From a virus: a DNA stretch of 64,000 nt. How positions within the stretch are numbered: position 1 is the first letter of the stretch; the number at the start of each line of letters is the position of its first letter. Positions 1 to 64,000 of the stretch are shown here, piece by piece. The notes under the pieces are model-generated. The model saw only the letters and a list, made by a program, of their open reading frames with translations, did no database searches and had not been told where the DNA came from. The DNA is taken from the UHGV virus genome UHGV-1366603; one strand, given 5' to 3'. The position numbers and the translations under genes were made by a program.

Positions 1-1643
1 GTGGTGCTACTGCGGTAGGTGAAGGTGAACTGTTAATCGGATGGTCGGGCACGAGTGGTGCGCACGCTCCAGTTTATATTCGTAGTCGACGTGATTCAGC
101 GGATGCGCCGTGGTCAGATTGGGCACAAGTTTATACTGCCCGTGACAGTATTCCTGGCGTAAATACCACCGGTAATCAGGATACTACTGGCAATGCCGCT
201 ACCGCGACGAAACTGAAAACCGCTCGCAGAATCGGCGGCGTTACATTTGACGGTACTGGGGATATCAATTTACCGGGGGTTAACCAAGCCGGTAACCAGA
301 ATACGTCAGGTAATGCTGCGACAGCGACTAAACTTCAGACTGCGCGAAATATAGGCGGTGTGGCTTTTGATGGTACTAAAGACATCAGTTTACCTGGTGT
401 AAACCAGACGGGTAATCAGTCGACTACCGGAAACGCAGCCACGGCAACAAAGTTGCAGACAGCGCGTACCATTAACGGTATCGCATTTGACGGTACTAGA
501 AATATATCGTTAGGGCCTGCCGATATAGGTTGTCCGGCTTCGCCCACTGGTTGGTTGGAGACTGGTAAAGACGGCGGCGCAATAACTACAGCACAGCTAG
601 TGACGTTATTGCAAAATAACGGCGCGTTTACCACAAAATCATGGGTTGCTCGCTGTGCATGGGCTTATGCTGCTAGTGCGTCCATACCGAACAGCGAGAC
701 GGGTTGTGGTGTTATTCCGTTAGCTGGGGCTGTTATAGAAGTGATTAGTAACAGCGCAAACAACTACACGATTCGTATAACGACCCCCACAACGGCGAGC
801 GTCGACGGCGCACTCACTAATGCGGAGTTTATCTACGTAAATAACGGTGATGCTTACTCACCAGGTTGGCGTCGCGCTTACAATACGAGAAACAAGCCTA
901 CTGCTGCGGATGTTGGGGCGTTGCCATTATCTGGCGGAACAATGACTGGTGTGCTGACGCTGCAAAATGTGAGTCAGCCTCTCAAGACGCCGGGTGGCGG
1001 CATTCTGGCAAATGATGGAAATTTATACATCAATAAGTCAGGATTTGCAGGCTGGATTGATGCGCTGTTTTTGAAGAACAGCGGCGGTACTCTGACTGGC
1101 GGCTTGACTGTTAATGGTAAACTGGTTACGAAGCATCCTGATTTTCGAATCGCTTATGGTAGCTGCGGTTTCATTTTACGTAATGATGGTGCCAATACCT
1201 ATTTCTTAGTAACCGACTCCGGACAAGCCGCAACGGGTTCCTGGAACGGACTACGTCCGTTGTATTTTAATAACTCTAACGGTCAAGTAACCTTTGGTCA
1301 TAACGTTTCTAGCAACGGTAACGGTTCGTTTAACGATGTACAGATTCGTTCTGACCGTCGAAACAAACGTAATCTGGTGAAACTGGATAACGCGTTAGAC
1401 CGTTTAGAAGCGCTTACCGGGTATCTGTACGAGGTTCAACATCCAGACGACGGTTGGAATACCTCAGTGGGTTTAATTGCCCAGGATGCACTCGTTGCGT
1501 TACCTGAATTGGTTACTGAAGACGATGATGCTATTTCTGGTGAAAAACGTTTGCGTTTGAACTATAATGGCGTTATTGCGTTGTTAGTAGAGGGGATGAA
1601 AGCGTTGCGTCAAGAGGTTAACGAAATTAAAGGAAGATCCTAA
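1..1643 (+). CDS. Long tail fibre distal subunit (gp37-like), 5'-partial, with C-terminal intramolecular chaperone (peptidase S74-like) domain
   Basis: Open frame runs from window start (frame 3) to stop at 1641-1643. Three 40-aa fibre repeats (GNQxTxGNAATATKLxTARxIxGxxFDGT). C-terminal SDRRNKRNL...LIAQDALVALPEL...LRLNYNGVIALLVEGMKALRQE matches the auto-cleaving chaperone domain of fibres/tailspikes. Confidence 0.8.
   Translation, partial: GATAVGEGELLIGWSGTSGAHAPVYIRSRRDSADAPWSDWAQVYTARDSIPGVNTTGNQDTTGNAATATKLKTARRIGGVTFDGTGDINLPGVNQAGNQNTSGNAATATKLQTARNIGGVAFDGTKDISLPGVNQTGNQSTTGNAATATKLQTARTINGIAFDGTRNISLGPADIGCPASPTGWLETGKDGGAITTAQLVTLLQNNGAFTTKSWVARCAWAYAASASIPNSETGCGVIPLAGAVIEVISNSANNYTIRITTPTTASVDGALTNAEFIYVNNGDAYSPGWRRAYNTRNKPTAADVGALPLSGGTMTGVLTLQNVSQPLKTPGGGILANDGNLYINKSGFAGWIDALFLKNSGGTLTGGLTVNGKLVTKHPDFRIAYGSCGFILRNDGANTYFLVTDSGQAATGSWNGLRPLYFNNSNGQVTFGHNVSSNGNGSFNDVQIRSDRRNKRNLVKLDNALDRLEALTGYLYEVQHPDDGWNTSVGLIAQDALVALPELVTEDDDAISGEKRLRLNYNGVIALLVEGMKALRQEVNEIKGRS
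171..530 (+). repeat. Three tandem 120-bp coding repeats (40-aa tail fibre repeat units)
   Basis: Units begin at 171, 291 and 411, each starting ggtaa(t/c)cag and encoding GNQ..GNAATATKL.TAR.I.G..FDGT..I.L. Confidence 0.7.
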
Positions 1644-2425
1644 TGGCAGTTGTCGGCGTAGGTGGTTGGATTGGTTCTTCAGCAAAAGCTGAAACTGGTA
1701 ACGATTGGATGTCTGGCGCGATGCGCACACTTGGTGTGCCGGTTCCAGGCTGGATGTCGCAATTGGCGGGAAAATCAAAAGAGGCTCAGTATTCGATCGG
1801 GGCTAATCACAATTACAATAAAGATACGCTTATTAACTATTTACGTTCCATAGGCTCTACTGCTGTCGTTGTGACCATTACAGGGGATTTAGTGTCTTAT
1901 AGTAGCGGGGTTCCTTGTTTAGAGTTCCCTAGCAATCTTCCAAATTCGTATATTACCCTCATCATCAATCCTGGGGTTACAGTATACGGCAGAGGAGGCA
2001 ACGGCGGTTCTAACTCACCAGGCGGTGCAGGTGGAACCGCAATACAGAACGGAATAGGAAACAGACTGCGTATAACCAACCGTGGCGCTATTGCCGGAGG
2101 CGGTGGCGGCGGTGGCGGCGGTAACAGGGGTAGACTAATATTTGGTGGTGGCGGTGGTCGCCCATTCGGTGCTGGTGGGTCTTCCTCTCATATGAGTTCC
2201 GGTGCGGCTGCTGGTACTATTTCCGCTCCTGGTAGAGGATCTGTTGGTGAGGGGTCTCTTAGTGCATATACAGGCGGTTCGGGTGGTAATGTCGGTGCTG
2301 GTGGAGGAAGATGTAATACTCATGGTAACGGTACAGAATATAACGGCGGAGCAGCTGGTAAAGCTGTTACTGGTAATGCGCCAAGATGGGACGCAGTAGG
2401 TGCAATATACGGTTCACGTGTTTAA
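1643..2425 (+). CDS. T2-type gp38-like tail fibre adhesin with glycine-rich motifs
   Basis: ATG overlaps upstream stop (TAATG). N-terminus MAVVGVGGWIGSSAKAETGNDWM and ITGDLVSYS, RLRITNRGAIAGGGGGGGGG, GGGGGRPFG segments fit adhesins that cap gp37 in T2-like phages (from memory of the family). Confidence 0.7.
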   Translation: MAVVGVGGWIGSSAKAETGNDWMSGAMRTLGVPVPGWMSQLAGKSKEAQYSIGANHNYNKDTLINYLRSIGSTAVVVTITGDLVSYSSGVPCLEFPSNLPNSYITLIINPGVTVYGRGGNGGSNSPGGAGGTAIQNGIGNRLRITNRGAIAGGGGGGGGGNRGRLIFGGGGGRPFGAGGSSSHMSSGAAAGTISAPGRGSVGEGSLSAYTGGSGGNVGAGGGRCNTHGNGTEYNGGAAGKAVTGNAPRWDAVGAIYGSRV

Positions 2426-2441
2426 TTAAAAAGGAGGGTAG

Positions 2442-2954
2442 ATGGGGGTAGCGTCAGGATGGGTCGGATCTTCAGCTAGGAATGAAACTGGCCAACAATG
2501 GATGAGCGCTGCGGGTAGTAAATTAGGATTGGGTAGACCTTTTATGATGAGCCAAATGGTAGGCCGATCTACGGGTTGTAAAATTGCGACCGCTTACTAC
2601 AAAGGGAATCCTCCTGATAAAGTTGAAAACTGGGGGGCCGTAGGTTCAGATTGGCCATTGGCTGAAAAGAACAAAGGCACAATTACTGGTGCTACGAGCT
2701 GTGGTTTAGGTCGTTTAGTGGGGATCGTACTTACGCAAGCTCACTACATTTCTGGTGTTCCACCCACTGCGGCTTTATATATCGCAGGAGGAAGGGCGAG
2801 TAACATTACGGTGACGGTTGGTGGTGTTTCGCAAGCATTTACTTACCATGATGTTATTAACGGTTTTCACTATTATTGGCAAGGAACACCGAGTTCGGCC
2901 TTTATAGCAGCAATGAAGAAAACGGGCGTTACACAAGATTTGAAAGTTCGCTAA
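2442..2954 (+). CDS. Second gp38-like protein: shared N-terminal fibre-attachment region, unrelated C-terminal domain without Gly-rich motifs
   Basis: RBS aaggaggg before ATG. N-terminus GWVGSSARNETGQQWMSAAG parallels the upstream adhesin (GWIGSSAKAETGNDWMSGA); remainder diverges. Confidence 0.5.
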   Translation: MGVASGWVGSSARNETGQQWMSAAGSKLGLGRPFMMSQMVGRSTGCKIATAYYKGNPPDKVENWGAVGSDWPLAEKNKGTITGATSCGLGRLVGIVLTQAHYISGVPPTAALYIAGGRASNITVTVGGVSQAFTYHDVINGFHYYWQGTPSSAFIAAMKKTGVTQDLKVR

Positions 2955-3116
2955 CTAATTAGGGGTAAAACGACAACTAAAACTAGTAAAATAAGAGTTC
3001 GTGAATTCGTAATTCAATATTTTTTATAGAAATGCTGATTTATTAGAATCGGGGGAGGGGGTGAAATGTTTTTAGCCAACATTTTACGTCTCCTCAATCA
3101 TAGGAGGTAACCATAC

Positions 3117-3629
3117 GTGGAACAATTCACGCCTGATTTGTCGTTAACTTCACTTAACATGGTTATTTCACTGGTTAACCATGACCTCCAGCTCGACTTG
3201 CAAGAGAACGAGGTTGAAGTCAGCGACGTAAAGACCAGTAACGAAATGGATCGTGACACCACTGCTGTTGTAAAGATAAAACGTCCCGGTAACAGAACGT
3301 TACAAATCTATTACAACCGTTTAACCGCAGAACGTTGGTTAAACCAGCAACCTATTCTGGTGCAAGTAACTGGAGAGGGGTTTAGCACACACGATTTAAT
3401 CGATGCGATTAACGCAGCCTGTGGCAGTAACCTGCAACCCGAAGATCTTCAGGACGATTCATTTACAGTAGGAAAAGACGCTGTAACGTTACAGGTATCA
3501 CCTAACTCCCTAAGTTATAAAGGCCAATTCTCTGTTTTGGTTTTTGGTAACGGCGAAGAAGCCGCAGTAACAAAAGATGACAACCTAATCGTTACCGCAG
3601 ATAATCGCGTCTTAACCTTTGGAGGTTAA
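3117..3629 (+). CDS. Hypothetical protein; possible weak member of the dispersed NTKVTLTA/Y-R-L family
   Basis: GTG start after RBS aggaggt; 170-aa ORF; motif TTAVVKIKRPGNRTLQIYYNRLT. Confidence 0.45.
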   Translation: MEQFTPDLSLTSLNMVISLVNHDLQLDLQENEVEVSDVKTSNEMDRDTTAVVKIKRPGNRTLQIYYNRLTAERWLNQQPILVQVTGEGFSTHDLIDAINAACGSNLQPEDLQDDSFTVGKDAVTLQVSPNSLSYKGQFSVLVFGNGEEAAVTKDDNLIVTADNRVLTFGG

Positions 3630-3631
3630 CA

Positions 3632-4252
3632 GTGGCTGAACTGGTAGGAAAGGTACGCATTCACGAGCTACCGTCACTTTCAGAAGACATCACTGGTGTG
3701 GTGGTGTTAGCGTCTAAGGAACAAACCGAATATCAACTCCCGATTGAGAATTTAGGGGGCGGCGAGGTTACAGTGAGTCCGTCAGCGAATAACATCCTTA
3801 AGTCTAACAGCGACGGACTGTTTGTTGACGGCGCACATCCTATTGTACCGAAAATGGATGCAAAAACCTTATCGGGAAATATGGTGGTAGAAAAAACGTT
3901 GACAGGCGGTGCAGTAATCTGCAAAACAACAGTTGACGTTAATAATAGACTGGGGGTTTCGCAATTATCTGGAGTGTCAATTTATAGCCAGTGTCTGCTG
4001 GAAAATAAATTGGTTTACCTGGCAGAAGACGGCAGTATTATTGATGCGTACTTCTACATTAGTAATACAAAGACCACAGCCAGTACAATAACCCACACCA
4101 TTCGGGTTGTCTTAGCGAAAGTACCTTCTAAAGTTGTCGATATCACCGATTTATCTGAAACTGAGGTGCAGTACGAGAATGGTAATTTGCCTGTTAAGAT
4201 CGTTATTAAGCATCTTACAGGGACAACACTTTCCCAGAACGGAATGAAATAA
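3632..4252 (+). CDS. Hypothetical protein
   Basis: 206-aa ORF, GTG start 2 nt after upstream stop; followed by terminator. Confidence 0.5.
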   Translation: MAELVGKVRIHELPSLSEDITGVVVLASKEQTEYQLPIENLGGGEVTVSPSANNILKSNSDGLFVDGAHPIVPKMDAKTLSGNMVVEKTLTGGAVICKTTVDVNNRLGVSQLSGVSIYSQCLLENKLVYLAEDGSIIDAYFYISNTKTTASTITHTIRVVLAKVPSKVVDITDLSETEVQYENGNLPVKIVIKHLTGTTLSQNGMK

Positions 4253-4262
4253 ATTTTAGGTA

Positions 4263-4306
4263 GTAGGGGCTAAGCCCCTACTACCTTTCTTTTTTTTTAT
4301 TTTTTC
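4263..4306 (+). terminator. Intrinsic terminator
   Basis: Hairpin gtaggggc-taa-gcccctac followed by a long T-run. Confidence 0.7.
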
Positions 4307-4332
4307 TCAGATATATATTACCTAGAGGAGAG
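4307..4332 (+). promoter_or_regulatory. Copy 1 of recurring promoter-like motif TCAGATATATATTACCTAG(A/G)GGAGAG
   Basis: Near-identical motif also at 8362, 40079 and 44424, always upstream of a + strand gene and followed by a short hairpin. Confidence 0.5.
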
Positions 4333-4378
4333 CGAAATTTACATTCGCACTATTAGTTATAGCCGAAAGGAGGATTAG

Positions 4379-5230
4379 ATGTATCACCCGTATTATCTCC
4401 CGCACATTCTAGCAAATAGGGACCCTGGTTATTACTACGAACAAACAAAGGGGTCTTTTAATCGACTTTACATTCGCGAATTTAATACCGTCGAAATGAC
4501 GGATGACCAGTATCTGGAGTATCTAAAAGACCTTTACGGTTTTTCAAAATCGAATAAAGGTGACTTTGGACGTTCCGCAGTCATTAGGGTTGGTGAATAT
4601 CGTCATTTGGCTAAGCCTGTTACGTACCCTATTGTTACGCGTGCTTATACATCGGATAGGCAATATATTGCTGAACTAAAATTTCCTTTACGGATAGACG
4701 GGCCTCAAATTAGCGCTATAGAAGTAGAAATTCAACCAATTGCTGAAGACTATATTGAAGACTACTTCAAGAAAGCTAAAGAGGTACTCGAGGAGGGTTT
4801 AAGCTACTCTGAAGAAGGAACGATTTGTCTTCTCTCGTTACTCTCGAAGACTTATGTCACAGCAAATTTCCGTATCTCCGATTCTAGTAACTACAATACA
4901 CTTACTCCCTCTAAGACAAAACCGGTTTATTGGGACGATCGGTTAGTCGACAGACACCGTTGGCTTACTATCTTAGATAAAGTAAAATTCGAACCCCCTA
5001 AACACACCGAAGACAACTTTATTTTATTACACAACTTCGAACCGATCTATATCCCGACGCATTTTGAACAAGCCTTACGTCATCGATTGAAGTATGTGTT
5101 GGAATTACGGTACGGGAAGATAAACGGACTAACCTGTTCTGGTGAATTGAGTGAAGAAGAACGCGAGAAGATAAAAATCGTGTTTGATAAGTTGGTTGAA
5201 GATTACATTAAGAAGGAAGGACAATTATGA
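4379..5230 (+). CDS. Hypothetical protein
   Basis: 283-aa ORF with RBS aaggagga. Confidence 0.55.
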   Translation: MYHPYYLPHILANRDPGYYYEQTKGSFNRLYIREFNTVEMTDDQYLEYLKDLYGFSKSNKGDFGRSAVIRVGEYRHLAKPVTYPIVTRAYTSDRQYIAELKFPLRIDGPQISAIEVEIQPIAEDYIEDYFKKAKEVLEEGLSYSEEGTICLLSLLSKTYVTANFRISDSSNYNTLTPSKTKPVYWDDRLVDRHRWLTILDKVKFEPPKHTEDNFILLHNFEPIYIPTHFEQALRHRLKYVLELRYGKINGLTCSGELSEEEREKIKIVFDKLVEDYIKKEGQL

Positions 5231-5670
5231 AACCAAATTCTACTAACGGCATTATGTTACTTTGTGATTCTGAAACGTTAGCAAATCGTATTCGTGGTTT
5301 GATGGAAGTACGTTGGAAGCAAAAGGTTCGCGTGGATTACGCTGCTCCGTTTGTTCACGTTACTTGGTTACCAGAAGCTAGTGATTTCAAAGAAAGTATA
5401 ACCACGAGAAGAATTAAAGAATGGTTATCGGCAATCATTAATAAACAGATTACCGTTATCAATTTCCAACTTTTCGGGACTACTGAAGAACATGAAATCT
5501 TGAAACAGTGTTTAAGAGCGTTGGCTGTTTCCTTTTCTGTTCGTGGTAGCTGCTACACGGCTTACTTTATCGGTTCACTTGAACTGTTTAAGAATACGCT
5601 AATGCTTCAGCTAAAAGAAGACTACAAACTTTTAAATAAAATCGATTTTGAATTTCCAGGTATGATTTAA
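5227..5670 (+). CDS. Hypothetical protein
   Basis: 147-aa ORF; ATGA start-stop overlap with upstream gene. Confidence 0.5.
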   Translation: MKPNSTNGIMLLCDSETLANRIRGLMEVRWKQKVRVDYAAPFVHVTWLPEASDFKESITTRRIKEWLSAIINKQITVINFQLFGTTEEHEILKQCLRALAVSFSVRGSCYTAYFIGSLELFKNTLMLQLKEDYKLLNKIDFEFPGMI

Positions 5671-5680
5671 GGAGTATAAA

Positions 5681-6208
5681 ATGCATCAGAAATTAATGAC
5701 TAGTAACAAAGTTCTCCGTTTTAACCAACGTGAGTTAGAAGTTAGCGGAGAACGAATTGGTCGAGTTCGTAATCTTTTAACTGTGTTAGGTTTGGTCGGC
5801 GTTACATTTACATACACAGGTAAAATTCTTTACGCGACCTGGGCTTCATGCGAAAGTGACGCTACCTACGATAAAATTCTCGATGGTATTAAAGACGACT
5901 CAGTTTATTGTAATGTTTTCCGTGGCGTTTCGTACATCGTTGGTGATAAGTTAATGGATAAACTGAACGCCAAATACGGAGACGGTATTATCACCACCGT
6001 CTTCTTTGGTGGCGATATGCTAATCGTAACGAAAAAGGAAATTAGTCTGGAACTTCAAAGTGATATAAACTACGAACTTCAGATTGGCCCACAATTTAGC
6101 TGTAGAATTAATGTTGTTGTCGGTAAAGATGATTTCTACGATGAAGACGAGTCAGTAGAAATTCGAAAAATTGCGAGTCGCTACATGGATTCTATTTTCC
6201 GTAGTTAA
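5681..6208 (+). CDS. Hypothetical protein
   Basis: 175-aa ORF with RBS aaggag. Confidence 0.5.
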   Translation: MHQKLMTSNKVLRFNQRELEVSGERIGRVRNLLTVLGLVGVTFTYTGKILYATWASCESDATYDKILDGIKDDSVYCNVFRGVSYIVGDKLMDKLNAKYGDGIITTVFFGGDMLIVTKKEISLELQSDINYELQIGPQFSCRINVVVGKDDFYDEDESVEIRKIASRYMDSIFRS

Positions 6209-6264
6209 TAATCAAAAAGGGCTGTAAGTCCCCCACATAGTGTAAACCCCTAAAGGAGCATTAA

Positions 6265-6780
6265 ATGTCTGTAACAATCAACATGAATCTTTATACCAAA
6301 CGTGAACGTCAAATCTTGGCTAATCAGCCAGGCGTTACTACTATCGACGGTAAACCTATCGACCCATTAAAAGTCGTTGTCGCACACAACTGTTTCGAGA
6401 AAGACTGGGACATCATGTATTTCCGTTGCCGTTCTGTCGCCAACGCACTTACCCAGCTCTCTAACTATCATCCCGGTCCAGTATTAAAAGACTGGGTTTG
6501 GTTAGTCCCTAAAACACCTTCAGCGATTGAGTATCCGTCGGGTATGGTCTATATTCGTCCTGTCGCTTATCCAGAACGTTTAAAAGAATATCTGGAGGTT
6601 ATCTGGGACCGACCTCGTAAAGAGCTGGTGACGATTATCCGTTTACTTCAAATGTGCGATATCCCCAATGTTTCGAATCTGAAACTTACGTCTCGCGATG
6701 TTAACCAGGCTTACTGGGAACTGGAGTGGACTGAACCGAAATTCGAAAACACTAACCGCATCTTCTTGCACCGGGGGTAA
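6265..6780 (+). CDS. Hypothetical protein
   Basis: 171-aa ORF with RBS aaggag. Confidence 0.5.
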   Translation: MSVTINMNLYTKRERQILANQPGVTTIDGKPIDPLKVVVAHNCFEKDWDIMYFRCRSVANALTQLSNYHPGPVLKDWVWLVPKTPSAIEYPSGMVYIRPVAYPERLKEYLEVIWDRPRKELVTIIRLLQMCDIPNVSNLKLTSRDVNQAYWELEWTEPKFENTNRIFLHRG

Positions 6781-6782
6781 AA

Positions 6783-7064
6783 ATGTTAGATTGGTTGTTG
6801 GGCTTAATTAACTCACGTCAACAGGAGCTTTATAAAGAAAACACGCGATTGCGGCAGGAACTTAGTAACAATCGTCAGACCAAACGACAATTAATTCGGA
6901 TGGTAAAACAACAGGCGCGTTGTATACGAGATATTGATTATCAGTATCACCGTCTGAATACCTTAGACCCAACAACAAAAGCTTTAGGCAGTACGATTGG
7001 ACACGCACGGAAAGTCAGTCACGATGCGTTAGTTCGAATCGACACAATAGAAGAGAAACTGTGA
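6783..7064 (+). CDS. Hypothetical coiled-coil protein
   Basis: 93-aa ORF immediately after upstream stop; Q/R/L-rich heptad-like sequence. Confidence 0.45.
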   Translation: MLDWLLGLINSRQQELYKENTRLRQELSNNRQTKRQLIRMVKQQARCIRDIDYQYHRLNTLDPTTKALGSTIGHARKVSHDALVRIDTIEEKL

Positions 7065-7071
7065 TATAACC

Positions 7072-7095
7072 CCTCTCAGGAATTCCTGAGAGGGT
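7072..7095. promoter_or_regulatory. Perfect 10-4-10 palindrome (ccctctcagg-aatt-cctgagaggg)
   Basis: Stem-loop centred on GAATTC between genes, no downstream T-tract; possible operator or RNA structure. Confidence 0.35.
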
Positions 7096-7106
7096 GGAGT
7101 AACAAT

Positions 7107-7481
7107 ATGTCATTACTGTTATACAAATTCAGATGTTGGCTAGACACCTCGTTTAAAACCTGGGCTTGTGGTGAGAACGTCAGAACGATCGTTAAAGCAA
7201 CAGACTGGTATACCGAAATTGTGGTACTCCCTGACGGTAAACTAATTAATGTTCAGGTACGCAATATCACCGTCAGGATAGGTCGTAAAGGCGGTGCTAT
7301 TTTTCTTCCCGAACTCTATCTGGTTTCTGCATTGGAACTGAAGGCAGGACCGATGTTATTTGGTCGAACAGCGCAACACTATTTCGATACGCTTATTAAA
7401 CTTAGTAATAGTGTAAAGAAATTAGGTGAGTCGGTCCATAGATTTATTAAAGAAACTGAACGAACTACGGTGGAGATTTAA
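7107..7481 (+). CDS. Hypothetical protein
   Basis: 124-aa ORF. Confidence 0.5.
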   Translation: MSLLLYKFRCWLDTSFKTWACGENVRTIVKATDWYTEIVVLPDGKLINVQVRNITVRIGRKGGAIFLPELYLVSALELKAGPMLFGRTAQHYFDTLIKLSNSVKKLGESVHRFIKETERTTVEI

Positions 7482-7484
7482 AGG

Positions 7485-7793
7485 ATGGAAAGTAAAATCA
7501 CAAACACATCAGCACCTGAGAACATTGTCAACTATATTCTCAGTGGCGGATTGTTAGAAGACAACAAAGAAACGTGTGATAAACTCGTTTCTCAACTATT
7601 GCCGATTCGTTCAGAATACTGCGAAGTCGTTATCCTGGGTTCTGAGTATTGCGTACGTTCGTACTGTCGTCGTTTCGAAGCCTTACGCGTTCCGCGTACG
7701 TTAGGTGGCGTGATACTCTTAGTCTCTAACTTTCACAATGCACACGTTCGTGTTGCAACCTGGATTGCAAACGGTGGCGATAATGGTTTTTAA
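7485..7793 (+). CDS. Hypothetical protein
   Basis: 102-aa ORF with RBS aaggatgg. Confidence 0.5.
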   Translation: MESKITNTSAPENIVNYILSGGLLEDNKETCDKLVSQLLPIRSEYCEVVILGSEYCVRSYCRRFEALRVPRTLGGVILLVSNFHNAHVRVATWIANGGDNGF

Positions 7794-8079
7794 ACTAATT
7801 CGACTATTTAAACGTAAGAGATGTCCTGTATGTGAAATTAATGAAAAGATTATTGCTGAGCAAGACGAGCTAATCAAGCAACAAGATAAGTTGCTCACTG
7901 AAATGGGCGAACTCTATTTTAAACTTTGTGCTATTACCGAACTGATTAGTGAAGGTCTGTTAACGAAAGACGGTGGGTTAGAGTTGGTCAAGAAGGCAAC
8001 GATTCACTGTCGCCCTGAAGTAGAAAAATATAAACTTGAAGTGAAACGTGAAATGTGGGAGATTATTAATGAAGCGTGA
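7783..8079 (+). CDS. Hypothetical protein with CPVC motif
   Basis: Start trimmed from the track's 7738 to an internal ATG at 7783 (11-nt overlap with upstream stop). Confidence 0.4.
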   Translation: MVFKLIRLFKRKRCPVCEINEKIIAEQDELIKQQDKLLTEMGELYFKLCAITELISEGLLTKDGGLELVKKATIHCRPEVEKYKLEVKREMWEIINEA

Positions 8080-8350
8080 AACAGTTGTATTTTGTAGTAA
8101 TGGTGATGTGGTTTTGTTTCGTGGTAAGAAACGTATTCGTACGTTAGAATACCGAGAAGCAAAACGTTTTGTTGAAGAGTGCGCATGGTTAATGCATTAC
8201 GAAGGGAACTATCGTGCTATCTTAGAAGCGCCGCGTTTAGAACGTGCGGTTGCACAGATGGCAATAGGTAATCCTAAGAACTGTTACCTGGCACGTAAGC
8301 CAAAATACATACAACGCCTTTCGTTAGGCAGCTTTATTGCTGGATTTTAA
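8069..8350 (+). CDS. Hypothetical protein
   Basis: Start trimmed from 8048 to ATG at 8069 (MKRETVV...). Confidence 0.4.
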   Translation: MKRETVVFCSNGDVVLFRGKKRIRTLEYREAKRFVEECAWLMHYEGNYRAILEAPRLERAVAQMAIGNPKNCYLARKPKYIQRLSLGSFIAGF

Positions 8351-8361
8351 TAAAAATAATT

Positions 8362-8387
8362 TCAGATATATATTACCTAGGTGAGAG
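8362..8387 (+). promoter_or_regulatory. Copy 2 of recurring promoter-like motif
   Basis: TCAGATATATATTACCTAGGTGAGAG followed by inverted repeat gtgagag...ctctcac (8381-8402). Confidence 0.5.
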
Positions 8388-8431
8388 TTCAGTTACTCTC
8401 ACTTAACAAAACCATTTTAGGAGAATATACC

Positions 8432-8926
8432 ATGAACTTCACTAGACTTGATTACACTAACGAATTAGTTGACAAAGAAAAGTACAAATTCACTGTTGAC
8501 TTGGGTTACGGATTACTGGACGTAGAAAAAGATGTTCTGCACAAAGAATTCCGTGAGCAGTTCGGTGCTTTGTTCTACGCAGGTTTCCGCAGAAATACTA
8601 TCGATATCGGTTATAGCGCAACACCACATACCGACGAAGAAATGTTTAAGCTGGTAACACAGATTATCGGAACGCGTGGAGCCAAACGACTCAATTATTC
8701 CAACGAGCTTGTTTCGAAAGAACATTACAAGTTCACCGTTAGACTACCAGTTCACCTCACAGAAGAAGATAAGAACATCCTCTATAAAGCCCTTCAAACC
8801 GAATTCGGTAAAACGCTCAAAGTAGGGTTCCGTAATCGTAGTATCGATATCGGAATTAGTGTGGATGTGTGTAGTGACGATGACCTTTACGAATTAGTTT
8901 CGGAAGTTATCGGAAAACATCTCTAA
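8432..8926 (+). CDS. Hypothetical protein with internal tandem domain duplication
   Basis: Start at ATG 8432 (RBS aggaga). Two ~80-aa halves align: YTNELVDKEKYKFTVDLG...GFRRNTIDIGYS versus YSNELVSKEHYKFTVRLP...GFRNRSIDIGIS. Confidence 0.55.
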   Translation: MNFTRLDYTNELVDKEKYKFTVDLGYGLLDVEKDVLHKEFREQFGALFYAGFRRNTIDIGYSATPHTDEEMFKLVTQIIGTRGAKRLNYSNELVSKEHYKFTVRLPVHLTEEDKNILYKALQTEFGKTLKVGFRNRSIDIGISVDVCSDDDLYELVSEVIGKHL

Positions 8927-8974
8927 ACCTAAATTAACTCATTAACACTTCGACTTGTAAATAAGGAATAGAAT

Positions 8975-9448
8975 ATGTTTAGCTTAGAATTCAACAACAA
9001 CGTTCATGCCGCTTTCCATTCAGTAGAAAAAACCTATAAAATTAAAGATCTGTTTACTGGCAAAAGCGATGCTTTTTCGCTGATTAAAAATGGATGGAGA
9101 AAAAGCAAAGAGCTGAAACGTGATTCAAACCTTTACATTATTGAACGTTTAACTGTAACCGACAATCATGTCACTGCACGTTATGACTTTGTTGTAATGG
9201 ACGCTTTCATCCCGTTAGACAAACTGGTTATCTTGGCTGACAATGGGGAACGCTACGAGGCGGGCGAGAACGGTGAACGTTCATTTACTAATGACGGTAA
9301 ACTAAAAGTTCGCCATTCTGTAATGGCAGTTTGCTACGACGGTGAATGGCTAGGATCTCTGAATAAAGGATTGGATTTGATTGACGCCGATGATTTAGAA
9401 AATTTCGCCGATGTTTTCTCCAGTTATTTGTTTGAATATAAGTGGTGA
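8975..9448 (+). CDS. Hypothetical protein
   Basis: 157-aa ORF with RBS aaggaa. Confidence 0.5.
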   Translation: MFSLEFNNNVHAAFHSVEKTYKIKDLFTGKSDAFSLIKNGWRKSKELKRDSNLYIIERLTVTDNHVTARYDFVVMDAFIPLDKLVILADNGERYEAGENGERSFTNDGKLKVRHSVMAVCYDGEWLGSLNKGLDLIDADDLENFADVFSSYLFEYKW

Positions 9449-9453
9449 GTTCG

Positions 9454-9885
9454 ATGAGAAAAGAACTAAAATCAGAGTTACGCGATTACATTCGTAAATA
9501 CCCAGCCAGTATTCCGGTACTGGCTTCACTCTCTCTGTCGGGTATGGACCTTAATACCTTAACGGTAGAAAAATTCCACGAAGTGGTAAAATCGTCGTAT
9601 CAAATTGTTACCGATATGTCGGTGCGGAAACGTGCTGATTACCCAGACGGTGATTTCGGTACAGAGATGTTCACAGACTACGCAGTTGCGTATCTGATGG
9701 GACGTCACTTTATCGATAAACTCAATACGGTTGTAGAAGGAGAAACAGTCACGGAAATTGTCAATGCTTGGCAACAACGTATTGTGAGTGACGCTTACTG
9801 TCGTCAAGCCTTAAAGAAAATGTCGGCGGTAGCATTAACCAATGACCAACGTGCTTTAGAGTTCCTTAAGCACAATTACGAATAA
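9454..9885 (+). CDS. Hypothetical protein, paralog of 10746..11177
   Basis: ATG at 9454 chosen over the track's GTG at 9442. N-terminus RKELKSELRDYIRKYP..VLA parallels LKDDIRNYIRNNP..VLA in the paralog. Confidence 0.5.
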   Translation: MRKELKSELRDYIRKYPASIPVLASLSLSGMDLNTLTVEKFHEVVKSSYQIVTDMSVRKRADYPDGDFGTEMFTDYAVAYLMGRHFIDKLNTVVEGETVTEIVNAWQQRIVSDAYCRQALKKMSAVALTNDQRALEFLKHNYE

Positions 9886-9906
9886 TTTACCAAAAGGAAA
9901 AGTACC

Positions 9907-10668
9907 ATGTTTAATATTGAGATTACCCCACTCGTTAAAACTGAAATCCGTCCGGTTCCTGAAGCACAGTTACTCGATCAACTTTATCATGTATTCCTGG
10001 ATAAAGGTGTACATTTCCGTGTAGAGCAGCTCAATGACGAAAGCATCGTATTCTACTGGACTCACAGCAACGATTATCTTTGCGATACTATCGCGAAAGA
10101 AATCGGCGAGTTACTCAACCCAGCAGAAGGTACCACGAACGCCTGGGCGGAACCTACCGAGACCGAACAACCGAAAGTCGAAGAACAGCAGAAAGACGAA
10201 CCACACGTCCTCTGGTACGAAGGTAAGAAGATTAAGGAAATTAAAGAAGCGTTAGAGACCCTCTATCCTGACGATTTAGGCATTTATTCGGATAACAGCA
10301 AGCTCGTCGTTCGATTGAAGAAAGACGATCGTAATCTCATGGAAGAAATTAGTTCTATCGTTAAGCTGATCGATAATGATGCCGTTCGACTTATTTCGAT
10401 TCATGGTATCGGAAAAGATACCGCTGATGAACTCATGCGTGTGGCTGTTCACGAACACAAGGAGAAAATTCATCAATCCGTTTACAAAGGCGAAACGCTC
10501 ACCGTTTTGATCGACAACGATGTTGAGGTTTTCAAATCATTAACGAACTTTTTGCGAATTGTTTCAACGGATTCTTATATCGAAAAAACACGTGCCCTGC
10601 TTCTCGAAAAGCTTTTTAATATTTACAACAAAGATTGCGATTGTCCTAATTGTCAAAAACGTCGTTAA
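9907..10668 (+). CDS. Hypothetical protein with C-terminal CDCPNC motif
   Basis: 253-aa ORF; acidic central region. Confidence 0.5.
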   Translation: MFNIEITPLVKTEIRPVPEAQLLDQLYHVFLDKGVHFRVEQLNDESIVFYWTHSNDYLCDTIAKEIGELLNPAEGTTNAWAEPTETEQPKVEEQQKDEPHVLWYEGKKIKEIKEALETLYPDDLGIYSDNSKLVVRLKKDDRNLMEEISSIVKLIDNDAVRLISIHGIGKDTADELMRVAVHEHKEKIHQSVYKGETLTVLIDNDVEVFKSLTNFLRIVSTDSYIEKTRALLLEKLFNIYNKDCDCPNCQKRR

Positions 10669-10692
10669 TTAACGACGTTCTAAATTCATCTA

Positions 10693-10725
10693 AAGGGGTG
10701 GTAAACCACCCCTCTATTATTGTAT
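10693..10725 (+). terminator. Intrinsic terminator
   Basis: Hairpin aggggtgg-taaa-ccacccct followed by T-rich tract. Confidence 0.55.
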
Positions 10726-10745
10726 TTACCTAAAGGAGTATTAAA

Positions 10746-11177
10746 ATGTTTTTCGTATTAAAAGATGATATCCGTAACTACATTCGTAACAATCCGATTG
10801 CTCTAGGCGTTTTAGCAGGTTTCTGTCGTCCAAATACTGACTTCGATTTAGTTAAGTTAGAAGAATATCAGGAAATTGTGAACACTACCTACATGCAGAT
10901 CTGTAGCTGGGGTAAACGTCCTCGTGAGGAGTACCCTGTTGGTGAGTTAGGTGACACCATGCACCGTGACCAGAACCTGATGCACGAATTCGTTGAATAC
11001 ACACTGGAAAATCTTAACTATCCACTCCTGGTCGACACTGTACCAGAAATGGTTGACGAATGGTTAAAACGTGTTTATAGCGATCCTACCGCCAACAAGT
11101 TACTGAGCCAGATGTCACAAACTTCTCGTGACATCGACACTCGTACGCTGATGTACTTAGCGCACAACGTACGTTAA
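10746..11177 (+). CDS. Hypothetical protein, paralog of 9454..9885
   Basis: 143-aa ORF with RBS aaggag; conserved N- and C-terminal blocks with the paralog. Confidence 0.5.
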   Translation: MFFVLKDDIRNYIRNNPIALGVLAGFCRPNTDFDLVKLEEYQEIVNTTYMQICSWGKRPREEYPVGELGDTMHRDQNLMHEFVEYTLENLNYPLLVDTVPEMVDEWLKRVYSDPTANKLLSQMSQTSRDIDTRTLMYLAHNVR

Positions 11178-11186
11178 TCTCTCTCC

Positions 11187-11240
11187 GCTATAGACTTCGG
11201 TCTATAGCGGAATTAATTTTCTTTCCCTTTTCTTTTTTGT
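11187..11240 (+). terminator. Intrinsic terminator
   Basis: Hairpin ccgctatagac-ttcg-gtctatagcgg followed by long T-rich tract. Confidence 0.7.
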
Positions 11241-11344
11241 TATTTTGACACCACTTTACTTACACCCCACCCGACTATTCCTATGCTGGCTGAGGGATGT
11301 AAAACGACCTCTTAAACCTTTTTTACTTACTGTGAGTTAACGCG

Positions 11345-12193
11345 ATGTCTCTTACGTCAAAACAGAAACTGCTAAAACTCATCAACACTGAAAACAATAT
11401 TAGTCCACCGTTGACTTTCAGTGATGTTGATATCGGAGAACCTACCGGTACTGGGGTTGATACCCAGGTGGTTCTGACCTCTAAACTCAAAGGCGATGAG
11501 TCTACTACTTTAACAGTGACTTACCACCGTCGTAATTTACCTGACTACCTAACCGGCGAGTTGGTATTCGGTAACGACAGTGTGGTAACCGCATCGGATT
11601 TGCTTAATGCGATTAACGCAAAATACAACCTAAATATTTTACCCTCGGATATCGTTGACGCAAAAGTTGAAGGCGAAACCCATCAGCTTACCGCTAACGA
11701 GAAATCTTACGAGTGGTGCGGTGTAGTAACACTTACGCTGCGTGATCCTATTGACCTGACTGAACTGTTACCGGTTACACAATTAGAGAATCTGGTAGAG
11801 TATCCGTCCACGAAGAAAGGTAACGCGGCGGTTTATTCTCACCCGATTGATTTCACCGCAGAAAAAGATTACCTTGACCCGATTACTATCAACGACACCG
11901 TCGACCTGGCTGAGTTAGCCACTAAACTGGCTAACGTCGTTGATGAGAAATGGGTAAGCGTGCCTAAGAACGCGGCTAACAACCTGTTCGGTGCGAGGGT
12001 TATTTACGATGGTCCAACCGCAGGTTACGAAGGCGCAAATACGAAGTTCACACGTGTGTTGGTGCTGACGCTCAGCCCGCTGTGTTCTAACCTGACCGGT
12101 AATCTGTTAATCCACTTTAACGGCACCGATCGTCCGAAGTCGAAGATTGAATTAGCGCAGACTAATCCGGTCTTACCGGGATTCTTAGATTAA
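11345..12193 (+). CDS. Hypothetical protein, member of dispersed NTKVTLTA/Y-R-L family
   Basis: 282-aa ORF; N-terminal SDVDIGEPTG...TTLTVTYHRRNL. Confidence 0.5.
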   Translation: MSLTSKQKLLKLINTENNISPPLTFSDVDIGEPTGTGVDTQVVLTSKLKGDESTTLTVTYHRRNLPDYLTGELVFGNDSVVTASDLLNAINAKYNLNILPSDIVDAKVEGETHQLTANEKSYEWCGVVTLTLRDPIDLTELLPVTQLENLVEYPSTKKGNAAVYSHPIDFTAEKDYLDPITINDTVDLAELATKLANVVDEKWVSVPKNAANNLFGARVIYDGPTAGYEGANTKFTRVLVLTLSPLCSNLTGNLLIHFNGTDRPKSKIELAQTNPVLPGFLD

Positions 12194-12206
12194 GAGGATT
12201 ACAGTA

Positions 12207-12704
12207 ATGGCCAATCAAGAAACTATCTTCGACCTTATTAAAAAGGCTAACCCAGACGCCGAGTTCGACACCACTAAAGTCACGCTGGGTGATCCGGTCG
12301 TAACCACTGGTACTTACAATACCGAAATTACGGTTGCGTCGATTAAGAATCTCGGTTACACTAACAAACAAACGTTCCAGTATAACCGCATTGACGCAGG
12401 TTTGTATTTCCTGAACGTATTACCGAAGCTGTTAGTGGAGTCTGCAACGACTACCGCTGACTTACTGCCCGTCATTAACGAGCAGTACAGCCTAACCCTT
12501 ACAGAAGACGACGTGTGGGTAGAACAGGTTGGTGAGTTACCGTTAGACGGTAGCGCAATCGAACACGGTATTTTCTTCCGTCCTGAATGTTTAACCTGGG
12601 TAGGCGGTTTTACGGTGCGCGTTGCACGTAAACCTGCTGAAGATGTTGAACCTGCGCCGAAAGCAGCTAAAGCACGTACAACTCGTGCACGAAAATCCAA
12701 GTAA
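12207..12704 (+). CDS. Hypothetical protein, same family, with Lys/Arg-rich C-terminal tail
   Basis: 165-aa ORF; TKVTLGDPVV...TFQYNRID; C-terminus PKAAKARTTRARKSK. Confidence 0.5.
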   Translation: MANQETIFDLIKKANPDAEFDTTKVTLGDPVVTTGTYNTEITVASIKNLGYTNKQTFQYNRIDAGLYFLNVLPKLLVESATTTADLLPVINEQYSLTLTEDDVWVEQVGELPLDGSAIEHGIFFRPECLTWVGGFTVRVARKPAEDVEPAPKAAKARTTRARKSK

Positions 12705-12708
12705 GATT

Positions 12709-12746
12709 TGGGTGGGGTAAAACCCACCCAACGTTTTTCTTTTTTG
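12709..12746 (+). terminator. Intrinsic terminator
   Basis: Hairpin tgggtgggg-taaaa-ccccaccca followed by T-run. Confidence 0.7.
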
Positions 12747-12768
12747 TGTAAAATGGGAGTTAAACAAA

Positions 12769-13359
12769 ATGGCTGAACGTTGGACTAAAGAAGGTATTAT
12801 TGAATCCAAAACGGATTTAGAAGGCGGGTACGTCAACGACCCTGACGATTTAGGTGCAGAAACGAACCACGGTATCACGGTAACGACTGCACGTGAGTAC
12901 GGTTATAAAGGGAAAATGAAAGACCTTACCCGTACTCAAGCATTCGATATCTACGATCGTGGTTGGTGGAAGAAACTCAAACTCGATGAGATTTTCGCTA
13001 TCTCGCCTTTACTGGCTGACAGAATGTTTGATTTCGGGATTAACGCAGGGCGTGCTAACTGTGTGAAATCGCTACAGCGTATTCTCAACGTGTTGAACAA
13101 CGAAGGTAAACTCTACGCGGACATCGATGTTGACGGTGGAATGGGGCCTAAAACGCTGGGTGCGTTGAACGCGTACCTGAAATACCGTAAAGATGAAGGG
13201 CTAAGCATTTTAATCTTTGCGTTAATCTCGCACCAAGTAACTTACTACACGGAAATCTCCGAGAAACGTAAGCGAAACGAGAAATACACCTACGGCTGGT
13301 ACGGCCGCGTGTTCAGAGAAATGGCAGATTATGCGGTAAAAGCGGGGTTAGTAAAATGA
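12769..13359 (+). CDS. Endolysin: GH108-like lysozyme with C-terminal peptidoglycan-binding domain
   Basis: N-terminal EGGYVNDPDDLGAETNHGIT is characteristic of glycoside hydrolase family 108; C-terminal region resembles a PG_binding_3-type domain. Confidence 0.75.
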   Translation: MAERWTKEGIIESKTDLEGGYVNDPDDLGAETNHGITVTTAREYGYKGKMKDLTRTQAFDIYDRGWWKKLKLDEIFAISPLLADRMFDFGINAGRANCVKSLQRILNVLNNEGKLYADIDVDGGMGPKTLGALNAYLKYRKDEGLSILIFALISHQVTYYTEISEKRKRNEKYTYGWYGRVFREMADYAVKAGLVK

Positions 13360-13460
13360 ACTGGTTTGCTAAACTCTTAGCGTTATTGTGGAAAGCGTTA
13401 ACGTCTGGTCGAAAACGTAAAGACGAAAAACGTGGGCAAGAATTCTTCTGGTTTTTGTAA
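13356..13460 (+). CDS. Small ORF (34 aa) with hydrophobic N-terminus and basic C-terminus
   Basis: ATGA overlap with the endolysin stop; MNWFAKLLALLWKALTSGRKRKDEKRGQEFFWFL. Below the ORF-track length cut-off. Confidence 0.3.
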   Translation: MNWFAKLLALLWKALTSGRKRKDEKRGQEFFWFL

Positions 13461-13466
13461 GGAAAG

Positions 13467-14141
13467 GTGTGGGTAATGGAGAAGCTTCAATATAAACGTT
13501 TAGATAATAAGTGGTTTGTATTAACGGAGGATTACCATTATCCGTTTACGTTACGTGAGATTTATCACGACCACGTACACTTAGACCGTGCGGTTTATTT
13601 AACGGGCGTATTACCTGACACGCAACTGTGGTTAACAGCACCGAAAGGGTTCGTAACGGACTTAGCGTCGATACCCGAACACTTACAGGGAATTTTCCAT
13701 CCCGACGGGCCTTGGGCACCGGCTGCGTGTATTCACGACTTGTTATACCAGAAATGCAGTACGGAACGTAGCTACCCTATGACACCCGGTGGTAACGTTT
13801 CTCGAATTATCGATAAAGAGTTCGCTGACTTAACGTTTCTGCGTATTATGCAGTCGTTAGAAATCTCACCGTATATCTGCCAAACGTTTTATAAAGCTGT
13901 TGTAGGTTTCGGTTGGGATGCTTACGTAGACCCTAACGCGAAACCGTCTTATTCCACTAACGACTACCGTACGTTAGATTACAATCGAAACTATTTGTTC
14001 GTTCGCGAGTTTAAGGAACCTGCTATTCCTGACCACGAACGTGTTGATATCACCACAGGTTGTCCCGTTAATGTCAAATACCTGAACATTAAACGGGCTT
14101 TTCTGTCTGGGAGGGAAGATGTTTCATCCAAATCCGAGTAA
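13467..14141 (+). CDS. Hypothetical protein, possibly DUF1353-like
   Basis: Motif GFVTDLASIP...IHDLLYQ resembles DUF1353-type proteins (from memory). Confidence 0.45.
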   Translation: MWVMEKLQYKRLDNKWFVLTEDYHYPFTLREIYHDHVHLDRAVYLTGVLPDTQLWLTAPKGFVTDLASIPEHLQGIFHPDGPWAPAACIHDLLYQKCSTERSYPMTPGGNVSRIIDKEFADLTFLRIMQSLEISPYICQTFYKAVVGFGWDAYVDPNAKPSYSTNDYRTLDYNRNYLFVREFKEPAIPDHERVDITTGCPVNVKYLNIKRAFLSGREDVSSKSE

Positions 14142-14634
14142 TTTTAAAATCAAAGAGTTAGTACCACAATCGTACATCGCCAAATACGGCGATTCTGCAA
14201 TTCGGTTTATGAACCCGTTGTTAATGATTTCGCTACAACAGATTCGTAACCGTTTCGGCAGAATGGTGATTAACTCGTCTGCTGCGCAACAGCGTGGCCT
14301 AAGAACCTTAGACTTTTTCATCAACCAAGAAAAGCCTAAGGGCGGTAACTATAAACAACGTGCGTTACAACTCTACTCTGATTCAGGGAGTCAGCACAAG
14401 TTCGGCAACGCATTTGATGCGACTCTGTTAGATTCAACGGTAAAACAAGTCCACGATTACATCGCCGCCAATCCTGATGAGTTTCCGTTTATTCACTTTA
14501 TTGAATGCGACATCAGTTGGTTACATATCGATGTTCGTAACCAACCGAATATCACGTTCTGGTCACCGAATCGGGGTACTGTGAAAGTCGTGAAACAAAG
14601 CCCTATCGATTGGAGCGCCTTAGTTAAAATCTAA
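14119..14634 (+). CDS. Peptidase M15-like cell wall hydrolase
   Basis: SQHKFGNAFDA and WLHIDV fit the zinc-binding H..D / H motifs of M15 peptidoglycan peptidases. Confidence 0.6.
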   Translation: MFHPNPSNFKIKELVPQSYIAKYGDSAIRFMNPLLMISLQQIRNRFGRMVINSSAAQQRGLRTLDFFINQEKPKGGNYKQRALQLYSDSGSQHKFGNAFDATLLDSTVKQVHDYIAANPDEFPFIHFIECDISWLHIDVRNQPNITFWSPNRGTVKVVKQSPIDWSALVKI

Positions 14635-14725
14635 GCGCGTAATCCGAAACTTAGGGTGATTGTACCTTATTTTGTATAAACCGTCTTAGAACGCGTTCTA
14701 GCGCGTTTTACGGACAAAATAAACC

Positions 14726-14757
14726 TACCCTCCTGCTAAGCAGGAGGGTATTTATTA
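14726..14757. terminator. Bidirectional intrinsic terminator between convergent genes
   Basis: Hairpin taccctcctg-ctaa-gcaggagggta flanked by T-rich sequence on both strands. Confidence 0.65.
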
Positions 14758-15234
14758 TTCTACCGGGTGCAACATAGTGCCGGTATCTGGAATGCTGCCT
14801 TCGTGACATCTGAAGAACGTTACACCTTTACCTTCACCCGTTTTGTAGTTGACGGTAGAATACGCAAACGTTGGGGTTTTCGACAGTAACCCGTTTACAC
14901 GGTAATAGCGCTCACCGGTAACGACGTTTAAGTTACCGTCCACCTTACCTAACAGGTCTTTATAAAGTTGCGGAGATTCAATTTTACCTTCGTCCCATGT
15001 AGCGACCCAATTCGCCCCTGTATCCATGACTAACACCGAAAGGGGCATCAGTTTTAGACTAGACGGTACGGGTTTAAAATCGTCGAATTCTTGAGAAGCA
15101 CCTGTACAGGTGTAAATGACCATATCGTGTTGGTCAACAGGTACGGTGGAGAACTGACCTTCTGCGTTCGGCTGAATAGCACAACTTGCCAATGTCATTA
15201 CAAAAGCAACGACCACGAGAATGCGTTTTAGCAT
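14755..15234 (-). CDS. Putative lipoprotein
   Basis: Signal peptide MLKRILVVVAFVMTLASC with lipobox L-A-S-C; 159 aa; opposite orientation to neighbours. Confidence 0.6.
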   Translation of the reverse strand: MLKRILVVVAFVMTLASCAIQPNAEGQFSTVPVDQHDMVIYTCTGASQEFDDFKPVPSSLKLMPLSVLVMDTGANWVATWDEGKIESPQLYKDLLGKVDGNLNVVTGERYYRVNGLLSKTPTFAYSTVNYKTGEGKGVTFFRCHEGSIPDTGTMLHPVE

Positions 15235-15372
15235 AATCTCACCCTTATTAAAATTAAGAAAAATTATTTTTTCAGGTTAGCGCCTACTGCCAACCGTCAT
15301 ATCTATATTTTAGTAAATGTCTAAAATAACTTTCTTATGCAATCCACCCCTACCACTTACGAGGTAAAAACG

Positions 15373-15909
15373 ATGGCTAAAGCCTTCAATCAGCAGCTTA
15401 TCGAAGCTGTAAAAGCCAAAAACCCTGAAACTGCTTCTAATCTAACCGTAGAAGACGTTGACTTTGGTGCCGTAGAAGCACATAGCGGAAACGGTGGCCG
15501 TAACACCAAAGTTACGCTGACTGCAAAAGAAGAAAGTGCTAACTTTACTGGCAGTAAAGAATTCCACTACACTCGTCTGGCTTCTCAAGATCTGATCGGT
15601 GCCAAAGCTTACGAACAAGCCGGTAGCCTCGATCTGGAAAACTCTGTCATCGTAACCAAACTCAACGAAGAAATGGTTACTAAAGGTTATACCGATGACG
15701 CTTTCGCTGAAGGCGAACTGACCATTGAGAAAACTGAAGGGGATAGCGGCGCTAAAGTTTACACCGTTAAAGTAAACGATGCACACATTAAATTCCTGGC
15801 TGGTACTATTGCCGTCTTCACTTATTCCAACCCAGCTCCTGAGAAGGTAGCACTGAGCGGTCTGGAAGGTGAACTTGATGGCTTCACTGCACCGGGTGTC
15901 GGTGGCTAA
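15373..15909 (+). CDS. Hypothetical protein, NTKVTLTA family, paralog of 15980..16510
   Basis: Start at ATG 15373 (RBS gaggtaaaaacg). Shares NTKVTLTA...(F)HYxRL and C-terminal GELDGFTA with the next gene. Confidence 0.55.
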   Translation: MAKAFNQQLIEAVKAKNPETASNLTVEDVDFGAVEAHSGNGGRNTKVTLTAKEESANFTGSKEFHYTRLASQDLIGAKAYEQAGSLDLENSVIVTKLNEEMVTKGYTDDAFAEGELTIEKTEGDSGAKVYTVKVNDAHIKFLAGTIAVFTYSNPAPEKVALSGLEGELDGFTAPGVGG

Positions 15910-15917
15910 GTAAGCGA

Positions 15918-15950
15918 AATCGGGGGGGGGTGACCTCCCCCGATATTTCT
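15918..15950 (+). terminator. Intrinsic terminator
   Basis: G/C-rich hairpin atcggggg...cccccgat followed by T-rich tract. Confidence 0.65.
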
Positions 15951-15979
15951 CTATCTCGTTTTATTAAGGACCTAAGATA

Positions 15980-16510
15980 ATGGCCGCTACTAACCAGATG
16001 ATGTTGGTCGCGCTTTATAATGCTGCTAACACTGAGCTACCGCATCAGATTACTGATAAAGAAGTGTCCTTTGGTCTCCCTACTGCGCTGGAAGGCGAAA
16101 GTAAGAATACCAAAGTTACCATGACTGCACTACCGGGTTCTGAGAATTTCAAAGGCGAAATCGAACTGCATTACGATCGTCTGGAGCCGGGTGTTGTAGG
16201 ACGGATTGAACTAACTGACGATCTGTCTCGCTGGGTTCAAGAAAATGAACTCCGCGCTTGGTTACAATATTACATCAACAAAGTAAAACCTGACGACGCT
16301 ATCGCACCAGGCGACGTTGTGTACAACACCGAAGACCAGAAAGACGAACATGAAAACGTCACTCTGCGTACCGTGACGTGCACCGTTACCGAAAAGAACC
16401 TCCGTTATAAACCGGGTGTAATGGCAACTTTCGTAATTACACCGAAGGTTGTCGATAATCGTATTGACCTGGCCACCACCAACGGTGAGTTGGACGGTTT
16501 TACTGCTTAA
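15980..16510 (+). CDS. Hypothetical protein, NTKVTLTA family
   Basis: 176-aa ORF; NTKVTMTALPGSENFKGEIELHYDRL; ends GELDGFTA. Confidence 0.55.
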   Translation: MAATNQMMLVALYNAANTELPHQITDKEVSFGLPTALEGESKNTKVTMTALPGSENFKGEIELHYDRLEPGVVGRIELTDDLSRWVQENELRAWLQYYINKVKPDDAIAPGDVVYNTEDQKDEHENVTLRTVTCTVTEKNLRYKPGVMATFVITPKVVDNRIDLATTNGELDGFTA

Positions 16511-16540
16511 TCGCTAAGTCAACTACTATAACAAAAAATA

Positions 16541-16573
16541 ATAAGTTTACCTACCTCCGTAAAGGAGGTAGGT
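16541..16573. terminator. Bidirectional intrinsic terminator; 3' end of the long minus-strand operon
   Basis: Hairpin acctacctcc-gtaa-aggaggtaggt with T-runs on both sides. Confidence 0.7.
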
Positions 16574-16589
16574 ATTTTTTTGCCGCTAA

Positions 16590-17261
16590 TTACAGCCCTT
16601 GCTCTAATGCAAACGCTTTAATTGAATCGTAATCACGGGCTTCGGCCCAAGCTCTGACTTCTTTTTTCTGTTCCGTCATTGCCTGATGCAGTTGCTGGTC
16701 GCGTTGCACAATAGCACCCAACAGTGTTTTGCACTGCTCTACCGTAAACGGTTCGATACGGGTGTTGTTGGCCGTTAACCAGTACGCTGGCGCGGTTTCT
16801 GATTGAATATAACGACTCAGCGCTACCTGTGACTTCTCATCTGCCTGGAAAGTGAAATCACCCACCTGAATCTCGGCATAGCGCGCATCCTGATAACGGA
16901 ATTCCAATGCGCTCAGGATTTTCTGAACATCGGTAAAGATATAGCGTACGGTGGAACGTAACCCCGTACGAATCTCTTCCAAGTCAATTCCCAACGTGTC
17001 GTTAACAAAGTCTTTCGCTTTCTGTAGCGTAAAACGAGCTTCGATTTCAGACATGTCGTAGTTACGCATTTGTTCCAACGCTTCACGATCAGACATCCCA
17101 TCAATCAATTTATAGTGCAGTAACGCGCAAAAACCCGTACGACCATGATCTTCGCTACCGATTTTTTCCATATAGTTACCATGGCGGTCAATCGGTAAAT
17201 CGTGCTCAAAATAACGACGACGGATTTCTTCTTTCGTTAAGCCTTCACCAGTAGCAGACAT
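16590..17261 (-). CDS. Hypothetical protein, last gene of radical SAM cassette
   Basis: 223-aa ORF overlapping the upstream gene by 25 nt. Confidence 0.55.
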   Translation of the reverse strand: MSATGEGLTKEEIRRRYFEHDLPIDRHGNYMEKIGSEDHGRTGFCALLHYKLIDGMSDREALEQMRNYDMSEIEARFTLQKAKDFVNDTLGIDLEEIRTGLRSTVRYIFTDVQKILSALEFRYQDARYAEIQVGDFTFQADEKSQVALSRYIQSETAPAYWLTANNTRIEPFTVEQCKTLLGAIVQRDQQLHQAMTEQKKEVRAWAEARDYDSIKAFALEQGL

Positions 17262-17809
17262 TCATCGTCTCCTTTAATCAATCCTAATTCGATTAACAGT
17301 TCAAAATCGATATGGCGGAATCTTGTATCGAAATCCGATTCCCAATCGATGCGGATACCCTGGCACTCTTCTGCCGTTAGCTCGGGAAAAATTACGGTAT
17401 TAAATTTCTCACGCTCATCGTAAAACCCATCAATCGGTGAGTTCGGGTTACGCGTTGCGAAAATAGTAATACCGGGGAAAGATAATGCTAACACAGTGAT
17501 AGACTCTGCGCTGGGTTCGCTTAAAGAGCGGCGTAGAAACGCAATTTTGTGGCGTGGGAAGTCCAATACGCGTTCTTCAAACCCTGGATTACGTTTTTCG
17601 ATTTCCGCTACCGACAGGTCAGTAAGTTCGGTGCAATACATTGGGATGATTACAGTCACGCCGTGGCGAATCATTAAACGTTTTACGTCATCAGTAAAAT
17701 CTTCACCGTTAATCATCACGTAACAACCGAATAGCTTACTGTTCTCCAGAAACTTATCCAGAAGTCGAATTCTACGCTTCGTAATATTGTTGATCAGAAT
17801 TGGTTTCAT
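17237..17809 (-). CDS. Hypothetical protein in radical SAM cassette
   Basis: 190-aa ORF overlapping the radical SAM gene 3' end. Confidence 0.5.
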   Translation of the reverse strand: MKPILINNITKRRIRLLDKFLENSKLFGCYVMINGEDFTDDVKRLMIRHGVTVIIPMYCTELTDLSVAEIEKRNPGFEERVLDFPRHKIAFLRRSLSEPSAESITVLALSFPGITIFATRNPNSPIDGFYDEREKFNTVIFPELTAEECQGIRIDWESDFDTRFRHIDFELLIELGLIKGDDECLLLVKA

Positions 17810-19094
17810 CTTTGGCTTCTCTTAATAATTTTTCCTTTTGGGCGCGTTCACGAACACAGCGTGGGCAATAACACATACTCGTGTCGTGGAACGCTTTTGC
17901 TGACGTCGTACCCATCTTCTGTTTCCAGTATTCCGCCACCATCAGTTTCGCTGTCGTCCAGCCGCACTGACGTCGCTCAGCGTGATACGCTTTACGGTCT
18001 TCCAGTGTCCCTTCACCGTTTTCGTAAGAAGCCGCAGCGCAGCTACCACAAGCGTGCTTCATCGGACAACCTAAACAAGTCTCTGGATAGTTGGTATATT
18101 GTGTTTGAATCTCTTCTAACAATTTACCGTTGTCCAGACTGACGAATTCCCGACCTACCAACTCAAATACCGCAGAACGCGACGTTACGGTTGACATAAA
18201 GCGATTGCAACCGAAGATCTTACGATCAAATCCTAAACACGTCATGTGCGTTAATGTCCCACAGAACGGACGTAAACGTTCTGGGTTCAACCGTACTGTG
18301 TCATTATAAAGTAATTGGTCACGCCAGTTCGGTTCCCAAATCGTATCGAAATCCAACCCTTCTGGAATGATATGCGATAAGATATTACGTGGGTTGGTGT
18401 GTAATCCTTTCTCGACCCAATAATCAATCACATCCATCATCTGCAATGCAATTGAAGTAGCCATGCCGCGTGGCATAATGTCTTCGAAGGTTACGTTGCC
18501 GGAGATAGTTCCGCCACCAGTAATATCAATTAATGACTTCATTCCGGCAGCATAGTACGGTAACGTTTCTAACGTAAAGGTCGCCTTTACGCCAAGCTCT
18601 GCAATGCCAACCTCTTTTAAGTAGTTATAGCCTCGTACTGCGGCTTCGTAAGAACCCTGGCGCGTCGTTGTAAAGATACGATAACGGTCATGGGACTCAG
18701 GTAAGCCGTCAATTGAAACCCCAACCGAAAGTTTGTCTTTCCAACGCTCTACGATCTCACGGTTCAACGGGCGATCTAACAACGTCCCGTTTGTGGAAAT
18801 ACTAAACATAAACGGCCGATTATGTTCTTTACACAACTGCTCGGCGGTTTCAAATGCAGCCAGCAGCAACTTAGGCTGCATGAACGGTTCACCACCGATA
18901 ATGTCGATAATAACTTCAACATTCGGTTCGTTTTTATCACGTTCAAAACAGGCGTGCAAGAAATCAACAATATCTGCCGCTTTGTTGTTACGCGGGTACT
19001 TACGTTCGTAACAATATTCGCAGTCCAGGTTACACGAAAGATTCGTTACAATCTGATACGTTAGCTGCTTAGGGAATTCATTTACTTGACTCAT
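17772..19094 (-). CDS. Radical SAM enzyme with C-terminal SPASM-like Cys-rich domain
   Basis: CNLDCEYC (CxxxCxxC) near N-terminus; IGGEPF SAM-binding motif; C-terminal CLGCPMKHACGSC plus additional Cys (CGTLTHMTC, CYCPRC) fit an auxiliary Fe-S SPASM-type domain. Confidence 0.8.
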   Translation of the reverse strand: MSQVNEFPKQLTYQIVTNLSCNLDCEYCYERKYPRNNKAADIVDFLHACFERDKNEPNVEVIIDIIGGEPFMQPKLLLAAFETAEQLCKEHNRPFMFSISTNGTLLDRPLNREIVERWKDKLSVGVSIDGLPESHDRYRIFTTTRQGSYEAAVRGYNYLKEVGIAELGVKATFTLETLPYYAAGMKSLIDITGGGTISGNVTFEDIMPRGMATSIALQMMDVIDYWVEKGLHTNPRNILSHIIPEGLDFDTIWEPNWRDQLLYNDTVRLNPERLRPFCGTLTHMTCLGFDRKIFGCNRFMSTVTSRSAVFELVGREFVSLDNGKLLEEIQTQYTNYPETCLGCPMKHACGSCAAASYENGEGTLEDRKAYHAERRQCGWTTAKLMVAEYWKQKMGTTSAKAFHDTSMCYCPRCVRERAQKEKLLREAKDETNSDQQYYEA

Positions 19095-20001
19095 TTGCCG
19101 CCCCTCTATTACGCCCTGCCATCACTACGCGACGAATATATTCGTAAGCCTCTACACCGATAGAGAAGGCCAGTTGGTTACACCCGGATTCCAGTACGTT
19201 AGGTGCATTCTGGAGCTGGTGCTCACCACCGTCTGCATTAATCCAGAGACTTTCGCTGCAAACGTTACAGCCTTCTTCAAACACTTTACTTACCGTAAAA
19301 CCACATTCACGTCTGTTTACTACATTCAGTCGTTCAATGTTGTCCTGAACCTGATAGTAGCCGTAAATAAAGTTCATGACGTGGTCAGGTGATAACGGTT
19401 TTGGCATTTTCGCATCTAAGAGTAACGTCATTGCTCGGAAACCGTAATGGTAAATCGCGCTATGCAGCTGAATAATATCTTCATGCCAACGTTTATCCCC
19501 CAAACGGTCCCGTGTCAAGACACCCCAAGTCTGGACATTATCCAGCTCGTAGATCGTTTCCAGTGCTTCGTAACAGCCTTCGTCAATAAAGCGCATAAAT
19601 GGACGCTCAGACGACTTAAACCCATCGATGCTAACGTAGACATTGTCAAACTGTTTTAGCAACGGGAGATGCGATTTACGCATCTTTAAGCCATTGGTAT
19701 ACAACTGGTGTTTGAGTTCTGGACGAATCACTTTTAATTCGTCAACAAACGCCTCAATTTTACGGGTTGCCAGTAATGGCTCACCACCCGTCCACTGAAT
19801 TTCGGTAATGGTTGGATTAGCTTCCAACGCTTCCAAAATTCGCTCACGTTGAAACTCTCGCGGAGAATCTTCACGATTCATGTAATAGGCTCCACCGCAG
19901 AAGCTACAATCCAGGTTACACTTGGACGTAGCGACTACGGACAATACGGTGGGTTTATCGTATAAACGATTCGATAACCTTGGTTCTGCATTGGTTGTCA
20001 T
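19078..20001 (-). CDS. Radical SAM enzyme (second, shorter)
   Basis: CNLDCSFCGG (CxxxCxxC) and TGGEPLL motifs; C-terminal Cys cluster CGFTV...CNVCSES...SGCNQ. Confidence 0.8.
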   Translation of the reverse strand: MTTNAEPRLSNRLYDKPTVLSVVATSKCNLDCSFCGGAYYMNREDSPREFQRERILEALEANPTITEIQWTGGEPLLATRKIEAFVDELKVIRPELKHQLYTNGLKMRKSHLPLLKQFDNVYVSIDGFKSSERPFMRFIDEGCYEALETIYELDNVQTWGVLTRDRLGDKRWHEDIIQLHSAIYHYGFRAMTLLLDAKMPKPLSPDHVMNFIYGYYQVQDNIERLNVVNRRECGFTVSKVFEEGCNVCSESLWINADGGEHQLQNAPNVLESGCNQLAFSIGVEAYEYIRRVVMAGRNRGAANESSK

Positions 20002-20022
20002 TGCAGGTGACTCCGGTCGTTT

Positions 20023-20922
20023 TTAAATATAATCAATGGCGAACAAAGGATCGTCGTCTACGTTAGCACCAGGGGTTAACAAGAATGGAGAGTTATACGC
20101 TTCCAAAATACGGTTAAGGTCTTTATAACGGACATTTAAACGTTCTAAATCCGCTAACGTTACGTTACGGTCCAACACCGCCGACACTGCTGCTTTCTCT
20201 TCGTCAGTTAACGTGACTTTCGTCATTAAGAAACTAACGAGTTTTGCCAGATCCGCTTCTGTTGACGGATGCTCGCCAATACGTGTTTGAATCAAATGCT
20301 GCATCCAAGGCTTACGGATGCGTTTTGTGATTTCGTGCTCATCCGTCAGGGCAACCCACACAGAACGTTCACGATCCCACACGAACTTATAGCTATACGC
20401 CATTAAATCCGCTAAGCAATTAATCCCTAACGCTTCGTACCCTTCAATTTCGATATACGATTCCGTATCGAAATAGTTCTTCGTTTCTGGTGTTACCAGG
20501 GTAAAGAAATACGGGAACGAGCCTAAGTAATCCGGCGACCACCAACGACGGGCAACCGGTTTTGCACCCATTTCTTCAAACGGGGTAAAGAACAATTCCA
20601 TATCTACGGAGTTATTCAAAATCCCGTCACTAAAGAAATATTTACCTGCAACCAATTTACCACGCAACTCGGAGTCACCGGTAAAGACCACTACACTTTC
20701 TGCCGCCAGATCACGAATCTTAAACGTATTTTCTACACGATAGTTTTTACGATCGGTAAAGAAACGTCCGCGCACTTTAGGCCATTCGCCTGGCAATTGC
20801 GTCAGCAGACGAACTTCATCTGCTAAGTGTGCACGTACGGAATCAGGGGAAGAAATGTGAAGTGGATGATTGAAAATCGTTTTGTACGCTAAATGTAAAT
20901 CATTCTTCATTGATTGCTCCAA
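20023..20922 (-). CDS. Hypothetical protein in radical SAM cassette
   Basis: 299-aa ORF, directly abutting the 77-aa gene. Confidence 0.55.
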   Translation of the reverse strand: MEQSMKNDLHLAYKTIFNHPLHISSPDSVRAHLADEVRLLTQLPGEWPKVRGRFFTDRKNYRVENTFKIRDLAAESVVVFTGDSELRGKLVAGKYFFSDGILNNSVDMELFFTPFEEMGAKPVARRWWSPDYLGSFPYFFTLVTPETKNYFDTESYIEIEGYEALGINCLADLMAYSYKFVWDRERSVWVALTDEHEITKRIRKPWMQHLIQTRIGEHPSTEADLAKLVSFLMTKVTLTDEEKAAVSAVLDRNVTLADLERLNVRYKDLNRILEAYNSPFLLTPGANVDDDPLFAIDYI

Positions 20923-21156
20923 CTATTTTACGGTCAAACGGACGTTCAGGGTATAGAACCCACCCCGCCATTGTCTGCCGGTAACTTGAAACTCAGCAGT
21001 AAACCCATTCGATTTACTCGGTTGCTGGTTAATCGCCATACTACCGCCGGAATTACTTAAAACCTCTAAAGAGATAGAAGCAGAAGTCGCATTACCGATT
21101 GAGTCTATCTTAAAACTAGCCGCATCTGTAAAATTGACAGTAATACCATCACCCAT
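20923..21156 (-). CDS. Hypothetical small protein
   Basis: 77-aa ORF between Cys-rich genes and the modification-enzyme genes. Confidence 0.45.
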   Translation of the reverse strand: MGDGITVNFTDAASFKIDSIGNATSASISLEVLSNSGGSMAINQQPSKSNGFTAEFQVTGRQWRGGFYTLNVRLTVK

Positions 21157-21178
21157 CGCAACTTGGGGAAAGGCTTAC

Positions 21179-21385
21179 TTACCGCCCCCCTGCTCCCTTA
21201 CTACAGCTACCGCTGCACGACCAGCTACATCCACCGTTACAGTTGTAGTGGCTTAAAGGTAAACCGGCAAGGTTATTGGTTGAAGACACGGTACCCTGGT
21301 TTGCAATATAGTTGTTTGCGTTAGCGGTCGTAATATACCCTTCCGCTGTTACTAAACGATCACGAAGGTTCTTAAGGCTAATCAC
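21179..21385 (-). CDS. Cys-rich precursor-like protein C (short core)
   Basis: GTG start at 21383-21385 preceded by GGGAGG, which overlaps the stop of gene B. Translation (V)ISLKNLRDRL...HYNCNGGCSWSCSGSCSKGAGGR shares the leader motif and CGGSCSW core start with A and B. Confidence 0.55.
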   Translation of the reverse strand: MISLKNLRDRLVTAEGYITTANANNYIANQGTVSSTNNLAGLPLSHYNCNGGCSWSCSGSCSKGAGGR

Positions 21386-21387
21386 AA

Positions 21388-21786
21388 TTACCTCCCAGAA
21401 CACCCACCGGAACAAGAACCTGAACAGCCTGAAGAACAGTTCCCTGTACACGCGTTAGAACAGCTCCCCGTGCAACTTCCTGAACACCCACCGGAGCAGG
21501 TATTCGAACATCCGCTACAGCCCGCGCTACAACCTGATACGCAGTTTGCAGAACACGAGGAACCACAACCACCGGATGCGTTTCCTGTGCAGCCACCAGA
21601 ACAACTCGAACACGTCCAGCTACAACTACCTCCGCAGTCGTAGTGATTGCGGGCCTGTCCTCCGAATAAGTCTGCGTTGTTTGTCGCTTTCCCGCGAATA
21701 TAGTTTTGTACTGCACCCGTATTCTTCAATGCAGTGCTGTCAATGTTATTTAACCGCGCTTGTAGCGCAGGTAATCCAATTGCCAT
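21388..21786 (-). CDS. Cys-rich precursor-like protein B (~50-aa leader plus ~80-aa Cys/Gly/Ser core)
   Basis: RBS agaggtg. Core begins HYDCGGSCSWTCS and continues with about 20 Cys at mostly CxxxC spacing, ending GGCSGR. Confidence 0.65.
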   Translation of the reverse strand: MAIGLPALQARLNNIDSTALKNTGAVQNYIRGKATNNADLFGGQARNHYDCGGSCSWTCSSCSGGCTGNASGGCGSSCSANCVSGCSAGCSGCSNTCSGGCSGSCTGSCSNACTGNCSSGCSGSCSGGCSGR

Positions 21787-21796
21787 TTTTCACCTC

Positions 21797-22192
21797 TTAG
21801 GTTGGACCAGAACAGCCGCCAGAGCAGGCACCAGAACAACCCGTAGAACAACGGCCTGAGCAAGCACCCCCACAAGTTCCGCTACAACCTGAACACCCAC
21901 CTGAACACGTTGAGCTACATCCAGTACATTGGTTACCGCACGCAGAGGAGCAGCTGCCTACACACACAGACGTACAAGTACCCGAACAGCTCGTACAACC
22001 ATGCGTACAGCCGTTTGAGCACGTCCAGCTACAACTACCTCCGCAGTCTAACCGGTTTGGCGTCCAACCCGAAAATGTATCGGCTGCATTATGTGCTTTC
22101 GACGCAACTTGCGGATCAACACGTGGGCCAGTTGCCATTTGGTTCTCTACGTTGGTGATTCGGTCACGTACGTTTTTAACACTGATCGCCAT
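21797..22192 (-). CDS. Cys-rich precursor-like protein A
   Basis: ATG at 22190-22192 with RBS aagga (track ORF begins one codon earlier at GTG). Leader MAISVKNVRDRITNVENQ...; core NRLDCGGSCSWTCSNGC... ending SGGCSGPT. Confidence 0.65.
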   Translation of the reverse strand: MAISVKNVRDRITNVENQMATGPRVDPQVASKAHNAADTFSGWTPNRLDCGGSCSWTCSNGCTHGCTSCSGTCTSVCVGSCSSACGNQCTGCSSTCSGGCSGCSGTCGGACSGRCSTGCSGACSGGCSGPT

Positions 22193-22259
22193 CACGTATC
22201 CTTAAAATAAAAAAGAATGGAGGACTACGTCCATAAACATAGTTCCTCCTGTAATTAAA

Positions 22260-23465
22260 TTATTTTGTACCCGCTTCCGCCTGTACGTCATCACGAGACG
22301 TCAGGTTAGCGTTAACGTGTACTGGGGCCTGAACCACACCACCGTATCTCTTGTGGAGATAACCGCTGTGCGGGTTATCTGCCGCGATGTGGTTTTGTAG
22401 GTTCTGGTTCGCTTGACTGATTGCGTTCGTGTTATTGTTAACTTGCTGTTTAAGCGCATCCAGGTTCTGTTGTACCTGATCGATTTTCTGATCGGTTTCT
22501 TGACCCTGTTGCTCTAACGCGGCAACACGCTGAATAACCTGATTCAGTTTTGTGTTTAAATCGTTGATGCTCTTTTGCAGTTGTAACACTAACGAGTTCA
22601 GGTTCGCTAACGCTAATGCCATTTTCTGGTAGTTTTGAGCAACCACGTTAAGTTGGTCGTTCCACGCTTCCAGAGAGTTGACAACAGCGTCAATACGCTT
22701 ACCTAAAGCTTCGTCCGCTTTCTTCAGTGCATTGATTTCCGTAATCGTTGCGTCGATAGCAGACTGGACGTCACGGATAAGCGCACGGATTTCAGTTTCC
22801 GTTAACCCGTTAACCTGATGGATATCAAGATGGTGAACGTTACCGGTTGAGTTAATGTGTGCATTTAAAGCGTCTAAGAAGTCATTTTTCAGGCTTTCTA
22901 AAATCGCTTTAATGTTCTCTAACTGTACTGCGTCACCAGAACTAATAGCATCTTTAATACCCGCCAATACGGTAATGATATATTCAAAACCGTAGATGTC
23001 ACCCACGTCTTTATACGTCGGTGCAGACGGGAATGTATCCGGTACGTTACGCAAGTCTTTAAACGCAATCGTACGGTTATCGAGGTTTAATTCAGCAATC
23101 GCCTGTTCGATAGCCACGATGTTCGCAGACTGTGGGCCACCAACGACCTGCGCAGATACTGTAATATCTGTTGGAATCGCTGTGTTAGTGACCACCACCG
23201 CCATAACAATCTCGCGGTTTTTAGTCAGCTTTTCATAAGTCGGGTGTGCAAAAATCAACTCATAATCGGTACCACGTTCGTAGGTTGCATCCGGTCGGTT
23301 AGCAACGCGTAAACGGAACGTGTCCGCAAAGAACGGGCCGTCAGGAAAAGCAAAAGCACGGTTTACTTTACCTGTACCTAACGTAATCTGACGCTCCACA
23401 GCGTTAGACGTTAGCGAGCCCGTTAAATCTAAAGGATATTGATAAACAATGGAGGCCATGGCCAC
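22260..23465 (-). CDS. Tail fibre protein with N-terminal anchor module and long coiled-coil shaft
   Basis: N-terminal FPDGPFFADTFRLRV...GTDYELIF resembles the N-termini of the three large upstream proteins; residues ~230-360 are heptad-rich (LNTKLNQVIQRVAALEQQGQETDQKIDQVQQNLDALKQQ). Confidence 0.6.
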   Translation of the reverse strand: MAMASIVYQYPLDLTGSLTSNAVERQITLGTGKVNRAFAFPDGPFFADTFRLRVANRPDATYERGTDYELIFAHPTYEKLTKNREIVMAVVVTNTAIPTDITVSAQVVGGPQSANIVAIEQAIAELNLDNRTIAFKDLRNVPDTFPSAPTYKDVGDIYGFEYIITVLAGIKDAISSGDAVQLENIKAILESLKNDFLDALNAHINSTGNVHHLDIHQVNGLTETEIRALIRDVQSAIDATITEINALKKADEALGKRIDAVVNSLEAWNDQLNVVAQNYQKMALALANLNSLVLQLQKSINDLNTKLNQVIQRVAALEQQGQETDQKIDQVQQNLDALKQQVNNNTNAISQANQNLQNHIAADNPHSGYLHKRYGGVVQAPVHVNANLTSRDDVQAEAGTK

Positions 23466-23499
23466 TCTCCTTTATTCGAGACGTCCTTGTCCCGAGTCA

Positions 23500-26400
23500 T
23501 TAAGATGTAAACATAAGATTGAACTGGAGTTTGTCGATATCGCGAGTTTCTGCCGGATTCACGGCATCGTACGCGGTCGCTACGTAAACGGTTAGCGTGC
23601 CGTTAGCGTAAGACGATTTCACCGGTGGGTTAGTTCCGGTCTGACCATCTCGCACAATGAGTGTAGGTTCACTTGGGAGATTATCAAACTGACCCTTGAC
23701 CGCTTTATACACCAAACCAGATTGCGCAGACAGTTCACTGTCCGTAAAGACAAAGAACGGTGTGTCGATATCTGCCTGTTTAATCGTGGTACCGGTCTCG
23801 ACGTCAATCAACTGTACCGCCCCAAACTTCGTACGATAACTTTCATACTCGTTCTTCGGAATAACGAACGTGACGTGAACGCGAACCTCCTCGGCAGGTT
23901 TAAACCCAGCGTGCTCTTTTTCCAGGTACTGGTTGGCGGTTAACGTTACCGTTTGTTCAGTCATCGTACCACCGGCCTGGTTTATTGCATACCGAGCTTC
24001 AACAATACCGGTTGGTGCAGCAAGTCGCAGTTTCAAAGCACGATTCGCCGTTCCTGGATTACCTGGCACCTGAACGCGCAAACTCAATGCTAGGTAAGCA
24101 TACGTTCCGGTAGTCGGTTTCGTATACGCACCAATCCATTTCATGTTCGCAGACGCTGCCTGCGTGTTTTCAGAAGCAGTGGCTGTCGCAATGTTGGCGG
24201 CTACCGCTTTCTGCCAGAATTGGTCAGCGCAGTTCTCATACGCTACCCTGGCCACGCTCTTATAACCCGAGTAAGTTTCCTGAATTGGTAACTTAGGACG
24301 CGTCGTAATACCAGACAGTGAACCCCATTTTTGACCGTCAACATACCCTTCACCTTTCGTCGCAGACGCCGTAGGTGCTTTAACGGGTTTGTTAACCAGC
24401 GTTAATAGAGGACCGGTCTTTCTGTCAAACGCTGCTGCTACATCGTGTTGGTCGATAATTGCCGCGTGGTCTTCCAGCTCTTTCACACGACCCAAACGTT
24501 TTACTTTGTCGATACTGATATCGGTAATACGGCTGGAATCGGTGGTTACCGTCCCGACGAACAGTCTTGTTGAAGTATCAGCTAACTGCTCCAAACCGAT
24601 ACGGTATTGCGCAGTAGAACCTGACACCTCAGCGTGCACGTAGAACGTTTGGTTAGCGTGATTGGACGGGAACTCGCTGCTTAAATCCACAGACCACGTT
24701 GGAAGTGTGTAACTGCTGCTACCGAAGTCTAACTTGACTTCTTCTGTCAAATACAGAATCCAGCCTTCTGCTGTCTCCACACCGGCAATAATAACAGCCT
24801 GACCTCCGGTTGAGAACGTCGTGTCGTTAACGAACTCTGCGGCTGTATACGCGTTACCTGAACAGAAAACACGGTCAGCTTTAGAGTAAATCAACGCCAT
24901 CTTGTCCCAATTACCGGCACCCATATAGCACCCAGATTCTGGGTTATGTGCAGGGGCCATCTGTCGTAACTGTGACTTACCAGGAACGCGAGACCAACCT
25001 GAACCTGGGTCGTAGGTATACTTCGCGGCGTAACCTAGTGCATTTAAGTCCCCGATATTTCGGATAGTTAACGTATAAGGTAGCCAAATACCGAAGTTTA
25101 CACCGTCGGCAGAAGCAAAAATTGGCTGACCGACACGTCGTGTTTTATTACCCGCTTCTTCCCTCAGAGACTGATAACTTAAACCATAATCGAGGTCTAA
25201 GAACCAGTCCACCAACTTAAAGGTGGCTGAGTTGAAACGTAAGTAGCCGTTCTCTTTAGATGGACTCACCATGAAGTAATAGATGTCAAGAATTCGACGT
25301 CCGTTACTTGAGGTTTTCATGCACGAAACTTGCAACAAGTCAAATTCGCACACGGTGTTGATACCCAACATCCAAAGAGCAAACAATGCATTACCGGTTT
25401 GATGGGCAGCGCTAATACGTTCATTCGCGTAACCATTTGCTTGACCAGATGGCGCACCGTCAACGATCATCCGAATCATTTTCTGGCGATCGGCTTCTTC
25501 TAGCGTTAAGCGTTCGGAAGACAATGCGAAATTACCGTAGATGTTACGATACGGGAACGTTTCTGCTTTGGTCAAATACCAACCGTTTAACTGCCCGTGA
25601 CGCTCCTCAGGAGTCATGCACGCAGCCATACAGCTAAGCTGCTCGTAAAGCGTTGCATCGACTTCACGACGGTTGTTGTTCGGACCGTATCCGCTATAAC
25701 CCGGAACATCGTAAGGTTTGTTCGGATCAACTTCTACTTCGATGGTGTAACGGTTACGTGGGTTAGACAACCACACTTTGTTCGAACCACCAATTCCGAC
25801 AGGATGGGAAAGACCGATGGTATAAATAGAACCGCGACCTTTATCCCAGGTAAACGTTCCTTCGCCCGAGGTGTTGTTTGGGTTATCGTAACGCAGATAG
25901 TCGAAAAGCTCTTTGCCTTGTGTTCCTTTAATAGAAACGTTCGTCATCTGGTCCGCATCGTTAATCTGCCAACAGGAAAGCATCATTCCTGTACCGTTGG
26001 GTTTAGCATACGTCGCGAAACAACGGTTGTTTGCCTGGCCACCACCCCACTTACGACTGGTTTCTACAGTTGAGCCATCCGCGAACGAGAGTGTAGTAGC
26101 ATCAGCCTTGATGGGGAAGCGTTCGCGGCCTTCTAACGTAACCTTGCCCGTCAACGTATCGATTGTGAAACTTGTTGCCCATTGACGGAAATTAATCGTC
26201 GAACCGTCTGCCGCCGCAAACCACACAGTGGGCACATGGTTCACACGAATCACGCTATCGCGTACAGCACACGCGTGGTTACATTCTGGACCGTGAACAA
26301 AGTTACGTCCGATCGTCCATTTAGCACGACCCTCCGGTGTGAGATATGTAAAGAATTGACCAGTCTGCGACTCTTCGGTCTTCTGACCAATTCGTAAACA

Positions 26401-28683
26401 GAGGTTATCCCCGAATTGTCCCATCTCCCCGTTTAGGGTTACACGTTCAAATTCTAACGTAGTGTTAGTAGACAAATCGGCTTTACGTAATCGCCATGCT
26501 GCAACAGCGTAAGCAGAGTTATTTACCGTAGAGCGGAGAAGATAAACGTAGTCATCAACCAACACAACATCATCGGTTTCTGGCCACGGATTCCAGGTTT
26601 GTTCCGTAGTACCGCTGGGGTTGCCGTTACGGTACACAGGCATCGTAACGCGGCATACCACCGTGTGCTTAGTGTGGTCCATCGAGCCATTAAACAGTAC
26701 CAAATAACGGTTATTATCAGAACCCAGGCAAATAATCGCTTCCTGGCCGCCGATCAATATCGCTTTTAGGGTCACTCCAGGATATTTACTCATCCCGGCA
26801 GGGTGATATTTCACTGAGGTCTGCTGCGGATTTACAAACGCGTTTGACGTGTTAATGTCCGCGTAGCCGTAATAAATAGCTTCTGTACCCGGTACGCCAT
26901 TAGAACCGTTACGTAGCGAATAAACCTTACCCTGCTGATGCCCAACAACCCCTTTCTGGTAGGACTGGTTTTTGGTGTAGCCTGCGTAGTTACCTAACGC
27001 TGGGATAGGTAAGAAGTTCTTGTTACCGAATTTCGCACCGCCTACCGTCCACGCCGGTAAGATGGTATTCAGTTTATCAGAGACCTTCTTAATCTCTTTT
27101 GCGAACAACCACCCTTGACGTGACGTGACAGCTTTATCATTAGTGGTGTCAATCGCATCCCACAGCTGTAAGATACCGTCAACCGTTGCACTACCAATTG
27201 GGACGTTATCCAAGTCAGCAGTGGTGTGGGTGTGCGTTTTCAAACTCTTGTTTTTCAACACGTTCGTTAACGCTTTTGTCACCGGCTTAGCACTCGGTAT
27301 GGTGTTATCCATCTTATCGATACCGAAATCGGTTTTCGTTAAGGTTAACACCATCTTGTCGCCCGTCTTAACAAACCCTTTACCGTTAACGGTATAGTCA
27401 TCGTCAACGTACAAGTCCAAACGGTCTTTTAATTCTGTTACAGCTTTCTGGGAGATGGCAGTACCTAACGCCGCAGACGTAGAGATATTCGTAATCGAGA
27501 ACAGCCCGTAAACCGATTCGGACGCTGTGGGAATATTCGCGTTTAACGTGACCGGGTTAGTCTGTTTTGCGGTACCGTACGGTTTTACGGTGTCTGACGC
27601 TTTGAAATACGCGTTTGCTTCAAGCAACGTTACTGACGTCAGATACATGTTCACCATTTCCGGTGTGACCAGATACACGGAGTTATAAACTGGCGCTAAT
27701 ACATCCTGTTCTGACCCCGAGTGAACCCAAAGCGTATTCAGACCCGCACTGAATTCAACCGCTAAACCCGATTCATTGTTGTCCTGGTCTGCTTTAATCA
27801 CCAACGGTTGTGGCGAGGTAATTAACCACTTATCGCCACGAATACTGATGATGTGGCCACCTGACGTTTTAAACGTTAATTCATTACCGTTCGTGGTACC
27901 CCATCGACCGTAAACGGTGCCGAGGGCTTCACCCATTAACTGGTCAACATCAGATTGTTCGATACCCGCTGAACCCATCAGCGTGGCCAATTCGTCAATC
28001 GTTAACCCAAACGCTTTAGTAGCGTCAACCGCACGTCCTAATACGGGGAGCGCAGCAACGTCGTCAGTGGTATAGTGATGCGCGTTAGGGTTACGGTGAT
28101 GCTGGTATAATTCTTCGTCGAAAACCTTTTTCCCGTTCTCGTAAATCAGGTTAGTGACTTCACTGAACGCAGCATCTAATTCCGTAGAACGTTTGATGAT
28201 TTTCTTACGAATGTCTTCTAACGCCTTAACGACCTCATCCATCAGAATCGCTTCTTCTAAGTTAGCAGGCGGGTCGATAGGCTGGATAACCGGCGCATAC
28301 GCCATTAGTTCAGACCAGTCCACGTTACGTGGGTCTTTCAGGTCAGTGCGAACTAAGAACTTCCCGATTTCAGATTGCGGTACACGGTATTGACGTGCTA
28401 CCCCTAAAATCTCATATTCGATTTCTGTTGCGGTAAGCAACATAAACCCGCCGTAAATCTGATCTTGCTCAGCTTCTGCGAGTTCTTTAAAGTAATAGCC
28501 TAAATAGTAGTCCAACCCCTCAATCAGAGTACGACGTCCGTTAGGCGCGGTATCGTCGGCTACTGTGAGTTTTAATCCGATACGATAAAAAGGTCCTTCA
28601 GGCGGAATGACCACGTTAAATCGGTTAGGGTACGTTGCTGTGCTTAGCGTACCGTTAAACTGCGCCGCGTCTTCTCTCGGCAT
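23500..28683 (-). CDS. Large tail fibre / tailspike-like structural protein (1727 aa)
   Basis: Single uninterrupted ORF; N-terminal PPEGPFYRIGLKL...GLDYYLGYYF anchor-like module; RBS aggag upstream. Confidence 0.6.
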   Translation of the reverse strand: MPREDAAQFNGTLSTATYPNRFNVVIPPEGPFYRIGLKLTVADDTAPNGRRTLIEGLDYYLGYYFKELAEAEQDQIYGGFMLLTATEIEYEILGVARQYRVPQSEIGKFLVRTDLKDPRNVDWSELMAYAPVIQPIDPPANLEEAILMDEVVKALEDIRKKIIKRSTELDAAFSEVTNLIYENGKKVFDEELYQHHRNPNAHHYTTDDVAALPVLGRAVDATKAFGLTIDELATLMGSAGIEQSDVDQLMGEALGTVYGRWGTTNGNELTFKTSGGHIISIRGDKWLITSPQPLVIKADQDNNESGLAVEFSAGLNTLWVHSGSEQDVLAPVYNSVYLVTPEMVNMYLTSVTLLEANAYFKASDTVKPYGTAKQTNPVTLNANIPTASESVYGLFSITNISTSAALGTAISQKAVTELKDRLDLYVDDDYTVNGKGFVKTGDKMVLTLTKTDFGIDKMDNTIPSAKPVTKALTNVLKNKSLKTHTHTTADLDNVPIGSATVDGILQLWDAIDTTNDKAVTSRQGWLFAKEIKKVSDKLNTILPAWTVGGAKFGNKNFLPIPALGNYAGYTKNQSYQKGVVGHQQGKVYSLRNGSNGVPGTEAIYYGYADINTSNAFVNPQQTSVKYHPAGMSKYPGVTLKAILIGGQEAIICLGSDNNRYLVLFNGSMDHTKHTVVCRVTMPVYRNGNPSGTTEQTWNPWPETDDVVLVDDYVYLLRSTVNNSAYAVAAWRLRKADLSTNTTLEFERVTLNGEMGQFGDNLCLRIGQKTEESQTGQFFTYLTPEGRAKWTIGRNFVHGPECNHACAVRDSVIRVNHVPTVWFAAADGSTINFRQWATSFTIDTLTGKVTLEGRERFPIKADATTLSFADGSTVETSRKWGGGQANNRCFATYAKPNGTGMMLSCWQINDADQMTNVSIKGTQGKELFDYLRYDNPNNTSGEGTFTWDKGRGSIYTIGLSHPVGIGGSNKVWLSNPRNRYTIEVEVDPNKPYDVPGYSGYGPNNNRREVDATLYEQLSCMAACMTPEERHGQLNGWYLTKAETFPYRNIYGNFALSSERLTLEEADRQKMIRMIVDGAPSGQANGYANERISAAHQTGNALFALWMLGINTVCEFDLLQVSCMKTSSNGRRILDIYYFMVSPSKENGYLRFNSATFKLVDWFLDLDYGLSYQSLREEAGNKTRRVGQPIFASADGVNFGIWLPYTLTIRNIGDLNALGYAAKYTYDPGSGWSRVPGKSQLRQMAPAHNPESGCYMGAGNWDKMALIYSKADRVFCSGNAYTAAEFVNDTTFSTGGQAVIIAGVETAEGWILYLTEEVKLDFGSSSYTLPTWSVDLSSEFPSNHANQTFYVHAEVSGSTAQYRIGLEQLADTSTRLFVGTVTTDSSRITDISIDKVKRLGRVKELEDHAAIIDQHDVAAAFDRKTGPLLTLVNKPVKAPTASATKGEGYVDGQKWGSLSGITTRPKLPIQETYSGYKSVARVAYENCADQFWQKAVAANIATATASENTQAASANMKWIGAYTKPTTGTYAYLALSLRVQVPGNPGTANRALKLRLAAPTGIVEARYAINQAGGTMTEQTVTLTANQYLEKEHAGFKPAEEVRVHVTFVIPKNEYESYRTKFGAVQLIDVETGTTIKQADIDTPFFVFTDSELSAQSGLVYKAVKGQFDNLPSEPTLIVRDGQTGTNPPVKSSYANGTLTVYVATAYDAVNPAETRDIDKLQFNLMFTS

Positions 28684-28715
28684 CGTAAAGACTCCTACTT
28701 TTAAATAAAATGGAT

Positions 28716-28740
28716 ACCCCTCCCCATTACAGGGAGGGGT
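28716..28740 (-). terminator. Intra-operon hairpin with U-rich tail (possible partial terminator or attenuator)
   Basis: On the minus strand, acccctccc-tgtaatg-gggaggggt is followed by atccattttatttaaaag, just before the RBS of the 1727-aa gene. Confidence 0.45.
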
Positions 28741-28777
28741 TACCTACGGACACACAACTGCCCGCAGGCAGCCTGTC

Positions 28778-31700
28778 CTAAGTACGATCCCCTAACTGCT
28801 TCCCGTTAAGTTCTCGTTTCAGTACAGAAAGTATCCATTTCCACGCTTTACTCGTGATATGGTACGGATTGCGTTTCTCCATTAAGAACTGCTTTTCACC
28901 GCTACGCAGTTCGAAGCTCTGCGCATTAAGCTGATCCTGACGAGTGCTTTGCTCATCAGTCACTTCTAACGAACAGGTAAAGTTAAGCTCGTAACCTTCA
29001 GGATTATTACCCGGCGGGTCTAAGACAATATAGATGTCCTGACCTACACGTAAATCCGTTGGAGTGATGGTAATCGCTTTACCCACATCGGCGTTAGTCG
29101 ACAGAGCAAACTCTGCACTATCGGTAGACGCTAAGAATGGGTCTTTCCCTGCGTCACCGATAATCACCTTACCCGGCCAGTTACTTTTTATCGTTCCTGA
29201 CACTCTTGCAATTCGGTACTGTTGTTTATCAACACCTTGTGCAAAACGGAGAATGAGTTTGTGACGATAACGACTTGCAGCAGCCTTAGTCGTACTCCAC
29301 TCGTTGTTCCAGGAAGTATGCAGTTCGTTTTTCTTCGCCATCAGCGCACCGCGAGACAGCTTACGGTCAAAGAACTGCGCAGGTAACTGCCCATCGTGAG
29401 AAACCGCAACGCTTCCCTGACCAGTTGGTAAAGCAATGCTTTCCGTAACGCGGTATTTTTGACTAATCTCATAAGTCGCAGGGTCAATCACAGACTGACT
29501 ATAATCAGCGTCTTTGTTATCAGCCAAATACCCAACGGATGAATCCAGATACGACTCAAACAGCGAACGTAAGTAATGATACTTATCAATGTTGATGTTG
29601 TTCGTAACCGGATCAATCAGCGCATGGCTAATCGTTACTCGGCATTTCGCACTCAGTTCTTTAAACGACAACCCTATTCCGTCACCGGTAAAATAATCCA
29701 CTAAGTCGAACGGGAATTGAATTTCCAACTGACGTTGTTTAACTGTCGTCGTCCCAAACTGCGAGAACGACAACGCTAAACGTAACACACGCGTACTCAC
29801 GTTATAGCGATAACGAATCATGCCACGAGGCGCATGGTTTGCAGAGATTTTATCTCGGGCGGCACCCCAACCAATCAAATCGAGAATCGCGGGGTTGGTT
29901 TCTTCACCGTTGAACAACACGTCCTTAAACGTTGCGTCAATCGCTGTTTCCCCAGACTCTTCCATTACCAACGGAATGTCAGTAACGTCTGAAACCGAAC
30001 GGGAACCAATCCCCAACTTACACTCTTTGGCCGTCAGGTCAATACGTACGTAACGACGCTTAACACTCGCACCTTGCGTTGACGTACACAGCACCAAATC
30101 CGGTGCAGCAGTAAGCGCTTGCGCCCCACCGACGTCGTCAACATCGAATGCAAACGAGCCTTCGAAGGTCGGTGCGTTGTTTTCTTTCGGGTTAAACGGT
30201 GTAAACCAACAATACGGCGTAGCACCTTCAGGTATCACAACGTATTGAAGACTGGATTTCACGTTTTGGTTGTGTGCGTAAGTATAAAGACCGCGACTGA
30301 CAAGATGGAAAACATCACCTGTACCGGCTGTTAACGCTTTCCTAAAGATACACGCTCTTGGTTCGGCAACAGCACGGTTTAATAACGGCAACCGTGGGTT
30401 ATCCGTTAACGCCCAGTCCACAGAACTGAGTCCGTGTGCTTTACGCGTGGCGATGTGTCCACTAACCTCGGCACTTTTCCCGAAATCAAACGTGGTTTCG
30501 AACCCAACTGTTTTATTCGCGTAATTCTCACCAGCAACAATATCAACGTAACCGATATAGCCACGTTCAGGATCAACTGCGATGCTCTGAATCGGTTCAG
30601 CACGCGAATATAGAGAGCCTGTGAGCATGTTAACGTACAGATAGTGACGAATCCCTACGTGCGTGGTAACAAACTCCTGGAGAAGCTCTACGCGCGTTTC
30701 AGGGCCACTGAAGTAAACAGGGTAATTCCCATCGTAAACTTCAAACTGTACCGCTGCGGACTTAGCCGTATCGCTACACTCAGCTTTAACCGCTACTGTG
30801 TAGTTTTCAACGTCCGATGACGTTTCGTACACTGCAACGAGCGGAGACTCGCCTGACGCTGCCAGGACACCGTTAATGTAAACCGTAACCGGACCGCCGC
30901 CCGCAGCATAAACCCAGAGCTTCGGTTGGTACGCCCTTACACGCGTTTTTGCCAATACCGTAACCACTGACTGGTCACCCATCTGCGTGGCAGTTTTACC
31001 CACCGGGACAGACTGGAACCCCATCAACGGCGGTTCTTCAATACCTGTCCAGTTGATTCCCGTACCGTTACTCACCTTACCCGTAGGCCAGGTCAGTTCA
31101 AGCTGGTTGTTCGGTGAGAACCAGTTAAACATCGGGGTGGTTTGCAGGTCAATCGCACCAGTAACGGTGCTGTCGCCTTTCGTCCCGTCCAGCAAATAGA
31201 AATATTTCAAATCCTGAACGGAGATTGACGTACCCTGGCTATTAAAACGCCAGTCCGCACCTTTCACAGCAGCGAAGTCAGTTACCGTGCCTTCTTTCGC
31301 GTTTGCAATTGCCGCAGCGACCACATCTAAACGTGCTGAAAGCTCTTTTAGGATGTTCGGTACCACTGCACGGTTTTCAACTAAGCCGTTCTGGTTAGTT
31401 GCGTAACGACCAATACCGTAAATCGTCTGCGAGGCTTTATAAATGCCTAACTCTGACCAGTCGTGATGGTGCCCGACGTCTGCTAAACCACTAACCGAAG
31501 CATTCAGTGCGGTCGACAACGGTTTGTCGAGGTCTGCGGTGTTATCCGCTTGCCCTAATCCCAGGTCAGCTTTCGTGATTGTCCTGGAACCGTCGTTCAT
31601 CGGCTTACCGTTAATCATGGTCGTTTTAGTCACGTACCCTGATAAGTCGGTTGAATACGGCGTTAATGATGCAGGCGTTGCAGCAACCCCAACCGTTTCT

Positions 31701-32962
31701 GTGCCTTTACCGGTTTTAAGCTTAACAACACCTTTTTCAGCGGTGGACGCTTTCGTTGGGTCGATAGTCCCCACGATAGGATCGGCACGAGAGCCTTTAC
31801 CGGTAAAACTAATCCCGTTACGGCCTTCGATATACACTTTGGAGTCATCAGGATCGCTACCGCCACTCCCGCCAGCATCAGGGTCTTGCTGATACTCCAT
31901 CAGCGCTGTGGTGGTCAACAACGGGTTACCGTTCAGGGTGAGTTTGTTCATCCCTAAAGCGTCGCCGGTTGACTCGATACGTAAGGTGTTTTTACCCGCA
32001 CGCCAGTTAATGTAACGTCCCGCACCTGTGCCTTCCAGATGCCCTACCGCTAATACCACAGAACCGTTGGATTTTAACGTAAAGCCATCATTCGCAAAAA
32101 TGATTTCTGACTCGCCGTTTTTCGAACGGAACTGTGCGCGGTTTCCTGACACCGTACAGTTAAACACACCCCGTACTTCCGAAGAAATCCAGTGAGAGAT
32201 ATACGTGTCGATAACCGACTGCGGTAAACGAAACGCTTTGAGTTCTTCCGTTAACGCTTTCAACTTTAACCCATACGCCATAAAGGTGTCGGGTGTTTTC
32301 AGGTTAACGGGATGGGCATTAATTTGTGCGCTCGTGGTTTCGTGCGGGTTCGTCGCGGCGATATGTGCTGGGTAGTTGAACGCTTCAATTTCTTTACCCA
32401 GCGCAGTCACTAACGCTTTAACTTCGGCTAATTTATCTTTAATTAGCTGGTTAGCATCATCGGTTTTCAGCTCAATATCGTGAATCGCTGACGCTAAATA
32501 TTTTTTGTTCAGCAAATCCGCCCAAGACGTTGCCGCAGGCGTAGCTGGATATAACGACGGCCTTCCGTCTAACAACAGCCAGTCTGCACTGACCGGGTTA
32601 TTCAAATATTTCACCAGCTCGTCGAGCATGTCAACGAACGGGTCGTAGAACGTACCGCCGAGCATTTGTCCTTCAAAGGTTACGATGCCTTTGATGGATG
32701 GGTTGATAAGGTGTACCCCACAATACACGTTGGCTGCTACCGAGTCATCCAGTTCCGTCAGCTGATATTGCAGTTCGTAGTCCACCCCACGGCTCAGTGG
32801 GGTGGTTGAACCTGGTTGTCTGACGACTAAATCTTCAAAGAACGGGCGATGGTCTAAAATCACCACCCGATCGTTGTTGTTTTCTGACCCGATGATACGC
32901 TCCTCTAAGAAGTGATTCTCGGTTTTCGTCCCCCGAGGATCGTAAGGATACGCTTTCATCAA
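28778..32962 (-). CDS. Large tail fibre / tailspike-like structural protein (1394 aa)
   Basis: N-terminal HRPFFEDLVVRQ...GVDYELQY anchor-like module; Gly/Thr/Ser/Asn-rich beta-type composition. Confidence 0.6.
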   Translation of the reverse strand: MMKAYPYDPRGTKTENHFLEERIIGSENNNDRVVILDHRPFFEDLVVRQPGSTTPLSRGVDYELQYQLTELDDSVAANVYCGVHLINPSIKGIVTFEGQMLGGTFYDPFVDMLDELVKYLNNPVSADWLLLDGRPSLYPATPAATSWADLLNKKYLASAIHDIELKTDDANQLIKDKLAEVKALVTALGKEIEAFNYPAHIAATNPHETTSAQINAHPVNLKTPDTFMAYGLKLKALTEELKAFRLPQSVIDTYISHWISSEVRGVFNCTVSGNRAQFRSKNGESEIIFANDGFTLKSNGSVVLAVGHLEGTGAGRYINWRAGKNTLRIESTGDALGMNKLTLNGNPLLTTTALMEYQQDPDAGGSGGSDPDDSKVYIEGRNGISFTGKGSRADPIVGTIDPTKASTAEKGVVKLKTGKGTETVGVAATPASLTPYSTDLSGYVTKTTMINGKPMNDGSRTITKADLGLGQADNTADLDKPLSTALNASVSGLADVGHHHDWSELGIYKASQTIYGIGRYATNQNGLVENRAVVPNILKELSARLDVVAAAIANAKEGTVTDFAAVKGADWRFNSQGTSISVQDLKYFYLLDGTKGDSTVTGAIDLQTTPMFNWFSPNNQLELTWPTGKVSNGTGINWTGIEEPPLMGFQSVPVGKTATQMGDQSVVTVLAKTRVRAYQPKLWVYAAGGGPVTVYINGVLAASGESPLVAVYETSSDVENYTVAVKAECSDTAKSAAVQFEVYDGNYPVYFSGPETRVELLQEFVTTHVGIRHYLYVNMLTGSLYSRAEPIQSIAVDPERGYIGYVDIVAGENYANKTVGFETTFDFGKSAEVSGHIATRKAHGLSSVDWALTDNPRLPLLNRAVAEPRACIFRKALTAGTGDVFHLVSRGLYTYAHNQNVKSSLQYVVIPEGATPYCWFTPFNPKENNAPTFEGSFAFDVDDVGGAQALTAAPDLVLCTSTQGASVKRRYVRIDLTAKECKLGIGSRSVSDVTDIPLVMEESGETAIDATFKDVLFNGEETNPAILDLIGWGAARDKISANHAPRGMIRYRYNVSTRVLRLALSFSQFGTTTVKQRQLEIQFPFDLVDYFTGDGIGLSFKELSAKCRVTISHALIDPVTNNINIDKYHYLRSLFESYLDSSVGYLADNKDADYSQSVIDPATYEISQKYRVTESIALPTGQGSVAVSHDGQLPAQFFDRKLSRGALMAKKNELHTSWNNEWSTTKAAASRYRHKLILRFAQGVDKQQYRIARVSGTIKSNWPGKVIIGDAGKDPFLASTDSAEFALSTNADVGKAITITPTDLRVGQDIYIVLDPPGNNPEGYELNFTCSLEVTDEQSTRQDQLNAQSFELRSGEKQFLMEKRNPYHITSKAWKWILSVLKRELNGKQLGDRT

Positions 32963-32972
32963 AAAATTCTCC

Positions 32973-35900
32973 TTAATCGCGAATGATTACCGCCTGCACT
33001 TTATTGTTGGTGTCGATAAACGACATTACGCGCTCCTTGTTAAGATAAGGAGGTATCGGTAACGCAGCGTAATCCGCCAGGTTGTTATTAAACTCGGTTG
33101 CCACTAGCGCATTAAGCGTTTCGGGGTCTGAGCTTGTCCCGGCCAATTCCATGACACGTACACGATTTAACGAGGAGTAGTTGCTAATATAATCCAGCAG
33201 CGTACCGTAGAGTTTGTTCCCGGTTATGCTGTCTGCCGTAGAACGGATATTAGCACGCACTTCGTCCTCATAAAGTCCCCCTAAACCGTAGTAAATAGGG
33301 GTGTACGGATCGTTAACGATAGGTGCAATATTGAACCCGGTTAAACGGTCGCTTAGTGGGATTTTCTGCGTAGTGCCGCCTGCTGCTGTACAGCTTACGT
33401 ATTTATCTACCGCAGACAAGTACACCACGATAGTGTAAACGGTACCTGCTAAGGTCAGCGATGCGTTAAACGTTAAGTCGTTATTCGCACCACGCGTGTG
33501 TGTAAAAGTCACATCGGGTTGTAACGTACTCCACGGTGCAGGTGTAACACGTTTGGTGGGCGTGAAGCCTAACACCACAGATTTCCCGTTACCGAAGTTT
33601 AAACCAAACCCGGCGTAACAATACTCGCCGTTGCTATCAGTTAACCGATAACCACGGGTGACAAGTAACGACAACCGCATAAACTCGCCATCGGTGTTTT
33701 TCCAGCAACCCAGGACGGTTTCTAGCACCGTTCCGGTTTTTGCGTTGCTTTCGGTTTCCCAACTGACTCGCATCCCCGCATTGTTAAATACTGGGAACAA
33801 GTTGTGGATAAACCCGTGAACGTTATCACTTACCCCTTTCGCATCAAACACCCACTTCGACGCAAGCTGGTCGTATTTCACACCATCGAGTGCTTTATAT
33901 CCACCGCCAACCACATAACGCCAATCTGCCTCGCCACGCACAACCGCTTGAAGTCCAGAAGCCCAGCAGGGCGCACCTACTGTTAAATTGCTTAACCCCA
34001 GCACTGCACGCGGAGCAGAACGCTGAATATGTGCGTTGTCATTAGCGACGTGGTCTTTCAATTCACGGAAATCGCCTAACCGTGTCACGTTACGTAGTTC
34101 AGTAACGAACACTTCAGAAAGGTCGTTAATACCGATCAGCCCCACGCGCGTCATGGTATCCGTTTCAGCCTGACTGTAGCTGTCGTGAATAATATACTTC
34201 GCTTTGTTATCGACAATGTCAACAAAAATCCCTGCGTAAATTTCCTTATTCAGATTCGGGAAACGTTCAGTGACGTTAACCGACATCAACGGCACGTCGT
34301 ACGTTTCGCCGCCAATGAAATACGTGGAAGCAGGAAGTGTCACCAGGATTTTGTCTTTAACCGTAACGTCAATTAGGTCGTTACCGGACTTACCAAAGCG
34401 AATAATGTCAACGCGAGCACCCGAGTCAACCCCACCGACGGTATTCTCCAAATCTTCAATCTGGGAAGTCTGCGCCATCACCACACTACCATCGAGTGCT
34501 AAGGTGACATCATCCACATCCAGACCGAACTTAATCAGACCCCGTTTCGTGGTGTCTGCGTTTTCAACACCGAACACAGAAGACGGGTGTTGGTGAACCT
34601 TCGGTGAGTATTTGTCTAACTCAGTCTGTTGTGCAACAGAAATCGGTAAGTCAACGTCCGGGGTATTCGCAACGTTACCTAAACCAAAGGTAATTTTGTC
34701 GATAGTAACCGAACTGGTAAGCTGCATGTCGTTGATGTACGACTTGGCAGCAACCAACTTACCAGTAAACTCTGCGTCCAGTTTTTCAATTAGCGCAGGA
34801 GTCGCCGCGAGGTTTTCAGCCGTACCAAACTCGTCAGTCAACTGCCAACACGCTAACGTAGTAACGTCTTCGGCAACCGGAAGGATAAACGTTGCGACAA
34901 ACGGCGATGCTTTAATCCCGCTACCGGTAAGTTCCACCGTAGACGTCGACGCACCGTAGAACAGACCTGTACCGCCTGCGGTATTACCCGGCAAATACGG
35001 ACCGACCGTAGTGGGGTCTAAGAGCTTCTTACCACGCCACAACAATCCACGGTCATCGGGGTATAGCACAAGCTGGTTACCGCCTGCTTGTAACGTAACA
35101 GGGTTATTACCCACGTTAACATCGGTAGAACCTTGACCGATGAACTTAATGGATTTCGGATCAACGACGAACTGGGCACCTAAACGTTTTTCGTCAACTA
35201 CACCAGGTGCTTTCTTAATGGTAACCGTGTTACCTTTGTTTTGCGAACTAATAGAGACGCCGTCAGCAACATTATTGATCAGCGATTTAAAGTGATGCTG
35301 ATTCTCTAATGCTTCTAACGCAGCGTCCATGTTATCGAAGTTAATCCGGGAGCTATACGTTTTACCGTTTAAGCTAATAACGGCGTCAAACACGTTCCCT
35401 GTACGCTTCAGTTGAAAACGCAGCGTAAAATCCCCATCCGGTATTGCTGGATCAGGAGCTTGAGAAATGTACCGAACTGACGGTACCGGATTCCCGTAAC
35501 CGTGCAACGACAGTTCGATAGTAAGAGTACCACTCCGGACTTCACCGAAAATCTCTACGTACTTACCGGAGTTACTACCGGGATTTTCGTAGAAACGTAA
35601 ACCGGCCCTACCGACTGCCTCATTACCAGACGCTGTTTTACGTCCAGTAACAATAAAGTCAATATCTTGCAGGCTGGCGGGTACCGCGTTAAAAGAAGCA
35701 CTAAATCCATTCTTCGTTCCTGTGTAACGAAGTGCGCCGTGATACGTGCGACCTTGACTAACATAGCTTTCGCTAAAATAAGGATTCACGTATTTAGACA
35801 TCGAAACCGGATCAACTTCTGTCGTGAACGAAGTAAAACCGGATAGCGTTCCAATGGTTCCGTCGGCCGTTTTCGTAGTTGACGTGCGCAGTAGTTTCTT

Positions 35901-37295
35901 TTGCGCAGTCAATGTTGCTTGCGTTGGATACTTAGCATTAACATAATCTGTTAACTGCGGCTTCGTTTTTCCGTAAGCTAACGCTGCATCCGTCGCAATA
36001 CCATTCAACTCTAACGCACGAATCGGGCCCCAAGTGTCAGCGTGTGGGTTATCCTTACGAGTGACGTGTTCGTGTGCAGGGGCGTTGCGATAGAGTTGTT
36101 CTACTAACTGATGGTACTTAACGATTAGCTGATAAACGTCATTACTTACGTCGGCTTCTGGCGCACCAGGTAACGCAAGGAATTGAGCGTAATCGTTTTC
36201 AGCCGCCCACCAGTTTAAGTTAACGTTGGTTTTGTATTTCAGCCACTTCGCAACGTCGGTTTTGCTGTAACCTGCTGAGAATTCGTCTGGCGGTGTGTCA
36301 ACGTTAAACGTATAGTCCATGGACTGTTTGTTAGTCGTTACCTCGATAACGTATACACCATTACCCGGCTGACGAACGACACTAAACGTTAACTCGCCTT
36401 TTAATTCATCGTCGGTCAAACCGTTGATTAACGTATAATCGTAATCGGTCGAACCACTGCCTAACGCAACCGTTAGACGTAGGCCGATTTTACGTTGTTT
36501 TAATTGGAGACGAAGGATACTTGCGCCACCGTTCGCGTAACACAACATCCAATCGATTTGTTCGTTCGGATTAATACTCCCCATATTCGGAAAAATAGCC
36601 GGAATGCGGTATTTCATCGACAGGGAATATTCATTTAACGTGGTGGTTTTGTACGTAACAGAGAAACGACGTTTAGCGGTATTGTAAGTATACCCACCTT
36701 TGTTGTCGTACGTTGCGTACTGTTCAGACGTGATAACCGTGCCATTAGCGCGATGCTCGATATCTAACGTGTTACGTGCAATCGGGTCTACCCGATTCAC
36801 CACGTTACCTAACGAATCACCTAAGCCTGCAATGGCCTGCATTAATTCCAGTTCACCTTTCCAGTTTTCCCAGTCAAACTGAATATCAACCGGTGGAAAG
36901 TAAACGTCTCCGATAACGGTATCCCATTGACACGCAGACGGGTATTTATCTTTATTGAGTTCGCGTTCTGCGGTAATCTGTTCTTGGGTCGCTTCACCAC
37001 AACCTACGGCGTGGTAATCTACCGTGAAATTCGATTTGTATTTGTCGTTAACAATCCAAATCATCCCGTGCACGAGATAGGCTGTGCGCAACATACCGGT
37101 CTCGTACGGGTGTGTAATAACGTAATCGTCGCCTAAGGTCAGTATTTTGCCGCCGCTCTTGACCACCAGGGATGTGGTGAAAAAAGGGGCGTGGGCAGGT
37201 ACCAACATTCGGTACTTCGTACCAATGACGGCGACCGCTTCACCGGTTATTTTATTCCCCGGTTCTTTGAAGTGTGGGTCTAGGACGACAGCCAT
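32973..37295 (-). CDS. Large tail fibre / tailspike-like structural protein (1440 aa); first gene of the operon in this window
   Basis: N-terminal AHAPFFTTSLVVK...GDDYVITHPY module; RBS aggag upstream; divergent from the + gene at 37363. Confidence 0.6.
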   Translation of the reverse strand: MAVVLDPHFKEPGNKITGEAVAVIGTKYRMLVPAHAPFFTTSLVVKSGGKILTLGDDYVITHPYETGMLRTAYLVHGMIWIVNDKYKSNFTVDYHAVGCGEATQEQITAERELNKDKYPSACQWDTVIGDVYFPPVDIQFDWENWKGELELMQAIAGLGDSLGNVVNRVDPIARNTLDIEHRANGTVITSEQYATYDNKGGYTYNTAKRRFSVTYKTTTLNEYSLSMKYRIPAIFPNMGSINPNEQIDWMLCYANGGASILRLQLKQRKIGLRLTVALGSGSTDYDYTLINGLTDDELKGELTFSVVRQPGNGVYVIEVTTNKQSMDYTFNVDTPPDEFSAGYSKTDVAKWLKYKTNVNLNWWAAENDYAQFLALPGAPEADVSNDVYQLIVKYHQLVEQLYRNAPAHEHVTRKDNPHADTWGPIRALELNGIATDAALAYGKTKPQLTDYVNAKYPTQATLTAQKKLLRTSTTKTADGTIGTLSGFTSFTTEVDPVSMSKYVNPYFSESYVSQGRTYHGALRYTGTKNGFSASFNAVPASLQDIDFIVTGRKTASGNEAVGRAGLRFYENPGSNSGKYVEIFGEVRSGTLTIELSLHGYGNPVPSVRYISQAPDPAIPDGDFTLRFQLKRTGNVFDAVISLNGKTYSSRINFDNMDAALEALENQHHFKSLINNVADGVSISSQNKGNTVTIKKAPGVVDEKRLGAQFVVDPKSIKFIGQGSTDVNVGNNPVTLQAGGNQLVLYPDDRGLLWRGKKLLDPTTVGPYLPGNTAGGTGLFYGASTSTVELTGSGIKASPFVATFILPVAEDVTTLACWQLTDEFGTAENLAATPALIEKLDAEFTGKLVAAKSYINDMQLTSSVTIDKITFGLGNVANTPDVDLPISVAQQTELDKYSPKVHQHPSSVFGVENADTTKRGLIKFGLDVDDVTLALDGSVVMAQTSQIEDLENTVGGVDSGARVDIIRFGKSGNDLIDVTVKDKILVTLPASTYFIGGETYDVPLMSVNVTERFPNLNKEIYAGIFVDIVDNKAKYIIHDSYSQAETDTMTRVGLIGINDLSEVFVTELRNVTRLGDFRELKDHVANDNAHIQRSAPRAVLGLSNLTVGAPCWASGLQAVVRGEADWRYVVGGGYKALDGVKYDQLASKWVFDAKGVSDNVHGFIHNLFPVFNNAGMRVSWETESNAKTGTVLETVLGCWKNTDGEFMRLSLLVTRGYRLTDSNGEYCYAGFGLNFGNGKSVVLGFTPTKRVTPAPWSTLQPDVTFTHTRGANNDLTFNASLTLAGTVYTIVVYLSAVDKYVSCTAAGGTTQKIPLSDRLTGFNIAPIVNDPYTPIYYGLGGLYEDEVRANIRSTADSITGNKLYGTLLDYISNYSSLNRVRVMELAGTSSDPETLNALVATEFNNNLADYAALPIPPYLNKERVMSFIDTNNKVQAVIIRD

Positions 37296-37362
37296 TATCT
37301 ACTCCTATAGTCCGTGGGCGTCGAGTTCATACTATGACTTGAATCTATTGAGGAAAAGAGCT

Positions 37363-38625
37363 GTGACTACTGCTTATCAAGTGCGGCCTGACAGCGCTTT
37401 TGGCTTCTCTCGTGAGACCCGTACCTGGGGAGCCATCGACGTCACGCAACCCTTAGAAACCTTGTGTTCTGATTACCATATTTTCGAAGTCGGTCTGAGT
37501 GCGCTTGGTAAAGACTATACGTTAATTAGCCAATATCACCTCGCTGACTTACAAAACCGTACCGATACATTACAAGACTGGCTGAATGAAAAAGCCGGTG
37601 TGGTTATCTCTGCGTTGAAAGACGGTTTACCGACGTTAGAGTTTGATTGGGCACACTATCAATCGATTAATGCTGATGTTCCAGTAGAAACCTATCTGTG
37701 TCCTCCTGGTTATCACTACAGTCAAGAATTCAGTATAGACGATGCTGACGACGTTGTGATTGTTTGCGAAGATAAATGGAAAGACAAATACCGTAACGGG
37801 GTGCTGTATAACATCAACGGTCAATGGGTACCACATCAGTCGGATACTGTTGGTGTACGTTTACCGGGTGCAGGTAAGATAGTACGTCGTGCAGGGACAC
37901 CGGATATCGGGTGCATGGTCTTTAGTAAATTGGGGAATGTTAAAACGTACCCCATTGCTAACTTGACCTTAAACAAACTCGACACCACCCGTGACTATTA
38001 TTCCACGTTAATGATTTCTTTACCGGAATCTATTACAGGTAAAACCGTGGGGTTTGTTATCGGGGGACTGATACACTGGTTACCGGTTACTGGGTACTTC
38101 TCCGACAAAGCCATTATGGTGTCGCTACCGAACTTTGACGTTGCGCGTACTGTGTTAGAAACACGTCGCTATTACGATTGGGACAGTATTGGTGTTGGCG
38201 ATTTATCATCGCCGACCAGCGTACAGCGTATCCGCAACCCAGAAACGTTAAAGGCGCTTTTAACCCACGAGTCGTCGTTTATCTTTACGGTGGATAATCC
38301 GTATCTGGAAGAAGAAGTTGTGGGGGTTTCTCACAACGCTATCTGGGGACGTTTATACCTTAAAGATCCTACTGACCCTGACGGGGAAAAGCAGCTGGGG
38401 TATCTGTTAAACCGCTTCGGTAAAACCGTTGCCTATTGGCCGACGTGGGAAGAAGGGGAATGGGTATTTAACACCACGGAGTTCGACAGTCAAAACTACG
38501 TGTTCCGTGAAGCCCGCTGGTATAACCAGAAGAAAATTAACGATGCACAGGCAATCGTAGGGCCTTTCGGTCCCTGGGAAAAAGTCTATTTGGAAATGCA
38601 TCGTTTCCGTGCAAGAAAAAAATAA
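37363..38625 (+). CDS. Hypothetical protein (420 aa)
   Basis: Track ORF starts at 37147 inside the 1440-aa gene; trimmed to an in-frame GTG at 37363 with RBS gaggaaaagag. Confidence 0.45.
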   Translation: MTTAYQVRPDSAFGFSRETRTWGAIDVTQPLETLCSDYHIFEVGLSALGKDYTLISQYHLADLQNRTDTLQDWLNEKAGVVISALKDGLPTLEFDWAHYQSINADVPVETYLCPPGYHYSQEFSIDDADDVVIVCEDKWKDKYRNGVLYNINGQWVPHQSDTVGVRLPGAGKIVRRAGTPDIGCMVFSKLGNVKTYPIANLTLNKLDTTRDYYSTLMISLPESITGKTVGFVIGGLIHWLPVTGYFSDKAIMVSLPNFDVARTVLETRRYYDWDSIGVGDLSSPTSVQRIRNPETLKALLTHESSFIFTVDNPYLEEEVVGVSHNAIWGRLYLKDPTDPDGEKQLGYLLNRFGKTVAYWPTWEEGEWVFNTTEFDSQNYVFREARWYNQKKINDAQAIVGPFGPWEKVYLEMHRFRARKK

Positions 38626-38629
38626 GTAA

Positions 38630-38671
38630 CCTCCTACCCTCTTAGAGGGTAGGAGTAGCACGTTTTTTTTT
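38630..38671. terminator. Bidirectional intrinsic terminator
   Basis: Hairpin ctcctaccctc-ttag-agggtaggag followed by a 10-T run. Confidence 0.7.
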
Positions 38672-38675
38672 TCAC

Positions 38676-38885
38676 TTAGTCTTTTTTGTAGACGATCGCG
38701 TTACCGTGCAGTTTGTTGTTACCGGAAATACCGATAACTTTAAACGCTTCACCGCCGATCTTTTCAGCTTCGACAGCCAGCTTAGCAGTAACGTCGTCTA
38801 CGGTGTCACCGAAAGCGCTTACGTTACCAATTTTCTTGAACTCTTCAGGAATGTGTTCAGCAGAAGAGAATTCTTTAATAGCCAT
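38676..38885 (-). CDS. DUF1471 (YhcN/BhsA/McbA-family)-like small protein lacking a signal peptide
   Basis: KKIGNVSAFGDTVDDVTAKLAVEAEKIGGEAFKVIGISGNNKLHGNAIVYKKD matches the conserved core pattern of enterobacterial DUF1471 proteins (from memory); RBS ggagag; no hydrophobic N-terminus. Confidence 0.55.
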   Translation of the reverse strand: MAIKEFSSAEHIPEEFKKIGNVSAFGDTVDDVTAKLAVEAEKIGGEAFKVIGISGNNKLHGNAIVYKKD

Positions 38886-39084
38886 AGCTACTCTCCAGTT
38901 AAAGAAAGGAAGGACTGTATCGTGTTACAACCAAAGCATAAGATAGCTCCTCCCCGAAGGGAGGAGTGAGTGCGCGAAAAAAGTGGCCTGCTTAACTAAA
39001 CGATGAGGTTTAAGAAAAGTGTTGATAAGAAGCTTACCAACGTCAGGTCACAATATATAATACCAACGTAAGAAAAAGGGGAAA

Positions 39085-40050
39085 TTAGCGTGGGCCTGAA
39101 GTTGGGCCATGTACACCGTCGTGGATGTGTACGCTGAAGGTAATACCGGAAATCACCGCATCCTTAACTGTAAAGACACCCACACCTTCACCCGTACCAC
39201 CGTATTTGAAGTTCTTAGCAACTTCCAAATTACCGGTGAACATCGCTTCATTACCCTCTTGCTTAAAGTTCGGCGTTTTATACGTTGTGGAACCGGAGGC
39301 TTCGGTTAGCCACGTTTCTGTTTTAAAGGTAACCGATTTCGACGCTTCGGTATTCCGAACTTCGCATTTCTCATTAATCGTTTTCGTTTCCAGGTTAATC
39401 GAACGTTTTGCGTAAATGAACGCATCTTCTTTGTTGATGTTCACTTTCGAGAGCATCGCGTTCTCAAAACCTAAATCGTCTTCCACCGAGTTAATGTAAT
39501 ACTTATTCCCTTTATGGTCAACGCACTGCCACGACCCGTTAGCGTTATCGAATTGGAATAACCACGCCGCTTTCTCCCCGTTCACCATACTTGTTCTTAG
39601 GGTAACGTGTTTGTCAATCGTTGAGACGTTTAACACATACGCGTTCGACAAGTCATCCGCCATCTGGTTTTCAGGGTCAGCAGACCACGCGTAAACCGCA
39701 TCCTCTAATCGCTTAACGTTAGCGAAATTCAAATCAATCCAAAAATAAATATCGGTTTGCCCTAGACGTAGCAAGATAACATAATCTTCACGCTTAACGT
39801 CTGGGGAATTAATTCGATTGGAATTAAACTTCCACCACTTTGCGGTAATCGTGTTACCGGTTTTAATCGTTAGGTTGTCGGTAGCACCCCCGGCTTCGTG
39901 TACCTTTTCAGCGGTTGAGGAAACTGACTGTACAACGGTAGGGTTCGCAAAGTTGGTTTCAATGGGAATAACACTCACCCGATCCGTACCACGAGGTTTA
40001 TCTTCCGCGACGATACCAATCGAGAAAAAGTCAACGCTGGATTTCTCCAT
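39085..40050 (-). CDS. Hypothetical protein (321 aa), possibly structural
   Basis: Long ORF with beta-rich composition; no recognisable motif. Confidence 0.5.
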   Translation of the reverse strand: MEKSSVDFFSIGIVAEDKPRGTDRVSVIPIETNFANPTVVQSVSSTAEKVHEAGGATDNLTIKTGNTITAKWWKFNSNRINSPDVKREDYVILLRLGQTDIYFWIDLNFANVKRLEDAVYAWSADPENQMADDLSNAYVLNVSTIDKHVTLRTSMVNGEKAAWLFQFDNANGSWQCVDHKGNKYYINSVEDDLGFENAMLSKVNINKEDAFIYAKRSINLETKTINEKCEVRNTEASKSVTFKTETWLTEASGSTTYKTPNFKQEGNEAMFTGNLEVAKNFKYGGTGEGVGVFTVKDAVISGITFSVHIHDGVHGPTSGPR

Positions 40051-40078
40051 TAGGTCGTTCCTTAGATCGGAAATGTAA

Positions 40079-40130
40079 TCAGATATATTTTACTTAGGTG
40101 AGTAGGGGCTGAAGTGCGAATTCAGCCCCT
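40079..40130 (+). promoter_or_regulatory. Copy 3 of recurring promoter-like motif plus downstream hairpin
   Basis: TCAGATATATTTTACTTAGGTGAG followed by inverted repeat aggggctgaa-gtgcgaa-ttcagcccct. Confidence 0.45.
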
Positions 40131-40438
40131 ATGGGCACGTTTCTTTCGAAACGGAGTTACCATGTGATTAGGAGACAGACCAATGTCTACTGAGAAGAAA
40201 AGCGGATTGGACGAAGTCATCGAATTGTTCAAACGCTACAACCCGGCTATTCCTCGGTAATCATAGTATTACTTAAAATTTACAGATTGTCCCTTTATTC
40301 TGCTACTCGGGATACCGGTAGGGGGTAGGGGGCAATATGTATACGGATATAAATAGCGGAGGTATACGTAGTATACCGACATACTCTTCCCAGAGGAACG
40401 TAGTGACTTCCTTATTCCTTTTTAGGAGAATAAACCTC

Positions 40439-41173
40439 ATGAGAGAATTATTAGACGATATCTTTACCAACACCAGTTTAGAACTTTCTTCTACAGTGGT
40501 TAACGAACTAATAAAACAATCGCAACCTGCTAAGTTAGTCACTGTCAGGGTAGTTAACCCTAAAGATTATCTAGGCTGCGATATCATAAACGGTACGATC
40601 GATGAGTACGCAATTGGTATTTACGCCGACTGGGTCTTCTTTGTTCTTAATACCGAAACCGGTGTCATGTTAACCTACACGATGAGTAGTGATGTCGAAC
40701 ACGAAGTTGTAGCGAAACATATTCGCCACATTGCCAGCACGCCTACCTTTTCCGACGTTACGTTTATTGGGGGAAGCACTATGCTGACGTTATTCTCTTA
40801 CTTCCCACTGTTTAGACATGGGGTAGGGTTAATCAAGCATGTAGAAAACCTTCCCGCTGATGTAGAATTAACGTTGCTCGGTCGGGACATTAGTCTTTAT
40901 CCCTTAAAAGATAACGGTAAGTTATACGGTTTACGTATCTATGTTTCTTGGTTAGAGGGATACCGCGTTATTGAACTGATTGCATCGGATTTAACAAAAC
41001 AAATCCCAGAGGTGGAAACGATTTCTAAAGCCACCCACCTGGTTGAGATTAACCCAGACGATCCGTTTTTACAGTATCACAATGAAATTGCCCTTCGTGG
41101 TATCGCTGCCGTAAAAGGGTGGGGGTGTGCTGAGATTACGAAGGGGTATCTGCTGTTAATTAAAACCGCGTAA
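40439..41173 (+). CDS. Hypothetical protein, member 1 of a tandem four-gene paralog family
   Basis: Start at ATG 40439 (RBS aggag). Shares C-terminal G-W...G..LLF-type motif with the next three genes (weakest in this member). Confidence 0.5.
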   Translation: MRELLDDIFTNTSLELSSTVVNELIKQSQPAKLVTVRVVNPKDYLGCDIINGTIDEYAIGIYADWVFFVLNTETGVMLTYTMSSDVEHEVVAKHIRHIASTPTFSDVTFIGGSTMLTLFSYFPLFRHGVGLIKHVENLPADVELTLLGRDISLYPLKDNGKLYGLRIYVSWLEGYRVIELIASDLTKQIPEVETISKATHLVEINPDDPFLQYHNEIALRGIAAVKGWGCAEITKGYLLLIKTA

Positions 41174-41198
41174 GTAAAAACCTAAAGGAGAAAATATC

Positions 41199-41753
41199 AT
41201 GTTTCAAACTGAACTGAAAATTGAAATTATCCAAACCCTTGAAAAAGGCGTAGGCGAACATTTCTTTAGCTGTCCTTATACCGTACTGACCAATACCATT
41301 ATTCAGCCAGGCGCGATGATAGTAGGGGTGAGGGTACAAGCTGTGGAGGAAACCCCGCTGCGTCGCAACATCACTCGTAAAAACCATATCCCATTTAGAA
41401 CGGGTTTTACAGATTACTTTCAGAGCTTACTGAAAGATAGCGTTTGGAAAACGGGCAGCTTCTTCCACGAAGGGAAGACGTCCACGCTGGTTTATAAAGA
41501 AAATACCAAGTATCTGGTTGATTTTCTCTTAGCGCGGCAATACGATTTCTTTCCATCCCCTTCTGGCACCACCCCTGATAATCCAGGTAAGTTATTAAAC
41601 CAAGACGAAGCCGAAGCACTCTTTACAAAACTTCGGAATGAGCAGTGCGATGTTGACGACTGGGAAACATTGATCGCGGTCGCTAAAGCCCACGGTTGGT
41701 ATACTGTACGTAAACTCGGCCAGCAGTTGTTGTTCTTAGCTTATAATGTTTAA
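41199..41753 (+). CDS. Hypothetical protein, tandem paralog family member 2
   Basis: RBS aaaggag; C-terminus AHGWYTVRKLGQQLLFLAYNV. Confidence 0.5.
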   Translation: MFQTELKIEIIQTLEKGVGEHFFSCPYTVLTNTIIQPGAMIVGVRVQAVEETPLRRNITRKNHIPFRTGFTDYFQSLLKDSVWKTGSFFHEGKTSTLVYKENTKYLVDFLLARQYDFFPSPSGTTPDNPGKLLNQDEAEALFTKLRNEQCDVDDWETLIAVAKAHGWYTVRKLGQQLLFLAYNV

Positions 41754-41781
41754 GTAACGAAAACCCTAAAGGAGAGTAAAA

Positions 41782-42933
41782 ATGCGAAATATTATTTCTA
41801 AACCAGGACATGTCAAAATCCTAAAAGAACTGATGGACAGATGCTATAATCAGACTTGGCCTCTGCCAAGCTTAACCATCGAGTCTTCATTACAACGTGA
41901 GTTGTTTGGTTATAACTTGGGCTGCTGTGTACTTACTGAATACAATGAGATTATCGCGCCTGTCGATATCTGTACTTACGATGAAGAAATTGAAGGTTAC
42001 AAGTTCGCGGTTTACACAAATTCTGGACTAAATTACCGTAAACTCGTTGTTAGAGAAAAGAGTAGCAACCGGAAGATTATGTTTAAAGTCTTCCCAAGTG
42101 GTAAAGTCAGTAATTTATGTTTTCAGCTTGAGCAAGTGCCCTTTCACGGTGCGGACATTTTAACTAAACCAGAACTCGCGTTATTAAGCGGGTTAATCGG
42201 CTTTGAAGCAAAAACCATCAAAGTTGAGCAGGAACTTACACAAAACGATTTCGGCTCAAGTTGGTACGAAAGTTTCTTCCGCTACGAAATGTTAAGTGAT
42301 AAAGCTATCAAACTCACTTACCGTTCTACCGACGATCTCGTTTACCACATTTTAATTAGCGGCGAACCCCACCTGATTATTGAAGACAAAGGAGAAAATC
42401 AAATGTCTGCCTTAAAAGACGAATTAGCCCAATTCATTCGTGACGTTGAAGAGAAAAGCAAGAGCGATCATATTTTCTCACAACGCTATCCTGAACTTAT
42501 TGACGAAACCACCGATAGTGTTGTCGATGGTATACGCATTTTCCCAAGTGGTCTTGCAATTTACCGACTGCCTAGCGTTAACCAGCTTAAAGTCATGGAA
42601 ATGCTAAAAGACGTTTTAGCAGAAGCGGGTTGGGAATATCGCTTCGATTGCAATTTCGAAGGGATGGCGTTATTCGTTACAAAGAAAAACTATACCTTGT
42701 CAATCGATCTGCCTAAAAGTCAATACTACAGTTTCTTCCCAAAAGCGTATGACCGCACTGAAAAAGAACCTGCGATGTTACTTGATGCGGCAGAATCCAA
42801 TACGTTAATGATGCATTTGCGGTCAATTGACAAAAAGTTAAATACTAGTCATTTAACGACGATCGGTAAAGATTACGGTTGGAAATCTGTCGAACCGTAC
42901 GGCAGTCAGCTGCTGTTTGTTGCTGACCTTTAA
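41782..42933 (+). CDS. Hypothetical protein, tandem paralog family member 3
   Basis: RBS aaaggag; C-terminus DYGWKSVEPYGSQLLFVADL. Confidence 0.5.
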   Translation: MRNIISKPGHVKILKELMDRCYNQTWPLPSLTIESSLQRELFGYNLGCCVLTEYNEIIAPVDICTYDEEIEGYKFAVYTNSGLNYRKLVVREKSSNRKIMFKVFPSGKVSNLCFQLEQVPFHGADILTKPELALLSGLIGFEAKTIKVEQELTQNDFGSSWYESFFRYEMLSDKAIKLTYRSTDDLVYHILISGEPHLIIEDKGENQMSALKDELAQFIRDVEEKSKSDHIFSQRYPELIDETTDSVVDGIRIFPSGLAIYRLPSVNQLKVMEMLKDVLAEAGWEYRFDCNFEGMALFVTKKNYTLSIDLPKSQYYSFFPKAYDRTEKEPAMLLDAAESNTLMMHLRSIDKKLNTSHLTTIGKDYGWKSVEPYGSQLLFVADL

Positions 42934-43000
42934 TAAGTGAAAATACACTTTCTCTAACTGCCGCGCTTTAGTCGCGGCTTTTGTTAAGAAGGAAATAGAA

Positions 43001-43774
43001 ATGAAAGTCCATTTAGACGATATCTTTAAAACCGAACCGTATATGATCGAAGGTCCGCTAACGTCCCTACTATTCGCCGATAGACTAGATCGTACGTTGC
43101 AATTACAATCGGTCGAATCTGCACCGATTAACGATGTAGAGCGCTACGAGCGTATCAACCATACGCGGGGTGAGTATCGTCGCTATAAGCCAAACTCACT
43201 AACCATCAAACTTTGGAAAGTAAGCACAGGTAAAGTATTAACTTATCGCGCCGTTGGTAGTTATTACATTCAACAGGCCAAAGAGTGGTTAGAAAAAGTT
43301 AAAGAACTGAACTTCGATCTACTGAGCAAAAAACTGCGCGATCATAACGCCAGTTTGCCGATACGTAATTATTTCGCCACGATTGAAAATAGTCGTTGCT
43401 TCGTTTCCAGCAAGTCTATGATCTTACCCGGGGCTGATGTTCAAACAACACTGAAAGATGTGGTTGTGAAGAAAATCTTTCATGAATCTGAACACGTTGG
43501 ATTTCGTATCTATTTAACGCACAAGAGGCCATTTACCGTGATTCATGTTGTTACCGCACCCGAAGGCTCAGCAGTCGTACGTGAACTTCCTGACGCACGT
43601 GACCGCAGCCCTAATGAGCCGCTTTACTTAATGTCAGGAACAAAATCAGAATCTTTGATGTCCCGTTACAGCATGGTTGATGTTGTTGATACTGCTATGA
43701 AGTTAGGTTGGAAAGAAGTACAGCAGCACGGCAAACAATTGCTGTTTATCGCAGATGTAAATCTCAATAACTAA
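43001..43774 (+). CDS. Hypothetical protein, tandem paralog family member 4
   Basis: C-terminus KLGWKEVQQHGKQLLFIADV. Confidence 0.5.
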   Translation: MKVHLDDIFKTEPYMIEGPLTSLLFADRLDRTLQLQSVESAPINDVERYERINHTRGEYRRYKPNSLTIKLWKVSTGKVLTYRAVGSYYIQQAKEWLEKVKELNFDLLSKKLRDHNASLPIRNYFATIENSRCFVSSKSMILPGADVQTTLKDVVVKKIFHESEHVGFRIYLTHKRPFTVIHVVTAPEGSAVVRELPDARDRSPNEPLYLMSGTKSESLMSRYSMVDVVDTAMKLGWKEVQQHGKQLLFIADVNLNN

Positions 43775-43786
43775 AGAGGTGGTACC

Positions 43787-44365
43787 GTGTACCGATTAAT
43801 AGAAATGAGAAAAGACGTTTGGTTGGAAAACCTCGTCGATGGGGAGCTTGAGGGAATAGAGCTTTCCTTACCAGAGAGAGCGGACACGGTATTGGCCTTT
43901 CTGGTAAAACAGGCAGACCGTGAACCGGTAGGAATCTTCACTGTGGACTATAAAGATCCACGAGGAATTCATTTACGGAACATTTGCAGTGGTTTGGAAA
44001 ACTTACCGGCTAATCCGTTCTTAAACTACGCAAAACGTAAACTCCAAACGGGACAACACCTCTGGGTAACGTTATCGCCTGACGTTAGGATCATACGTGA
44101 CGATTACTCGGCGTTTGTACAGGCAACGAAAGTCAGTCTGTATAACCCGAACGCAGAGCGTACCGATATGCCGTTTATAATTACCTTAGAAGACGATGGA
44201 ACGCAAGAAGGTATTGAGGCAATTACGGAATTAGTAAATTCTTATCCGGTTGCCACTATTGAGTTAGAAAACCCAAACCGATTACCGTTGGGTGACCTGC
44301 TCGAATGGATCGAACTGAATACAGAATTCTTAATCAATTCTCGTCAGTATCGATTCGACGTTTAA
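43787..44365 (+). CDS. Hypothetical protein
   Basis: GTG start with RBS aagaggtgg; 192 aa; followed by terminator. Confidence 0.45.
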   Translation: MYRLIEMRKDVWLENLVDGELEGIELSLPERADTVLAFLVKQADREPVGIFTVDYKDPRGIHLRNICSGLENLPANPFLNYAKRKLQTGQHLWVTLSPDVRIIRDDYSAFVQATKVSLYNPNAERTDMPFIITLEDDGTQEGIEAITELVNSYPVATIELENPNRLPLGDLLEWIELNTEFLINSRQYRFDV

Positions 44366-44369
44366 CAAC

Positions 44370-44400
44370 GGTGGGGTGTAAGCCCCACCTTTTATTTTTT
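44370..44400 (+). terminator. Intrinsic terminator
   Basis: Hairpin ggtgggg-tgtaa-gccccacc followed by a T-run. Confidence 0.7.
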
Positions 44401-44423
44401 GTTCGCTAACATTAAAAATAATC

Positions 44424-44449
44424 TCAGATATATATTACTCAGGTGAGAG
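44424..44449 (+). promoter_or_regulatory. Copy 4 of recurring promoter-like motif
   Basis: TCAGATATATATTACTCAGGTGAGAG followed by an imperfect inverted repeat; precedes the secreted-protein array. Confidence 0.5.
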
Positions 44450-44494
44450 TTAAGATTAACTCTTTTACTTGTTAACCCCACGAGGAGCAAAACA

Positions 44495-44956
44495 ATGAAA
44501 ATCTTCACTTCCTTTTTAATCGCCCTTTTCGCAATCGGATTCAATACTGCACACGCCGCAATCAATAGCTGGGAACAACTACCGAACCCAGGTCAGACTG
44601 TTTACGAAATTGAAGACACCGCCGGAAACGGACTGTCTATCAACTGTGACACTGAAACTGCGAATCGCAAATTTTACGGTCGTATGGTTTGGTATTACGG
44701 GGAACCTGTAGGTGCAACTAACGCTGAAGACAACACGATGGATATCGTCGTAAATGGCAAAACCTACAACATCCCTACGGTGGATGGCAGTGACAAAGCA
44801 GAGCTCGCTTGGGTGGCTTTCGTTAACGCTATCGGTAACGCCAAAACTTTCAGTGTGAACATCAATGGTAACGAAGCTGCTAACTTTACCGTAGAAGGCG
44901 AACGTCTGTCTGAAACTTTCTTCCAGAACTGTGGACACACCCGTCCTAACAAATAA
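44495..44956 (+). CDS. Small secreted protein 1 (signal peptide)
   Basis: MKIFTSFLIALFAIGFNTAHAA; two Cys in mature part. Confidence 0.55.
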   Translation: MKIFTSFLIALFAIGFNTAHAAINSWEQLPNPGQTVYEIEDTAGNGLSINCDTETANRKFYGRMVWYYGEPVGATNAEDNTMDIVVNGKTYNIPTVDGSDKAELAWVAFVNAIGNAKTFSVNINGNEAANFTVEGERLSETFFQNCGHTRPNK

Positions 44957-44978
44957 GTAATAATCTTTTTTAGAGTGC

Positions 44979-45371
44979 GTGAAAATGAATATCAGAACTA
45001 TACTTTATTCAATCATTATTTTCTGTGCAATCGGTATTACTGGCACTTATGCTTTCGGCGATTCGGACGTCCGCCATTACGAACCGGCTCCTGACTCGCC
45101 CATTATCAACCCGGATGAGTCCCCTACGTTAATGCGCAGTTTCGGTAAACTGCAAGTTTATCGCTTAGTACGTGGTGAAACGTGTACCGGATTACTCATT
45201 GCTGACACCCGTGCACAGGTCTACCAACGTCTGACGGATATCGCCTGCGAACAACCAAAAGTCATGTCGGTCAGTATTCATCCGTTAGAGGTCGGTAACT
45301 ATACTGCTGTGGACTTCTTCCATAATGCAGAACTGATTGGTCGTATCACTTTAAATCGTAGCGCTGAATAA
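44979..45371 (+). CDS. Small secreted protein 2 (signal peptide)
   Basis: GTG at 44979 or ATG at 44985; hydrophobic ILYSIIIFCAIGITGTYA N-terminus. Confidence 0.5.
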   Translation: MKMNIRTILYSIIIFCAIGITGTYAFGDSDVRHYEPAPDSPIINPDESPTLMRSFGKLQVYRLVRGETCTGLLIADTRAQVYQRLTDIACEQPKVMSVSIHPLEVGNYTAVDFFHNAELIGRITLNRSAE

Positions 45372-45389
45372 TTTAATGGAGAATTTACA

Positions 45390-45872
45390 ATGAAACGTTT
45401 ACACACCCTGATGCTTTTCGTGGCTATTCTGTTCACAGGCTTTACCTTTAACACAGAAGCGGCTACCGTAAAACAAGCACTTAGCTGTAACCCGGAAGCC
45501 TGGGCTGAACAACCTGGTGCGTGTCCTGACATCAATACGCTCTATACCGACGACGCGACTTATAAAGCCGCAATCGATAAAGCGTTGAAACCTGTCGGAC
45601 TAGACGGGTTATTCGGTAAAGATGGTGTAATGAATGGTCCTGGCGGCGATGTTATTCCCGTGCAAATCAACGGTAAAGTCTGGCTTGAGTCTACCGCTTG
45701 CAAAAGCAATGCTTGTGGTTGGGAATACATCACGACGCTTTATAACCCGCAGACCCATGTCGTGGTAGGTTACTATTACAACGTCGACCCAGGTTACCTG
45801 GTCTGGTTCGGCGATATCGGCGTTAACGAATTCGCCTATCTGGTTAAGAAATACGTAGCTACGGTTAATTAA
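45390..45872 (+). CDS. Small secreted protein 3 (signal peptide)
   Basis: MKRLHTLMLFVAILFTGFTFNTEAA; four Cys in mature part. Confidence 0.55.
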   Translation: MKRLHTLMLFVAILFTGFTFNTEAATVKQALSCNPEAWAEQPGACPDINTLYTDDATYKAAIDKALKPVGLDGLFGKDGVMNGPGGDVIPVQINGKVWLESTACKSNACGWEYITTLYNPQTHVVVGYYYNVDPGYLVWFGDIGVNEFAYLVKKYVATVN

Positions 45873-45887
45873 TTTAAGGAGTCTGTC

Positions 45888-46298
45888 ATGAAAACGTTTA
45901 TCAAAACTTTACTCGTTGCTGTAACTGTTCTGTTCTCTCTTAACGTAGCAGCAAAAACAATAAAGCTACCGGCGGGTATCAAATACGTCAACAGTACCGA
46001 TGAATTCTACTGCACTGAAATTGACGGCCTGTATTGCCAGACAAAGAATTTGTTTGAATACAAAGGTAACAGATATGTTTTCGTTGTTGAGCAAGGTGGT
46101 GCCTGGTGCTACGACAGCCCTATGTCGGTACTCAACCTGGAAACTTGGAAAGCACAGAAAATTGAATACAAAGACAACCAACTGTGTTCAGGCGAAAACA
46201 AACCGTTCTTCAAAATCAAAAATGGTGTGCCGACTGTAGGTATTATCGACACCTCTGGAGCACCCATCGTTGTAGCTCAGGACAAACTTAAAATCTAA
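45888..46298 (+). CDS. Small secreted protein 4 (signal peptide)
   Basis: MKTFIKTLLVAVTVLFSLNVAAK; four Cys. Confidence 0.55.
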   Translation: MKTFIKTLLVAVTVLFSLNVAAKTIKLPAGIKYVNSTDEFYCTEIDGLYCQTKNLFEYKGNRYVFVVEQGGAWCYDSPMSVLNLETWKAQKIEYKDNQLCSGENKPFFKIKNGVPTVGIIDTSGAPIVVAQDKLKI

Positions 46299-46308
46299 GG
46301 AGTAAACC

Positions 46309-46698
46309 ATGCGTCTTATCTGCGCTTTGTTGGCGTTTTTCTCAATCGGAGTTATGGCTTCTACACACATCGACGATTTATTACTTACCCCGGCAACGAA
46401 CACAGACTATCACTACAACCCACCGGGTTTTGAAGTCTGCGAAGGCGATGCAGGCGAATGCCAAGAAGTTGGCGCAGATGGACGCTATATACTCGTAAAA
46501 GCAGACGGCGGGACAACCTGCCCTGCGGGTTATTATTTCGTACTTGACGCTGTAGCAAAAGAGGTACTTCCTGTAACGACCAAAACGTGTGACCCCACAG
46601 TTGTACTAACGCTTGCGAAAAGCAAATCACGTGACCGCCATCTTATCGTCATCGAAGAACGCGGTGAGATGCTAGGCGCTATCGAATTAGATTACTGA
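46309..46698 (+). CDS. Small secreted protein 5 (signal peptide)
   Basis: MRLICALLAFFSIGVMAS; Cys pairs CEGDAGEC and CPAG...C. Confidence 0.55.
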   Translation: MRLICALLAFFSIGVMASTHIDDLLLTPATNTDYHYNPPGFEVCEGDAGECQEVGADGRYILVKADGGTTCPAGYYFVLDAVAKEVLPVTTKTCDPTVVLTLAKSKSRDRHLIVIEERGEMLGAIELDY

Positions 46699-46710
46699 TG
46701 TGTAGTCTTG

Positions 46711-46747
46711 ACCCCGGTTCGTGCCGATTCGTCCGGGGTCCTTTTTA
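46711..46747 (+). terminator. Intrinsic terminator
   Basis: Hairpin gaccccgg-(15 nt loop)-ccggggtc followed by ttttt. Confidence 0.65.
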
Positions 46748-46777
46748 CGACCTGTTTTACCTAAAGGAGAATTAAAA

Positions 46778-47254
46778 ATGCGTTTATCTAATGTTTATCA
46801 AGCGGCCCAATTCCATCACGAACTGACGGCTAAGCCTGAATATATTCGCCACAACTTAACGGTGGCTTGGAAACTGCTATTGATTGCTGACGCAGCACGG
46901 CACAACGACCAGGAAACTATTATCAAAACCGTGCGTACTTTACGCCCTATTGACCTGGAAACAATTTGGTCGTTTGACTTAATTCGAATTTATCATCGTC
47001 GTTTTAATGCGGCGGTGGATGCGATACGTCCTTATTTCCACTATTTGCAAGCAACATCAGACTGTGGTCCATCCTTAGAGTGGGTCTTGGTACAAAGCGT
47101 ATGGAGCGATTACATTTATCTCCTATCTTTAGAGACGGGTGAATGCATTATCGCTAACGAGGTATTCTCAACCAACGCTGAAATGTATCGTTCCCACGCT
47201 ACTATCCAGGGTGTCTCACAGCCTATCTTATCACTCACGCACTTAGGGCTGTGA
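46778..47254 (+). CDS. Hypothetical protein
   Basis: Start trimmed to ATG 46778 (RBS aaaggaga) because the track's 46721 start lies inside the terminator hairpin. Confidence 0.5.
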   Translation: MRLSNVYQAAQFHHELTAKPEYIRHNLTVAWKLLLIADAARHNDQETIIKTVRTLRPIDLETIWSFDLIRIYHRRFNAAVDAIRPYFHYLQATSDCGPSLEWVLVQSVWSDYIYLLSLETGECIIANEVFSTNAEMYRSHATIQGVSQPILSLTHLGL

Positions 47255-47261
47255 TTAGCCC

Positions 47262-47289
47262 GGCCCCGCTGTGTACGGGGCTTCTTTTT
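47262..47289 (+). terminator. Intrinsic terminator
   Basis: Hairpin gccccg-ctgtgta-cggggc followed by T-run. Confidence 0.7.
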
Positions 47290-47308
47290 TGCCCAAGGAA
47301 ACTGAAAC

Positions 47309-47917
47309 ATGAACGAAATTACTTTGGTTCGTTTTATTGAAGCGATGCATCTAAACGAAGCTAATCCGCACTCTCCGTTATTCATCGATTTAATGGAGGA
47401 AGAAGTCGAAGGGTTCTTAGCGTACCCGCGTTTGAAAGACTACTTCGAACGTAAAACACCAACCGCTTACGAAAAGCTGATGTACGCGTTAGATAACCGT
47501 ACTACGCTAAACAATACGCCGTTTAAAGCGCTGGAAGCAATAGACCCTACCGGGGGTGCAGGTATCCCACAACGTGTTGTGTTCTACTACATCGACAACG
47601 GACGTATTAAAGCCGACGTTGTAAACTGGATCTCCGAAGGGGAAATCCCAGAAACGCGTACTTTTAACCTCTGTCCGGTAGAAGAAGGTTGGGTTGCAGG
47701 AACGCATTATTCCTATCCGTATCAAAGCATCAAATCACCTTATCTGTATCCGGTGTATTTAGATGACGTTACGCCAGGGAAATGTATTCCCGTTACCAAT
47801 CTGATTTGTTTACTGACGATGGAAGTTGTTGCGTCGGACGCAGGCCAGGCTTGGGTTGAGCAATCGAAGAATATCCAAAACTGGCAGGAGATGGGTTACA
47901 AACTCTATCAGCCGTAA
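47309..47917 (+). CDS. Hypothetical protein
   Basis: 202-aa ORF with RBS aaggaaa; no phosphoesterase (Mre11/SbcD) motifs seen. Confidence 0.5.
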   Translation: MNEITLVRFIEAMHLNEANPHSPLFIDLMEEEVEGFLAYPRLKDYFERKTPTAYEKLMYALDNRTTLNNTPFKALEAIDPTGGAGIPQRVVFYYIDNGRIKADVVNWISEGEIPETRTFNLCPVEEGWVAGTHYSYPYQSIKSPYLYPVYLDDVTPGKCIPVTNLICLLTMEVVASDAGQAWVEQSKNIQNWQEMGYKLYQP

Positions 47918-47924
47918 TACCACG

Positions 47925-47974
47925 AGAGAACCTTCGGGTTCTCTCCCTTCTCTTTTATTTTTTTTTCTTTTTAC
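47925..47974 (+). terminator. Intrinsic terminator
   Basis: Hairpin gagagaacc-ttcg-ggttctctc followed by a T-run longer than 15 nt. Confidence 0.75.
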
Positions 47975-48002
47975 ACCACGCTCCGTGAATATGGAGGTGG
48001 AC

Positions 48003-50507
48003 ATGTTAAAAGTTGAACGTATTGTACTTAAAGGATTTACCGGAATGGGATTACACGAAATCGAAACCTTCGATTTTACTATCCATTCCCCGACCACCAT
48101 TATCCTCGGTGGTAACGGGTGCGGTAAGACCAGCTTACTGTCCGTGTTTCTACCTATCGCACCTTCGAAATCCGAATTCCGTGACGGGGGTTCTTACACC
48201 AACATCTGTTTGGTTAACGACCATCGTTACAAATTTAAGGTTGCACGTAAAGGCAACTCACTGGTTTGCGATATCGAGAACCTGACGACGGGTACCAAAA
48301 TCGTCGAACAAGGTAATGCGAAAGTGTATAACTCTCGTGTAGAAGAAATCACGGGCATTACAAAAGAGATTAAAGAGTTACTGAACGGAGAAGTGCTTTT
48401 AACGGATGCAGGAACGGAGCTGCGTCGTAAGTGGTTCTACCGTTTAAGTACGTCAGACTTAACTTACGCGTTAGGTTTTTATCAACGTTTACGAAAAAAC
48501 CTGACGATGCTAAACGGTGGTATTGAAATCACCAGCCGTAAAATTGCAGAGTTGCGTACCCGCGTAATTGATAACGAGGAAGAACGTCAGCAGTTAGCAA
48601 CACGGTTAAAAGCATTAGAAGTAGATTTACGTGAACTCAACAAACAGATTGAACAACTGCCTGGTCTGAATCGTGACGTTACGGTGGCAACTATTCAATC
48701 GCTATTGCTTAAAATCGAAGCACCGATTAATGCTATCTTGGAACACCGTGGCGGATTACCTACGGAAGAACAGGTAGAGGAAGCACGACGGATTGAAGCC
48801 ACTGCCCGTGAAGCGGTGGTCTCTGCTGAAACAGAACTATCCATGCTAAACAAAGATTTGTCTTTGTTGATGGACGAGTCCACTCGCCAAGATTACCTGA
48901 TGCGGAATCACGAGGGGTTAAAAAACACGGTTGCGAAACTGCGCGAGTTATTAAAGCAGTGGGACACTGAGCATCTTTTCCCTGAACTGTTTGCGGAGAC
49001 CGTTAACATCGACCAGCTTAAAGCAGCGACGGATGCGCGTGTCTGGGGACAACGTTTAGGAACAACGCTGGATGCTATTAAATCAACGGAACGGTTGAAC
49101 GTACTGGAAGAGAAACTGTTGACCTTAGACCAAAACTCATCTGGGTTGCGTGACCGGTTACAACGCGTTGAAAACGTATTGCAGAACCTCAACCACGAAC
49201 GGAATCACTATTTGGAAACTGCCGAGGTTGATTGTCCGCAGTGTCAATTTAAATTCCGTCCGGGTGTCCGTCGATCGCTGCCTGAATTGGAAGAAGCCAT
49301 TCGTGGTCAGATGGAGCAACGTAATACGTTACAGACTCAACTTGATTCCGTATTGCGAGACCGTACGGAATTAGAGTCAGACGTTAATTACATGCGTCAA
49401 GTACGGGAAATTGTTTTAACATACTCGAAAGACCCGGTATTGAGCTTGTTCTTTAAACGACTCCAGGAGCGGAATGTCTTTACGGATAACCGTAGTCAGT
49501 TTGGTAGTTTGTGCGCAGAGTTTGATCGTGAACTTTATTCTGCAATTGAGTACCACGAAACGAAACACCGTTTCGCTAAAGCGGAAAAAGAGTGGGAAAA
49601 TGCAGTTGCAGCGGTAGGTAACGTTGACGGTGCACTACAGCAGAAAATTGCCTTCCAGCAGGAACGTTTGGGTAAGGCAACAGAAACGCTCTCAGAGCGC
49701 CGTAGAGAGCACGCAGTTGCTAATGATACCTTTTGTTATCTAAACGAACTTAAAGCCACTGTAGACAATTTTAATGCGGTTTTTGAGCGTTTAGAGAACG
49801 ATGTTAAGGTAACATTAACCAACACGGTGGTCGAAACGTTATTAAACGCCCGAGAAAACAAGTTGGATGCGTTCACCACAGCACGGGAACGGTACCGTCA
49901 GATGGAAAACGAACTCAACCAACTTACTGCGTTAGAAAAGGAGTTATCAGATTTACAAGCGCAGCAATTCAATAACAAGCTGATGATTCAAGCGTTCTCA
50001 CCTGAGAAAGGGGTATTACGCAAATACTTCTACAACGCTATCGTGAGAATCACGGAATTGATGACGCGGTATATCGAACAAGTCTGGACCTACCCTATGC
50101 GGGTCATGCCGTGCGACTTAACCGACGGTGACTTAGACTACACGTTCCCAGTGCAGTTGAAAACCCATCCTGAGCCGGTACCTGACGTGCGGAAAGGGTC
50201 GAAAGCGCAGCGAGCCATCTTTAATTTGATGTTTCGTTTAACCGCTTACAAAGCCCTGAAACTTCATCAGTATCCGCTACTGTTGGATGAACCGTCAGAA
50301 GGGATGGATGAGGAACACCGAAATAACCTCGTCGGGTTTATTAAAACCCTGGCGAATTCCGGTGAGTTCTCTCAGTTACTGGTGGTATCTCACGAAGCAG
50401 AAATTCATTCAAAACTTAACGAAGCCGCATACTGTGTTATTGAACCTGAAGGCGTAACACTGCCTGCGGTATACAACGAGGGAGTAAAAATTGTCTACGC
50501 AAACTGA
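48003..50507 (+). CDS. SbcC/Rad50-like SMC-family ATPase
   Basis: Start trimmed to ATG 48003 (RBS ggaggtgg). Walker A GGNGCGKTS; long central coiled coil with CPQC zinc-hook-like motif; C-terminal LLLDEPSEGMDEEH (Walker B) and VVSHE. Confidence 0.7.
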   Translation: MLKVERIVLKGFTGMGLHEIETFDFTIHSPTTIILGGNGCGKTSLLSVFLPIAPSKSEFRDGGSYTNICLVNDHRYKFKVARKGNSLVCDIENLTTGTKIVEQGNAKVYNSRVEEITGITKEIKELLNGEVLLTDAGTELRRKWFYRLSTSDLTYALGFYQRLRKNLTMLNGGIEITSRKIAELRTRVIDNEEERQQLATRLKALEVDLRELNKQIEQLPGLNRDVTVATIQSLLLKIEAPINAILEHRGGLPTEEQVEEARRIEATAREAVVSAETELSMLNKDLSLLMDESTRQDYLMRNHEGLKNTVAKLRELLKQWDTEHLFPELFAETVNIDQLKAATDARVWGQRLGTTLDAIKSTERLNVLEEKLLTLDQNSSGLRDRLQRVENVLQNLNHERNHYLETAEVDCPQCQFKFRPGVRRSLPELEEAIRGQMEQRNTLQTQLDSVLRDRTELESDVNYMRQVREIVLTYSKDPVLSLFFKRLQERNVFTDNRSQFGSLCAEFDRELYSAIEYHETKHRFAKAEKEWENAVAAVGNVDGALQQKIAFQQERLGKATETLSERRREHAVANDTFCYLNELKATVDNFNAVFERLENDVKVTLTNTVVETLLNARENKLDAFTTARERYRQMENELNQLTALEKELSDLQAQQFNNKLMIQAFSPEKGVLRKYFYNAIVRITELMTRYIEQVWTYPMRVMPCDLTDGDLDYTFPVQLKTHPEPVPDVRKGSKAQRAIFNLMFRLTAYKALKLHQYPLLLDEPSEGMDEEHRNNLVGFIKTLANSGEFSQLLVVSHEAEIHSKLNEAAYCVIEPEGVTLPAVYNEGVKIVYAN

Positions 50508-50691
50508 TTGGTGGCGTCAGTTACTAAGCGTTTTAGGGTTTAGCGTCATGGTGCTGGTTGCCATTCTGTACGTGCTATTTTGTATAACGGCGATTTTATG
50601 GGTGGTCTTAGCGTACGCGATTAGACTCGCCTGGGGTTCAATTTGGCACCAACGCGAATGTGAGTGGCGGTGTGTTGGAGGGAAGTCATGA
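50491..50691 (+). CDS. Small membrane protein
   Basis: TTG start with RBS ggag; hydrophobic stretch LLSVLGFSVMVLVAILYVLFCITAILWVVLAYAI. Confidence 0.4.
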   Translation: MSTQTDWWRQLLSVLGFSVMVLVAILYVLFCITAILWVVLAYAIRLAWGSIWHQRECEWRCVGGKS

Positions 50692-50798
50692 TTGAGGGTA
50701 TTCTGTTAACACTTGGGTCGTTGTGGATTATTGGGAAATCCCTCAACTGGCTGATTAATAAGTACGGATGGGCTTTCAAAGGCTCTACGCACAGTTAA
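50688..50798 (+). CDS. Small hydrophobic peptide (36 aa)
   Basis: ATGA overlap with the previous ORF; MIEGILLTLGSLWIIGKSLNWLINKYGWAFKGSTHS. Confidence 0.25.
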   Translation: MIEGILLTLGSLWIIGKSLNWLINKYGWAFKGSTHS

Positions 50799-50848
50799 GT
50801 TAGAACCCCCTCCTGGGTAACTGGGAGGGCGTTTTACGAGGGAAAACC

Positions 50849-50977
50849 ATGACTGTTGTCAATACTACCAATGCTGCAATTGGCGCTTTATACAACGCGG
50901 AACTAACATGGGGTGCGGGTTTTATCACCGTACTGCTTCTCGCCGCAGCCGCTTTTATCATTGGACGTTGGTTTTAA
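50849..50977 (+). CDS. Small hydrophobic peptide (42 aa)
   Basis: RBS gagggaaaacc; MTVVNTTNAAIGALYNAELTWGAGFITVLLLAAAAFIIGRWF. Confidence 0.3.
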   Translation: MTVVNTTNAAIGALYNAELTWGAGFITVLLLAAAAFIIGRWF

Positions 50978-51010
50978 TTTCATCTTTTTTGCGTCTGTAA
51001 GGTCTGATAA

Positions 51011-51454
51011 ATGGAAATTTATTTGTTGAACGCACTTTCTAAAATCGGTGAAGAACAAGCGAAAGATTTACTCGCACTTCATTACCGTTACTTAGATCAT
51101 CAAGCAACGATGCTGAAAATCAAAACCGCTGTACCGAAATTAAACGTGCGTCAACTGATCGAAGGCAACTGTGTTGTTCTGATTTATATCGACGATGTTG
51201 CGGTGGGTTATTGCAGTTACCGCAATCGCAACGGGGTACTCAAAATTCGTTCGTTATACGTGCTGCCTGATTACCGTCAACGCGGGGTAATGAAAGAAAT
51301 CTTCAAAGCGATAGCCGCTGATGAAGCATTCGGTGAAATTGCCATTGGGATGTACACGAAGTGCAAAGAAGCGAAAGAGTATTTCATTCGTCGTGGCTAC
51401 AAAGCAACCTATTCTCACGATAAAGAATGGGTGGATTTCAGCAAAACTTTCTAA
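51011..51454 (+). CDS. Possible GNAT-family acetyltransferase
   Basis: 147 aa; LYVLPDYRQRGVMKEIF loosely fits GNAT motif A; weak. Confidence 0.4.
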   Translation: MEIYLLNALSKIGEEQAKDLLALHYRYLDHQATMLKIKTAVPKLNVRQLIEGNCVVLIYIDDVAVGYCSYRNRNGVLKIRSLYVLPDYRQRGVMKEIFKAIAADEAFGEIAIGMYTKCKEAKEYFIRRGYKATYSHDKEWVDFSKTF

Positions 51455-51520
51455 AACAATAAAGGCTCTCTTGACGTTCCTCACTATGAGTGTGAGATTT
51501 TTACGTCAGGAGAGCTACTT

Positions 51521-51757
51521 ATGTTAAACAGTTTCGGTGTAGGTGGAATGGATACAAGCATTTGCTGGAAAGAATACGAACGCGCAAAAGCATTTCTCCA
51601 GCATCCCAACGTGGGTAAGATCGGTCAGGTGTGTTTTGGTAAACCTGAACTGACGGCCTGTATTCAAGGTGCGTTAGGAACGCTGCCACCTGAATCACCT
51701 TTCGAGCCTAAGGAGAATCCAGATGTTACCAGGAACCCAAACCCCGTATCTATTTAG
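51521..51757 (+). CDS. Hypothetical protein
   Basis: 78-aa ORF. Confidence 0.4.
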   Translation: MLNSFGVGGMDTSICWKEYERAKAFLQHPNVGKIGQVCFGKPELTACIQGALGTLPPESPFEPKENPDVTRNPNPVSI

Positions 51758-52097
51758 TGAACCACTGGATAACAGCGACATCTTACAAATCTGTTATCAG
51801 TGTCACGAAATCGGTGGTAGCGAACTTACGCGGATTAATAAACTACTGTGGCTGATTCCAGAAATCGAATTACCGTTCGTTAAACCGAGTTTGTGGCGTC
51901 GTGGTGCGTGTCGTGAAGCGTATATGCTGTCAAAATTTAACATTAATCTGGAGAAAGTCTGGGAGAAAATGAATGATGCTCAAACCCGAGAACAGATTAC
52001 GCACACGCTGGAATTGCATCTTGCCATGAAACGCCTCGGTCTTGAGCATGAAGGGCTAGAGTCCGTTATCAGTCAATGGGTGAAAAGGAATCGTTAA
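51723..52097 (+). CDS. Hypothetical protein
   Basis: 124-aa ORF overlapping the previous by 35 nt. Confidence 0.4.
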   Translation: MLPGTQTPYLFSEPLDNSDILQICYQCHEIGGSELTRINKLLWLIPEIELPFVKPSLWRRGACREAYMLSKFNINLEKVWEKMNDAQTREQITHTLELHLAMKRLGLEHEGLESVISQWVKRNR

Positions 52098-52170
52098 TGT
52101 CTAAAACGTATATAGCGATTTTGGTTGAGTTAGCGATTGGCGGAACGCGGTTTATCCCTGTGCATCAATT

Positions 52171-52695
52171 ATGCTTACCTCACTCGGTAAGACCGTTATG
52201 CTAACGATACTTCCAGAATCGGTTATTGACAACGACCTGTTTAACGCCCCTGAGCGCTTCAAGGTCGTTACGATAAATTGCGTAGGGGCAATGGGTCGGG
52301 GTATCGCTTTAGCGTGCAGAGAACGCTATCCTGGGCTTTATCAGGACTACCGGGAACGTTGCTTCGCTAACGAAATACGAATAGGGAATGTGTACGTTTA
52401 TCCCGAGGAAAACTGCATTCTCTTACCAACCAAAACACATTGGAAACTAAAATCCCAGGTTTCTTATGTTATCGCGGGTATCACCGCGTTGGCAGATGCC
52501 GCAGAAAACTTAGAGGGTGGGGTGGCTTTACCGCCGTTAGGGATGGCTAACGGTTGGTTGACAAAAGCTGAACGTCAACAAATCTTTTTGTTTATCGAAA
52601 AGAAACTCGTACCGAGGAGACAACATTACCGTTTCTATTTACCCGATACGCTTTATCAAGAAGCAAAACCTTTAATTCCAAACCTTTTTAAATAG
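52171..52695 (+). CDS. Hypothetical protein, possible macro-domain-like (ADP-ribose binding/processing) fold
   Basis: VVTINCVGAMGRGIALACRERYPGLY resembles the N-x-V/G-x-M-G-x-G-I-A stretch of some macro-domain families; recognition from memory only. Confidence 0.35.
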   Translation: MLTSLGKTVMLTILPESVIDNDLFNAPERFKVVTINCVGAMGRGIALACRERYPGLYQDYRERCFANEIRIGNVYVYPEENCILLPTKTHWKLKSQVSYVIAGITALADAAENLEGGVALPPLGMANGWLTKAERQQIFLFIEKKLVPRRQHYRFYLPDTLYQEAKPLIPNLFK

Positions 52696-52795
52696 ATATT
52701 ATCATTAGGGCACACAACAAAGGAGTTCCAGCTGTCCGCGCCGTGATTTCGTTCTACGGAACACGGAAATGTATAAATCCAACTGGAGAACTAGT

Positions 52796-53482
52796 ATGTT
52801 TCGTATTTTCTTTCTTTTACTGGTAACACTTTTCGCGTTTAACGCATACGCATCCAAATCCGCACCCAGTGCCAAACACCATCGTGAATTCGAAATGATT
52901 CAAGACCGTTTCGAACGTGTAAAACCGTTGATTGTGGAAATCTCCCGAAAGCAGGGCGTCGATCCTAAGTTGATGACCACGCTAATCTATCGGGAATCGC
53001 GGTTTAATCCGAAGGCGTATAATCGAACGTCTAAAGCGCACAGTCTGGTTCAGATGCTACCGAGCACAAAGCGTAATTTGCTAAAACTCTACGGTGCCGA
53101 AATCGGACTTAGTCGTAACGCGGATTTGTATAATCCTCGTAATGCGGTGCTATTGGCTTCCGTCTACGTTAAACATTTAGAAAAGGGGTTGACTAAACGA
53201 CTCAAACGCAAGCCCACTATTGCAGAAATTGCATTGGCTTATCACTGGGGTGAAAGTGGTGCACACGCCAGGATTAAAAGCAAGTCTCGGGCAGCACAAC
53301 GAGAAATGGCGAGCTTTATGAAAGATGCAACGTTCTACAGTGCGAAAATCGACAAGCCTGTAGCATCTCGTCAGCTTGCGTTTGCGAAGAAACCAGAACG
53401 CCAGATTCAGTTAGCGGAAGTTAACCGAATTTGGGATACGATAAACACCAGTTTTCCATTTAAACAAGGAGTCACCCTTTGA
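52796..53482 (+). CDS. Lytic transglycosylase (SLT domain) with signal peptide
   Basis: Start at ATG 52796 (RBS ggaga). Signal peptide MFRIFFLLLVTLFAFNAYA; catalytic-region pattern LIYRESRFNPKAYN...AHSLVQMLPST...AYHWGE typical of SLT-type transglycosylases. Confidence 0.7.
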   Translation: MFRIFFLLLVTLFAFNAYASKSAPSAKHHREFEMIQDRFERVKPLIVEISRKQGVDPKLMTTLIYRESRFNPKAYNRTSKAHSLVQMLPSTKRNLLKLYGAEIGLSRNADLYNPRNAVLLASVYVKHLEKGLTKRLKRKPTIAEIALAYHWGESGAHARIKSKSRAAQREMASFMKDATFYSAKIDKPVASRQLAFAKKPERQIQLAEVNRIWDTINTSFPFKQGVTL

Positions 53483-53988
53483 GCATCGTTGTAACCGATT
53501 GGTATAAAGGTATCACTAAGGCTACCCAAATTACTGCCCAGGACGTGTACAGTATCGTTCGTAGCAGTAACGAAGACCAGATAAAGTCCGACGAAGACTT
53601 TGCAACGCGTCATGAGTTTTACGATGCCCTTAAAACGGCTTTCGGTGATGACGAAGAAGAAGGTTTAGAGTTTGACTGGAACGTCAACCTTGCCTTGTTG
53701 TGGATTTGCGGATTACGTCCGAGTGTGAAAGACACGGAGCAAGGGAAAGTTCTGTTGTGGCGCTACACCGGTAAATACAATCCGAACCAGGTCTTTAAAG
53801 AAGCGTATATGGAAGCCACTGTAGAGTTACAGAATCTGCTGTTGGGTGAGAACACCTACTGTCAACGCAGCTTCCTGACGATTCTGGAGAAACTGGCGAC
53901 TACACACAAAATCTGGCGTCAAGCAGATGCCCCTGAACACATCTTCGTTCTGGAATATGCTGTGATTCCAAACCAACCGTTCTTTTAA
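53479..53988 (+). CDS. Hypothetical protein
   Basis: 169-aa ORF with TTG start overlapping the upstream stop. Confidence 0.4.
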   Translation: MSIVVTDWYKGITKATQITAQDVYSIVRSSNEDQIKSDEDFATRHEFYDALKTAFGDDEEEGLEFDWNVNLALLWICGLRPSVKDTEQGKVLLWRYTGKYNPNQVFKEAYMEATVELQNLLLGENTYCQRSFLTILEKLATTHKIWRQADAPEHIFVLEYAVIPNQPFF

Positions 53989-54051
53989 TACTTGCCCCTA
54001 ATCCGATTGGATTAGGGGTACTTTTATTTATTCCCCTAAAGGAGCAAAGGT

Positions 54052-54531
54052 ATGTTGAAGTTTATCTGGCGTTACCCAACCCGCTTTTGGTTCGTGGTAT
54101 TAGAGGTAATCACCGTTTTACTGTTAGTGACGTTCGTAAACGCCTCTACGAAACAAATGGTGATTTTCTGTGTATTCGTGGCTATACCGCTGTGGGTGTT
54201 TGCAAAGATTATTAAGTTTTACATGATAAGCTGGGCGAACTACACCTGTCCATTTAAACCCAGAGAAATCATGAACTGGTTGATGTATATCGAAGACCGT
54301 TTACCCGCTCAGTCTAAAACGTTAGGTTGGCAATCGATGTTGGATATTGCGCTAGAAACAAACGCAAAATTCCCTGGGTCAAAGAATCCTTATTTGCTGC
54401 TGGCTGTTATTGTTGCCCAGCAGAAACGTGCAGGCGAACGTTGGTTACCGAAAGAAGCGAAAGAGTATATTCGTAAACATCCGAAGGCTTTCTATTCCGT
54501 AGGTCAATGGCGTAACCTCCCACTCTTTTAA
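54052..54531 (+). CDS. Hypothetical membrane protein
   Basis: Two hydrophobic segments (FWFVVLEVITVLLLVTFV; MVIFCVFVAIPLWVFAKII); RBS aaaggag. Confidence 0.5.
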   Translation: MLKFIWRYPTRFWFVVLEVITVLLLVTFVNASTKQMVIFCVFVAIPLWVFAKIIKFYMISWANYTCPFKPREIMNWLMYIEDRLPAQSKTLGWQSMLDIALETNAKFPGSKNPYLLLAVIVAQQKRAGERWLPKEAKEYIRKHPKAFYSVGQWRNLPLF

Positions 54532-54583
54532 CTTTTTACAAAACCCTTAGTTGATTTGAACAAACCTAAAGAGGACTATTAAA

Positions 54584-55516
54584 ATGACTTTTCCATCTGA
54601 AGTAATTTACGAACTGGCTAACACACTGCGCCGTCGTTATAACTACCATATGCTGCAAACCAGCGTAGGTGCAACCGCTACCTTTCTGCGCAACCATTTC
54701 CTAGGCAGTAATCAATCTTCAATTACGCAGGAAATGGTTTTCTCTATCGATCGAACCACCAAAATTCTTCCGATTGACAGTGCAATTGCGGTTCAAAATG
54801 GTGATATGTTCAACTTCTCCATGGGAATGCGCCATACAACCGTTACTGTTGACCCAAACGTAGGGATCGAACATTCTTTCATGCGCAACCCGTATCCTCT
54901 CCCGGATAGCTGGTTCGTTGTTGTAGAACAAGGGGTGAATCAGTACGAAGTTGTTGCGGCACGCGACGAGTCTTTCTTTGACTTGGGGCAGATTTCGCGC
55001 CGCCTGGAAATTGCTCTCGAACTTCGCCAAGGCAATATCGGATTAAATGGGGGCGTCGTCTACTTCATCCTGAGCAACTGGGCGCATGTGAGCTACGTCC
55101 TGAGAAAAGCTGACGCAACGTTCCACGCAACAGAAGTAAATTACCTCTCCGCTGAGAATGAAGATCAAGACGAAGAAGAAACCGTCCCTGGTACAGAAGT
55201 CGCCGTTTGCGAAGACTACGATGATCTGAAATCTGTGCTTGTTAAGCGCGATGTTTTCGAATCGTTAAACCTGGATTTCCCTGGTGACGAAAATGAAATA
55301 TCCGTAGCTGACCTGGTAGAAGCATTGTGTCAGAAAGACCAAGCTAATGAAATCAGTGACGAAGAAGCGGAACTCTTCCAAGTTCAACAACTCGTCAGCA
55401 AGGTTATCGGCGGCCAGGAAATCGTTGACACCCTTATGGCTTTACCAGCGAAGAAACGCACTCAAAAGTACATTCGTGAACTGGTTCTTAAAAATCTGGG
55501 TCAAACCAAAAAGTAA
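54584..55516 (+). CDS. Hypothetical acidic protein, paralog of 55577..56125
   Basis: Shared N-terminus (MTFPSEVIYELA vs MFPSSEYLTHLA) and motif GGVVYFILSNWAHV vs GNTVYFIFRTWNDV. Confidence 0.5.
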   Translation: MTFPSEVIYELANTLRRRYNYHMLQTSVGATATFLRNHFLGSNQSSITQEMVFSIDRTTKILPIDSAIAVQNGDMFNFSMGMRHTTVTVDPNVGIEHSFMRNPYPLPDSWFVVVEQGVNQYEVVAARDESFFDLGQISRRLEIALELRQGNIGLNGGVVYFILSNWAHVSYVLRKADATFHATEVNYLSAENEDQDEEETVPGTEVAVCEDYDDLKSVLVKRDVFESLNLDFPGDENEISVADLVEALCQKDQANEISDEEAELFQVQQLVSKVIGGQEIVDTLMALPAKKRTQKYIRELVLKNLGQTKK

Positions 55517-55523
55517 TATAAGT

Positions 55524-55558
55524 CCCCTACTCCTCCGGGAGTAGGGTTATTCTTTTTT
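55524..55558 (+). terminator. Intrinsic terminator
   Basis: Hairpin cccctactcc-tccg-ggagtaggg followed by T-run. Confidence 0.7.
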
Positions 55559-55576
55559 CCATCTTAGGAGTATTAA

Positions 55577-56125
55577 ATGTTTCCATCGTCTGAATATTTA
55601 ACCCACCTGGCTTACGGTATTCGTCGTGGTTCTGTTTTCCGTACACGTTTAAAGGATATAAATTTCCTGGCTAATTTCTTATTTGATCGTTTGGGAGATG
55701 GCAATAGCGTTTACAAAAAGATCACCACAACACAACTTTATTCCCTTATAGCAGCATCGGAAATTGTACCTACAGATATTTGGCGATTCAAACGGTATTG
55801 CGAGGGAATTACGATCAGTTTTCTTGATCATTCTCCGATTACCGTTGAAATCGTCGATCGCGTTGATATTAATAGTGAAGTATCAGGTTGGAAGATTCTG
55901 TTCGATTGTGGCAATCGTTATGCGGTACTTGGTTCCTCTGATGAGCGTGACTTCCCATTCGACAAACCCTACTACTACCTCAACGAGGATGAATTCCCGG
56001 ATAAAGAATCCAATATCTTTTTAAACGGGAATACCGTTTACTTCATTTTTCGTACCTGGAACGATGTTGCTGCTATGATTGCTCAAGGCGTCATCGATTA
56101 CCGTAAACTAGAAGTCGACATTTAA
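55577..56125 (+). CDS. Hypothetical protein, paralog of 54584..55516
   Basis: 182-aa ORF with RBS aggag. Confidence 0.5.
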   Translation: MFPSSEYLTHLAYGIRRGSVFRTRLKDINFLANFLFDRLGDGNSVYKKITTTQLYSLIAASEIVPTDIWRFKRYCEGITISFLDHSPITVEIVDRVDINSEVSGWKILFDCGNRYAVLGSSDERDFPFDKPYYYLNEDEFPDKESNIFLNGNTVYFIFRTWNDVAAMIAQGVIDYRKLEVDI

Positions 56126-56136
56126 AATAAAAGCTA

Positions 56137-56168
56137 CCCTACTCCCGAAAAGGAGTAGGGTAATTTCT
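56137..56168. terminator. Bidirectional intrinsic terminator
   Basis: Hairpin ccctactcc-cgaaa-aggagtaggg, T-rich on both sides, between convergent genes. Confidence 0.65.
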
Positions 56169-56169
56169 T

Positions 56170-56793
56170 TTAGTTAACTAACCCGTTAGCTTTAAGAATC
56201 TCTAACATCTGGTTGTTTAACTCTTTTAATTTTTTGTTTTCGTTTGTCAACGAAGTAACCTGTTCTGACAACGGAATAGCCTCCCGAATTTTCCTTTTCC
56301 GAGCTGCTTCCATTTGCAGGTGTTGCTCCTCCGTCACTTTCCCTTCATACTCCATGGTCGTGATTTCGACTTTCGGGTCGATACCCAACGTTCGGGTAAG
56401 AATATCCGAAACGTCTTTAGTCATCACCGACACATCTACGTAATCCGGTACAAACGATAAGTCCACTACCATCACATTACGCTGATACGCAATCCCCGAT
56501 AAACCAGGACACGATTCTACGTAAGTATCGGGGATATAAACGACTTGGCCATCGCGTGATTTAAACGTAAGTATTGACGCGTTAACGGTGGCATCAGCAA
56601 GATATTCTTCTCGCTCCAACCCGACAGGCTTGTAATACTCGTTGTAAACATCAATATTCTGACGTACTAAATCTGGGAAGGTACGTGATGCCTCCACCGT
56701 GAAGATAACCGTTTCGGCTAACGTAAACGGTGTTTTTACCTTAAATAAACCCGTTGTGTTAACGGGAACCAAAAGAGGTAAACGCGTAGCCAT
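56170..56793 (-). CDS. Hypothetical protein
   Basis: 207-aa ORF; C-terminal coiled-coil-like segment. Confidence 0.5.
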   Translation of the reverse strand: MATRLPLLVPVNTTGLFKVKTPFTLAETVIFTVEASRTFPDLVRQNIDVYNEYYKPVGLEREEYLADATVNASILTFKSRDGQVVYIPDTYVESCPGLSGIAYQRNVMVVDLSFVPDYVDVSVMTKDVSDILTRTLGIDPKVEITTMEYEGKVTEEQHLQMEAARKRKIREAIPLSEQVTSLTNENKKLKELNNQMLEILKANGLVN

Positions 56794-56796
56794 TCA

Positions 56797-58170
56797 TTAC
56801 TCCTCGTCGATTTCAGTGTACCATTTCGCTTTACGAGACAGTATGCGATATTCGACGTTATCGTATTCGAACACCCAGAAGTAGTTATCGGGATCAGCTT
56901 CATCAACGAGTTTCACGACATCCAGACTGGTCTGGTACGGATGGTATTCTTCCGCTGCGATTAACGCCTGGAAGAACAACGCTAACCACTCGGTGGTGGA
57001 TTTCGACATTCGTGCAATGTCTGGGTTTGTTGTTGCAATCAGTGCATAGTCTGGTAACGTTTCGTGTAAGGTATTCTTACGGGTGTCATTCTCAGGACCA
57101 CTGATAACCACCATGTTCAGTGATTTATACACAGTAGGTAAATCGGTAACATCCGTCGTCGGTTTGCTTACCGTTTTACTATTTCTTTCTGCAACAGACT
57201 GATCAGACCATTCCCCAAACTTTGTAATGGCTTTGACCCAGAAATCATATGGAAGGATGGGGGAATAGAGAGCCGCCACGTCTTCCTCATTCGGTATACC
57301 ACGGATTTTCCACCCCGGAACCATTGTGAATTTCGTGGTGGTAAAGATCTCAGGGAATACCTTCACTCCAATCGGAACCGTAAAGCTGGAGTTTGCAAGA
57401 ATATGTTCACGCAACGCTTGCTTTATTTTCGTTGGGTTTTTTCCTGCGCGTCCGTAAATGATAACCGACATTGGAACAACCAGTGTTGACTCGTAGTTTT
57501 CTTGGTCATGCCAGGTGTAGTAGTTAGTCTGGATGGCAGTATACGGGAACCCTGCCATTAACTCGTTGATTTTCTTATGGTGTTCGGTAAGGTTAAACCC
57601 TTCCATCGCTTTTTCAACGACTGACTTCGTGGCCAAAAACGTGTCGATTGGCTCAATCGGCATTTGCACTTCGATTTCATAACCCGTGTAGTCCTGGTCG
57701 AAGTCTTCATCCGAGAACCAAACTATGATTTGGTTATCTACATCAGTGTCATCTTGTACTTGATCTGCTGTTGCTTCATATTTCCAGCTCACCCAACGTG
57801 GGAACCAGTTACTGTTCGTCTGGATCATCGCACCGGATTGAACACCGGAAATGGTTGATTGGAATTGGCCTAATAATAGGCGCTGGAATTCAAGTTCGTC
57901 ATTTCTCAGATTCCCCAAGATGGCTTGCTGGTAAATCCATTGAGAAACGGTTAGAATATGATCAGAAAACTCGGCTGGAACAACAACCGTCTGTTTTTCT
58001 CGTTTAGACGTAAATGTCACCAACTGCACTTGCAGATTGGATTTAGTAAACGTCTGTTTACTCTTCGCGTACGAGAGGGTCAGATCAGACAGCTCACCTA
58101 CCGGAGCGGTGACGCCGTCCTGATTGTCAAACAGAGCCGGTATCTGAATAAAACCTTGTAAGTCTAACAT
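56797..58170 (-). CDS. Hypothetical protein (about 457 aa)
   Basis: Track ORF ends at 58230; trimmed to internal ATG at 58168-58170 (GGAG about 13 nt upstream) to avoid overlap with the divergent + gene. Confidence 0.45.
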   Translation of the reverse strand: MLDLQGFIQIPALFDNQDGVTAPVGELSDLTLSYAKSKQTFTKSNLQVQLVTFTSKREKQTVVVPAEFSDHILTVSQWIYQQAILGNLRNDELEFQRLLLGQFQSTISGVQSGAMIQTNSNWFPRWVSWKYEATADQVQDDTDVDNQIIVWFSDEDFDQDYTGYEIEVQMPIEPIDTFLATKSVVEKAMEGFNLTEHHKKINELMAGFPYTAIQTNYYTWHDQENYESTLVVPMSVIIYGRAGKNPTKIKQALREHILANSSFTVPIGVKVFPEIFTTTKFTMVPGWKIRGIPNEEDVAALYSPILPYDFWVKAITKFGEWSDQSVAERNSKTVSKPTTDVTDLPTVYKSLNMVVISGPENDTRKNTLHETLPDYALIATTNPDIARMSKSTTEWLALFFQALIAAEEYHPYQTSLDVVKLVDEADPDNYFWVFEYDNVEYRILSRKAKWYTEIDEE

Positions 58171-58195
58171 AATTAAAAATACTCCGAGGTGAGCA

Positions 58196-58699
58196 ATGGG
58201 TTCATTTCTTAAAGTGCTTCCGTTCTTCATTCAGATGTTGATGGAAGCATTTAAACCAGGAGAAGGAGAAAACGTATCAAGAGCAAACAAGATAATGACT
58301 TTAATCATCACGGTCTTGTTATCCTATTCGACTTTCGTCTCCTATGCGTACGTAGTGCAGTTTCACAAGCTCGTTACAGTACAATCTCATGATCAATACA
58401 TGTCGCAATCTTACCAAGAGATGAAGCAAGATCGTGACAAACTGAAAGATGATAATGGTAGATTATACGACAAGCTCTTTATTTGCCTCGGCCAGAAACC
58501 GCCATATGAAAGCGGGTACAGCACGGTAAAAGAAGACAACTCTACCAAAGATTTAACACCTAAGAAACCAGAAACTCCTGTTAGCCCAGCTTCAACACCA
58601 GAACAACGCAAAGAAGCTTCGGCGCGACCTGTTGGTAGTCAAAACGCTAACAGTTTCCGTCAGGAGATCATAAAGACGTTATCCTCACCTAAGGAGTAA
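58196..58699 (+). CDS. Membrane-anchored protein with coiled coil and Pro-rich tail
   Basis: RBS gaggtg; hydrophobic segment IMTLIITVLLSYSTFVSYAYVV, then charged heptad-like region. Confidence 0.5.
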   Translation: MGSFLKVLPFFIQMLMEAFKPGEGENVSRANKIMTLIITVLLSYSTFVSYAYVVQFHKLVTVQSHDQYMSQSYQEMKQDRDKLKDDNGRLYDKLFICLGQKPPYESGYSTVKEDNSTKDLTPKKPETPVSPASTPEQRKEASARPVGSQNANSFRQEIIKTLSSPKE

Positions 58700-58702
58700 C
58701 TG

Positions 58703-59158
58703 ATGAAATTGCTGTTATTCATCATGATTTTGTGCGTGGGTTTGGTGAGTAATAGCTATGGAGAACCCGGTAAACGGCCATCCTATACTGCGTTACAACC
58801 TCCGCCAGCGCCGCCTATCATGCTAAATTGGAAGATTGATAAAGACGCGATGCGGGAATATGTTGCGGATGTGAATACATACGCTTATTACGTTTATCTC
58901 TACACACGAAACTTAAATCAACAAGCAGTCAAGCGCGGGTGGAATCCACCGATGTTAGCGCCTATCTGCGAACGGTTTGAAATTCCTAAATTACATTCCG
59001 TTCCAGAGAAGATGTTATTAGACGACAAAGCGTTAACGCCACAAGAAATCAGTCGCGATTTATCACGTAAACTGAATTCGTTGTTGTGGAATTATCGCTC
59101 TGACCGGCAAGCTTTATTAGACGCCTACGATCAGTATCTGACAACGTGTTTGAACTGA
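58703..59158 (+). CDS. Secreted protein with Pro-rich N-terminal mature region
   Basis: Signal peptide MKLLLFIMILCVGLVSNSYG; mature start EPGKRPSYTALQPPPAPP. Confidence 0.5.
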   Translation: MKLLLFIMILCVGLVSNSYGEPGKRPSYTALQPPPAPPIMLNWKIDKDAMREYVADVNTYAYYVYLYTRNLNQQAVKRGWNPPMLAPICERFEIPKLHSVPEKMLLDDKALTPQEISRDLSRKLNSLLWNYRSDRQALLDAYDQYLTTCLN

Positions 59159-59163
59159 CAACG

Positions 59164-59203
59164 CCTCCTGTATCCTTCGGGGTACAGGAGGTATTTTCTT
59201 TTT
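59164..59203 (+). terminator. Intrinsic terminator
   Basis: Hairpin cctcctgtatcc-ttcg-gggtacaggagg followed by T-run. Confidence 0.7.
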
Positions 59204-59245
59204 AACGTTTAACCCCCTTCTAATGTATAGAGAAAGGAGCTTAAC

Positions 59246-59980
59246 ATGACATACCCGAAAACGATTCAACCTACCTTACCGACGCTGGTAATCGGTGCTG
59301 ACGCAGAAACCAAATCACTGCGTCCTGATGCGTATCTGTTAACCACAGGCTTAGTTGCCTTTGACGTACCGACTTTAAAAATGGTAGGGTCGTCGTATAT
59401 GCGTATTGATCCTAACGACCCTAAAGCAAAAGCTGTGTTCCACGAAGACCCGCAAACCGTGGGGTGGTGGGAAGGTAAAGGAGAACCTGAATACGCACCG
59501 TCTCGCGAAGCCTATACGGAAGCATGGGGCGGTACTACACCTATGCCGGAAGCGCTGTGGGCGATGCGTAAGTGGTTAGACGAAATCACCGGTAAACACA
59601 ATTTTGTTATCACCATGCGTGGCCCGGATTTCGATTCTCCGATTTTCATGAACGCGTTCGCACAATGTGACGTCCCTCCAGGTAAGTTCCGTAAATTCAG
59701 CGCGTTAGACAGCGACCGCACCGCAGAACGTTTAGCGTTGGCGTTTGGTTTTGAACCTGACTTGACCGTTGAGCAAGTTTACTGGACGCGTGGCAAACCT
59801 GCATTTGAACACCATGCTTTGTGGGACGCTGCGAAAGAAGCGTACACCACCGCACGTATTTATCACCTTGCACTGATTACCCGCGAGTATGGGTACGAAC
59901 GTGCTAAAGCCTGTCACGAAGAACTGAAAACCGGTGAATATATTCCACCACAGATTCGTGATCAGTTAACCAGGGATTAA
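59246..59980 (+). CDS. DEDDh-type (DnaQ-like) 3'-5' exonuclease
   Basis: Exo I-like GADAET (D-x-E) near N-terminus and Exo III-like HHALWDAAKEA (H-x4-D) near C-terminus. Confidence 0.55.
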   Translation: MTYPKTIQPTLPTLVIGADAETKSLRPDAYLLTTGLVAFDVPTLKMVGSSYMRIDPNDPKAKAVFHEDPQTVGWWEGKGEPEYAPSREAYTEAWGGTTPMPEALWAMRKWLDEITGKHNFVITMRGPDFDSPIFMNAFAQCDVPPGKFRKFSALDSDRTAERLALAFGFEPDLTVEQVYWTRGKPAFEHHALWDAAKEAYTTARIYHLALITREYGYERAKACHEELKTGEYIPPQIRDQLTRD

Positions 59981-59982
59981 GA

Positions 59983-61494
59983 ATGAAGAACGTTGATGTT
60001 GCTGTACTTTATACCGACGGTAGCCATTTAACCTCACCGATGGGAACAGGCGGTGGGATTCACGGTTACCTGTTTAATAAGGAAGAAATTGTTGACGGTG
60101 GCGTTTATCGCCACCCTACCATTCCCGAAGGGATTACAACCTCCGGCTATCGCCAGATTAACAAAGAGGAAAAACTTCCTGCGTTACCAGACTCTGTTGA
60201 GTTCGTGGACTGTGTTATTCCGGTACCGAAACACCACCACTCTGACGTTGCAGAGATTGTTGCTTTTTTAACCGTTTTCGAAAAAGCACCGTTCGTTGCA
60301 AAGAACTACATTATCTATATCGATGCGTCTTACGTTGTGAATACGTTTAACGATTGGATTGACGGTTGGGCTAAGCGGGACTGGCGACGGGCTGATGGAA
60401 CCCCTATCGCGAACCTTGAGCTGGTTCAACGGATGTGGGAAATTAAGAAACGTCTGAAGCGTGAAGGAAAAGGGATTCGTGTTCTTAAAATCAAAGGACA
60501 CTCTGGTCACTACGGTAACGAACGGGCTGACGGGCTGGCACGAAAAGGATCGTCCATCTCTGCACACGGAGAAGGCTTAGATTATCAGGCGTACTGGTCA
60601 GCAGACGAAATCCCGGAAGAACAGCAGGAAGAAATCGTCAGTGAAGGCGTTAACGTTGCCGCGTTTCCTGATATTTGCGTAACTAAGTTCTGTTACCCGA
60701 TGGTAAATGAGCAGCACCCTACAGTTAAAGTAAACGGTGAAAATCTCTATTACATGTTCGGGGGTAACCACGCAAAACAGAAGGACGATATTGTCTTCGT
60801 CGGAAAATACATTCCTGATGCGCAGTTTTGTGTGATGTTTACACGTGAGCCGTGGACAAACGTTTACGATTTGGTTAACACCCACGCTGCTAAAGCCTGG
60901 GAAGGTGTGCCGCGTTTGCGTCAGTTTGACCCTATCGCAGTTGTTTTTAACCTGTTCGTAAAACGTAAGAAGTTTGCGGAAGCAGCGGCTAACGGTATTC
61001 CGGTTGACAAAATGCACTTTAGCGAAGACAAAAACCTGTGGATGTACGAAGACTTGTCCATCAGTCGTATTCTGCGTCCTGCGTTATTGTCTTACCGTTG
61101 CATTTCCATTCGTGATGAACTGGCAGTGTGGCTGCGTGACTGTTTGGAAGGCAAATCAAACGTTGTCTTAAATGACATTACCGATTTGCTTTATGACGAA
61201 AAAGGTAAACCCACCAAAGACTTTTACCGAAACGTGGATAAAGGGTTTGACGTCTCCATTAAAATCCCTAACGGGAAGGTTGCCGTTAAAACTATTTTGA
61301 CGCGTGCTATCGACTTACCGACGCGTACGGAAATCAACCGTATCAAAGAACCGAATGGACGATTCTACGTCGCTGTACGTCGTCCAGAACGTCAGTACGT
61401 TGAATACGCGTTAGTGTATATCGGTGAGAAGTATCACGGTCTGTGGTGTGGTTATTATTCAAACAAACGAATATTGACCGATAAGGAACTTTGA
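59983..61494 (+). CDS. RNase H-like (RNase HI-type) domain protein with C-terminal extension
   Basis: LYTDGS, IYIDASY and KIKGHSGHYGNERADGLARKG fit the catalytic Asp/Glu/Asp/His pattern of RNase HI-type domains. Confidence 0.6.
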   Translation: MKNVDVAVLYTDGSHLTSPMGTGGGIHGYLFNKEEIVDGGVYRHPTIPEGITTSGYRQINKEEKLPALPDSVEFVDCVIPVPKHHHSDVAEIVAFLTVFEKAPFVAKNYIIYIDASYVVNTFNDWIDGWAKRDWRRADGTPIANLELVQRMWEIKKRLKREGKGIRVLKIKGHSGHYGNERADGLARKGSSISAHGEGLDYQAYWSADEIPEEQQEEIVSEGVNVAAFPDICVTKFCYPMVNEQHPTVKVNGENLYYMFGGNHAKQKDDIVFVGKYIPDAQFCVMFTREPWTNVYDLVNTHAAKAWEGVPRLRQFDPIAVVFNLFVKRKKFAEAAANGIPVDKMHFSEDKNLWMYEDLSISRILRPALLSYRCISIRDELAVWLRDCLEGKSNVVLNDITDLLYDEKGKPTKDFYRNVDKGFDVSIKIPNGKVAVKTILTRAIDLPTRTEINRIKEPNGRFYVAVRRPERQYVEYALVYIGEKYHGLWCGYYSNKRILTDKEL

Positions 61495-62162
61495 TGCTGA
61501 TTGTTTTTAGTCATGCGTTATCGATGGCACCGAGTTATATTCAGATACGCTTTTCAGCAATTGCGCGTCAGCAGTGGGGCTTTAAAGCCCCCTATTCTGA
61601 CGACCACTATACTCTTGGTGAAGTAGCACTTGAACTTGCCTTACGCTCATTGTGGGAAATCATCGCATTGTATAATGCAGGTTGTGATATACCGAAAGAT
61701 TGTTTCCCGCAACGGTTGATTGCGCAAGGTACTACGAACACTTACGGTAATCCGGCATTGGTAGAAGAGTGCTTAGGCTACGCTAACCAGTCTGGGGAAC
61801 TGCAACACAACTTTAATCTGGTGATTAACAAAGTCTGGAGTGAGCTGGAAAGCTATCCTGAAAAGATTATCTGGTTTGATCGTAACCAATTCGTTAAGGA
61901 GGTGGCCAGTAAACGACCTGTTCGTTTAGTTACCTTAAAACCCGCCGACCTTGATTTGAAACAAACGTATCCCTTCCCGGAAGAAATTCGGCTTTCTCCA
62001 GAAACTGTAGGTCACACTATTTTCAAACAAGGTGACGCCTGGATATTGCCTCACGATCTAGACCGTTTCCTGCTCAACTCCGATCAGATTCACTCCGGCT
62101 ATGATTCTCTCGTGAAAGCGTTTCACATCGATCCCTATTTCGCTAAAAACTTTCTTAGATAG
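61491..62162 (+). CDS. Hypothetical protein
   Basis: 223-aa ORF; ATGA overlap with upstream gene. Confidence 0.5.
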   Translation: MMLIVFSHALSMAPSYIQIRFSAIARQQWGFKAPYSDDHYTLGEVALELALRSLWEIIALYNAGCDIPKDCFPQRLIAQGTTNTYGNPALVEECLGYANQSGELQHNFNLVINKVWSELESYPEKIIWFDRNQFVKEVASKRPVRLVTLKPADLDLKQTYPFPEEIRLSPETVGHTIFKQGDAWILPHDLDRFLLNSDQIHSGYDSLVKAFHIDPYFAKNFLR

Positions 62163-62199
62163 ATATTATTCAGGTGTAGAACCCTCGGAGTTAATCACC

Positions 62200-62937
62200 A
62201 TGTTGAAAGTTTATGTCCCTCAATTACAACGTATTAATCCCTCGTTGTTCGAGGGACTCTTTTATAAAATTTGGCCACAATACTTCAATGAACGCCTGAA
62301 AGACCCAAAATGGTCAACTGTCCAAGGAGAATTCTTTTACACCGCACAAACAGCCTGTACAAATGTCTTTACTCACCTCATCTCTGAGGTTATTGACGCT
62401 ATCAACACCAACCGAAACTTTGACCTTCGTGACATCATAATAGATCTCTCAGCAATCTTCGATAACTACGATTGTGATGACGCCGTATTCGAACATTTCT
62501 CCTCTGAAGATGTCTGGGAGGCCGTTTATCAATGGCTAGAATACTACGTAAATTTTCTACTTTCCCCGAACATGTTAGAAAATTACAATAAAGCACTCTT
62601 TCCCATTTATAACGACTTAATGAACGTCAAACGAACAAAGAATCTCGTTGGTTTCTGGTATTCGACTTATGACGCTGAATGTAAGTTGTGGGAAAAAGAA
62701 ATGATTGCTTACGGTATCGAGCGCGATGATTTTGATGAATTACATCGTGGTTATTGGCCGTTCAATCATTACGAAAATGGGTGTCATGGCGATCCGTATT
62801 TGTGGTCTTTTTATTTCTGTAATCAGACTGGTGTTATCTATCTTGAAGACACCGGTGTGCGAATCCCTAACGGTGCGGATGTGACATACTGCCAGTTACG
62901 TAAAGACCGGGCTGACGTCATTTATCAGGATTATTAA
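62200..62937 (+). CDS. Hypothetical protein
   Basis: 245-aa ORF; degenerate copy of the promoter-like motif (agatattattcaggtg) at 62163-62181. Confidence 0.5.
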   Translation: MLKVYVPQLQRINPSLFEGLFYKIWPQYFNERLKDPKWSTVQGEFFYTAQTACTNVFTHLISEVIDAINTNRNFDLRDIIIDLSAIFDNYDCDDAVFEHFSSEDVWEAVYQWLEYYVNFLLSPNMLENYNKALFPIYNDLMNVKRTKNLVGFWYSTYDAECKLWEKEMIAYGIERDDFDELHRGYWPFNHYENGCHGDPYLWSFYFCNQTGVIYLEDTGVRIPNGADVTYCQLRKDRADVIYQDY

Positions 62938-62938
62938 C

Positions 62939-63487
62939 ATGAAATTACTTATTGATTTCTCTCTGAGCTCGTCACGAGACAGGCTAAATAAAATACTTAC
63001 TGAAATGCGAAATAAAGTGACGTTAGAACTGCACGACGCGATAGCGGTGTACGAGAGAAAGCTAACAAAAGAGAACAACGGGGAAACCGTGGTGATCTTA
63101 GACGCTAAGGCGATGGTGGATTTTCTGGTAGACGTATTAGAAAGGCGGATTCACGCAGTGATAGAACGACCTTATCTGGTTCGTGTAACTGACCCAGACA
63201 CTACGGTAGAATCAATACTGGAAAAGGCGTTCGTCGACGCAGCACACTATTTACAAAACCATTCCCCAGACGATTTCGAAACGATTTACGTTGGCGTTAT
63301 ACAGCAACAGAATGCTGAAACCAACATCGTGGATACCGTCTGCTGGAGCGATATCCTTACTAATGAAACCATGTCTCGTATTCGAGATATCTTTATTGAA
63401 AATCTGGCATTAGTGAAAAGGGTGTGTAGTTCCGAGATTATTTATTTATCATCAAAACTTCAACCCGCTAAGACAAGCACCGTTTAA
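62939..63487 (+). CDS. Hypothetical protein
   Basis: 182-aa ORF starting 2 nt after upstream stop. Confidence 0.5.
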   Translation: MKLLIDFSLSSSRDRLNKILTEMRNKVTLELHDAIAVYERKLTKENNGETVVILDAKAMVDFLVDVLERRIHAVIERPYLVRVTDPDTTVESILEKAFVDAAHYLQNHSPDDFETIYVGVIQQQNAETNIVDTVCWSDILTNETMSRIRDIFIENLALVKRVCSSEIIYLSSKLQPAKTSTV

Positions 63488-63504
63488 CTTAAGGAGATTA
63501 AAAC

Positions 63505-63993
63505 ATGAATTTAAATCAAATTATCGCTTTGAAAAACTCAGACATCATTCATGAATTCCTCAACCATACCGACCGTGTACATGCCACGATCAGAAATAAA
63601 CTCGCACCAATGGTCGTCGATACTCCCTGGATGGCTGGCGTTGCCAGCGACTACATCGAAAATAGTTACAGAGCCCGACTTATAACGAATCTGGATGATT
63701 TCTTTGTTGGTTTCTTTGGCGGAATCACAAAATCATTTATCGATAGACGGTTATACGGAATCCGTATTGAAACATTACAATCGCTAATTAACGAATACCA
63801 TAACGGTTTTATCCCAGCAATTGTACCGCCTTATGCAGAAGGTGAGTGGCGTCGTTTCTATAGTCAAATTTGGGGCAATGAAGCACACTCACACGGTATT
63901 GTGGAAATCATTAGCTACGATCAAGGTATGCTCGCACTACACCTGTGGGAATGGCTAAAAGCTAACTATCCAAATTACGTCAAGATCGACTAA
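63505..63993 (+). CDS. Hypothetical protein
   Basis: 162-aa ORF with RBS aaggag. Confidence 0.5.
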   Translation: MNLNQIIALKNSDIIHEFLNHTDRVHATIRNKLAPMVVDTPWMAGVASDYIENSYRARLITNLDDFFVGFFGGITKSFIDRRLYGIRIETLQSLINEYHNGFIPAIVPPYAEGEWRRFYSQIWGNEAHSHGIVEIISYDQGMLALHLWEWLKANYPNYVKID

Positions 63994-64000
63994 TATACAC

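Follow-up and report, generated by a model that had tools for sequence, protein, structure and literature searches.

A DUF1471 domain without a signal peptide, encoded beside the baseplate spike gene of SPN3US-like jumbo phages

What use does a phage have for a domain that its hosts employ outside the cytoplasm, when the phage copy carries no export signal? The question is raised by a small minus-strand gene in a 64,000-nucleotide stretch of viral DNA (genome UHGV-1366603; the whole stretch is called the window here), which by its sequence belongs to an SPN3US-like ("Seoul-like") nucleus-forming jumbo phage. The gene itself is already catalogued, in the group of SPN3US gp172 and PHROG 8068, and RefSeq lists an identical protein with its domain correctly named. 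The following appear not to have been reported before: that gp172 is a DUF1471 protein, that the leader has been lost systematically, that the gene keeps its place beside the spike gene throughout the clade, and that the TATG architecture upstream is conserved. We found no literature linking SPN3US with DUF1471, and none on phages within the DUF1471 literature that we found. With a catalogued gene and a role that is only proposed, the payoff is modest; it joins the literature on SPN3US gp172 to that on the DUF1471 family, neither of which cites the other.

The gene, its domain and the missing leader

The gene and its immediate 5' signals are as follows.

38676–38885, minus strand: DUF1471 gene, 69 aa, ATG start; orthologue of SPN3US gp172 and member of PHROG 8068
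38891–38896, minus strand: Shine-Dalgarno sequence GGAGAG, 5 nt 5' of the ATG
38925–38927, minus strand: in-frame TAA stop, 13 codons 5' of the ATG, with no alternative start between

The original prediction had described a stand-alone gene, and this description is accurate: gaps of 199 nt and 50 nt separate the gene from its neighbours. The Shine-Dalgarno sequence has counterparts (GGAG or GAGG at the equivalent site) in all orthologous loci. Two longer ORFs on the plus strand, antisense to it (38706–38969 and 38713–38946), are spurious. No DUF1471 paralogue was found in the window. The full 69-aa product (MAIKEFSSAEHIPEEFKKIGNVSAFGDTVDDVTAKLAVEAEKIGGEAFKVIGISGNNKLHGNAIVYKKD) is identical to RefSeq WP_079772428.1 and matches PHROG 8068 with E=1.1e-31, its residues 1–69 aligning to profile positions 1–70.

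The predicted match to the DUF1471 core held up in the HMM search that had been suggested for it. Pfam PF07338 (YdgH_BhsA-like, formerly DUF1471) scores 40.3 bits (E=3.4e-10) against a gathering score of 27 bits, over profile positions 2–55 of 55, and no other Pfam family matched the protein. The family core motif (IG.VS..G.T...L..KA...GA..F.I...G.N...G.A..YK) is present. An AlphaFold2 model (pLDDT 86) consists of a strand at residues 4–6, a short helix, a strand at 16–26, a helix at 29–43, and strands at 47–54 and 59–68. The DUF1471 fold has been described as a short N-terminal strand and a short helix followed by beta-alpha-beta-beta, with strand order 2-4-3-1 (PMC4092069), and the predicted fold of the window protein matches this order of elements. 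The best Foldseek matches in the PDB are the DUF1471 domains 4EVU, 2M2J, 2JNA and 2MA8 (YdgH, SrfN, YahO), with TM-scores of 0.72–0.78, and by sequence the nearest solved protein is Salmonella YahO (2MA4/2NOC). We found no solved structure containing a phage DUF1471 member.

The highest TM-score of all (0.84, normalised to the query) was obtained with RcsF (2Y1B), and a structural resemblance between DUF1471 domains and RcsF has been published before (PMC4092069, PMC12096828). The likeness of the window protein to the periplasmic domain of RcsF, the outer-membrane lipoprotein sensor of the Rcs envelope-stress relay, is at the level of a predicted fold only: identity is ~11%, and the lipobox, the cysteines and disulfides, and the long loops of RcsF are all lacking. 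Across the phage clade, the invariant positions are fold-core residues only, so that no conserved interaction surface is evident.

Within the enterobacterial DUF1471/YhcN family (BhsA/YcfR, YbiJ, McbA, YahO, YhcN, SrfN, RclB and the YdgH domains), the window protein shares the Pfam domain, the predicted fold and the core motif, and cannot be assigned to a named member. The NCBIfam equivalog model for BhsA/YcfR (NF047859) gives 47.4 bits against a cut-off of 90 and aligns over positions 30–85 of 85; the YbiJ, YahO, McbA and YhcN models also remain below their own cut-offs and align to the mature parts only. PHROG 8068 includes entries named 'putative multiple stress resistance protein BhsA' from Erwinia phages Stratton, Kwan and Wellington. 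Given the sub-cut-off score, the 'BhsA' label in several phage records is unjustified and overstates the evidence.

The window protein differs from the bacterial family in having no Sec signal, in extra C-terminal residues and in having its gene in a phage tail module. The in-frame TAA 13 codons 5' of the ATG makes a signal peptide or other N-terminal extension impossible, and no upstream in-frame start that could supply one exists in the DNA. The N-terminus (MAIKEFSSAEHIPEEF) is acidic, and the highest Kyte-Doolittle mean over 10 residues is 0.84, where almost every full-length bacterial relative reaches 1.9 or more. The protein has no cysteine, lipobox or RR motif. The original prediction that the product begins directly with the domain was thus correct.

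The lack of a leader extends to the related phages. An exhaustive profile search of 1.84 billion representative proteins returned 40 relatives, where a word-indexed protein search gave four close relatives only. Relatives that align from residue 1 are 68–78 aa long and have no hydrophobic N-terminal segment, while the bacterial relatives are mostly 80–91 aa with a classic MK...hydrophobic...AxA leader; the leaderless exceptions among bacteria look like truncated or mis-called genes. A signal peptide is present in nearly all full-length bacterial relatives and in none of the 17 phage-type sequences. The phage-type proteins also run 1–11 residues past the canonical C-terminal Y-K at which most bacterial relatives end. 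With no Sec signal, the window protein is predicted not to be periplasmic by the normal route.

Transcription signals on either side of the gene

The following signals lie in the two flanking intergenic regions.

38616–38672, both strands: bidirectional intrinsic terminator with its hairpin at 38631–38655, common to the DUF1471 gene and the convergent gp171 homologue
38936–38940, minus strand: TATGC box, with TATG at 38937–38940 and G38937 as putative +1, 55 nt 5' of the ATG
38947–38966, minus strand: hairpin CTCCTCCC-TTCG-GGGAGGAG, candidate intrinsic terminator of the spike gene
38976–38987, minus strand: conserved 12-mer GCCACTTTTTTC between the spike and DUF1471 genes, preceded by a TCG(C/T)TTG box

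On the 3' side, the bidirectional terminator that had been predicted is well supported. A T-run at 38663–38672 serves the plus-strand gene, and an A-run at 38616–38622 reads as the T-run of the minus strand; the hairpin between them has a folding energy of ~-25 kcal/mol (z = -4.6 on both strands), and a hairpin occurs at this position in all relatives. In Rfam, the only match was a sub-threshold one of the PyrG leader on the terminator (32 bits vs 65).

On the 5' side, two elements of the original prediction have to be revised, the promoter and the leader hairpin. No sigma-70-like site was found on the minus strand upstream of the gene, as would be expected, since phages of the phiKZ type rely on polymerases of their own. 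What is conserved is a TATG(C) box like those used by the nvRNAP of phiKZ. In 13 of 13 loci such a TATG box, usually TATGC, lies 43–69 nt 5' of the start while the surroundings have diverged, and shuffled sequence would yield TATGC in that interval only 0.03–0.04 times per locus. In phiKZ, TATG with G as the +1 is the necessary core of the late promoters used by the nvRNAP (PMC4666361). Neither TATG nor TATGC is enriched in the intergenic DNA of the window, so that the motif does not generalise as a promoter of this phage, and a promoter function here is argued from the conservation of the box. Taken together, the box is probably a phage nvRNAP promoter with middle or late timing.

The original prediction took the hairpin at 38947–38966 for a leader hairpin. 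A spike-gene terminator is the likelier identity, since the hairpin lies upstream of the TATG box and is followed by a T-run in relatives, which have an equivalent hairpin, then a TTTTTT(A)C run, then the TATG box. In most of them the order is hairpin, T-run/TTTAC, ~16 nt and TATG, and the TTAC near -22 recalls the middle-promoter element of phiKZ (PMC4666361). The window differs from the SPN3US gp172 group at the sequence level only, and the absence of this T-run/TTTAC element is one such difference: its hairpin abuts the TATG at 38937–38940. Further upstream, the 12-mer GCCACTTTTTTC is exact in the 17 loci compared and unique in the window; RNAalifold identified no conserved RNA structure around it.

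A single-clade gene in the baseplate module

Both neighbours of the DUF1471 gene are tail genes.

39085–40050, minus strand: central spike of the baseplate, 321 aa, upstream neighbour; homologue of phiKZ gp164 and SPN3US gp173, PHROG 3216
37363–38625, plus strand: gp171 homologue, 420 aa, GTG start, convergent; assigned by PHROG 3337 and by gene calls in the sister contigs

The spike matches the PDB entry for PHIKZ164 with E=1.8e-23, and its homologues in relatives are 300–320 aa long. The correspondence between gp173 and ORF164 was given in the supplement of Thomas 2016, and the cryo-EM atlas of phiKZ identifies gp164 as the trimeric central spike. SPN3US gp171 is essential and tail-associated (PMC5105663), and beyond its homologue in the window are three giant paralogues, the candidates for the baseplate or fibre proteins gp168–170. 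By this gene order, the DUF1471 gene is placed inside a baseplate and tail-fibre module.

A small protein encoded immediately downstream of a spike gene brings to mind the PAAR tips, such as phiKZ gp163.1 and T4 gp5.4. In the phiKZ-like phage PA7, the equivalent slot holds an 88-aa PAAR protein identical to phiKZ gp163.1, the protein that forms the spike tip in the cryo-EM atlas of phiKZ. We considered and rejected the idea that the DUF1471 protein replaces such a tip. It has no PAAR motif, and the window spike has an apex of its own: its last 55 residues (aa 266–320) match the apex domain of phage Mu gp45, and its C-terminus (...FSVHIHDGVHGPTSGPR) is an HxH apex of the Mu gp45/P2 gpV type. 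Spikes with a C-terminal HxH motif have been proposed to need no tip protein (PMC12407873). In addition, Klebsiella phage N1M2 and Erwinia phage Deimos-Minion share the HxH apex and have neither gene, with nothing encoded between the spike and the next convergent gene.

At the DNA level the region has no near counterpart in deposited phages; the best match is Erwinia phage phiEaH2, at 77% identity. Bacterial assemblies bring much nearer matches. The window DNA is 96–98% identical to two 'complete circular plasmids', one from an E. coli urine isolate and one from an Enterobacter ludwigii gull isolate, both of which encode WP_079772428.1 annotated as 'DUF1471 domain-containing protein', and the exact protein is indexed in 1836 blocks of a public assembly collection, on contigs of ~221–226 kb. 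These plasmid-like matches fit the recent description, from bacterial assemblies, of 'Seoul-like' virulent jumbo phages that persist.

Homologues of the DUF1471 gene were found in 60 INPHARED phage records, all of them SPN3US-related jumbo phages of 224–251 kb, whose hosts (Erwinia, Salmonella, Escherichia, Cronobacter, Proteus) keep to the Enterobacterales. IMG/VR added 16 loci (107–248 kb) and BFVD two models, all within the SPN3US-like clade. The gene occupies the same slot in 13 of 13 phages examined, from at least five genera (Seoulvirus, Erskinevirus, Machinavirus, Wellingtonvirus, Derbicusvirus) and the window's own lineage, in the order spike, DUF1471, convergent gp171 homologue and gp170/169/168 fibre paralogues. 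Members of the gp172/PHROG 8068 group resemble the window protein in length, lack of a signal peptide, genomic slot and terminator and TATG architecture, at 43–78% identity. Pairwise dN/dS of 0.03–0.25 indicates purifying selection. While a spike homologue is present in 290 jumbo-phage records, the DUF1471 gene is found only in the ~60 most closely related.

Where did the gene come from? The bacterial family is exclusive to Enterobacteriaceae (PMC12096828), and the phage and bacterial domains are 40–58% identical. A neighbour-joining tree with the host homologues groups the phage-type sequences as one clade, but on 57 columns its bootstrap is only 16%; with such poor support, we argue a single origin from synteny and not from the tree. 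The clade-wide synteny, the empty slot in the outgroups, the level of domain identity, the restriction of the family to Enterobacteriaceae and the selective constraint together indicate one ancient capture of an enterobacterial host gene, which would have lost its leader and then become fixed.

The original prediction had offered a moron or a host-derived insertion, and of these the host-derived insertion stands while a sporadic moron does not. Like phage morons, the gene derives from a host, ends in a terminator of its own and has a putative promoter of its own, lies between two conserved structural genes and is absent from outgroups. Unlike them, it is ancient and fixed across a virulent clade of several genera, has no sigma-70 promoter, and has an orthologue whose product was found in virions; nor is expression from a quiescent genome known for it. 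Its distribution is not patchy, as the gene is in essentially every SPN3US-like member and is absent only from distant outgroups.

The orthologue gp172 and the possible roles of the protein

Protein-level data come from the orthologue SPN3US gp172 (SPN3US_0172, YP_009153466.1), which is 43% identical to the window protein. In CsCl-purified virions it was detected by 4 unique peptides and 6 spectra at 81% coverage, and was termed the smallest virion protein and 'a protein of unknown function' (PMC5694885). Of the wild-type virion proteins, it alone was not found in 47(am1) particles, which the authors suspected to be a gel artefact (PMC5694885). They warned that a 7-kDa protein may be lost from gels, and for this reason a missing gp172 cuts both ways. 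A later study tabulated gp172 as 'Tail' (PMC7411985 Table S2), and the analysis of tailless mutants did not flag it as a head protein. The peptide-spectrum matches (PSMs) for gp172 in the same table vary widely among preparations.

Virions purified by CsCl step gradient only, two preparations: 6 and 3
Tailed virions further purified by buoyant density: 0
DNA-full tailless heads: 2
Crude differential-centrifugation pellet: 13, the highest count
Three purified prohead-plus-tail preparations: 0, 0 and 0 (gp171: 23, 39 and 39; gp173: 3, 27 and 26)

These counts leave no doubt that gp172 is made, and show it to be plentiful in crude particulate preparations. Its binding to particles is loose, sub-stoichiometric or technically hard to capture.

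Our leading interpretation, which we hold tentatively, is that the DUF1471 protein is made late in the cytoplasm and either binds loosely to the tail or baseplate as an accessory or acts as a factor in its assembly. The tail neighbours, namely spike gp173 and the essential gp171, support this reading, and the mass spectrometry, which is unlike that of a stable tail component, counts against it. The literature that we found holds no tail structure of a Seoul-like phage. Under this interpretation, an ancestor of the clade would have captured only the mature domain of an enterobacterial DUF1471 gene and placed it as a separate transcription unit with the spike gene on one side and the convergent gp171 gene on the other. 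The protein would be made in the cytoplasm, probably from the nvRNAP TATG promoter and at middle or late times, and the loss of the leader would keep it where tails and baseplates assemble. There it might act as a small peripheral or loosely bound accessory, or aid in assembly. Were it carried on the particle, it would arrive at the host envelope with the virion and not via Sec. Spike complexes of the P2 gpV type are delivered into the periplasm on contraction (PMC12407873), which makes such a Sec-independent route plausible. Should the protein prove to be a true part of the particle, a virulent jumbo phage would here clearly have made a periplasmic stress-protein domain of its hosts into equipment of the virion, and the protein would offer a handle on the binding partners of DUF1471 proteins, which have been elusive after 20 years of E. 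coli and Salmonella phenotypes.

The same counts can be read in another way, in which gp172 only co-purified with virions and the protein is non-structural and directed at the host. It would remain soluble in the cytoplasm of cells that are infected, or persistently infected, and disturb a host process there, perhaps by titrating a partner of the host's DUF1471 precursors. The missing export signal agrees with this, as does a gp172 signal that is highest in the crude pellet and lost on stringent purification. The gene has also diverged somewhat more quickly than those around it (the window and SPN3US proteins are 43% identical, the spikes 64%), and in Seoul-like phages, which persist in bacterial isolates, host-modulating genes could pay off. 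However, the known or proposed partners of host DUF1471 proteins (OMPs, DegP) are periplasmic or in the outer membrane (PMC4092069, PMC12096828), with no known cytoplasmic target. The gene lies in a baseplate module and not among the early or host-takeover genes, and the early-type promoter box CAGATATATATTAC, which has exactly three copies in the window and a one-mismatch copy at 40080–40093, is absent upstream of it. PADLOC returned no matches, on which a defence or anti-defence role was rejected, and there is no experimental hint of a host phenotype. A host-directed protein is thus unlikely, though it deserves some weight; a soluble late protein would be a candidate host-modulating factor in a phage group that persists inside clinical isolates. 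The narrower suggestion of the original prediction, a cytoplasmic mimic or decoy of the host family, has nothing in its favour, given where the host proteins and their partners act. It also sits poorly with the finding of gp172 in purified virions and its listing as 'Tail', evidence that is itself shaky.

Could the protein instead be dedicated to assembly, as a chaperone or scaffold of the spike, baseplate or gp168–170 fibres that is plentiful in infected cells, binds assembling tails transiently and is mostly missing from mature virions? Small chaperone genes typically adjoin their client tail genes, as with T4 gp38/gp57A and lambda Tfa. The position directly after the spike gene is conserved, and gp172 is abundant in crude tail and prohead material with traces in purified virions, both in favour of a chaperone. 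On the other hand, the homologous HxH spikes of N1M2 and Deimos-Minion assemble without any DUF1471 protein, Foldseek searches of the PDB and BFVD gave no tail chaperone of DUF1471 fold, and the probable terminator hairpin would insulate the gene from transcription of the spike gene. We regard a dedicated chaperone as quite unlikely.

About equally doubtful is a bolder reading, in which the host envelope-stress domain has been domesticated as cargo. Riding on the baseplate or spike complex, or set free on lysis, it would gain access to the periplasm or outer membrane of another host cell and engage DUF1471 or RcsF-like partners there. Porins, OmpA, DegP and the Rcs sensor path would be possible partners, and the benefit might be easier penetration, blunted envelope-stress or capsule responses, or help for the long-lasting persistent infections that are typical of Seoul-like phages.

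Finally, the absence of gp172 from 47(am1) particles, where it is the sole wild-type virion protein missing, and the 2 PSMs in tailless DNA-full heads would both suit a head-internal or ejection-associated protein that is packaged in a gp47-dependent manner and delivered with the DNA. We consider this very improbable. The 47(am1) result is the one that the authors suspected to be a gel artefact, the three prohead-containing preparations gave 0 PSMs, gp172 was tabulated as 'Tail' and not marked as head in the tailless-mutant analysis, and its gene lies in the tail module.

A conserved 12-mer and a recurrent box

Between the central spike gene and the DUF1471 gene downstream of it, a 12-mer is identical across 17 fetched loci, which cover four genera and the window's own lineage. 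The 12-mer follows a TCG(C/T)TTG box and occurs once in the window. Its conservation is not explained by a conserved RNA fold, by an Rfam family or by any obvious promoter logic.

38976-38987, minus strand: 12-mer GCCACTTTTTTC, spike-to-DUF1471 intergenic region
~38997-39004: accompanying box TCGTTTAG

Another box recurs on the plus strand, where its copies precede plus-strand genes and often lie immediately past a terminator hairpin. Its sequence appears similar to the AT-rich early promoters that phiKZ-like phages use.

4308-4321, plus strand: box CAGATATATATTAC
8363-8376, plus strand: box CAGATATATATTAC
44425-44438, plus strand: box CAGATATATATTAC
40080-40093, plus strand: box CAGATATATATTAC with one mismatch, within the divergent stretch that separates the spike gene from the gene at 40337

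Central spike and neighbouring tail genes

The window's spike (39085-40050, minus strand) is a mosaic: its N-terminal part (aa 4-259) is phiKZ gp164-like, and at the C-terminus aa 266-320 form an HxH apex similar to phage Mu gp45. In contrast, phiKZ-like Pseudomonas phages have a blunt gp164 and a separate PAAR tip gene (gp163.1), and thus both spike-tip solutions are used within the Chimalliviridae. The window's counterparts of SPN3US gp168-170 are baseplate or tail-fibre candidates related to phiKZ gp131. The mechanically called ORF of the gp171 homologue overlaps the start of the opposite-strand tail-fibre gene; judging from calls on sister contigs, translation of the homologue probably begins from the GTG at 37363, giving 420 aa.

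23500-37295, minus strand: a run of three giant genes (1727, 1394 and 1440 aa), SPN3US gp168-170 paralogue family
37147-38625, plus strand: mechanical ORF of the gp171 homologue, 492 aa, TTG start

DUF1471 genes in Derbicus and Wellingtonvirus phages

In Erwinia phage Derbicus, the deposited start of the orthologue (gp168) is a GTG 12 codons upstream, giving 80 aa. The start supported by alignment with Phobos and CR5 is instead the internal ATG (68 aa). Wellingtonvirus phages carry a second DUF1471 gene in tandem, directly after the first. In the product of this second gene, the domain (aa 22-66) has no signal peptide and is fused to a probably disordered tail of ~120 aa, acidic and of low complexity.

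L006:2787-3347 (Erwinia phage Wellington locus): second DUF1471 gene, gp189
L016:1805-2371 (Wellingtonvirus locus): second DUF1471 gene

Occurrence of the phage

The window's phage was not found in the deposited-phage set, in which phiEaH2 is nearest at 77% identity. Among bacterial assemblies it is very common (loci L017-L024), and 1836 collection blocks index the exact 69-aa DUF1471 protein, on contigs of ~221-226 kb. Two circular “plasmids”, from E. coli 98232 (NZ_CP173450.1) and Enterobacter ludwigii 51A:C (NZ_CP134650.1), match the window's DNA at 96-98%. This abundance and these “plasmid” matches fit the “Seoul-like persistent virulent jumbo phages” described in the literature (bioRxiv 10.1101/2024.12.31.630880; PMC12768965).

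Follow-up and report, generated by a model that had tools for sequence, protein, structure and literature searches.

A tandem gene array with a common C-terminal module and exchangeable N-terminal heads in an SPN3US/Asesino-like jumbo phage

Three and probably four consecutive genes in the 64,000 nucleotides analysed here (the window) encode proteins that end in the same type of C-terminal module, and the N-terminal heads in front of this module have been swapped between phages by recombination, with breakpoints where the conserved region begins. Our preferred explanation, which we put forward tentatively and, taken as a whole, with slightly less than even confidence, is that the four proteins (A to D) are phage-restricted, intracellular accessory proteins outside the virion, in which a constant C-terminal handle carries exchangeable heads, and which would be made early and play a role in host interaction. 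According to this explanation, B and C arose from an old duplication, and D corresponds to the one gene that occupies the locus in jumbo phages of the SPN3US, Asesino and CR5/Derbicus types. The early timing, the binding of a partner and the role in host interaction are those elements of the explanation that we infer.

All four genes lie on the plus strand, and the positions and lengths that the original prediction had given for them are correct. Gene A (40439-41173, 244 aa), an accessory gene and probable divergent member of the family, is preceded by a good ribosome-binding site and has orthologues that are 48-98% identical. It is missing in the relatives L006 and L007, in which B directly follows the same leader and ribosome-binding site. 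A longer form of A, starting at 40337, was rejected: relatives do not retain the in-frame extension, L006 having a leader that is shorter by 2 nt, and the ribosome-binding site precedes 40439. Gene B (41199-41753, 184 aa) represents the minimal form, consisting of an alpha/beta subdomain and the module (AlphaFold2 pLDDT 82, pTM 0.73). Gene C (41782-42933, 383 aa) combines a variable N-terminal head (aa 1-205) with a B-like body (aa 206-383), as delimited by hhalign against B and by a breakpoint in identity near position 42400. Gene D (43001-43774, 257 aa) has the highest score with an HMM of external homologues (76 bits) and is the member nearest to the single-copy syntenic genes SPN3US gp175, Phobos gp176 and Asesino gp195.

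The HMM used for this comparison was built from homologues in other phages only and was searched against 624 ORFs of the window. It recovered D with an E-value of 3.8e-23, C with 1e-14 and B with 5.5e-13. It had been proposed that all four proteins share the terminal motif G-W-x-x-V-x-x-x-G-x-Q-L-L-F-[LVI]-A. This holds for B, C and D, which are the only three sites of the motif when the 64 kb window is translated in all six frames, while A is a borderline case. The C-terminal end of A, GWGCAEITKGYLLLIKTA, lacks the V, has the G shifted by one position and carries Y for Q, L for F and K for A, and its match to the external-only HMM is not significant (E=1). From the invariant P...P...GW...G.Q.L at the extreme C-terminus, all positions of which are present in B, C and D, only P, GW and LL remain in A. 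In profile-profile comparisons, the profile of the A orthologues aligns to the module in the correct C-terminal register (Prob 62-68%, P 5e-5), and A is colinear with the D family over 169 columns (Prob 54%, P 1.3e-4). With a Prob of 54-68% in these comparisons, A is a probable but uncertain member of the family.

The alignments reveal a conserved unit of about 65-70 aa, and not of 16 aa as the motif implies, which begins with [LI]PDxxDR[ST]xN[ED]PxYLMS. The polar loop [LI]PDxxDR[ST]xN[ED]P is followed by a strand, a helix, a loop of variable length, a second helix and the beta-hairpin GWxxVxxxGxQLLF[IV][AS]. For B, this unit is predicted by AlphaFold2 to adopt a beta-alpha-alpha-beta-beta arrangement with pLDDT >90, and the same topology is predicted in C. 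In B, the module covers aa 117-184 (41547-41750; HMM match at ORF residues 122-188, pLDDT about 90-97), and in C aa 315-383 (42724-42930; hhalign of C against D, Prob 96.6% over the module). In D, it covers aa 192-257 (43574-43771) and has the canonical form LPDARDRSPNEPLYLMS...GWKEVQQHGKQLLFIAD, as judged from the alignments and the external-only HMM. A putative degenerate module of A would extend over about aa 179-244 (40973-41170), since A 212-243 aligns with module positions 37-68 in hhalign, with the above-mentioned Prob of 62-68%; like the others it lies on the plus strand. For B, C and D, the C-terminal similarity is supported by alignment statistics (external HMM), and the domain itself is predicted with confidence (pLDDT >90).

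These results change the picture of the family in several respects. The original prediction regarded the motif as a tail that docks to a common partner. Instead of a linear docking tail, however, the motif supplies the two final beta strands of a folded domain that is predicted with confidence, and the hydrophobic strand within it is probably buried. The notion that everything outside the motif diverges applies to the N-terminal parts, which do differ in length and sequence, but not to the rest of the 65-70-aa unit, nor to B, which is homologous to the entire C-terminal half of C (aa 209-381; hhalign Prob 100%, E 9.5e-41). A recent tandem diversification is not what the modules suggest either, since those of B, C and D are mutually only 25-36% identical and that of D has more in common with the genes that other phages have as a single copy (37-42%) than with B or C. 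The central idea of a paralogous family with a shared C-terminal module and diverse N-terminal parts was borne out, the module being much more constrained than the remainder.

The hypervariability of the array becomes apparent in comparison with relatives whose flanks are 97-100% identical to those of the window, yet in which A is only 68% identical or absent, B 43-46%, C 62-96% and D 83-97% identical. Nucleotide identity rises from approximately 50% to 91-100% near position 42400 within C, and from 70-88% to 96-100% near position 43500 within D. The same boundary is visible in the synonymous divergence, with a dS of 0.79 in the N-terminal part of D vs 0.02-0.05 in its module (compared to L005 and L026), and of 1.2 vs 0.10 in C. 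Relative L021 shares the A and B alleles at 93-94% identity, although its backbone is only 86-88% identical. Between the alleles of the Erwinia phages, the modules are about 90% or more identical, whereas the mosaic heads reach only 20-40%. Pervasive positive selection is not evident from the gene-wide dN/dS of 0.1-0.4, and the diversity of A-D comes from old alleles and recombination. Head swapping among near-identical phages is a pattern typical of host-interaction genes.

The window belongs to an SPN3US/Asesino-like jumbo phage, that is, a giant enterobacterial phage. Among named phages, Asesino and phiEaH2 of Erwinia come nearest to it, with about 76% nucleotide identity in the structural genes. 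Phages of the window type are frequent in assemblies of Salmonella, E. coli and Shigella. A megablast of the A-D block against the phage collection gave no match. The array is located downstream of a divergently oriented baseplate-assembly gene (phrog_3216), on the strand opposite to that of the structural genes. At the same locus, SPN3US possesses a single module gene, gp175 (SPN3US_0175, YP_009153469), with the syntenic counterparts Phobos gp176 and Asesino gp195 and homologous genes in CR5, Derbicus and EarlPhillipIV. In these relatives, the one module gene is of variable length (223-412 aa) and adjoins the baseplate gene. Mentions of 'gp175' in the literature concern the phiKZ protease or the PhiPA3 RecA and not the SPN3US protein. 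PHROG matches were found for C and D, and the PHROGs of the gp175 group (26772, 33648, 24489 and 18480) are all of 'unknown function'. Downstream of D follows gene E (43787-44365, plus strand; 192 aa, acidic, phrog_20879), which is not a member of the module family. E as a conserved partner of the module was rejected as a general rule, since its SPN3US homologue is gp177 and not the adjacent gene; a homologue of E was not found in the CR5, Phobos and Derbicus loci within downstream flanks of limited length.

Upstream of A lies an early-promoter-like motif, TCAGATATATTTTACTTAGGTGAG (40079-40102, plus strand). With three further sites at 4307, 8362 and 44424, it occurs four times in the window, where 0-0.04 would be expected by chance. 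The motif resembles the predicted early promoters of phiKZ (TATATTAC) and 201phi2-1 (PMC7058600 Table 2; PMC7598289). Phobos, CR5 and Derbicus likewise have it directly 5' of their module gene; it was not found at this position in the SPN3US and Asesino loci. In the window, the distance from the motif to A is about 350 nt. This region starts with a hairpin (AGGGGCTGAA / TTCAGCCCCT, 40104-40130, plus strand) just 3' of the motif, which was read from the sequence and whose stem is kept in L004 by a compensatory change. Also read from the sequence was a micro-ORF of 25 aa (MSTEKKSGLDEVIELFKRYNPAIPR, 40183-40260, plus strand) with the ribosome-binding site AGGAGA; it has a colinear diverged peptide in L005 and is deleted in L004. 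Next comes an untranslated leader (40265-40430, plus strand) with GGTAGGGGGTAGGGGG and, immediately before GACAT, the hairpin GGTATAC-GTA-GTATACC. The leader is near-100% identical in L004-L007 and L026, despite a dS of 0.1-0.8 in the flanking genes, and its 3' part together with the CGGAGGTA..TACCGACAT hairpin persists, through compensatory changes, in Asesino, SPN3US and SPAsTU. There was no match in Rfam and no tRNA, and the fold of the single sequence has a z-score of only -2.0. At the other end, a terminator-like hairpin (44370-44389) and the early-promoter-like motif at 44424-44447 together close the block (44370-44447, plus strand). Judging from these elements, the A-D block is probably transcribed early, from a promoter of the virion-RNA-polymerase type and via the conserved leader. 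A further terminator-like hairpin with a subsequent T run is situated between C and D (42960-42978, plus strand). This hairpin, the distance of about 350 nt between the motif and A, and the SPN3US and Asesino loci without the motif speak against the reading as early genes.

The module family is small. An exhaustive HMMER search of 1.84 billion proteins yielded 32 clusters at 50% identity, in nearly all of which the match is confined to profile positions about 106-181 and lies at the C-terminus; two of the 32 look like repeat-protein noise. With a degenerate DNA pattern for the module, 12 true loci and 7 chance loci were obtained. Complete modules of 72-130 aa occur as stand-alone proteins in other, unrelated phages and phage-like contigs, and the module is therefore an autonomous domain. 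The stand-alone genes lie in non-structural regions, in the company of genes for a DNA methyltransferase and Bro-N, a Tad2-like protein, RNA ligase, glutaredoxin or thioredoxin, and PhuZ. One of them adjoins the Bro-N gene, and another one is located about 0.5 kb upstream of the Tad2-like gene on one short contig, with no called gene in between. Such an anti-defence neighbourhood, seen in few contigs, is only suggestive. For the four window proteins and 26 other members, Pfam gave no family at E-values up to 0.05-0.1, including Bro-N, KilA-N and ANT, and NCBIfam and PDB-sequence searches gave nothing meaningful. PADLOC did not return a match either, and there was none to the described defence or anti-defence families in PADLOC, Pfam and NCBIfam.

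It is reasonable to infer that the module binds a common partner. In our preferred explanation, the constant domain would be a common handle for one invariant partner (a component of the host, or else a generic ligand) or would provide a common activity. The exchangeable heads would supply differing specificities, and the array would amount to a set of host-takeover or counter-defence factors in an arms race. Since stand-alone module genes exist in unrelated phage backgrounds, any such partner should not be specific to the phage group of the window. A more far-reaching version, which we consider fairly unlikely, is that the module is an undescribed handle domain of jumbo phages and some phage-like contigs that tethers the heads to one conserved host hub, so that the array, through exchange of cassettes, quickly re-targets early host-takeover or counter-defence functions and would be the phage equivalent of polymorphic effector families. 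The invariant leader might control dosage.

It is also conceivable, if rather unlikely, that the module merely serves stability or self-association, for instance dimerisation, with no shared external partner and with all specific function in the heads. The module of B is predicted to pack on the preceding subdomain as one compact unit (AlphaFold2 pTM 0.73), its last strand is hydrophobic, and the weak structural neighbours include winged-helix domains for dimerisation or protein-protein contact, namely the N-terminal domain of an O-methyltransferase, Nse1 and the PCI domain of eIF3a. However, headless module genes of 72-100 aa are maintained in several unrelated phages, which argues for an activity of their own, and DR[ST]xN[ED]P, the conserved polar loop, has the look of a functional surface and not of a core element. 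A quite improbable alternative is that the module is a winged-helix-like nucleic-acid-binding domain. A-D would then be regulators, perhaps acting on the upstream leader, with variable sensor or effector heads. The fold search with the predicted module gave no significant match, and there was no significant superposition on solved winged-helix domains. The length-constrained tight turn between the helices and the basic surface for DNA binding, as in winged-helix domains, are not found in the module, in which this loop varies from 0 to about 30 residues and the net charge from -3 to +3.

The position of the block directly beside baseplate and tail genes, and the fact that receptor-binding proteins typically have hypervariable genes within a conserved backbone, could indicate that A-D are tail- or baseplate-associated host-range determinants, which are anchored to the virion by the C-terminal domain and expose their variable heads. 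We regard this as very improbable. In the mass-spectrometry table of the SPN3US virion, gp167-171 and gp173 are listed, followed by gp193, and gp175, the one homologue that this comparison covers, was not detected; gp175 has no phiKZ homologue (PMC5105663 supplement). Furthermore, the genes lie on the strand opposite to the structural genes with an early-type promoter motif upstream, the stand-alone forms occur among nucleotide-metabolism and early-type genes, the predicted structures show neither fibre-like repeats nor beta-helix features, and the homologues are annotated as hypothetical in all 42 of 42 phage records. That the C-terminal similarity is a chance or low-complexity artefact and no true family exists is practically excluded: this could hold for A by itself (HMM E=1) but is refuted for B, C and D, which match an independent profile at 5e-13 to 4e-23, and matches in dozens of other phages, the confident domain prediction and purifying selection on the module speak against it as well.

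A-D can be compared to several known systems. One is the SPN3US gp175 group, which has the same C-terminal module (37-42% identity to that of D) on a highly variable N-terminus and the same locus next to the divergent baseplate-assembly gene. However, there is one copy in this group and three or four in tandem in the clade of the window, and the N-terminal parts are without detectable sequence similarity. The Bro-N, KilA-N and ANT (KilA-C) domains were reportedly described by Iyer, Koonin and Aravind in 2002 as domain-shuffled multi-gene families of DNA viruses and phages. The likeness consists in a small conserved domain with many unrelated partners, in several copies per genome, in the coexistence of stand-alone and fused forms, and in the location in non-structural accessory regions. 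In contrast, there is no sequence relationship according to Pfam, the module family carries its conserved domain at the C-terminus, and there is no support for nucleic-acid binding.

A third parallel is found in the hyperplastic regions of T4-like phages, where promoter-early/stem-loop cassettes (PeSLs) mediate the shuffling of early ORFan genes (PMC2839356, PMC4122927). Here as there, a variable block of early-type genes is embedded in a conserved backbone, promoter and hairpin (and terminator) elements bracket the block (40079-40130 and 44370-44447), and near-identical phages differ by presence or absence of whole genes and by allele replacement. The differences are the lineage, the virion-RNAP-like type of the promoter, and several breakpoints that lie inside the A-D genes, at the border of the conserved domain and not at regulatory cassettes.

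In nucleus-forming jumbo phages, most genes have no assigned function, and the early genes are the likely seat of host-takeover and counter-defence factors. The locus described here yields a delimited, autonomous domain of 65-70 aa without a Pfam model or a structural relative. The natural head-swap variants in otherwise isogenic phages are a ready-made experiment, A is an accessory member that is present or absent between relatives, and the stand-alone modules are suited for biochemistry. Should a conserved host component bound by the module not exist, a hypervariable island and its recombination breakpoints are still documented. If, however, the module binds such a component, this would be a target on which several phage lineages have converged.

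Genes A (40439-41173, 244 aa), B (41199-41753, 184 aa), C (41782-42933, 383 aa) and D (43001-43774, 257 aa) all lie on the plus strand, exactly where the original prediction had placed them, and are flanked on the A side by a divergent baseplate-assembly gene (39085-40050, phrog_3216) and on the other side by gene E (192 aa, phrog_20879). The prediction that all four end in a related motif holds for B, C and D, but for A it is only probable. The exact motif GWxxVxxxGxQLLF[LVI]A forms the ends of B, C and D and, in a six-frame translation of the whole window, occurs only there. An HMM built solely from the homologues of other phages and scored against 624 window ORFs recovered D (3.8e-23), C (1e-14) and B (5.5e-13); none of the remaining ORFs was significant, including A with its C-terminal end GWGCAEITKGYLLLIKTA (E=1). 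A profile of 15 A orthologues aligned to the common C-terminal domain (the module) in the correct terminal register (Prob 62-68%, P 5e-5), and A is colinear with the D family over 169 columns (Prob 54%, P 1.3e-4). On these scores and alignments, B, C and D can be regarded as certain members of one family and A as a probable fourth.

In an alignment of SPN3US gp175 and Phobos gp176, homologues from other jumbo phages, with 26 representatives from the exhaustive search, a block of about 65-70 residues is conserved, which starts with [LI]PDxxDR[ST]xN[ED]PxYLMSxK, continues with a helix and a loop of 0 to about 30 residues, and closes with a second helix finishing in AKxxGW, followed by xxVxxxGxQLLF[IV][AS]. 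The AlphaFold2 models of B (pLDDT 82, pTM 0.73, module above 90) and C (pLDDT about 80 in the C-terminal half) concur in a strand-helix-helix-strand-strand arrangement, in which the motif noticed originally is the final hairpin. A shared C-terminal docking element had been proposed; the shared element exists, but according to the alignments and models it is a folded domain and not a tail. Such a module might be purely structural or serve self-association. It might also be a regulator that binds nucleic acids in a winged-helix-like manner, with the conserved leader upstream of gene A as a possible target; however, the long and variable loop between the helices and the nearly neutral charge of the module (-3 to +3) speak against a DNA-binding helix-turn-helix of the canonical kind.

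B is homologous to C over the whole of C's C-terminal half (hhalign, B 4-181 with C 209-381, Prob 100%, E 9.5e-41); between B and D and between C and D, similarity is limited to the module (Prob 95-97%). Module identity amounts to 25-36% among B, C and D, and the D module is 37-42% identical to those of other phages, which argues for an old tandem array. D corresponds to the single-copy gene found elsewhere, and B and C represent a separate duplicate pair.

When 1.84 billion representative proteins were searched with a profile, 32 clusters emerged at E up to 1e-3, 30 of which match the module only, always C-terminally, in proteins of 72-412 aa; the other two resemble repeat-protein noise. In the phage collection, 32-42 records carry the module (SPN3US-like Salmonella phages, Erwinia phages, Cronobacter CR5, Proteus phage 7), with one module place per record in each search and an annotation that is always hypothetical. 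SPN3US, Asesino, SPAsTU and Phobos possess a single gene of 223-412 aa at the locus that corresponds to the window's block. Complete stand-alone modules (72-130 aa) are found in non-structural neighbourhoods of other phages: flanked by an N6/N4 DNA methyltransferase and a Bro-N gene; with a Tad2-like gene about 0.5 kb downstream and no called gene in between; near a T4-type RNA ligase and an AAA protein; or, in other jumbo phages, adjoining glutaredoxin or thioredoxin genes near PhuZ. On two unrelated contigs (L012 5156-6231, L013 2-1112), the stand-alone module gene begins 3-17 nt past the stop of an ORF of about 280 aa; these pairs could be a split head-plus-module architecture or a frameshift, and the upstream ORFs show no similarity to the known heads, the variable N-terminal parts. 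None of 30 family members matched Pfam, NCBIfam, PADLOC or PDB sequences. Six BFVD matches form two groups with a common accession prefix each (A0A345BL08, A0A345BKV6 and A0A345BLK1, the last from Erwinia phage Wellington; A0A8E7L3B6, A0A8E7L372 and A0A8E7L400), and each group may thus stem from a single phage; in that case, other jumbo phages may have paralogues of similar fold that were missed by sequence searches.

In comparison with relatives that keep the flanking proteins at 97-100% identity, identity is 68% for A, unless the gene is missing, 43-46% for B, 62-96% for C and 83-97% for D. In some near-identical phages gene A is precisely absent (L006 7615-8000 and L007, compared with window 40051-41198), and the leader and RBS are kept and lead straight into the B start codon. 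The flanks have a synonymous divergence of 0.08-0.2; within D it reaches 0.79 N-terminally versus 0.02-0.05 in the module, and the corresponding values for C are 1.2 and 0.10. Nucleotide identity to the relative L026, computed in 100-nt windows, rises near 42400 from about 50% to 91-100%, at the border between the extra head and the B-like body of C, and near 43500 from 70-88% to 96-100%. Locus L021 carries the window's A and B alleles at 93-94% identity in a backbone of only 86-88%, and the Erwinia-phage alleles combine modules about 90% or more identical with mosaic heads that are 20-40% identical. Since dN/dS of the genes is 0.1-0.4, this diversity reflects old alleles reassorted by recombination, and no positive selection is claimed. 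That this is a genuine domain family, whose C-terminal domain is constant and whose heads can be exchanged, is well supported.

That the products are virion-anchored host-range factors is contradicted by gene context and by the SPN3US proteome, as the supplementary mass-spectrometry table of the virion contains gp167-171, gp173 and next gp193, and gp175, which has homologues in PhiEaH2 and CR5 and none in phiKZ, is not among them (PMC5105663). With these data on the SPN3US homologue, it is well supported that A-D encode non-virion proteins, as is the assignment of the family to accessory genes in a variable island.

A 24-nt motif, TCAGATATAT[A/T]TTAC[CT][TC]AGGTGAG, is present in four plus-strand copies (4307-4330, 8362-8385, 40079-40102, 44424-44447), where none is expected by chance, and closely resembles predicted early virion-RNA-polymerase promoters of phiKZ (TATATTAC) and 201phi2-1 (PMC7058600 Table 2; PMC7598289). 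One copy lies upstream of the A-D block; directly upstream of the module gene, the motif is present in Phobos, CR5 and Derbicus and was not found in SPN3US and Asesino. Terminator-like hairpins are located downstream of C and of E, and the A-D block is probably expressed early. Each motif copy is followed by a short hairpin, and two copies share a 73-nt repeat (8333-8405 and 44395-44467). Motif copies, hairpins and upstream terminators together resemble the promoter/stem-loop cassettes (PeSLs) of T4-like phages.

The untranslated leader of about 170 nt upstream of gene A (40265-40430, plus strand) is almost 100% identical in L004, L005, L006, L007 and L026, where flanking-gene dS is 0.1-0.8, and is partly present in L008, L001 and L009 upstream of a gp174-like gene. 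It carries GGTAGGGGGTAGGGGG and a hairpin, CGGAGGTA..TACCGACAT, whose stem is preserved by compensatory changes in SPN3US, Asesino and SPAsTU. The leader has no match in Rfam and may be a regulatory element, at the RNA or the DNA level. A micro-ORF of 25 codons (40183-40260, plus strand; MSTEKKSGLDEVIELFKRYNPAIPR) with a good RBS separates the leader from the promoter-like motif; its peptide is colinear but diverged in L005 (MFVEQKDGIEEVVRLFRHCSPYLPR), and it is deleted in L004.

The window is part of the genome of an SPN3US/Asesino-like jumbo phage, itself without an entry in the phage collection searched; near-identical contigs of 222-227 kb are present in metagenomes as well as in assemblies of Salmonella, E. 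coli and Shigella. Orthologues from contigs of 220-227 kb (P0002, P0046, P0054, P0069, P0127, P0143, P0155 and others) stem from assemblies labelled Salmonella enterica, E. coli, Shigella flexneri or sonnei, so that complete genomes of this clade seem to accompany isolate cultures. Inside the baseplate gene cluster, a 69-aa YdgH/BhsA-like gene (PF07338, DUF1471; 38676-38885, minus strand) is kept in SPN3US, Asesino and SPAsTU under the annotation stress-resistance protein BhsA. Five small ORFs stand in a row at 44495-46698 (plus strand; 153, 130, 160, 136 and 129 aa), each with a signal-peptide-like segment at its start. No window copy has a Pfam match, although relatives of the first carry a precomputed PF27224 (YfjT) match. 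Those labelled F, H, I and J are variable (65-80%) among phages that are otherwise alike, F being replaced in L005. Degenerate tandem repeats rich in CCAGAACA / CCACC (21200-22200, minus strand), with a Pro/Glu-rich translation, sit within small ORFs adjoining large tail genes.

The family is already in the databases as hypothetical proteins and PHROGs without function, and the A-D locus follows a theme familiar from islands of variable accessory genes and from viral multi-gene families whose domains are shuffled. The searched papers and annotated records yielded no description of how the domain is delimited, of its stand-alone forms, of the tandem expansion in the window's clade, of heads being swapped with breakpoints at its border, or of the early-promoter context. 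We favour the interpretation that the A-D products would be early host-interaction proteins, acting in takeover or counter-defence, in which the constant domain would serve as a shared 'handle', for binding or activity, and the heads would confer alternative specificities. The occurrence of stand-alone modules in unrelated phages points to a handle target that is not specific to the window's phage group.

What the first reader, a model, noticed from the sequence alone, without database searches (positions are those of the whole stretch)
44495..46698. Tandem array of five small secreted Cys-containing proteins
Five consecutive genes encode 129-160-aa proteins, each with a clear N-terminal signal peptide and 2-4 Cys in the mature part, bracketed by a promoter-like motif upstream and a terminator downstream. 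A dedicated transcription unit of periplasm-targeted small proteins in a virulent phage suggests envelope-directed functions such as superinfection exclusion, receptor masking, or inhibition of periplasmic host enzymes or defences.
Basis: partly seen in the sequence, partly recalled or inferred. Interest (0 to 1): 0.65.

Follow-up and report, generated by a model that had tools for sequence, protein, structure and literature searches.

The report
Jumbo-phage operon of exported periplasmic proteins
A giant phage carries an apparently early-expressed operon of five small exported proteins, one shaped like a bacterial lysozyme inhibitor, and it shares these genes with common E. coli genomic islands, where a preprint links one of them to a block on phage T7; the operon most likely protects the infected cell's envelope from rival phages.

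Summary
Five consecutive + strand genes (44495-46698) each encode a 129-160 aa protein with a classical signal peptide and an even number of mature cysteines (2, 2, 4, 4, 4). The genes sit between two terminators, behind a phiKZ-type early promoter (TATATTAC).

They are not five paralogs but four families:
- p1 belongs to the YfjT family of E. coli cryptic prophage CP4-57.
- p2 corresponds to SPN3US gp180.
- p4 and p5 are paralogs in one four-cysteine superfamily, together with SPN3US gp181-183.

The SPN3US homologues are absent from the virion proteome.

p1, p3, p4 and the gp181 type have homologues at one fixed slot of CP4-type islands in E. coli, Yersinia, Hafnia and Photorhabdus. The p3-p4 pair lies in the same order in E. 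coli islands, at 85% and 70-74% identity. The p3 gene occurs in 2333 of 5426 complete E. coli genomes.

A preprint reports that CRISPRi knock-down of the E. coli O121 ORF holding the p3 homologue raises T7 plating from 0 to about 1. I matched its guide RNA to that ORF.

Best reading: an early periplasmic exclusion cassette, with p3 inhibiting peptidoglycan-cleaving enzymes. The function is inferred, not shown.

The parts
44370..44399 (+). Intrinsic terminator closing the upstream gene (43787-44365): an 8-bp G+C-rich stem followed by a T-run.
   Evidence: dG -16.7 kcal/mol, z -3.75, 0 of 200 shuffles as stable
44424..44449 (+). Promoter motif TCAGATATATATTACTCAGGTGAGAG, holding the phiKZ-type early (virion RNA polymerase) element TATATTAC.
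   Evidence: The window holds 4 copies (4307, 8362, 40079, 44424) against 0 expected. The same motif lies upstream of the cassette in SPN3US, SPAsTU, pEa_SNUABM_29, phiEaH2, Huxley and contigs L019-L024. It matches the phiKZ and 201phi2-1 promoter consensus (PMC7058600 Table 2; review PMC7598289).
44445..44466 (+). Conserved leader hairpin (GAGAGTTAA...TTAACTCTC) just after the promoter core. Its role is unknown.
   Evidence: The fold is not significantly more stable than shuffles (z -1.55). Its sequence is conserved in relatives.
44495..44956 (+). p1, 153 aa. Signal peptide ...AHA|AINS; 2 conserved Cys (C51, C146). Member of the YfjT family (the CP4-57 prophage protein).
   Evidence: BLASTP against E. 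coli K-12 YfjT gives E=3e-14 at 26% identity. p1 is 77% identical to an ORF in contig L024 that carries a precomputed PF27224 (YfjT) hit. Family alignment A5. phrog_3429 E=1.3e-6. No tblastn hit in 50,697 phage records.
44979..45371 (+). p2, 130 aa (128 aa if it starts at ATG 44985). Signal peptide ...TYA|FGDS; 2 invariant Cys (C69, C90). Same family as SPN3US gp180. Fold and function unknown.
   Evidence: phrog_9424 E=1.7e-41. Found in 53 phage records, all SPN3US-, phiEaH2- or Machina-like. Alignment A4. No relative in Pfam, PDB or PADLOC.
45390..45872 (+). p3, 160 aa. Signal peptide ...TEA|ATVK; 4 invariant Cys, two of which close the loop C104-K-S-N-A-C109. A divergent Ivy-fold protein, and a candidate inhibitor of peptidoglycan-cleaving enzymes.
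45888..46298 (+). p4, 136 aa. Signal peptide ...VAA|KTIK; 4 invariant Cys. Same family as SPN3US gp182 and a paralog of p5.
   Evidence: phrog_8968 E=3.7e-37. hhalign F4-F5 93%, F4-F85 97%. p4 is 70-74% identical to the 136-aa gene that follows the p3 homologue in E. coli islands, but only about 35% identical to SPN3US gp182.
46309..46698 (+). p5, 129 aa. Signal peptide ...VMA|STHI; 4 invariant Cys (C44, C51, C71, C94); motif GGxxCPAGYYFVLD. Same family as SPN3US gp183.
46710..46747 (+). Terminator-like hairpin (GACCCCGG...CCGGGGTC) followed by CUUUUU, closing the operon.
   Evidence: dG -20.6 kcal/mol, z -2.56. The simple scan missed it because its loop is longer than 8 nt.

Best explanation
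The region is one operon of a SPN3US-like jumbo phage. It is driven by a phiKZ-type early promoter, so it is probably transcribed by the virion RNA polymerase soon after injection.

Its five products are exported by the Sec pathway, their signal peptides are removed, and they fold in the periplasm with one or two disulfide bonds each. They are not virion parts.

The cassette is modular:
- The conserved core is p2, p4 and p5 (SPN3US gp180, gp182, gp183). In this lineage the p4 allele is itself closer to E. coli island genes than to other jumbo phages.
- Two accessory genes, p1 (YfjT family) and p3 (Ivy fold), also come from a pool shared with CP4-57/CP4-44-type genomic islands of Enterobacterales.

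Proposed mechanism (inferred): the proteins make the envelope of the infected cell refractory to other phages. p3 would use its disulfide-closed loop, as Ivy does on lysozyme, to plug the active site of peptidoglycan-cleaving enzymes that incoming virions need in order to cross the wall. T4 Spackle does this to the gp5 lysozyme. The other four would be binding proteins aimed at further envelope or virion targets.

Status of each step:
- Shown here: gene structure, signal peptides, conserved cysteines, family assignments, synteny, sharing with islands, and absence of the homologues from SPN3US virions.
- Taken from a preprint: the T7 block linked to the island homologue.
- Inferred: export, early timing, the target, and the exclusion phenotype of the phage genes.
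For: 1. Predicted export with an even number of conserved Cys in all five proteins and in all their homologues.

2. An early-promoter motif heads the operon in this phage and in every relative examined. It matches the published phiKZ and 201phi2-1 early-promoter consensus. T4 Spackle is likewise an early periplasmic protein (PMC7677548).

3. SPN3US gp180-183 are absent from purified virions.

4. p3 resembles Ivy in sequence and in fold:
- Three independent sequence methods point to Ivy, with CKSNAC aligned on CKPHDC.
- Foldseek: the top 8 hits are all Ivy.

5. Ivy and MliC partially inhibit E. coli lytic transglycosylases in vitro (PMC10139938).

6. Homologues of p3 and p4 sit as an adjacent pair in E. 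coli islands. The O121 ORF hypo_04657 has an Ivy-like domain with loop CKANTC. Its guide RNA matches the p3-homologue ORFs exactly. Its knock-down raises T7 plating efficiency from 0 to 1.0-1.5.

7. Phage and island alleles are interleaved. Window p3 is 85% identical to one island allele but only 62-63% to the other phage allele. The island copies have phage-like GC of 41-49%, against 57% for the neighbouring gene. This indicates repeated exchange of a function useful to both kinds of element.

8. All five genes are under purifying selection.
Against: - No function was tested for any phage protein.
- p3 falls below Pfam's Ivy gathering score, and its loop lacks the Pro, His and Asp of CKPHDC. 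The model is only moderately confident (pLDDT 62.8), and the loop itself scores below 50.
- The T7 result is from a preprint. It used CRISPRi, which is polar, so the p4 homologue or genes further downstream could be responsible. The guide lies in a 5' extension of the ORF, not in the Ivy-like domain.
- No PADLOC defence model matches any of the proteins.
- p1, p2, p4 and p5 have no known fold or function.
- Early timing rests on a motif alone.
- The phage has its own exported SLT transglycosylase (52769-53482), which p3 might inhibit instead.
Confidence: 0.42

Rival explanations
1. Lysis-timing control. p3, and perhaps its neighbours, hold the phage's own Sec-exported SLT-domain transglycosylase (window 52769-53482, annotated as endolysin in relatives) inactive in the periplasm until lysis. 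Alternatively they protect the cell from lysis from without.
For: The window encodes a 237-aa SLT-domain protein (PF01464, E=4.4e-14) with an N-terminal signal or signal-anchor sequence. Ivy and MliC inhibit lytic transglycosylases in vitro (PMC10139938).
Against: The same endolysin, at 50-53% identity, is present in SPN3US-like and phiEaH2-like phages that lack p3. p3 homologues sit in E. coli islands that carry no phage lysis genes. An early promoter fits poorly with a late-acting partner. The cassette is not adjacent to the SLT gene.
Confidence: 0.15
2. Host cell-wall stabilisation. The cassette damps host autolysins (lytic transglycosylases such as MltB or Slt) and other periplasmic enzymes. 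This would keep the envelope intact during the long jumbo-phage cycle, with no effect on other phages.
For: The Ivy-like fold of p3. The known physiological link between Ivy and host lytic transglycosylases and envelope stress (PMC10139938).
Against: It does not explain why the island homologue is linked to a block on T7. It does not explain why the genes travel between phages and islands. The host already has its own Ivy.
Confidence: 0.13
3. Receptor or surface masking. The proteins bind outer-membrane receptors or LPS/O-antigen assembly components from the periplasmic side and so block adsorption of later phages, as T5 Llp blocks FhuA.
For: In the PHAGEPACK screen the knock-down of hypo_04657 behaves like knock-downs of O-antigen, ECA and LPS genes such as wecA, galE and rfaH. 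The authors suggest a role at the cell surface.
Against: None of the five has a lipobox, so none is an Llp- or Cor-type lipoprotein (sequences). The Ivy fold points to an enzyme inhibitor. No homology to known receptor blockers in PHROGs.
Confidence: 0.12
4. The proteins are virion or assembly components, or the ORFs are not genuine secreted-protein genes.
For: The cassette lies next to tail and baseplate genes (39085-40050 is a baseplate assembly protein).
Against: SPN3US gp180-183 were not detected among 83 virion proteins. Signal peptides and cysteines are conserved. dN/dS is 0.04-0.24.
Confidence: 0.03

Closest known systems
Ivy (inhibitor of vertebrate lysozyme; E. coli YkfE; PDB 1GPQ, 1XS0, 1UUZ; Pfam PF08816), compared with p3
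   Same: Both are small Sec-exported periplasmic proteins. The order of secondary-structure elements is the same: N-terminal helices, a five-stranded sheet, then a C-terminal helix. A six-residue disulfide-closed loop beginning C-K lies between the second and third strands. Ivy structures are the best structural matches.
   Different: Sequence identity is about 16-23%, below Pfam's gathering score. The loop is CKSNAC, not CKPHDC, so the His that Ivy inserts into lysozyme is missing. (That role of the His is from my own knowledge of the 1GPQ complex.) p3 has an extra N-terminal Cys pair (C33-C45). It is encoded by a phage and by mobile islands rather than at the chromosomal ivy locus. Its target is unknown.
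E. coli O121 hypo_04657 and the O157 protein WP_000775497.1 (island-borne Ivy-like protein; PHAGEPACK preprint 10.1101/2024.04.20.590424)
   Same: True homologues of p3, at 73-75% identity over the 160-aa domain. They share the CK-x-N-x-C loop and are followed by a p4 homologue. The ORF is linked to a block on T7.
   Different: The bacterial ORF is annotated with a 65-aa 5' extension carrying a second signal-like segment. It sits between a patatin gene and a DUF932 gene in a CP4-44-type island, not in a phage operon.
T4 Spackle (gp61.3)
   Same: Same proposed logic: an early phage gene whose periplasmic product inhibits the peptidoglycan-cleaving domain of an incoming virion, giving superinfection exclusion (PMC7677548).
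   Different: There is no sequence relationship: no Spackle family appears among the PHROG hits. The fold appears different as well: I recall Spackle as helical, and p3 is an Ivy-type alpha/beta protein. Spackle is a single gene, not a five-gene cassette.
E. coli K-12 CP4-57 yfjS-yfjT module
   Same: p1 is a YfjT-family protein. The p4/p5 superfamily may be distantly related to the lipoprotein YfjS. In the islands these genes occupy the same slot as the p3, p4 and gp181-type homologues, upstream of DUF932, antirestriction and RadC genes.
   Different: YfjS is a lipoprotein with only two of the four Cys, and the link is weak (hhalign 71%). Neither YfjS nor YfjT has a known function.
SPN3US gp180-gp183 (RefSeq ACQ60_gp086 to gp083) and the phiEaH2 and Machina equivalents
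   Same: The locus is syntenic: the same flanking genes, the same promoter motif, and p2, p4 and p5 orthologues.
   Different: Those phages have no YfjT-type and no Ivy-type gene. At position 3 they carry a gp181-type paralog of p4/p5, or nothing at all in Machina-like phages.

Membership tests
Ivy (PF08816 / NCBIfam NF007443), tested on p3 | Score at or above the curated family threshold. | tested here: not met
   Pfam 15.1 bits against a gathering score of 21 (E=0.025). NCBIfam 19.9 bits against a cut-off of 180 for the equivalog model (E=5e-4). The E. coli homologues P0012 and P0010 are also below threshold.
Ivy (PF08816 / NCBIfam NF007443), tested on p3 | Ivy fold: a central antiparallel sheet flanked by helices. 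| tested here: met
Ivy (PF08816 / NCBIfam NF007443), tested on p3 | Disulfide-closed inhibitory loop CKPHDC. | tested here: not met
   The loop has the same position and length, and keeps both Cys and the Lys, but reads CKSNAC. Homologues read CKAHAC, CKANAC or CKANTC. The Pro, His and Asp are not conserved.
Ivy (PF08816 / NCBIfam NF007443), tested on p3 | Periplasmic location and inhibition of C-type lysozyme or lytic transglycosylase. | not testable with these tools
   A signal peptide is predicted by my own heuristic only. No biochemical test was possible.
YfjT (PF27224), tested on p1 | Sequence membership in the family typified by E. coli K-12 YfjT. | tested here: met
   BLASTP against K-12 YfjT gives E=3e-14. 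p1 is 77% identical to an ORF in L024 with a precomputed PF27224 hit. The W, G, INC, NAW and C-terminal Cys positions are conserved. The PF27224 model itself is missing from the local Pfam copy, because a YfjT protein scanned there returned nothing.
SPN3US gp180, gp182 and gp183 families (phrog_9424, phrog_8968, phrog_5248), tested on p2, p4 and p5 | A significant profile match together with syntenic position. | tested here: met
   E=1.7e-41, 3.7e-37 and 9.9e-31. tblastn hits and synteny.
Four-Cys superfamily gp181/gp182/gp183, tested on p4 and p5 | Mutual profile-profile similarity and four invariant cysteines. | tested here: met
   hhalign probabilities of 93-97% between the three subfamilies. 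C44, C51, C71 and C94 are invariant in 19 sequences. p2 and p3 do not join this superfamily (probability below 5%).
T4 Spackle and lipoprotein exclusion proteins (T5 Llp, Cor) | Sequence family membership; for Llp and Cor, a lipobox. | tested here: not met
   No such PHROG family is hit by any of the five. No L-x-x-C lipobox lies at the end of any signal peptide.
Known anti-phage defence systems (PADLOC-DB 2.0) | A match to any defence-protein model. | tested here: not met
   No family at E<=0.1 for p1-p5, the E. coli p3 homologue, the Yersinia gp181-type protein or the 180-aa neighbour.

The most novel reading that the evidence does not exclude
The phage cassette and the 'yfjS-yfjT slot' of CP4-57/CP4-44-type islands together form an unrecognised, widespread class of periplasm-acting entry-immunity modules. 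These would be small disulfide-bonded proteins of four or more families, traded between nucleus-forming jumbo phages and bacterial islands. They would block infection before DNA enters the cell. The Ivy-fold member would inhibit virion-borne peptidoglycan-cleaving enzymes, and the YfjT, gp180 and four-Cys families would act on other steps of envelope penetration. On this reading about 43% of E. coli genomes carry a phage-derived envelope defence that is currently annotated as 'hypothetical protein'.
Probability: 0.25. Interest if true: 0.8.

Novelty: new variant of a known kind. Interest (0 to 1): 0.62.

Why it matters
Nucleus-forming jumbo phages are known for shielding their DNA inside the cell. 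Much less is known about what they do at the envelope.

This operon would be their envelope-level counterpart to T4 Spackle and Imm. It would use an Ivy-type inhibitor fold, which I did not find in any of the 50,697 deposited phage genomes.

The same genes sit in islands present in about 43% of complete E. coli genomes, including O157 and O121. There they are unannotated, yet one is linked by a preprint to complete resistance to T7.

If the link holds, three things follow:
- It assigns a function to the y-genes yfjT and possibly yfjS.
- It explains a common determinant of phage host range that matters for phage therapy.
- It gives a defined, easily testable set of small proteins and candidate targets.

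Tried and rejected
- **Five paralogs.** Rejected. All-against-all BLAST and hhalign show that only p4 and p5 (with SPN3US gp181) are related. p1, p2 and p3 are separate families.
- **p4/p5 as Ivy-like**, suggested by the similar 'strand - Cys loop - strand' pattern. hhalign gives no support (0.4%).
- **Profile searches against PDB for the p1, p2 and p4/p5 families.** Nothing credible. A 'ThreeFoil' designed-protein hit (E=3.9e-5, no single stretch) and weak matches to antibody light chains are treated as spurious.
- **p2 linked to YfjS or p5.** An alignment covering both Cys exists, but it is not significant (E=0.042, probability 1.3%).
- **The 180-aa island protein upstream of the p3 homologue as a p5 relative.** Only the signal peptides align.
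- **tblastn of K-12 YfjS and YfjT against phages.** Nothing relevant.
- **Exhaustive HMMER search with p1.** Only 14 hits. The long ones (Ig and malectin proteins) are spurious.
- **Diversifying selection.** Not seen at whole-gene level (dN/dS 0.04-0.24). The uneven identity between related contigs is regional mosaicism that extends beyond the cassette.
- **Sigma-70 promoters.** No excess in the region: 2 found against 7.4 expected.
- **Searches that could not be run.** The afdb50 fold library was unavailable.
Full report
**Observation.** Five + strand ORFs lie head to tail at 44495-44956 (p1, 153 aa), 44979-45371 (p2, 130 aa), 45390-45872 (p3, 160 aa), 45888-46298 (p4, 136 aa) and 46309-46698 (p5, 129 aa). 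The gaps between them are 10-22 nt, and four of the five have strong Shine-Dalgarno sites. Each starts with a basic N-terminus, a 10-16 residue hydrophobic core and a small-x-small site: AHA|A, TYA|F, TEA|A, VAA|K, VMA|S. None has a further transmembrane-like segment. The mature parts carry 2, 2, 4, 4 and 4 cysteines. An even number of conserved cysteines is what disulfide-bonded periplasmic proteins would show. A crude signal-peptide heuristic of my own flags 10 of 76 gene-like ORFs in the window, and the five here are consecutive. The genes are under purifying selection, with dN/dS of 0.04-0.24 against four related contigs and against bacterial homologues. Export itself is predicted, not shown.

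**What genome this is.** Megablast finds only 73-77% identity, over about 2 kb, to Erwinia phages of the phiEaH2 group and to Salmonella SPN3US-like phages. The cassette region itself has no close DNA match. Gene order matches SPN3US: a baseplate assembly gene on the minus strand, then a run of + strand genes ending in the SbcC/SMC gene. IMG/VR holds five contigs of the same clade, 107-225 kb long. The four that extend through the region carry all five genes. A further 64-kb ENA contig (L024) carries six, because it has two YfjT-type genes.

**Transcription unit.**
- The upstream gene ends in a strong terminator at 44370-44389 plus a T-run.
- At 44424-44449 lies the motif TCAGATATATATTACTCAGGTGAGAG. 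With up to 3 mismatches it occurs four times in the window (4307, 8362, 40079, 44424) against 0 expected, always in front of + strand genes.
- Its core, TATATTAC, is the published promoter element of phiKZ and is embedded in the 201phi2-1 consensus (PMC7058600 Table 2). The review PMC7598289 states that such AT-rich conserved motifs upstream of early operons are the promoters of the virion RNA polymerase.
- The same motif precedes the cassette in SPN3US, SPAsTU, pEa_SNUABM_29, phiEaH2, Huxley and the metagenomic relatives.
- After p5 comes an 8-bp G+C-rich hairpin followed by CUUUUU, at 46710-46747.
- The five genes therefore form one unit. Early expression is inferred from the motif alone.

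**The proteins: four families, not one.** All-against-all comparison and profile-profile alignment show that only p4 and p5 are related to each other.

- **p1** belongs to the YfjT family.
  - It gives E=3e-14 against YfjT of the E. coli K-12 cryptic prophage CP4-57.
  - It is 77% identical to an ORF in L024 that carries a precomputed PF27224 hit.
  - It shares the family's conserved positions, including both cysteines.
  - The local Pfam copy lacks PF27224, which is why one search missed it.
  - Neither p1 nor K-12 YfjT has a tblastn match in 50,697 deposited phage genomes.
- **p2** (phrog_9424, E=1.7e-41) corresponds to SPN3US gp180 (locus tag SPN3US_0180). It is found in 53 SPN3US-, phiEaH2- and Machina-like phages. 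It has no match in Pfam, PDB or PADLOC.
- **p4** (phrog_8968) and **p5** (phrog_5248) correspond to SPN3US gp182 and gp183. Together with SPN3US gp181 they form one superfamily: hhalign probabilities are 93-97% and four cysteines are invariant across 19 sequences. An AlphaFold2 model of p5 was all-beta but poor (pLDDT 49.5), and the fold search gave nothing.
- **p3** is the most informative.
  - Pfam (E=0.025), NCBIfam (E=5e-4) and hhalign against K-12 Ivy (E=5e-4) all point to Ivy, the periplasmic inhibitor of C-type lysozyme. In each case p3's C104-KSNA-C109 aligns on Ivy's CKPHDC loop.
  - A moderately confident model (pLDDT 62.8) has the Ivy order of helices and strands.
  - p3 is nevertheless below Pfam's threshold, and the Pro, His and Asp of the loop are not kept.
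  - I therefore call it an Ivy-fold protein with a different loop, and hence probably a different target. I do not call it an Ivy family member.

**Not virion proteins.** In the SPN3US virion mass spectrometry (PMC5105663, Table S4) no product between gp173 and gp193 is listed. gp180-183 are therefore absent from purified particles.

**The shared gene pool with bacterial islands.**
- p3 has no homologue in deposited phage genomes, but it has 63-86% identical homologues in E. coli. The gene is present in 2333 of 5426 complete E. coli genomes, always annotated 'hypothetical protein'.
- It lies in CP4-44/CP4-57-type islands, between a dynamin-like/YjcZ/patatin block and DUF932-antirestriction-RadC-DUF987-CbeA/CbtA.
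- In O157 and in contig L023 the gene directly downstream is a 136-aa protein that is 70-74% identical to p4. SPN3US gp182 is only about 35% identical to p4. The p3-p4 pair is thus shared as a unit.
- The gp181 type, which sits at position 3 of the cassette in SPN3US- and phiEaH2-like phages, has a 73% identical homologue in a Yersinia rohdei island, next to a YfjT gene and upstream of DUF932. It also occurs in Hafnia paralvei and Photorhabdus akhurstii.
- K-12 CP4-57 has yfjS-yfjT in the corresponding region. YfjS may be a distant relative of the p4/p5 superfamily (hhalign 71%, E=3.8e-5). This link is weak.
- Phage and island alleles of p3 are interleaved. The window's p3 is 85% identical to one island allele and 73-75% to the O157 type, but only 62-63% to the allele in sister phage contigs.
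- The island copies have 41-49% GC, like the phage (45%) and unlike the adjacent DUF932 gene (57%). This suggests repeated transfer, probably from phage to island at least once. The direction is an inference.

**Experimental lead from the literature.** The preprint 10.1101/2024.04.20.590424 describes E. coli O121 'hypo_04657'. It has an Ivy-like domain with loop CKANTC, and the authors propose that it inhibits phage lysozyme. CKANTC is exactly the loop of the O157-type p3 homologues. The guide RNA used for clonal validation encodes G-E-Y-K-N-Y-S and matches the p3-homologue ORFs in L027 and L023 without mismatch. Hypo_04657 is therefore this gene. In their Table S6, T7 does not plate on O121 carrying a control guide (EOP 0), whereas the knock-down gives EOP 1.0-1.5.

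Three caveats apply:
- It is a preprint.
- CRISPRi is polar, so the p4 homologue may contribute.
- The guide lies in a 5' extension that looks like a remnant of another gene.

**Mechanism.** The best-supported model is an early periplasmic exclusion cassette. p3 would act like Ivy on lysozyme, using a protruding disulfide-closed loop to inhibit a peptidoglycan-cleaving enzyme that incoming virions need. The precedent is T4 Spackle, an early periplasmic protein that inhibits the lysozyme domain of the gp5 tail spike (PMC7677548). Ivy and MliC also partially inhibit lytic transglycosylases (PMC10139938). From my own knowledge, T7 gp16 carries such a domain for entry; this was not checked here. 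The roles of p1, p2, p4 and p5 are unknown, and I propose they bind other envelope or virion targets. My confidence in this model is about 0.4.

Rival explanations:
- Control of the phage's own exported SLT endolysin (52769-53482). This is weakened because phages lacking p3 have the same enzyme.
- Damping of host autolysins.
- Masking of receptors or the cell surface. The knock-down does group with O-antigen genes in the screen.
- Virion components, which is essentially excluded.

**Novelty.** The kind of system is known: a phage-encoded periplasmic protein that protects the envelope. New, as far as these searches show, are four things:
- an Ivy-fold protein in a phage;
- the five-gene modular cassette;
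- its conservation behind an early promoter across SPN3US-like jumbo phages;
- its shared gene pool with a fixed slot of CP4-type islands.

I rate it a new variant of a known kind, with interest of about 0.6.

Noticed in passing
window 52769-53482 (+): A 237-aa protein with an SLT lytic-transglycosylase domain (PF01464, E=4.4e-14; phrog_4067) and an N-terminal signal or signal-anchor sequence (MYKSNWRTSMFRIFFLLLVTLFAFNAYA|SK). Homologues in SPN3US-like and phiEaH2-like phages, at 50-53% identity, are annotated as endolysin or transglycosylase. It is a Sec-exported endolysin candidate and a possible partner of p3.
   Followed up: partly
window 4307-4332, 8362-8387, 40079-40104, 44424-44449 (+): Four copies of the 26-nt motif TCAGATATATATTACnnAGGTGAGAG, against none expected. 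Each lies in an intergenic region before + strand genes. They are probably early promoters for the virion RNA polymerase and mark at least four early operons in the window.
   Followed up: partly
L001 (SPN3US) about 5185-5275; likewise L002 and L010: In SPN3US, SPAsTU and pEa_SNUABM_29 the promoter motif is followed, before the first cassette gene, by a terminator-like hairpin (GGCTACCTTCGGGTAGCC plus a T-run). In the window the order is the reverse: terminator first, then promoter. This could be an attenuator or a terminator shared with the upstream gene.
   Followed up: no
L003, L004, L023, L027 (E. coli islands), upstream of the p3 homologue: A conserved block of dynamin-like GTPase (794 aa), a YjcZ/RdcB-family protein and a patatin-like phospholipase sits directly upstream of the p3/p4 homologues. 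It may itself be a defence module. PADLOC was not run on it.
   Followed up: no
L027 4806-5489; L023 6001-6672: The 223-227-aa E. coli ORF that holds the p3 homologue looks like a fusion. Its first 63 residues, which have their own signal peptide, are 51% identical to the start of a separate 180-aa gene seen in L003. The p3-like part then begins with its own Met and signal peptide. The true start codon and the topology are unclear.
   Followed up: partly
window 41782-42933 and 43001-43774 (+): These two neighbouring genes share a C-terminal domain (...GWK.V...G.QLLF.AD; phrog_26772 and phrog_33648) and so look like paralogs. Related contigs differ strongly here, with 62-95% identity.
   Followed up: no
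window 46721-47254 (+): The listed GTG start at 46721 overlaps the operon terminator. The ATG at 46778, preceded by AAGGAG, is the more likely start, giving 158 aa as in the related contigs.
   Followed up: partly
window 14755-15234 (-); 54052-54531, 58196-58699 and 58703-59158 (+): Further ORFs with signal-peptide-like or membrane-like N-termini. 14755-15234 has a lipobox-like LASC and matches phrog_9559. 58196-58699 has a hydrophobic mature part. All match PHROGs of unknown function.
   Followed up: no
window 40337-50507 compared with L019, L021, L022: Identity to sister contigs is strongly mosaic from gene to gene, ranging from 44% to 99%. There is a break between p2 (about 95%) and p3 (about 64%) in L021 and L022, which suggests frequent recombination in this arm of the genome.
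   Followed up: partly
alignment A2 (p4/p5/gp181 superfamily): A profile search of PDB gave one unexplained hit, to the designed beta-trefoil 'ThreeFoil' (3pg0, E=3.9e-5, with no single stretch passing). It is probably an artefact of that protein's internal repeats.
   Followed up: no
window 52171-52692 (+): A weak, sub-threshold match to the Macro domain (PF01661, E=0.0014, 19 bits against a gathering score of 22).
   Followed up: no
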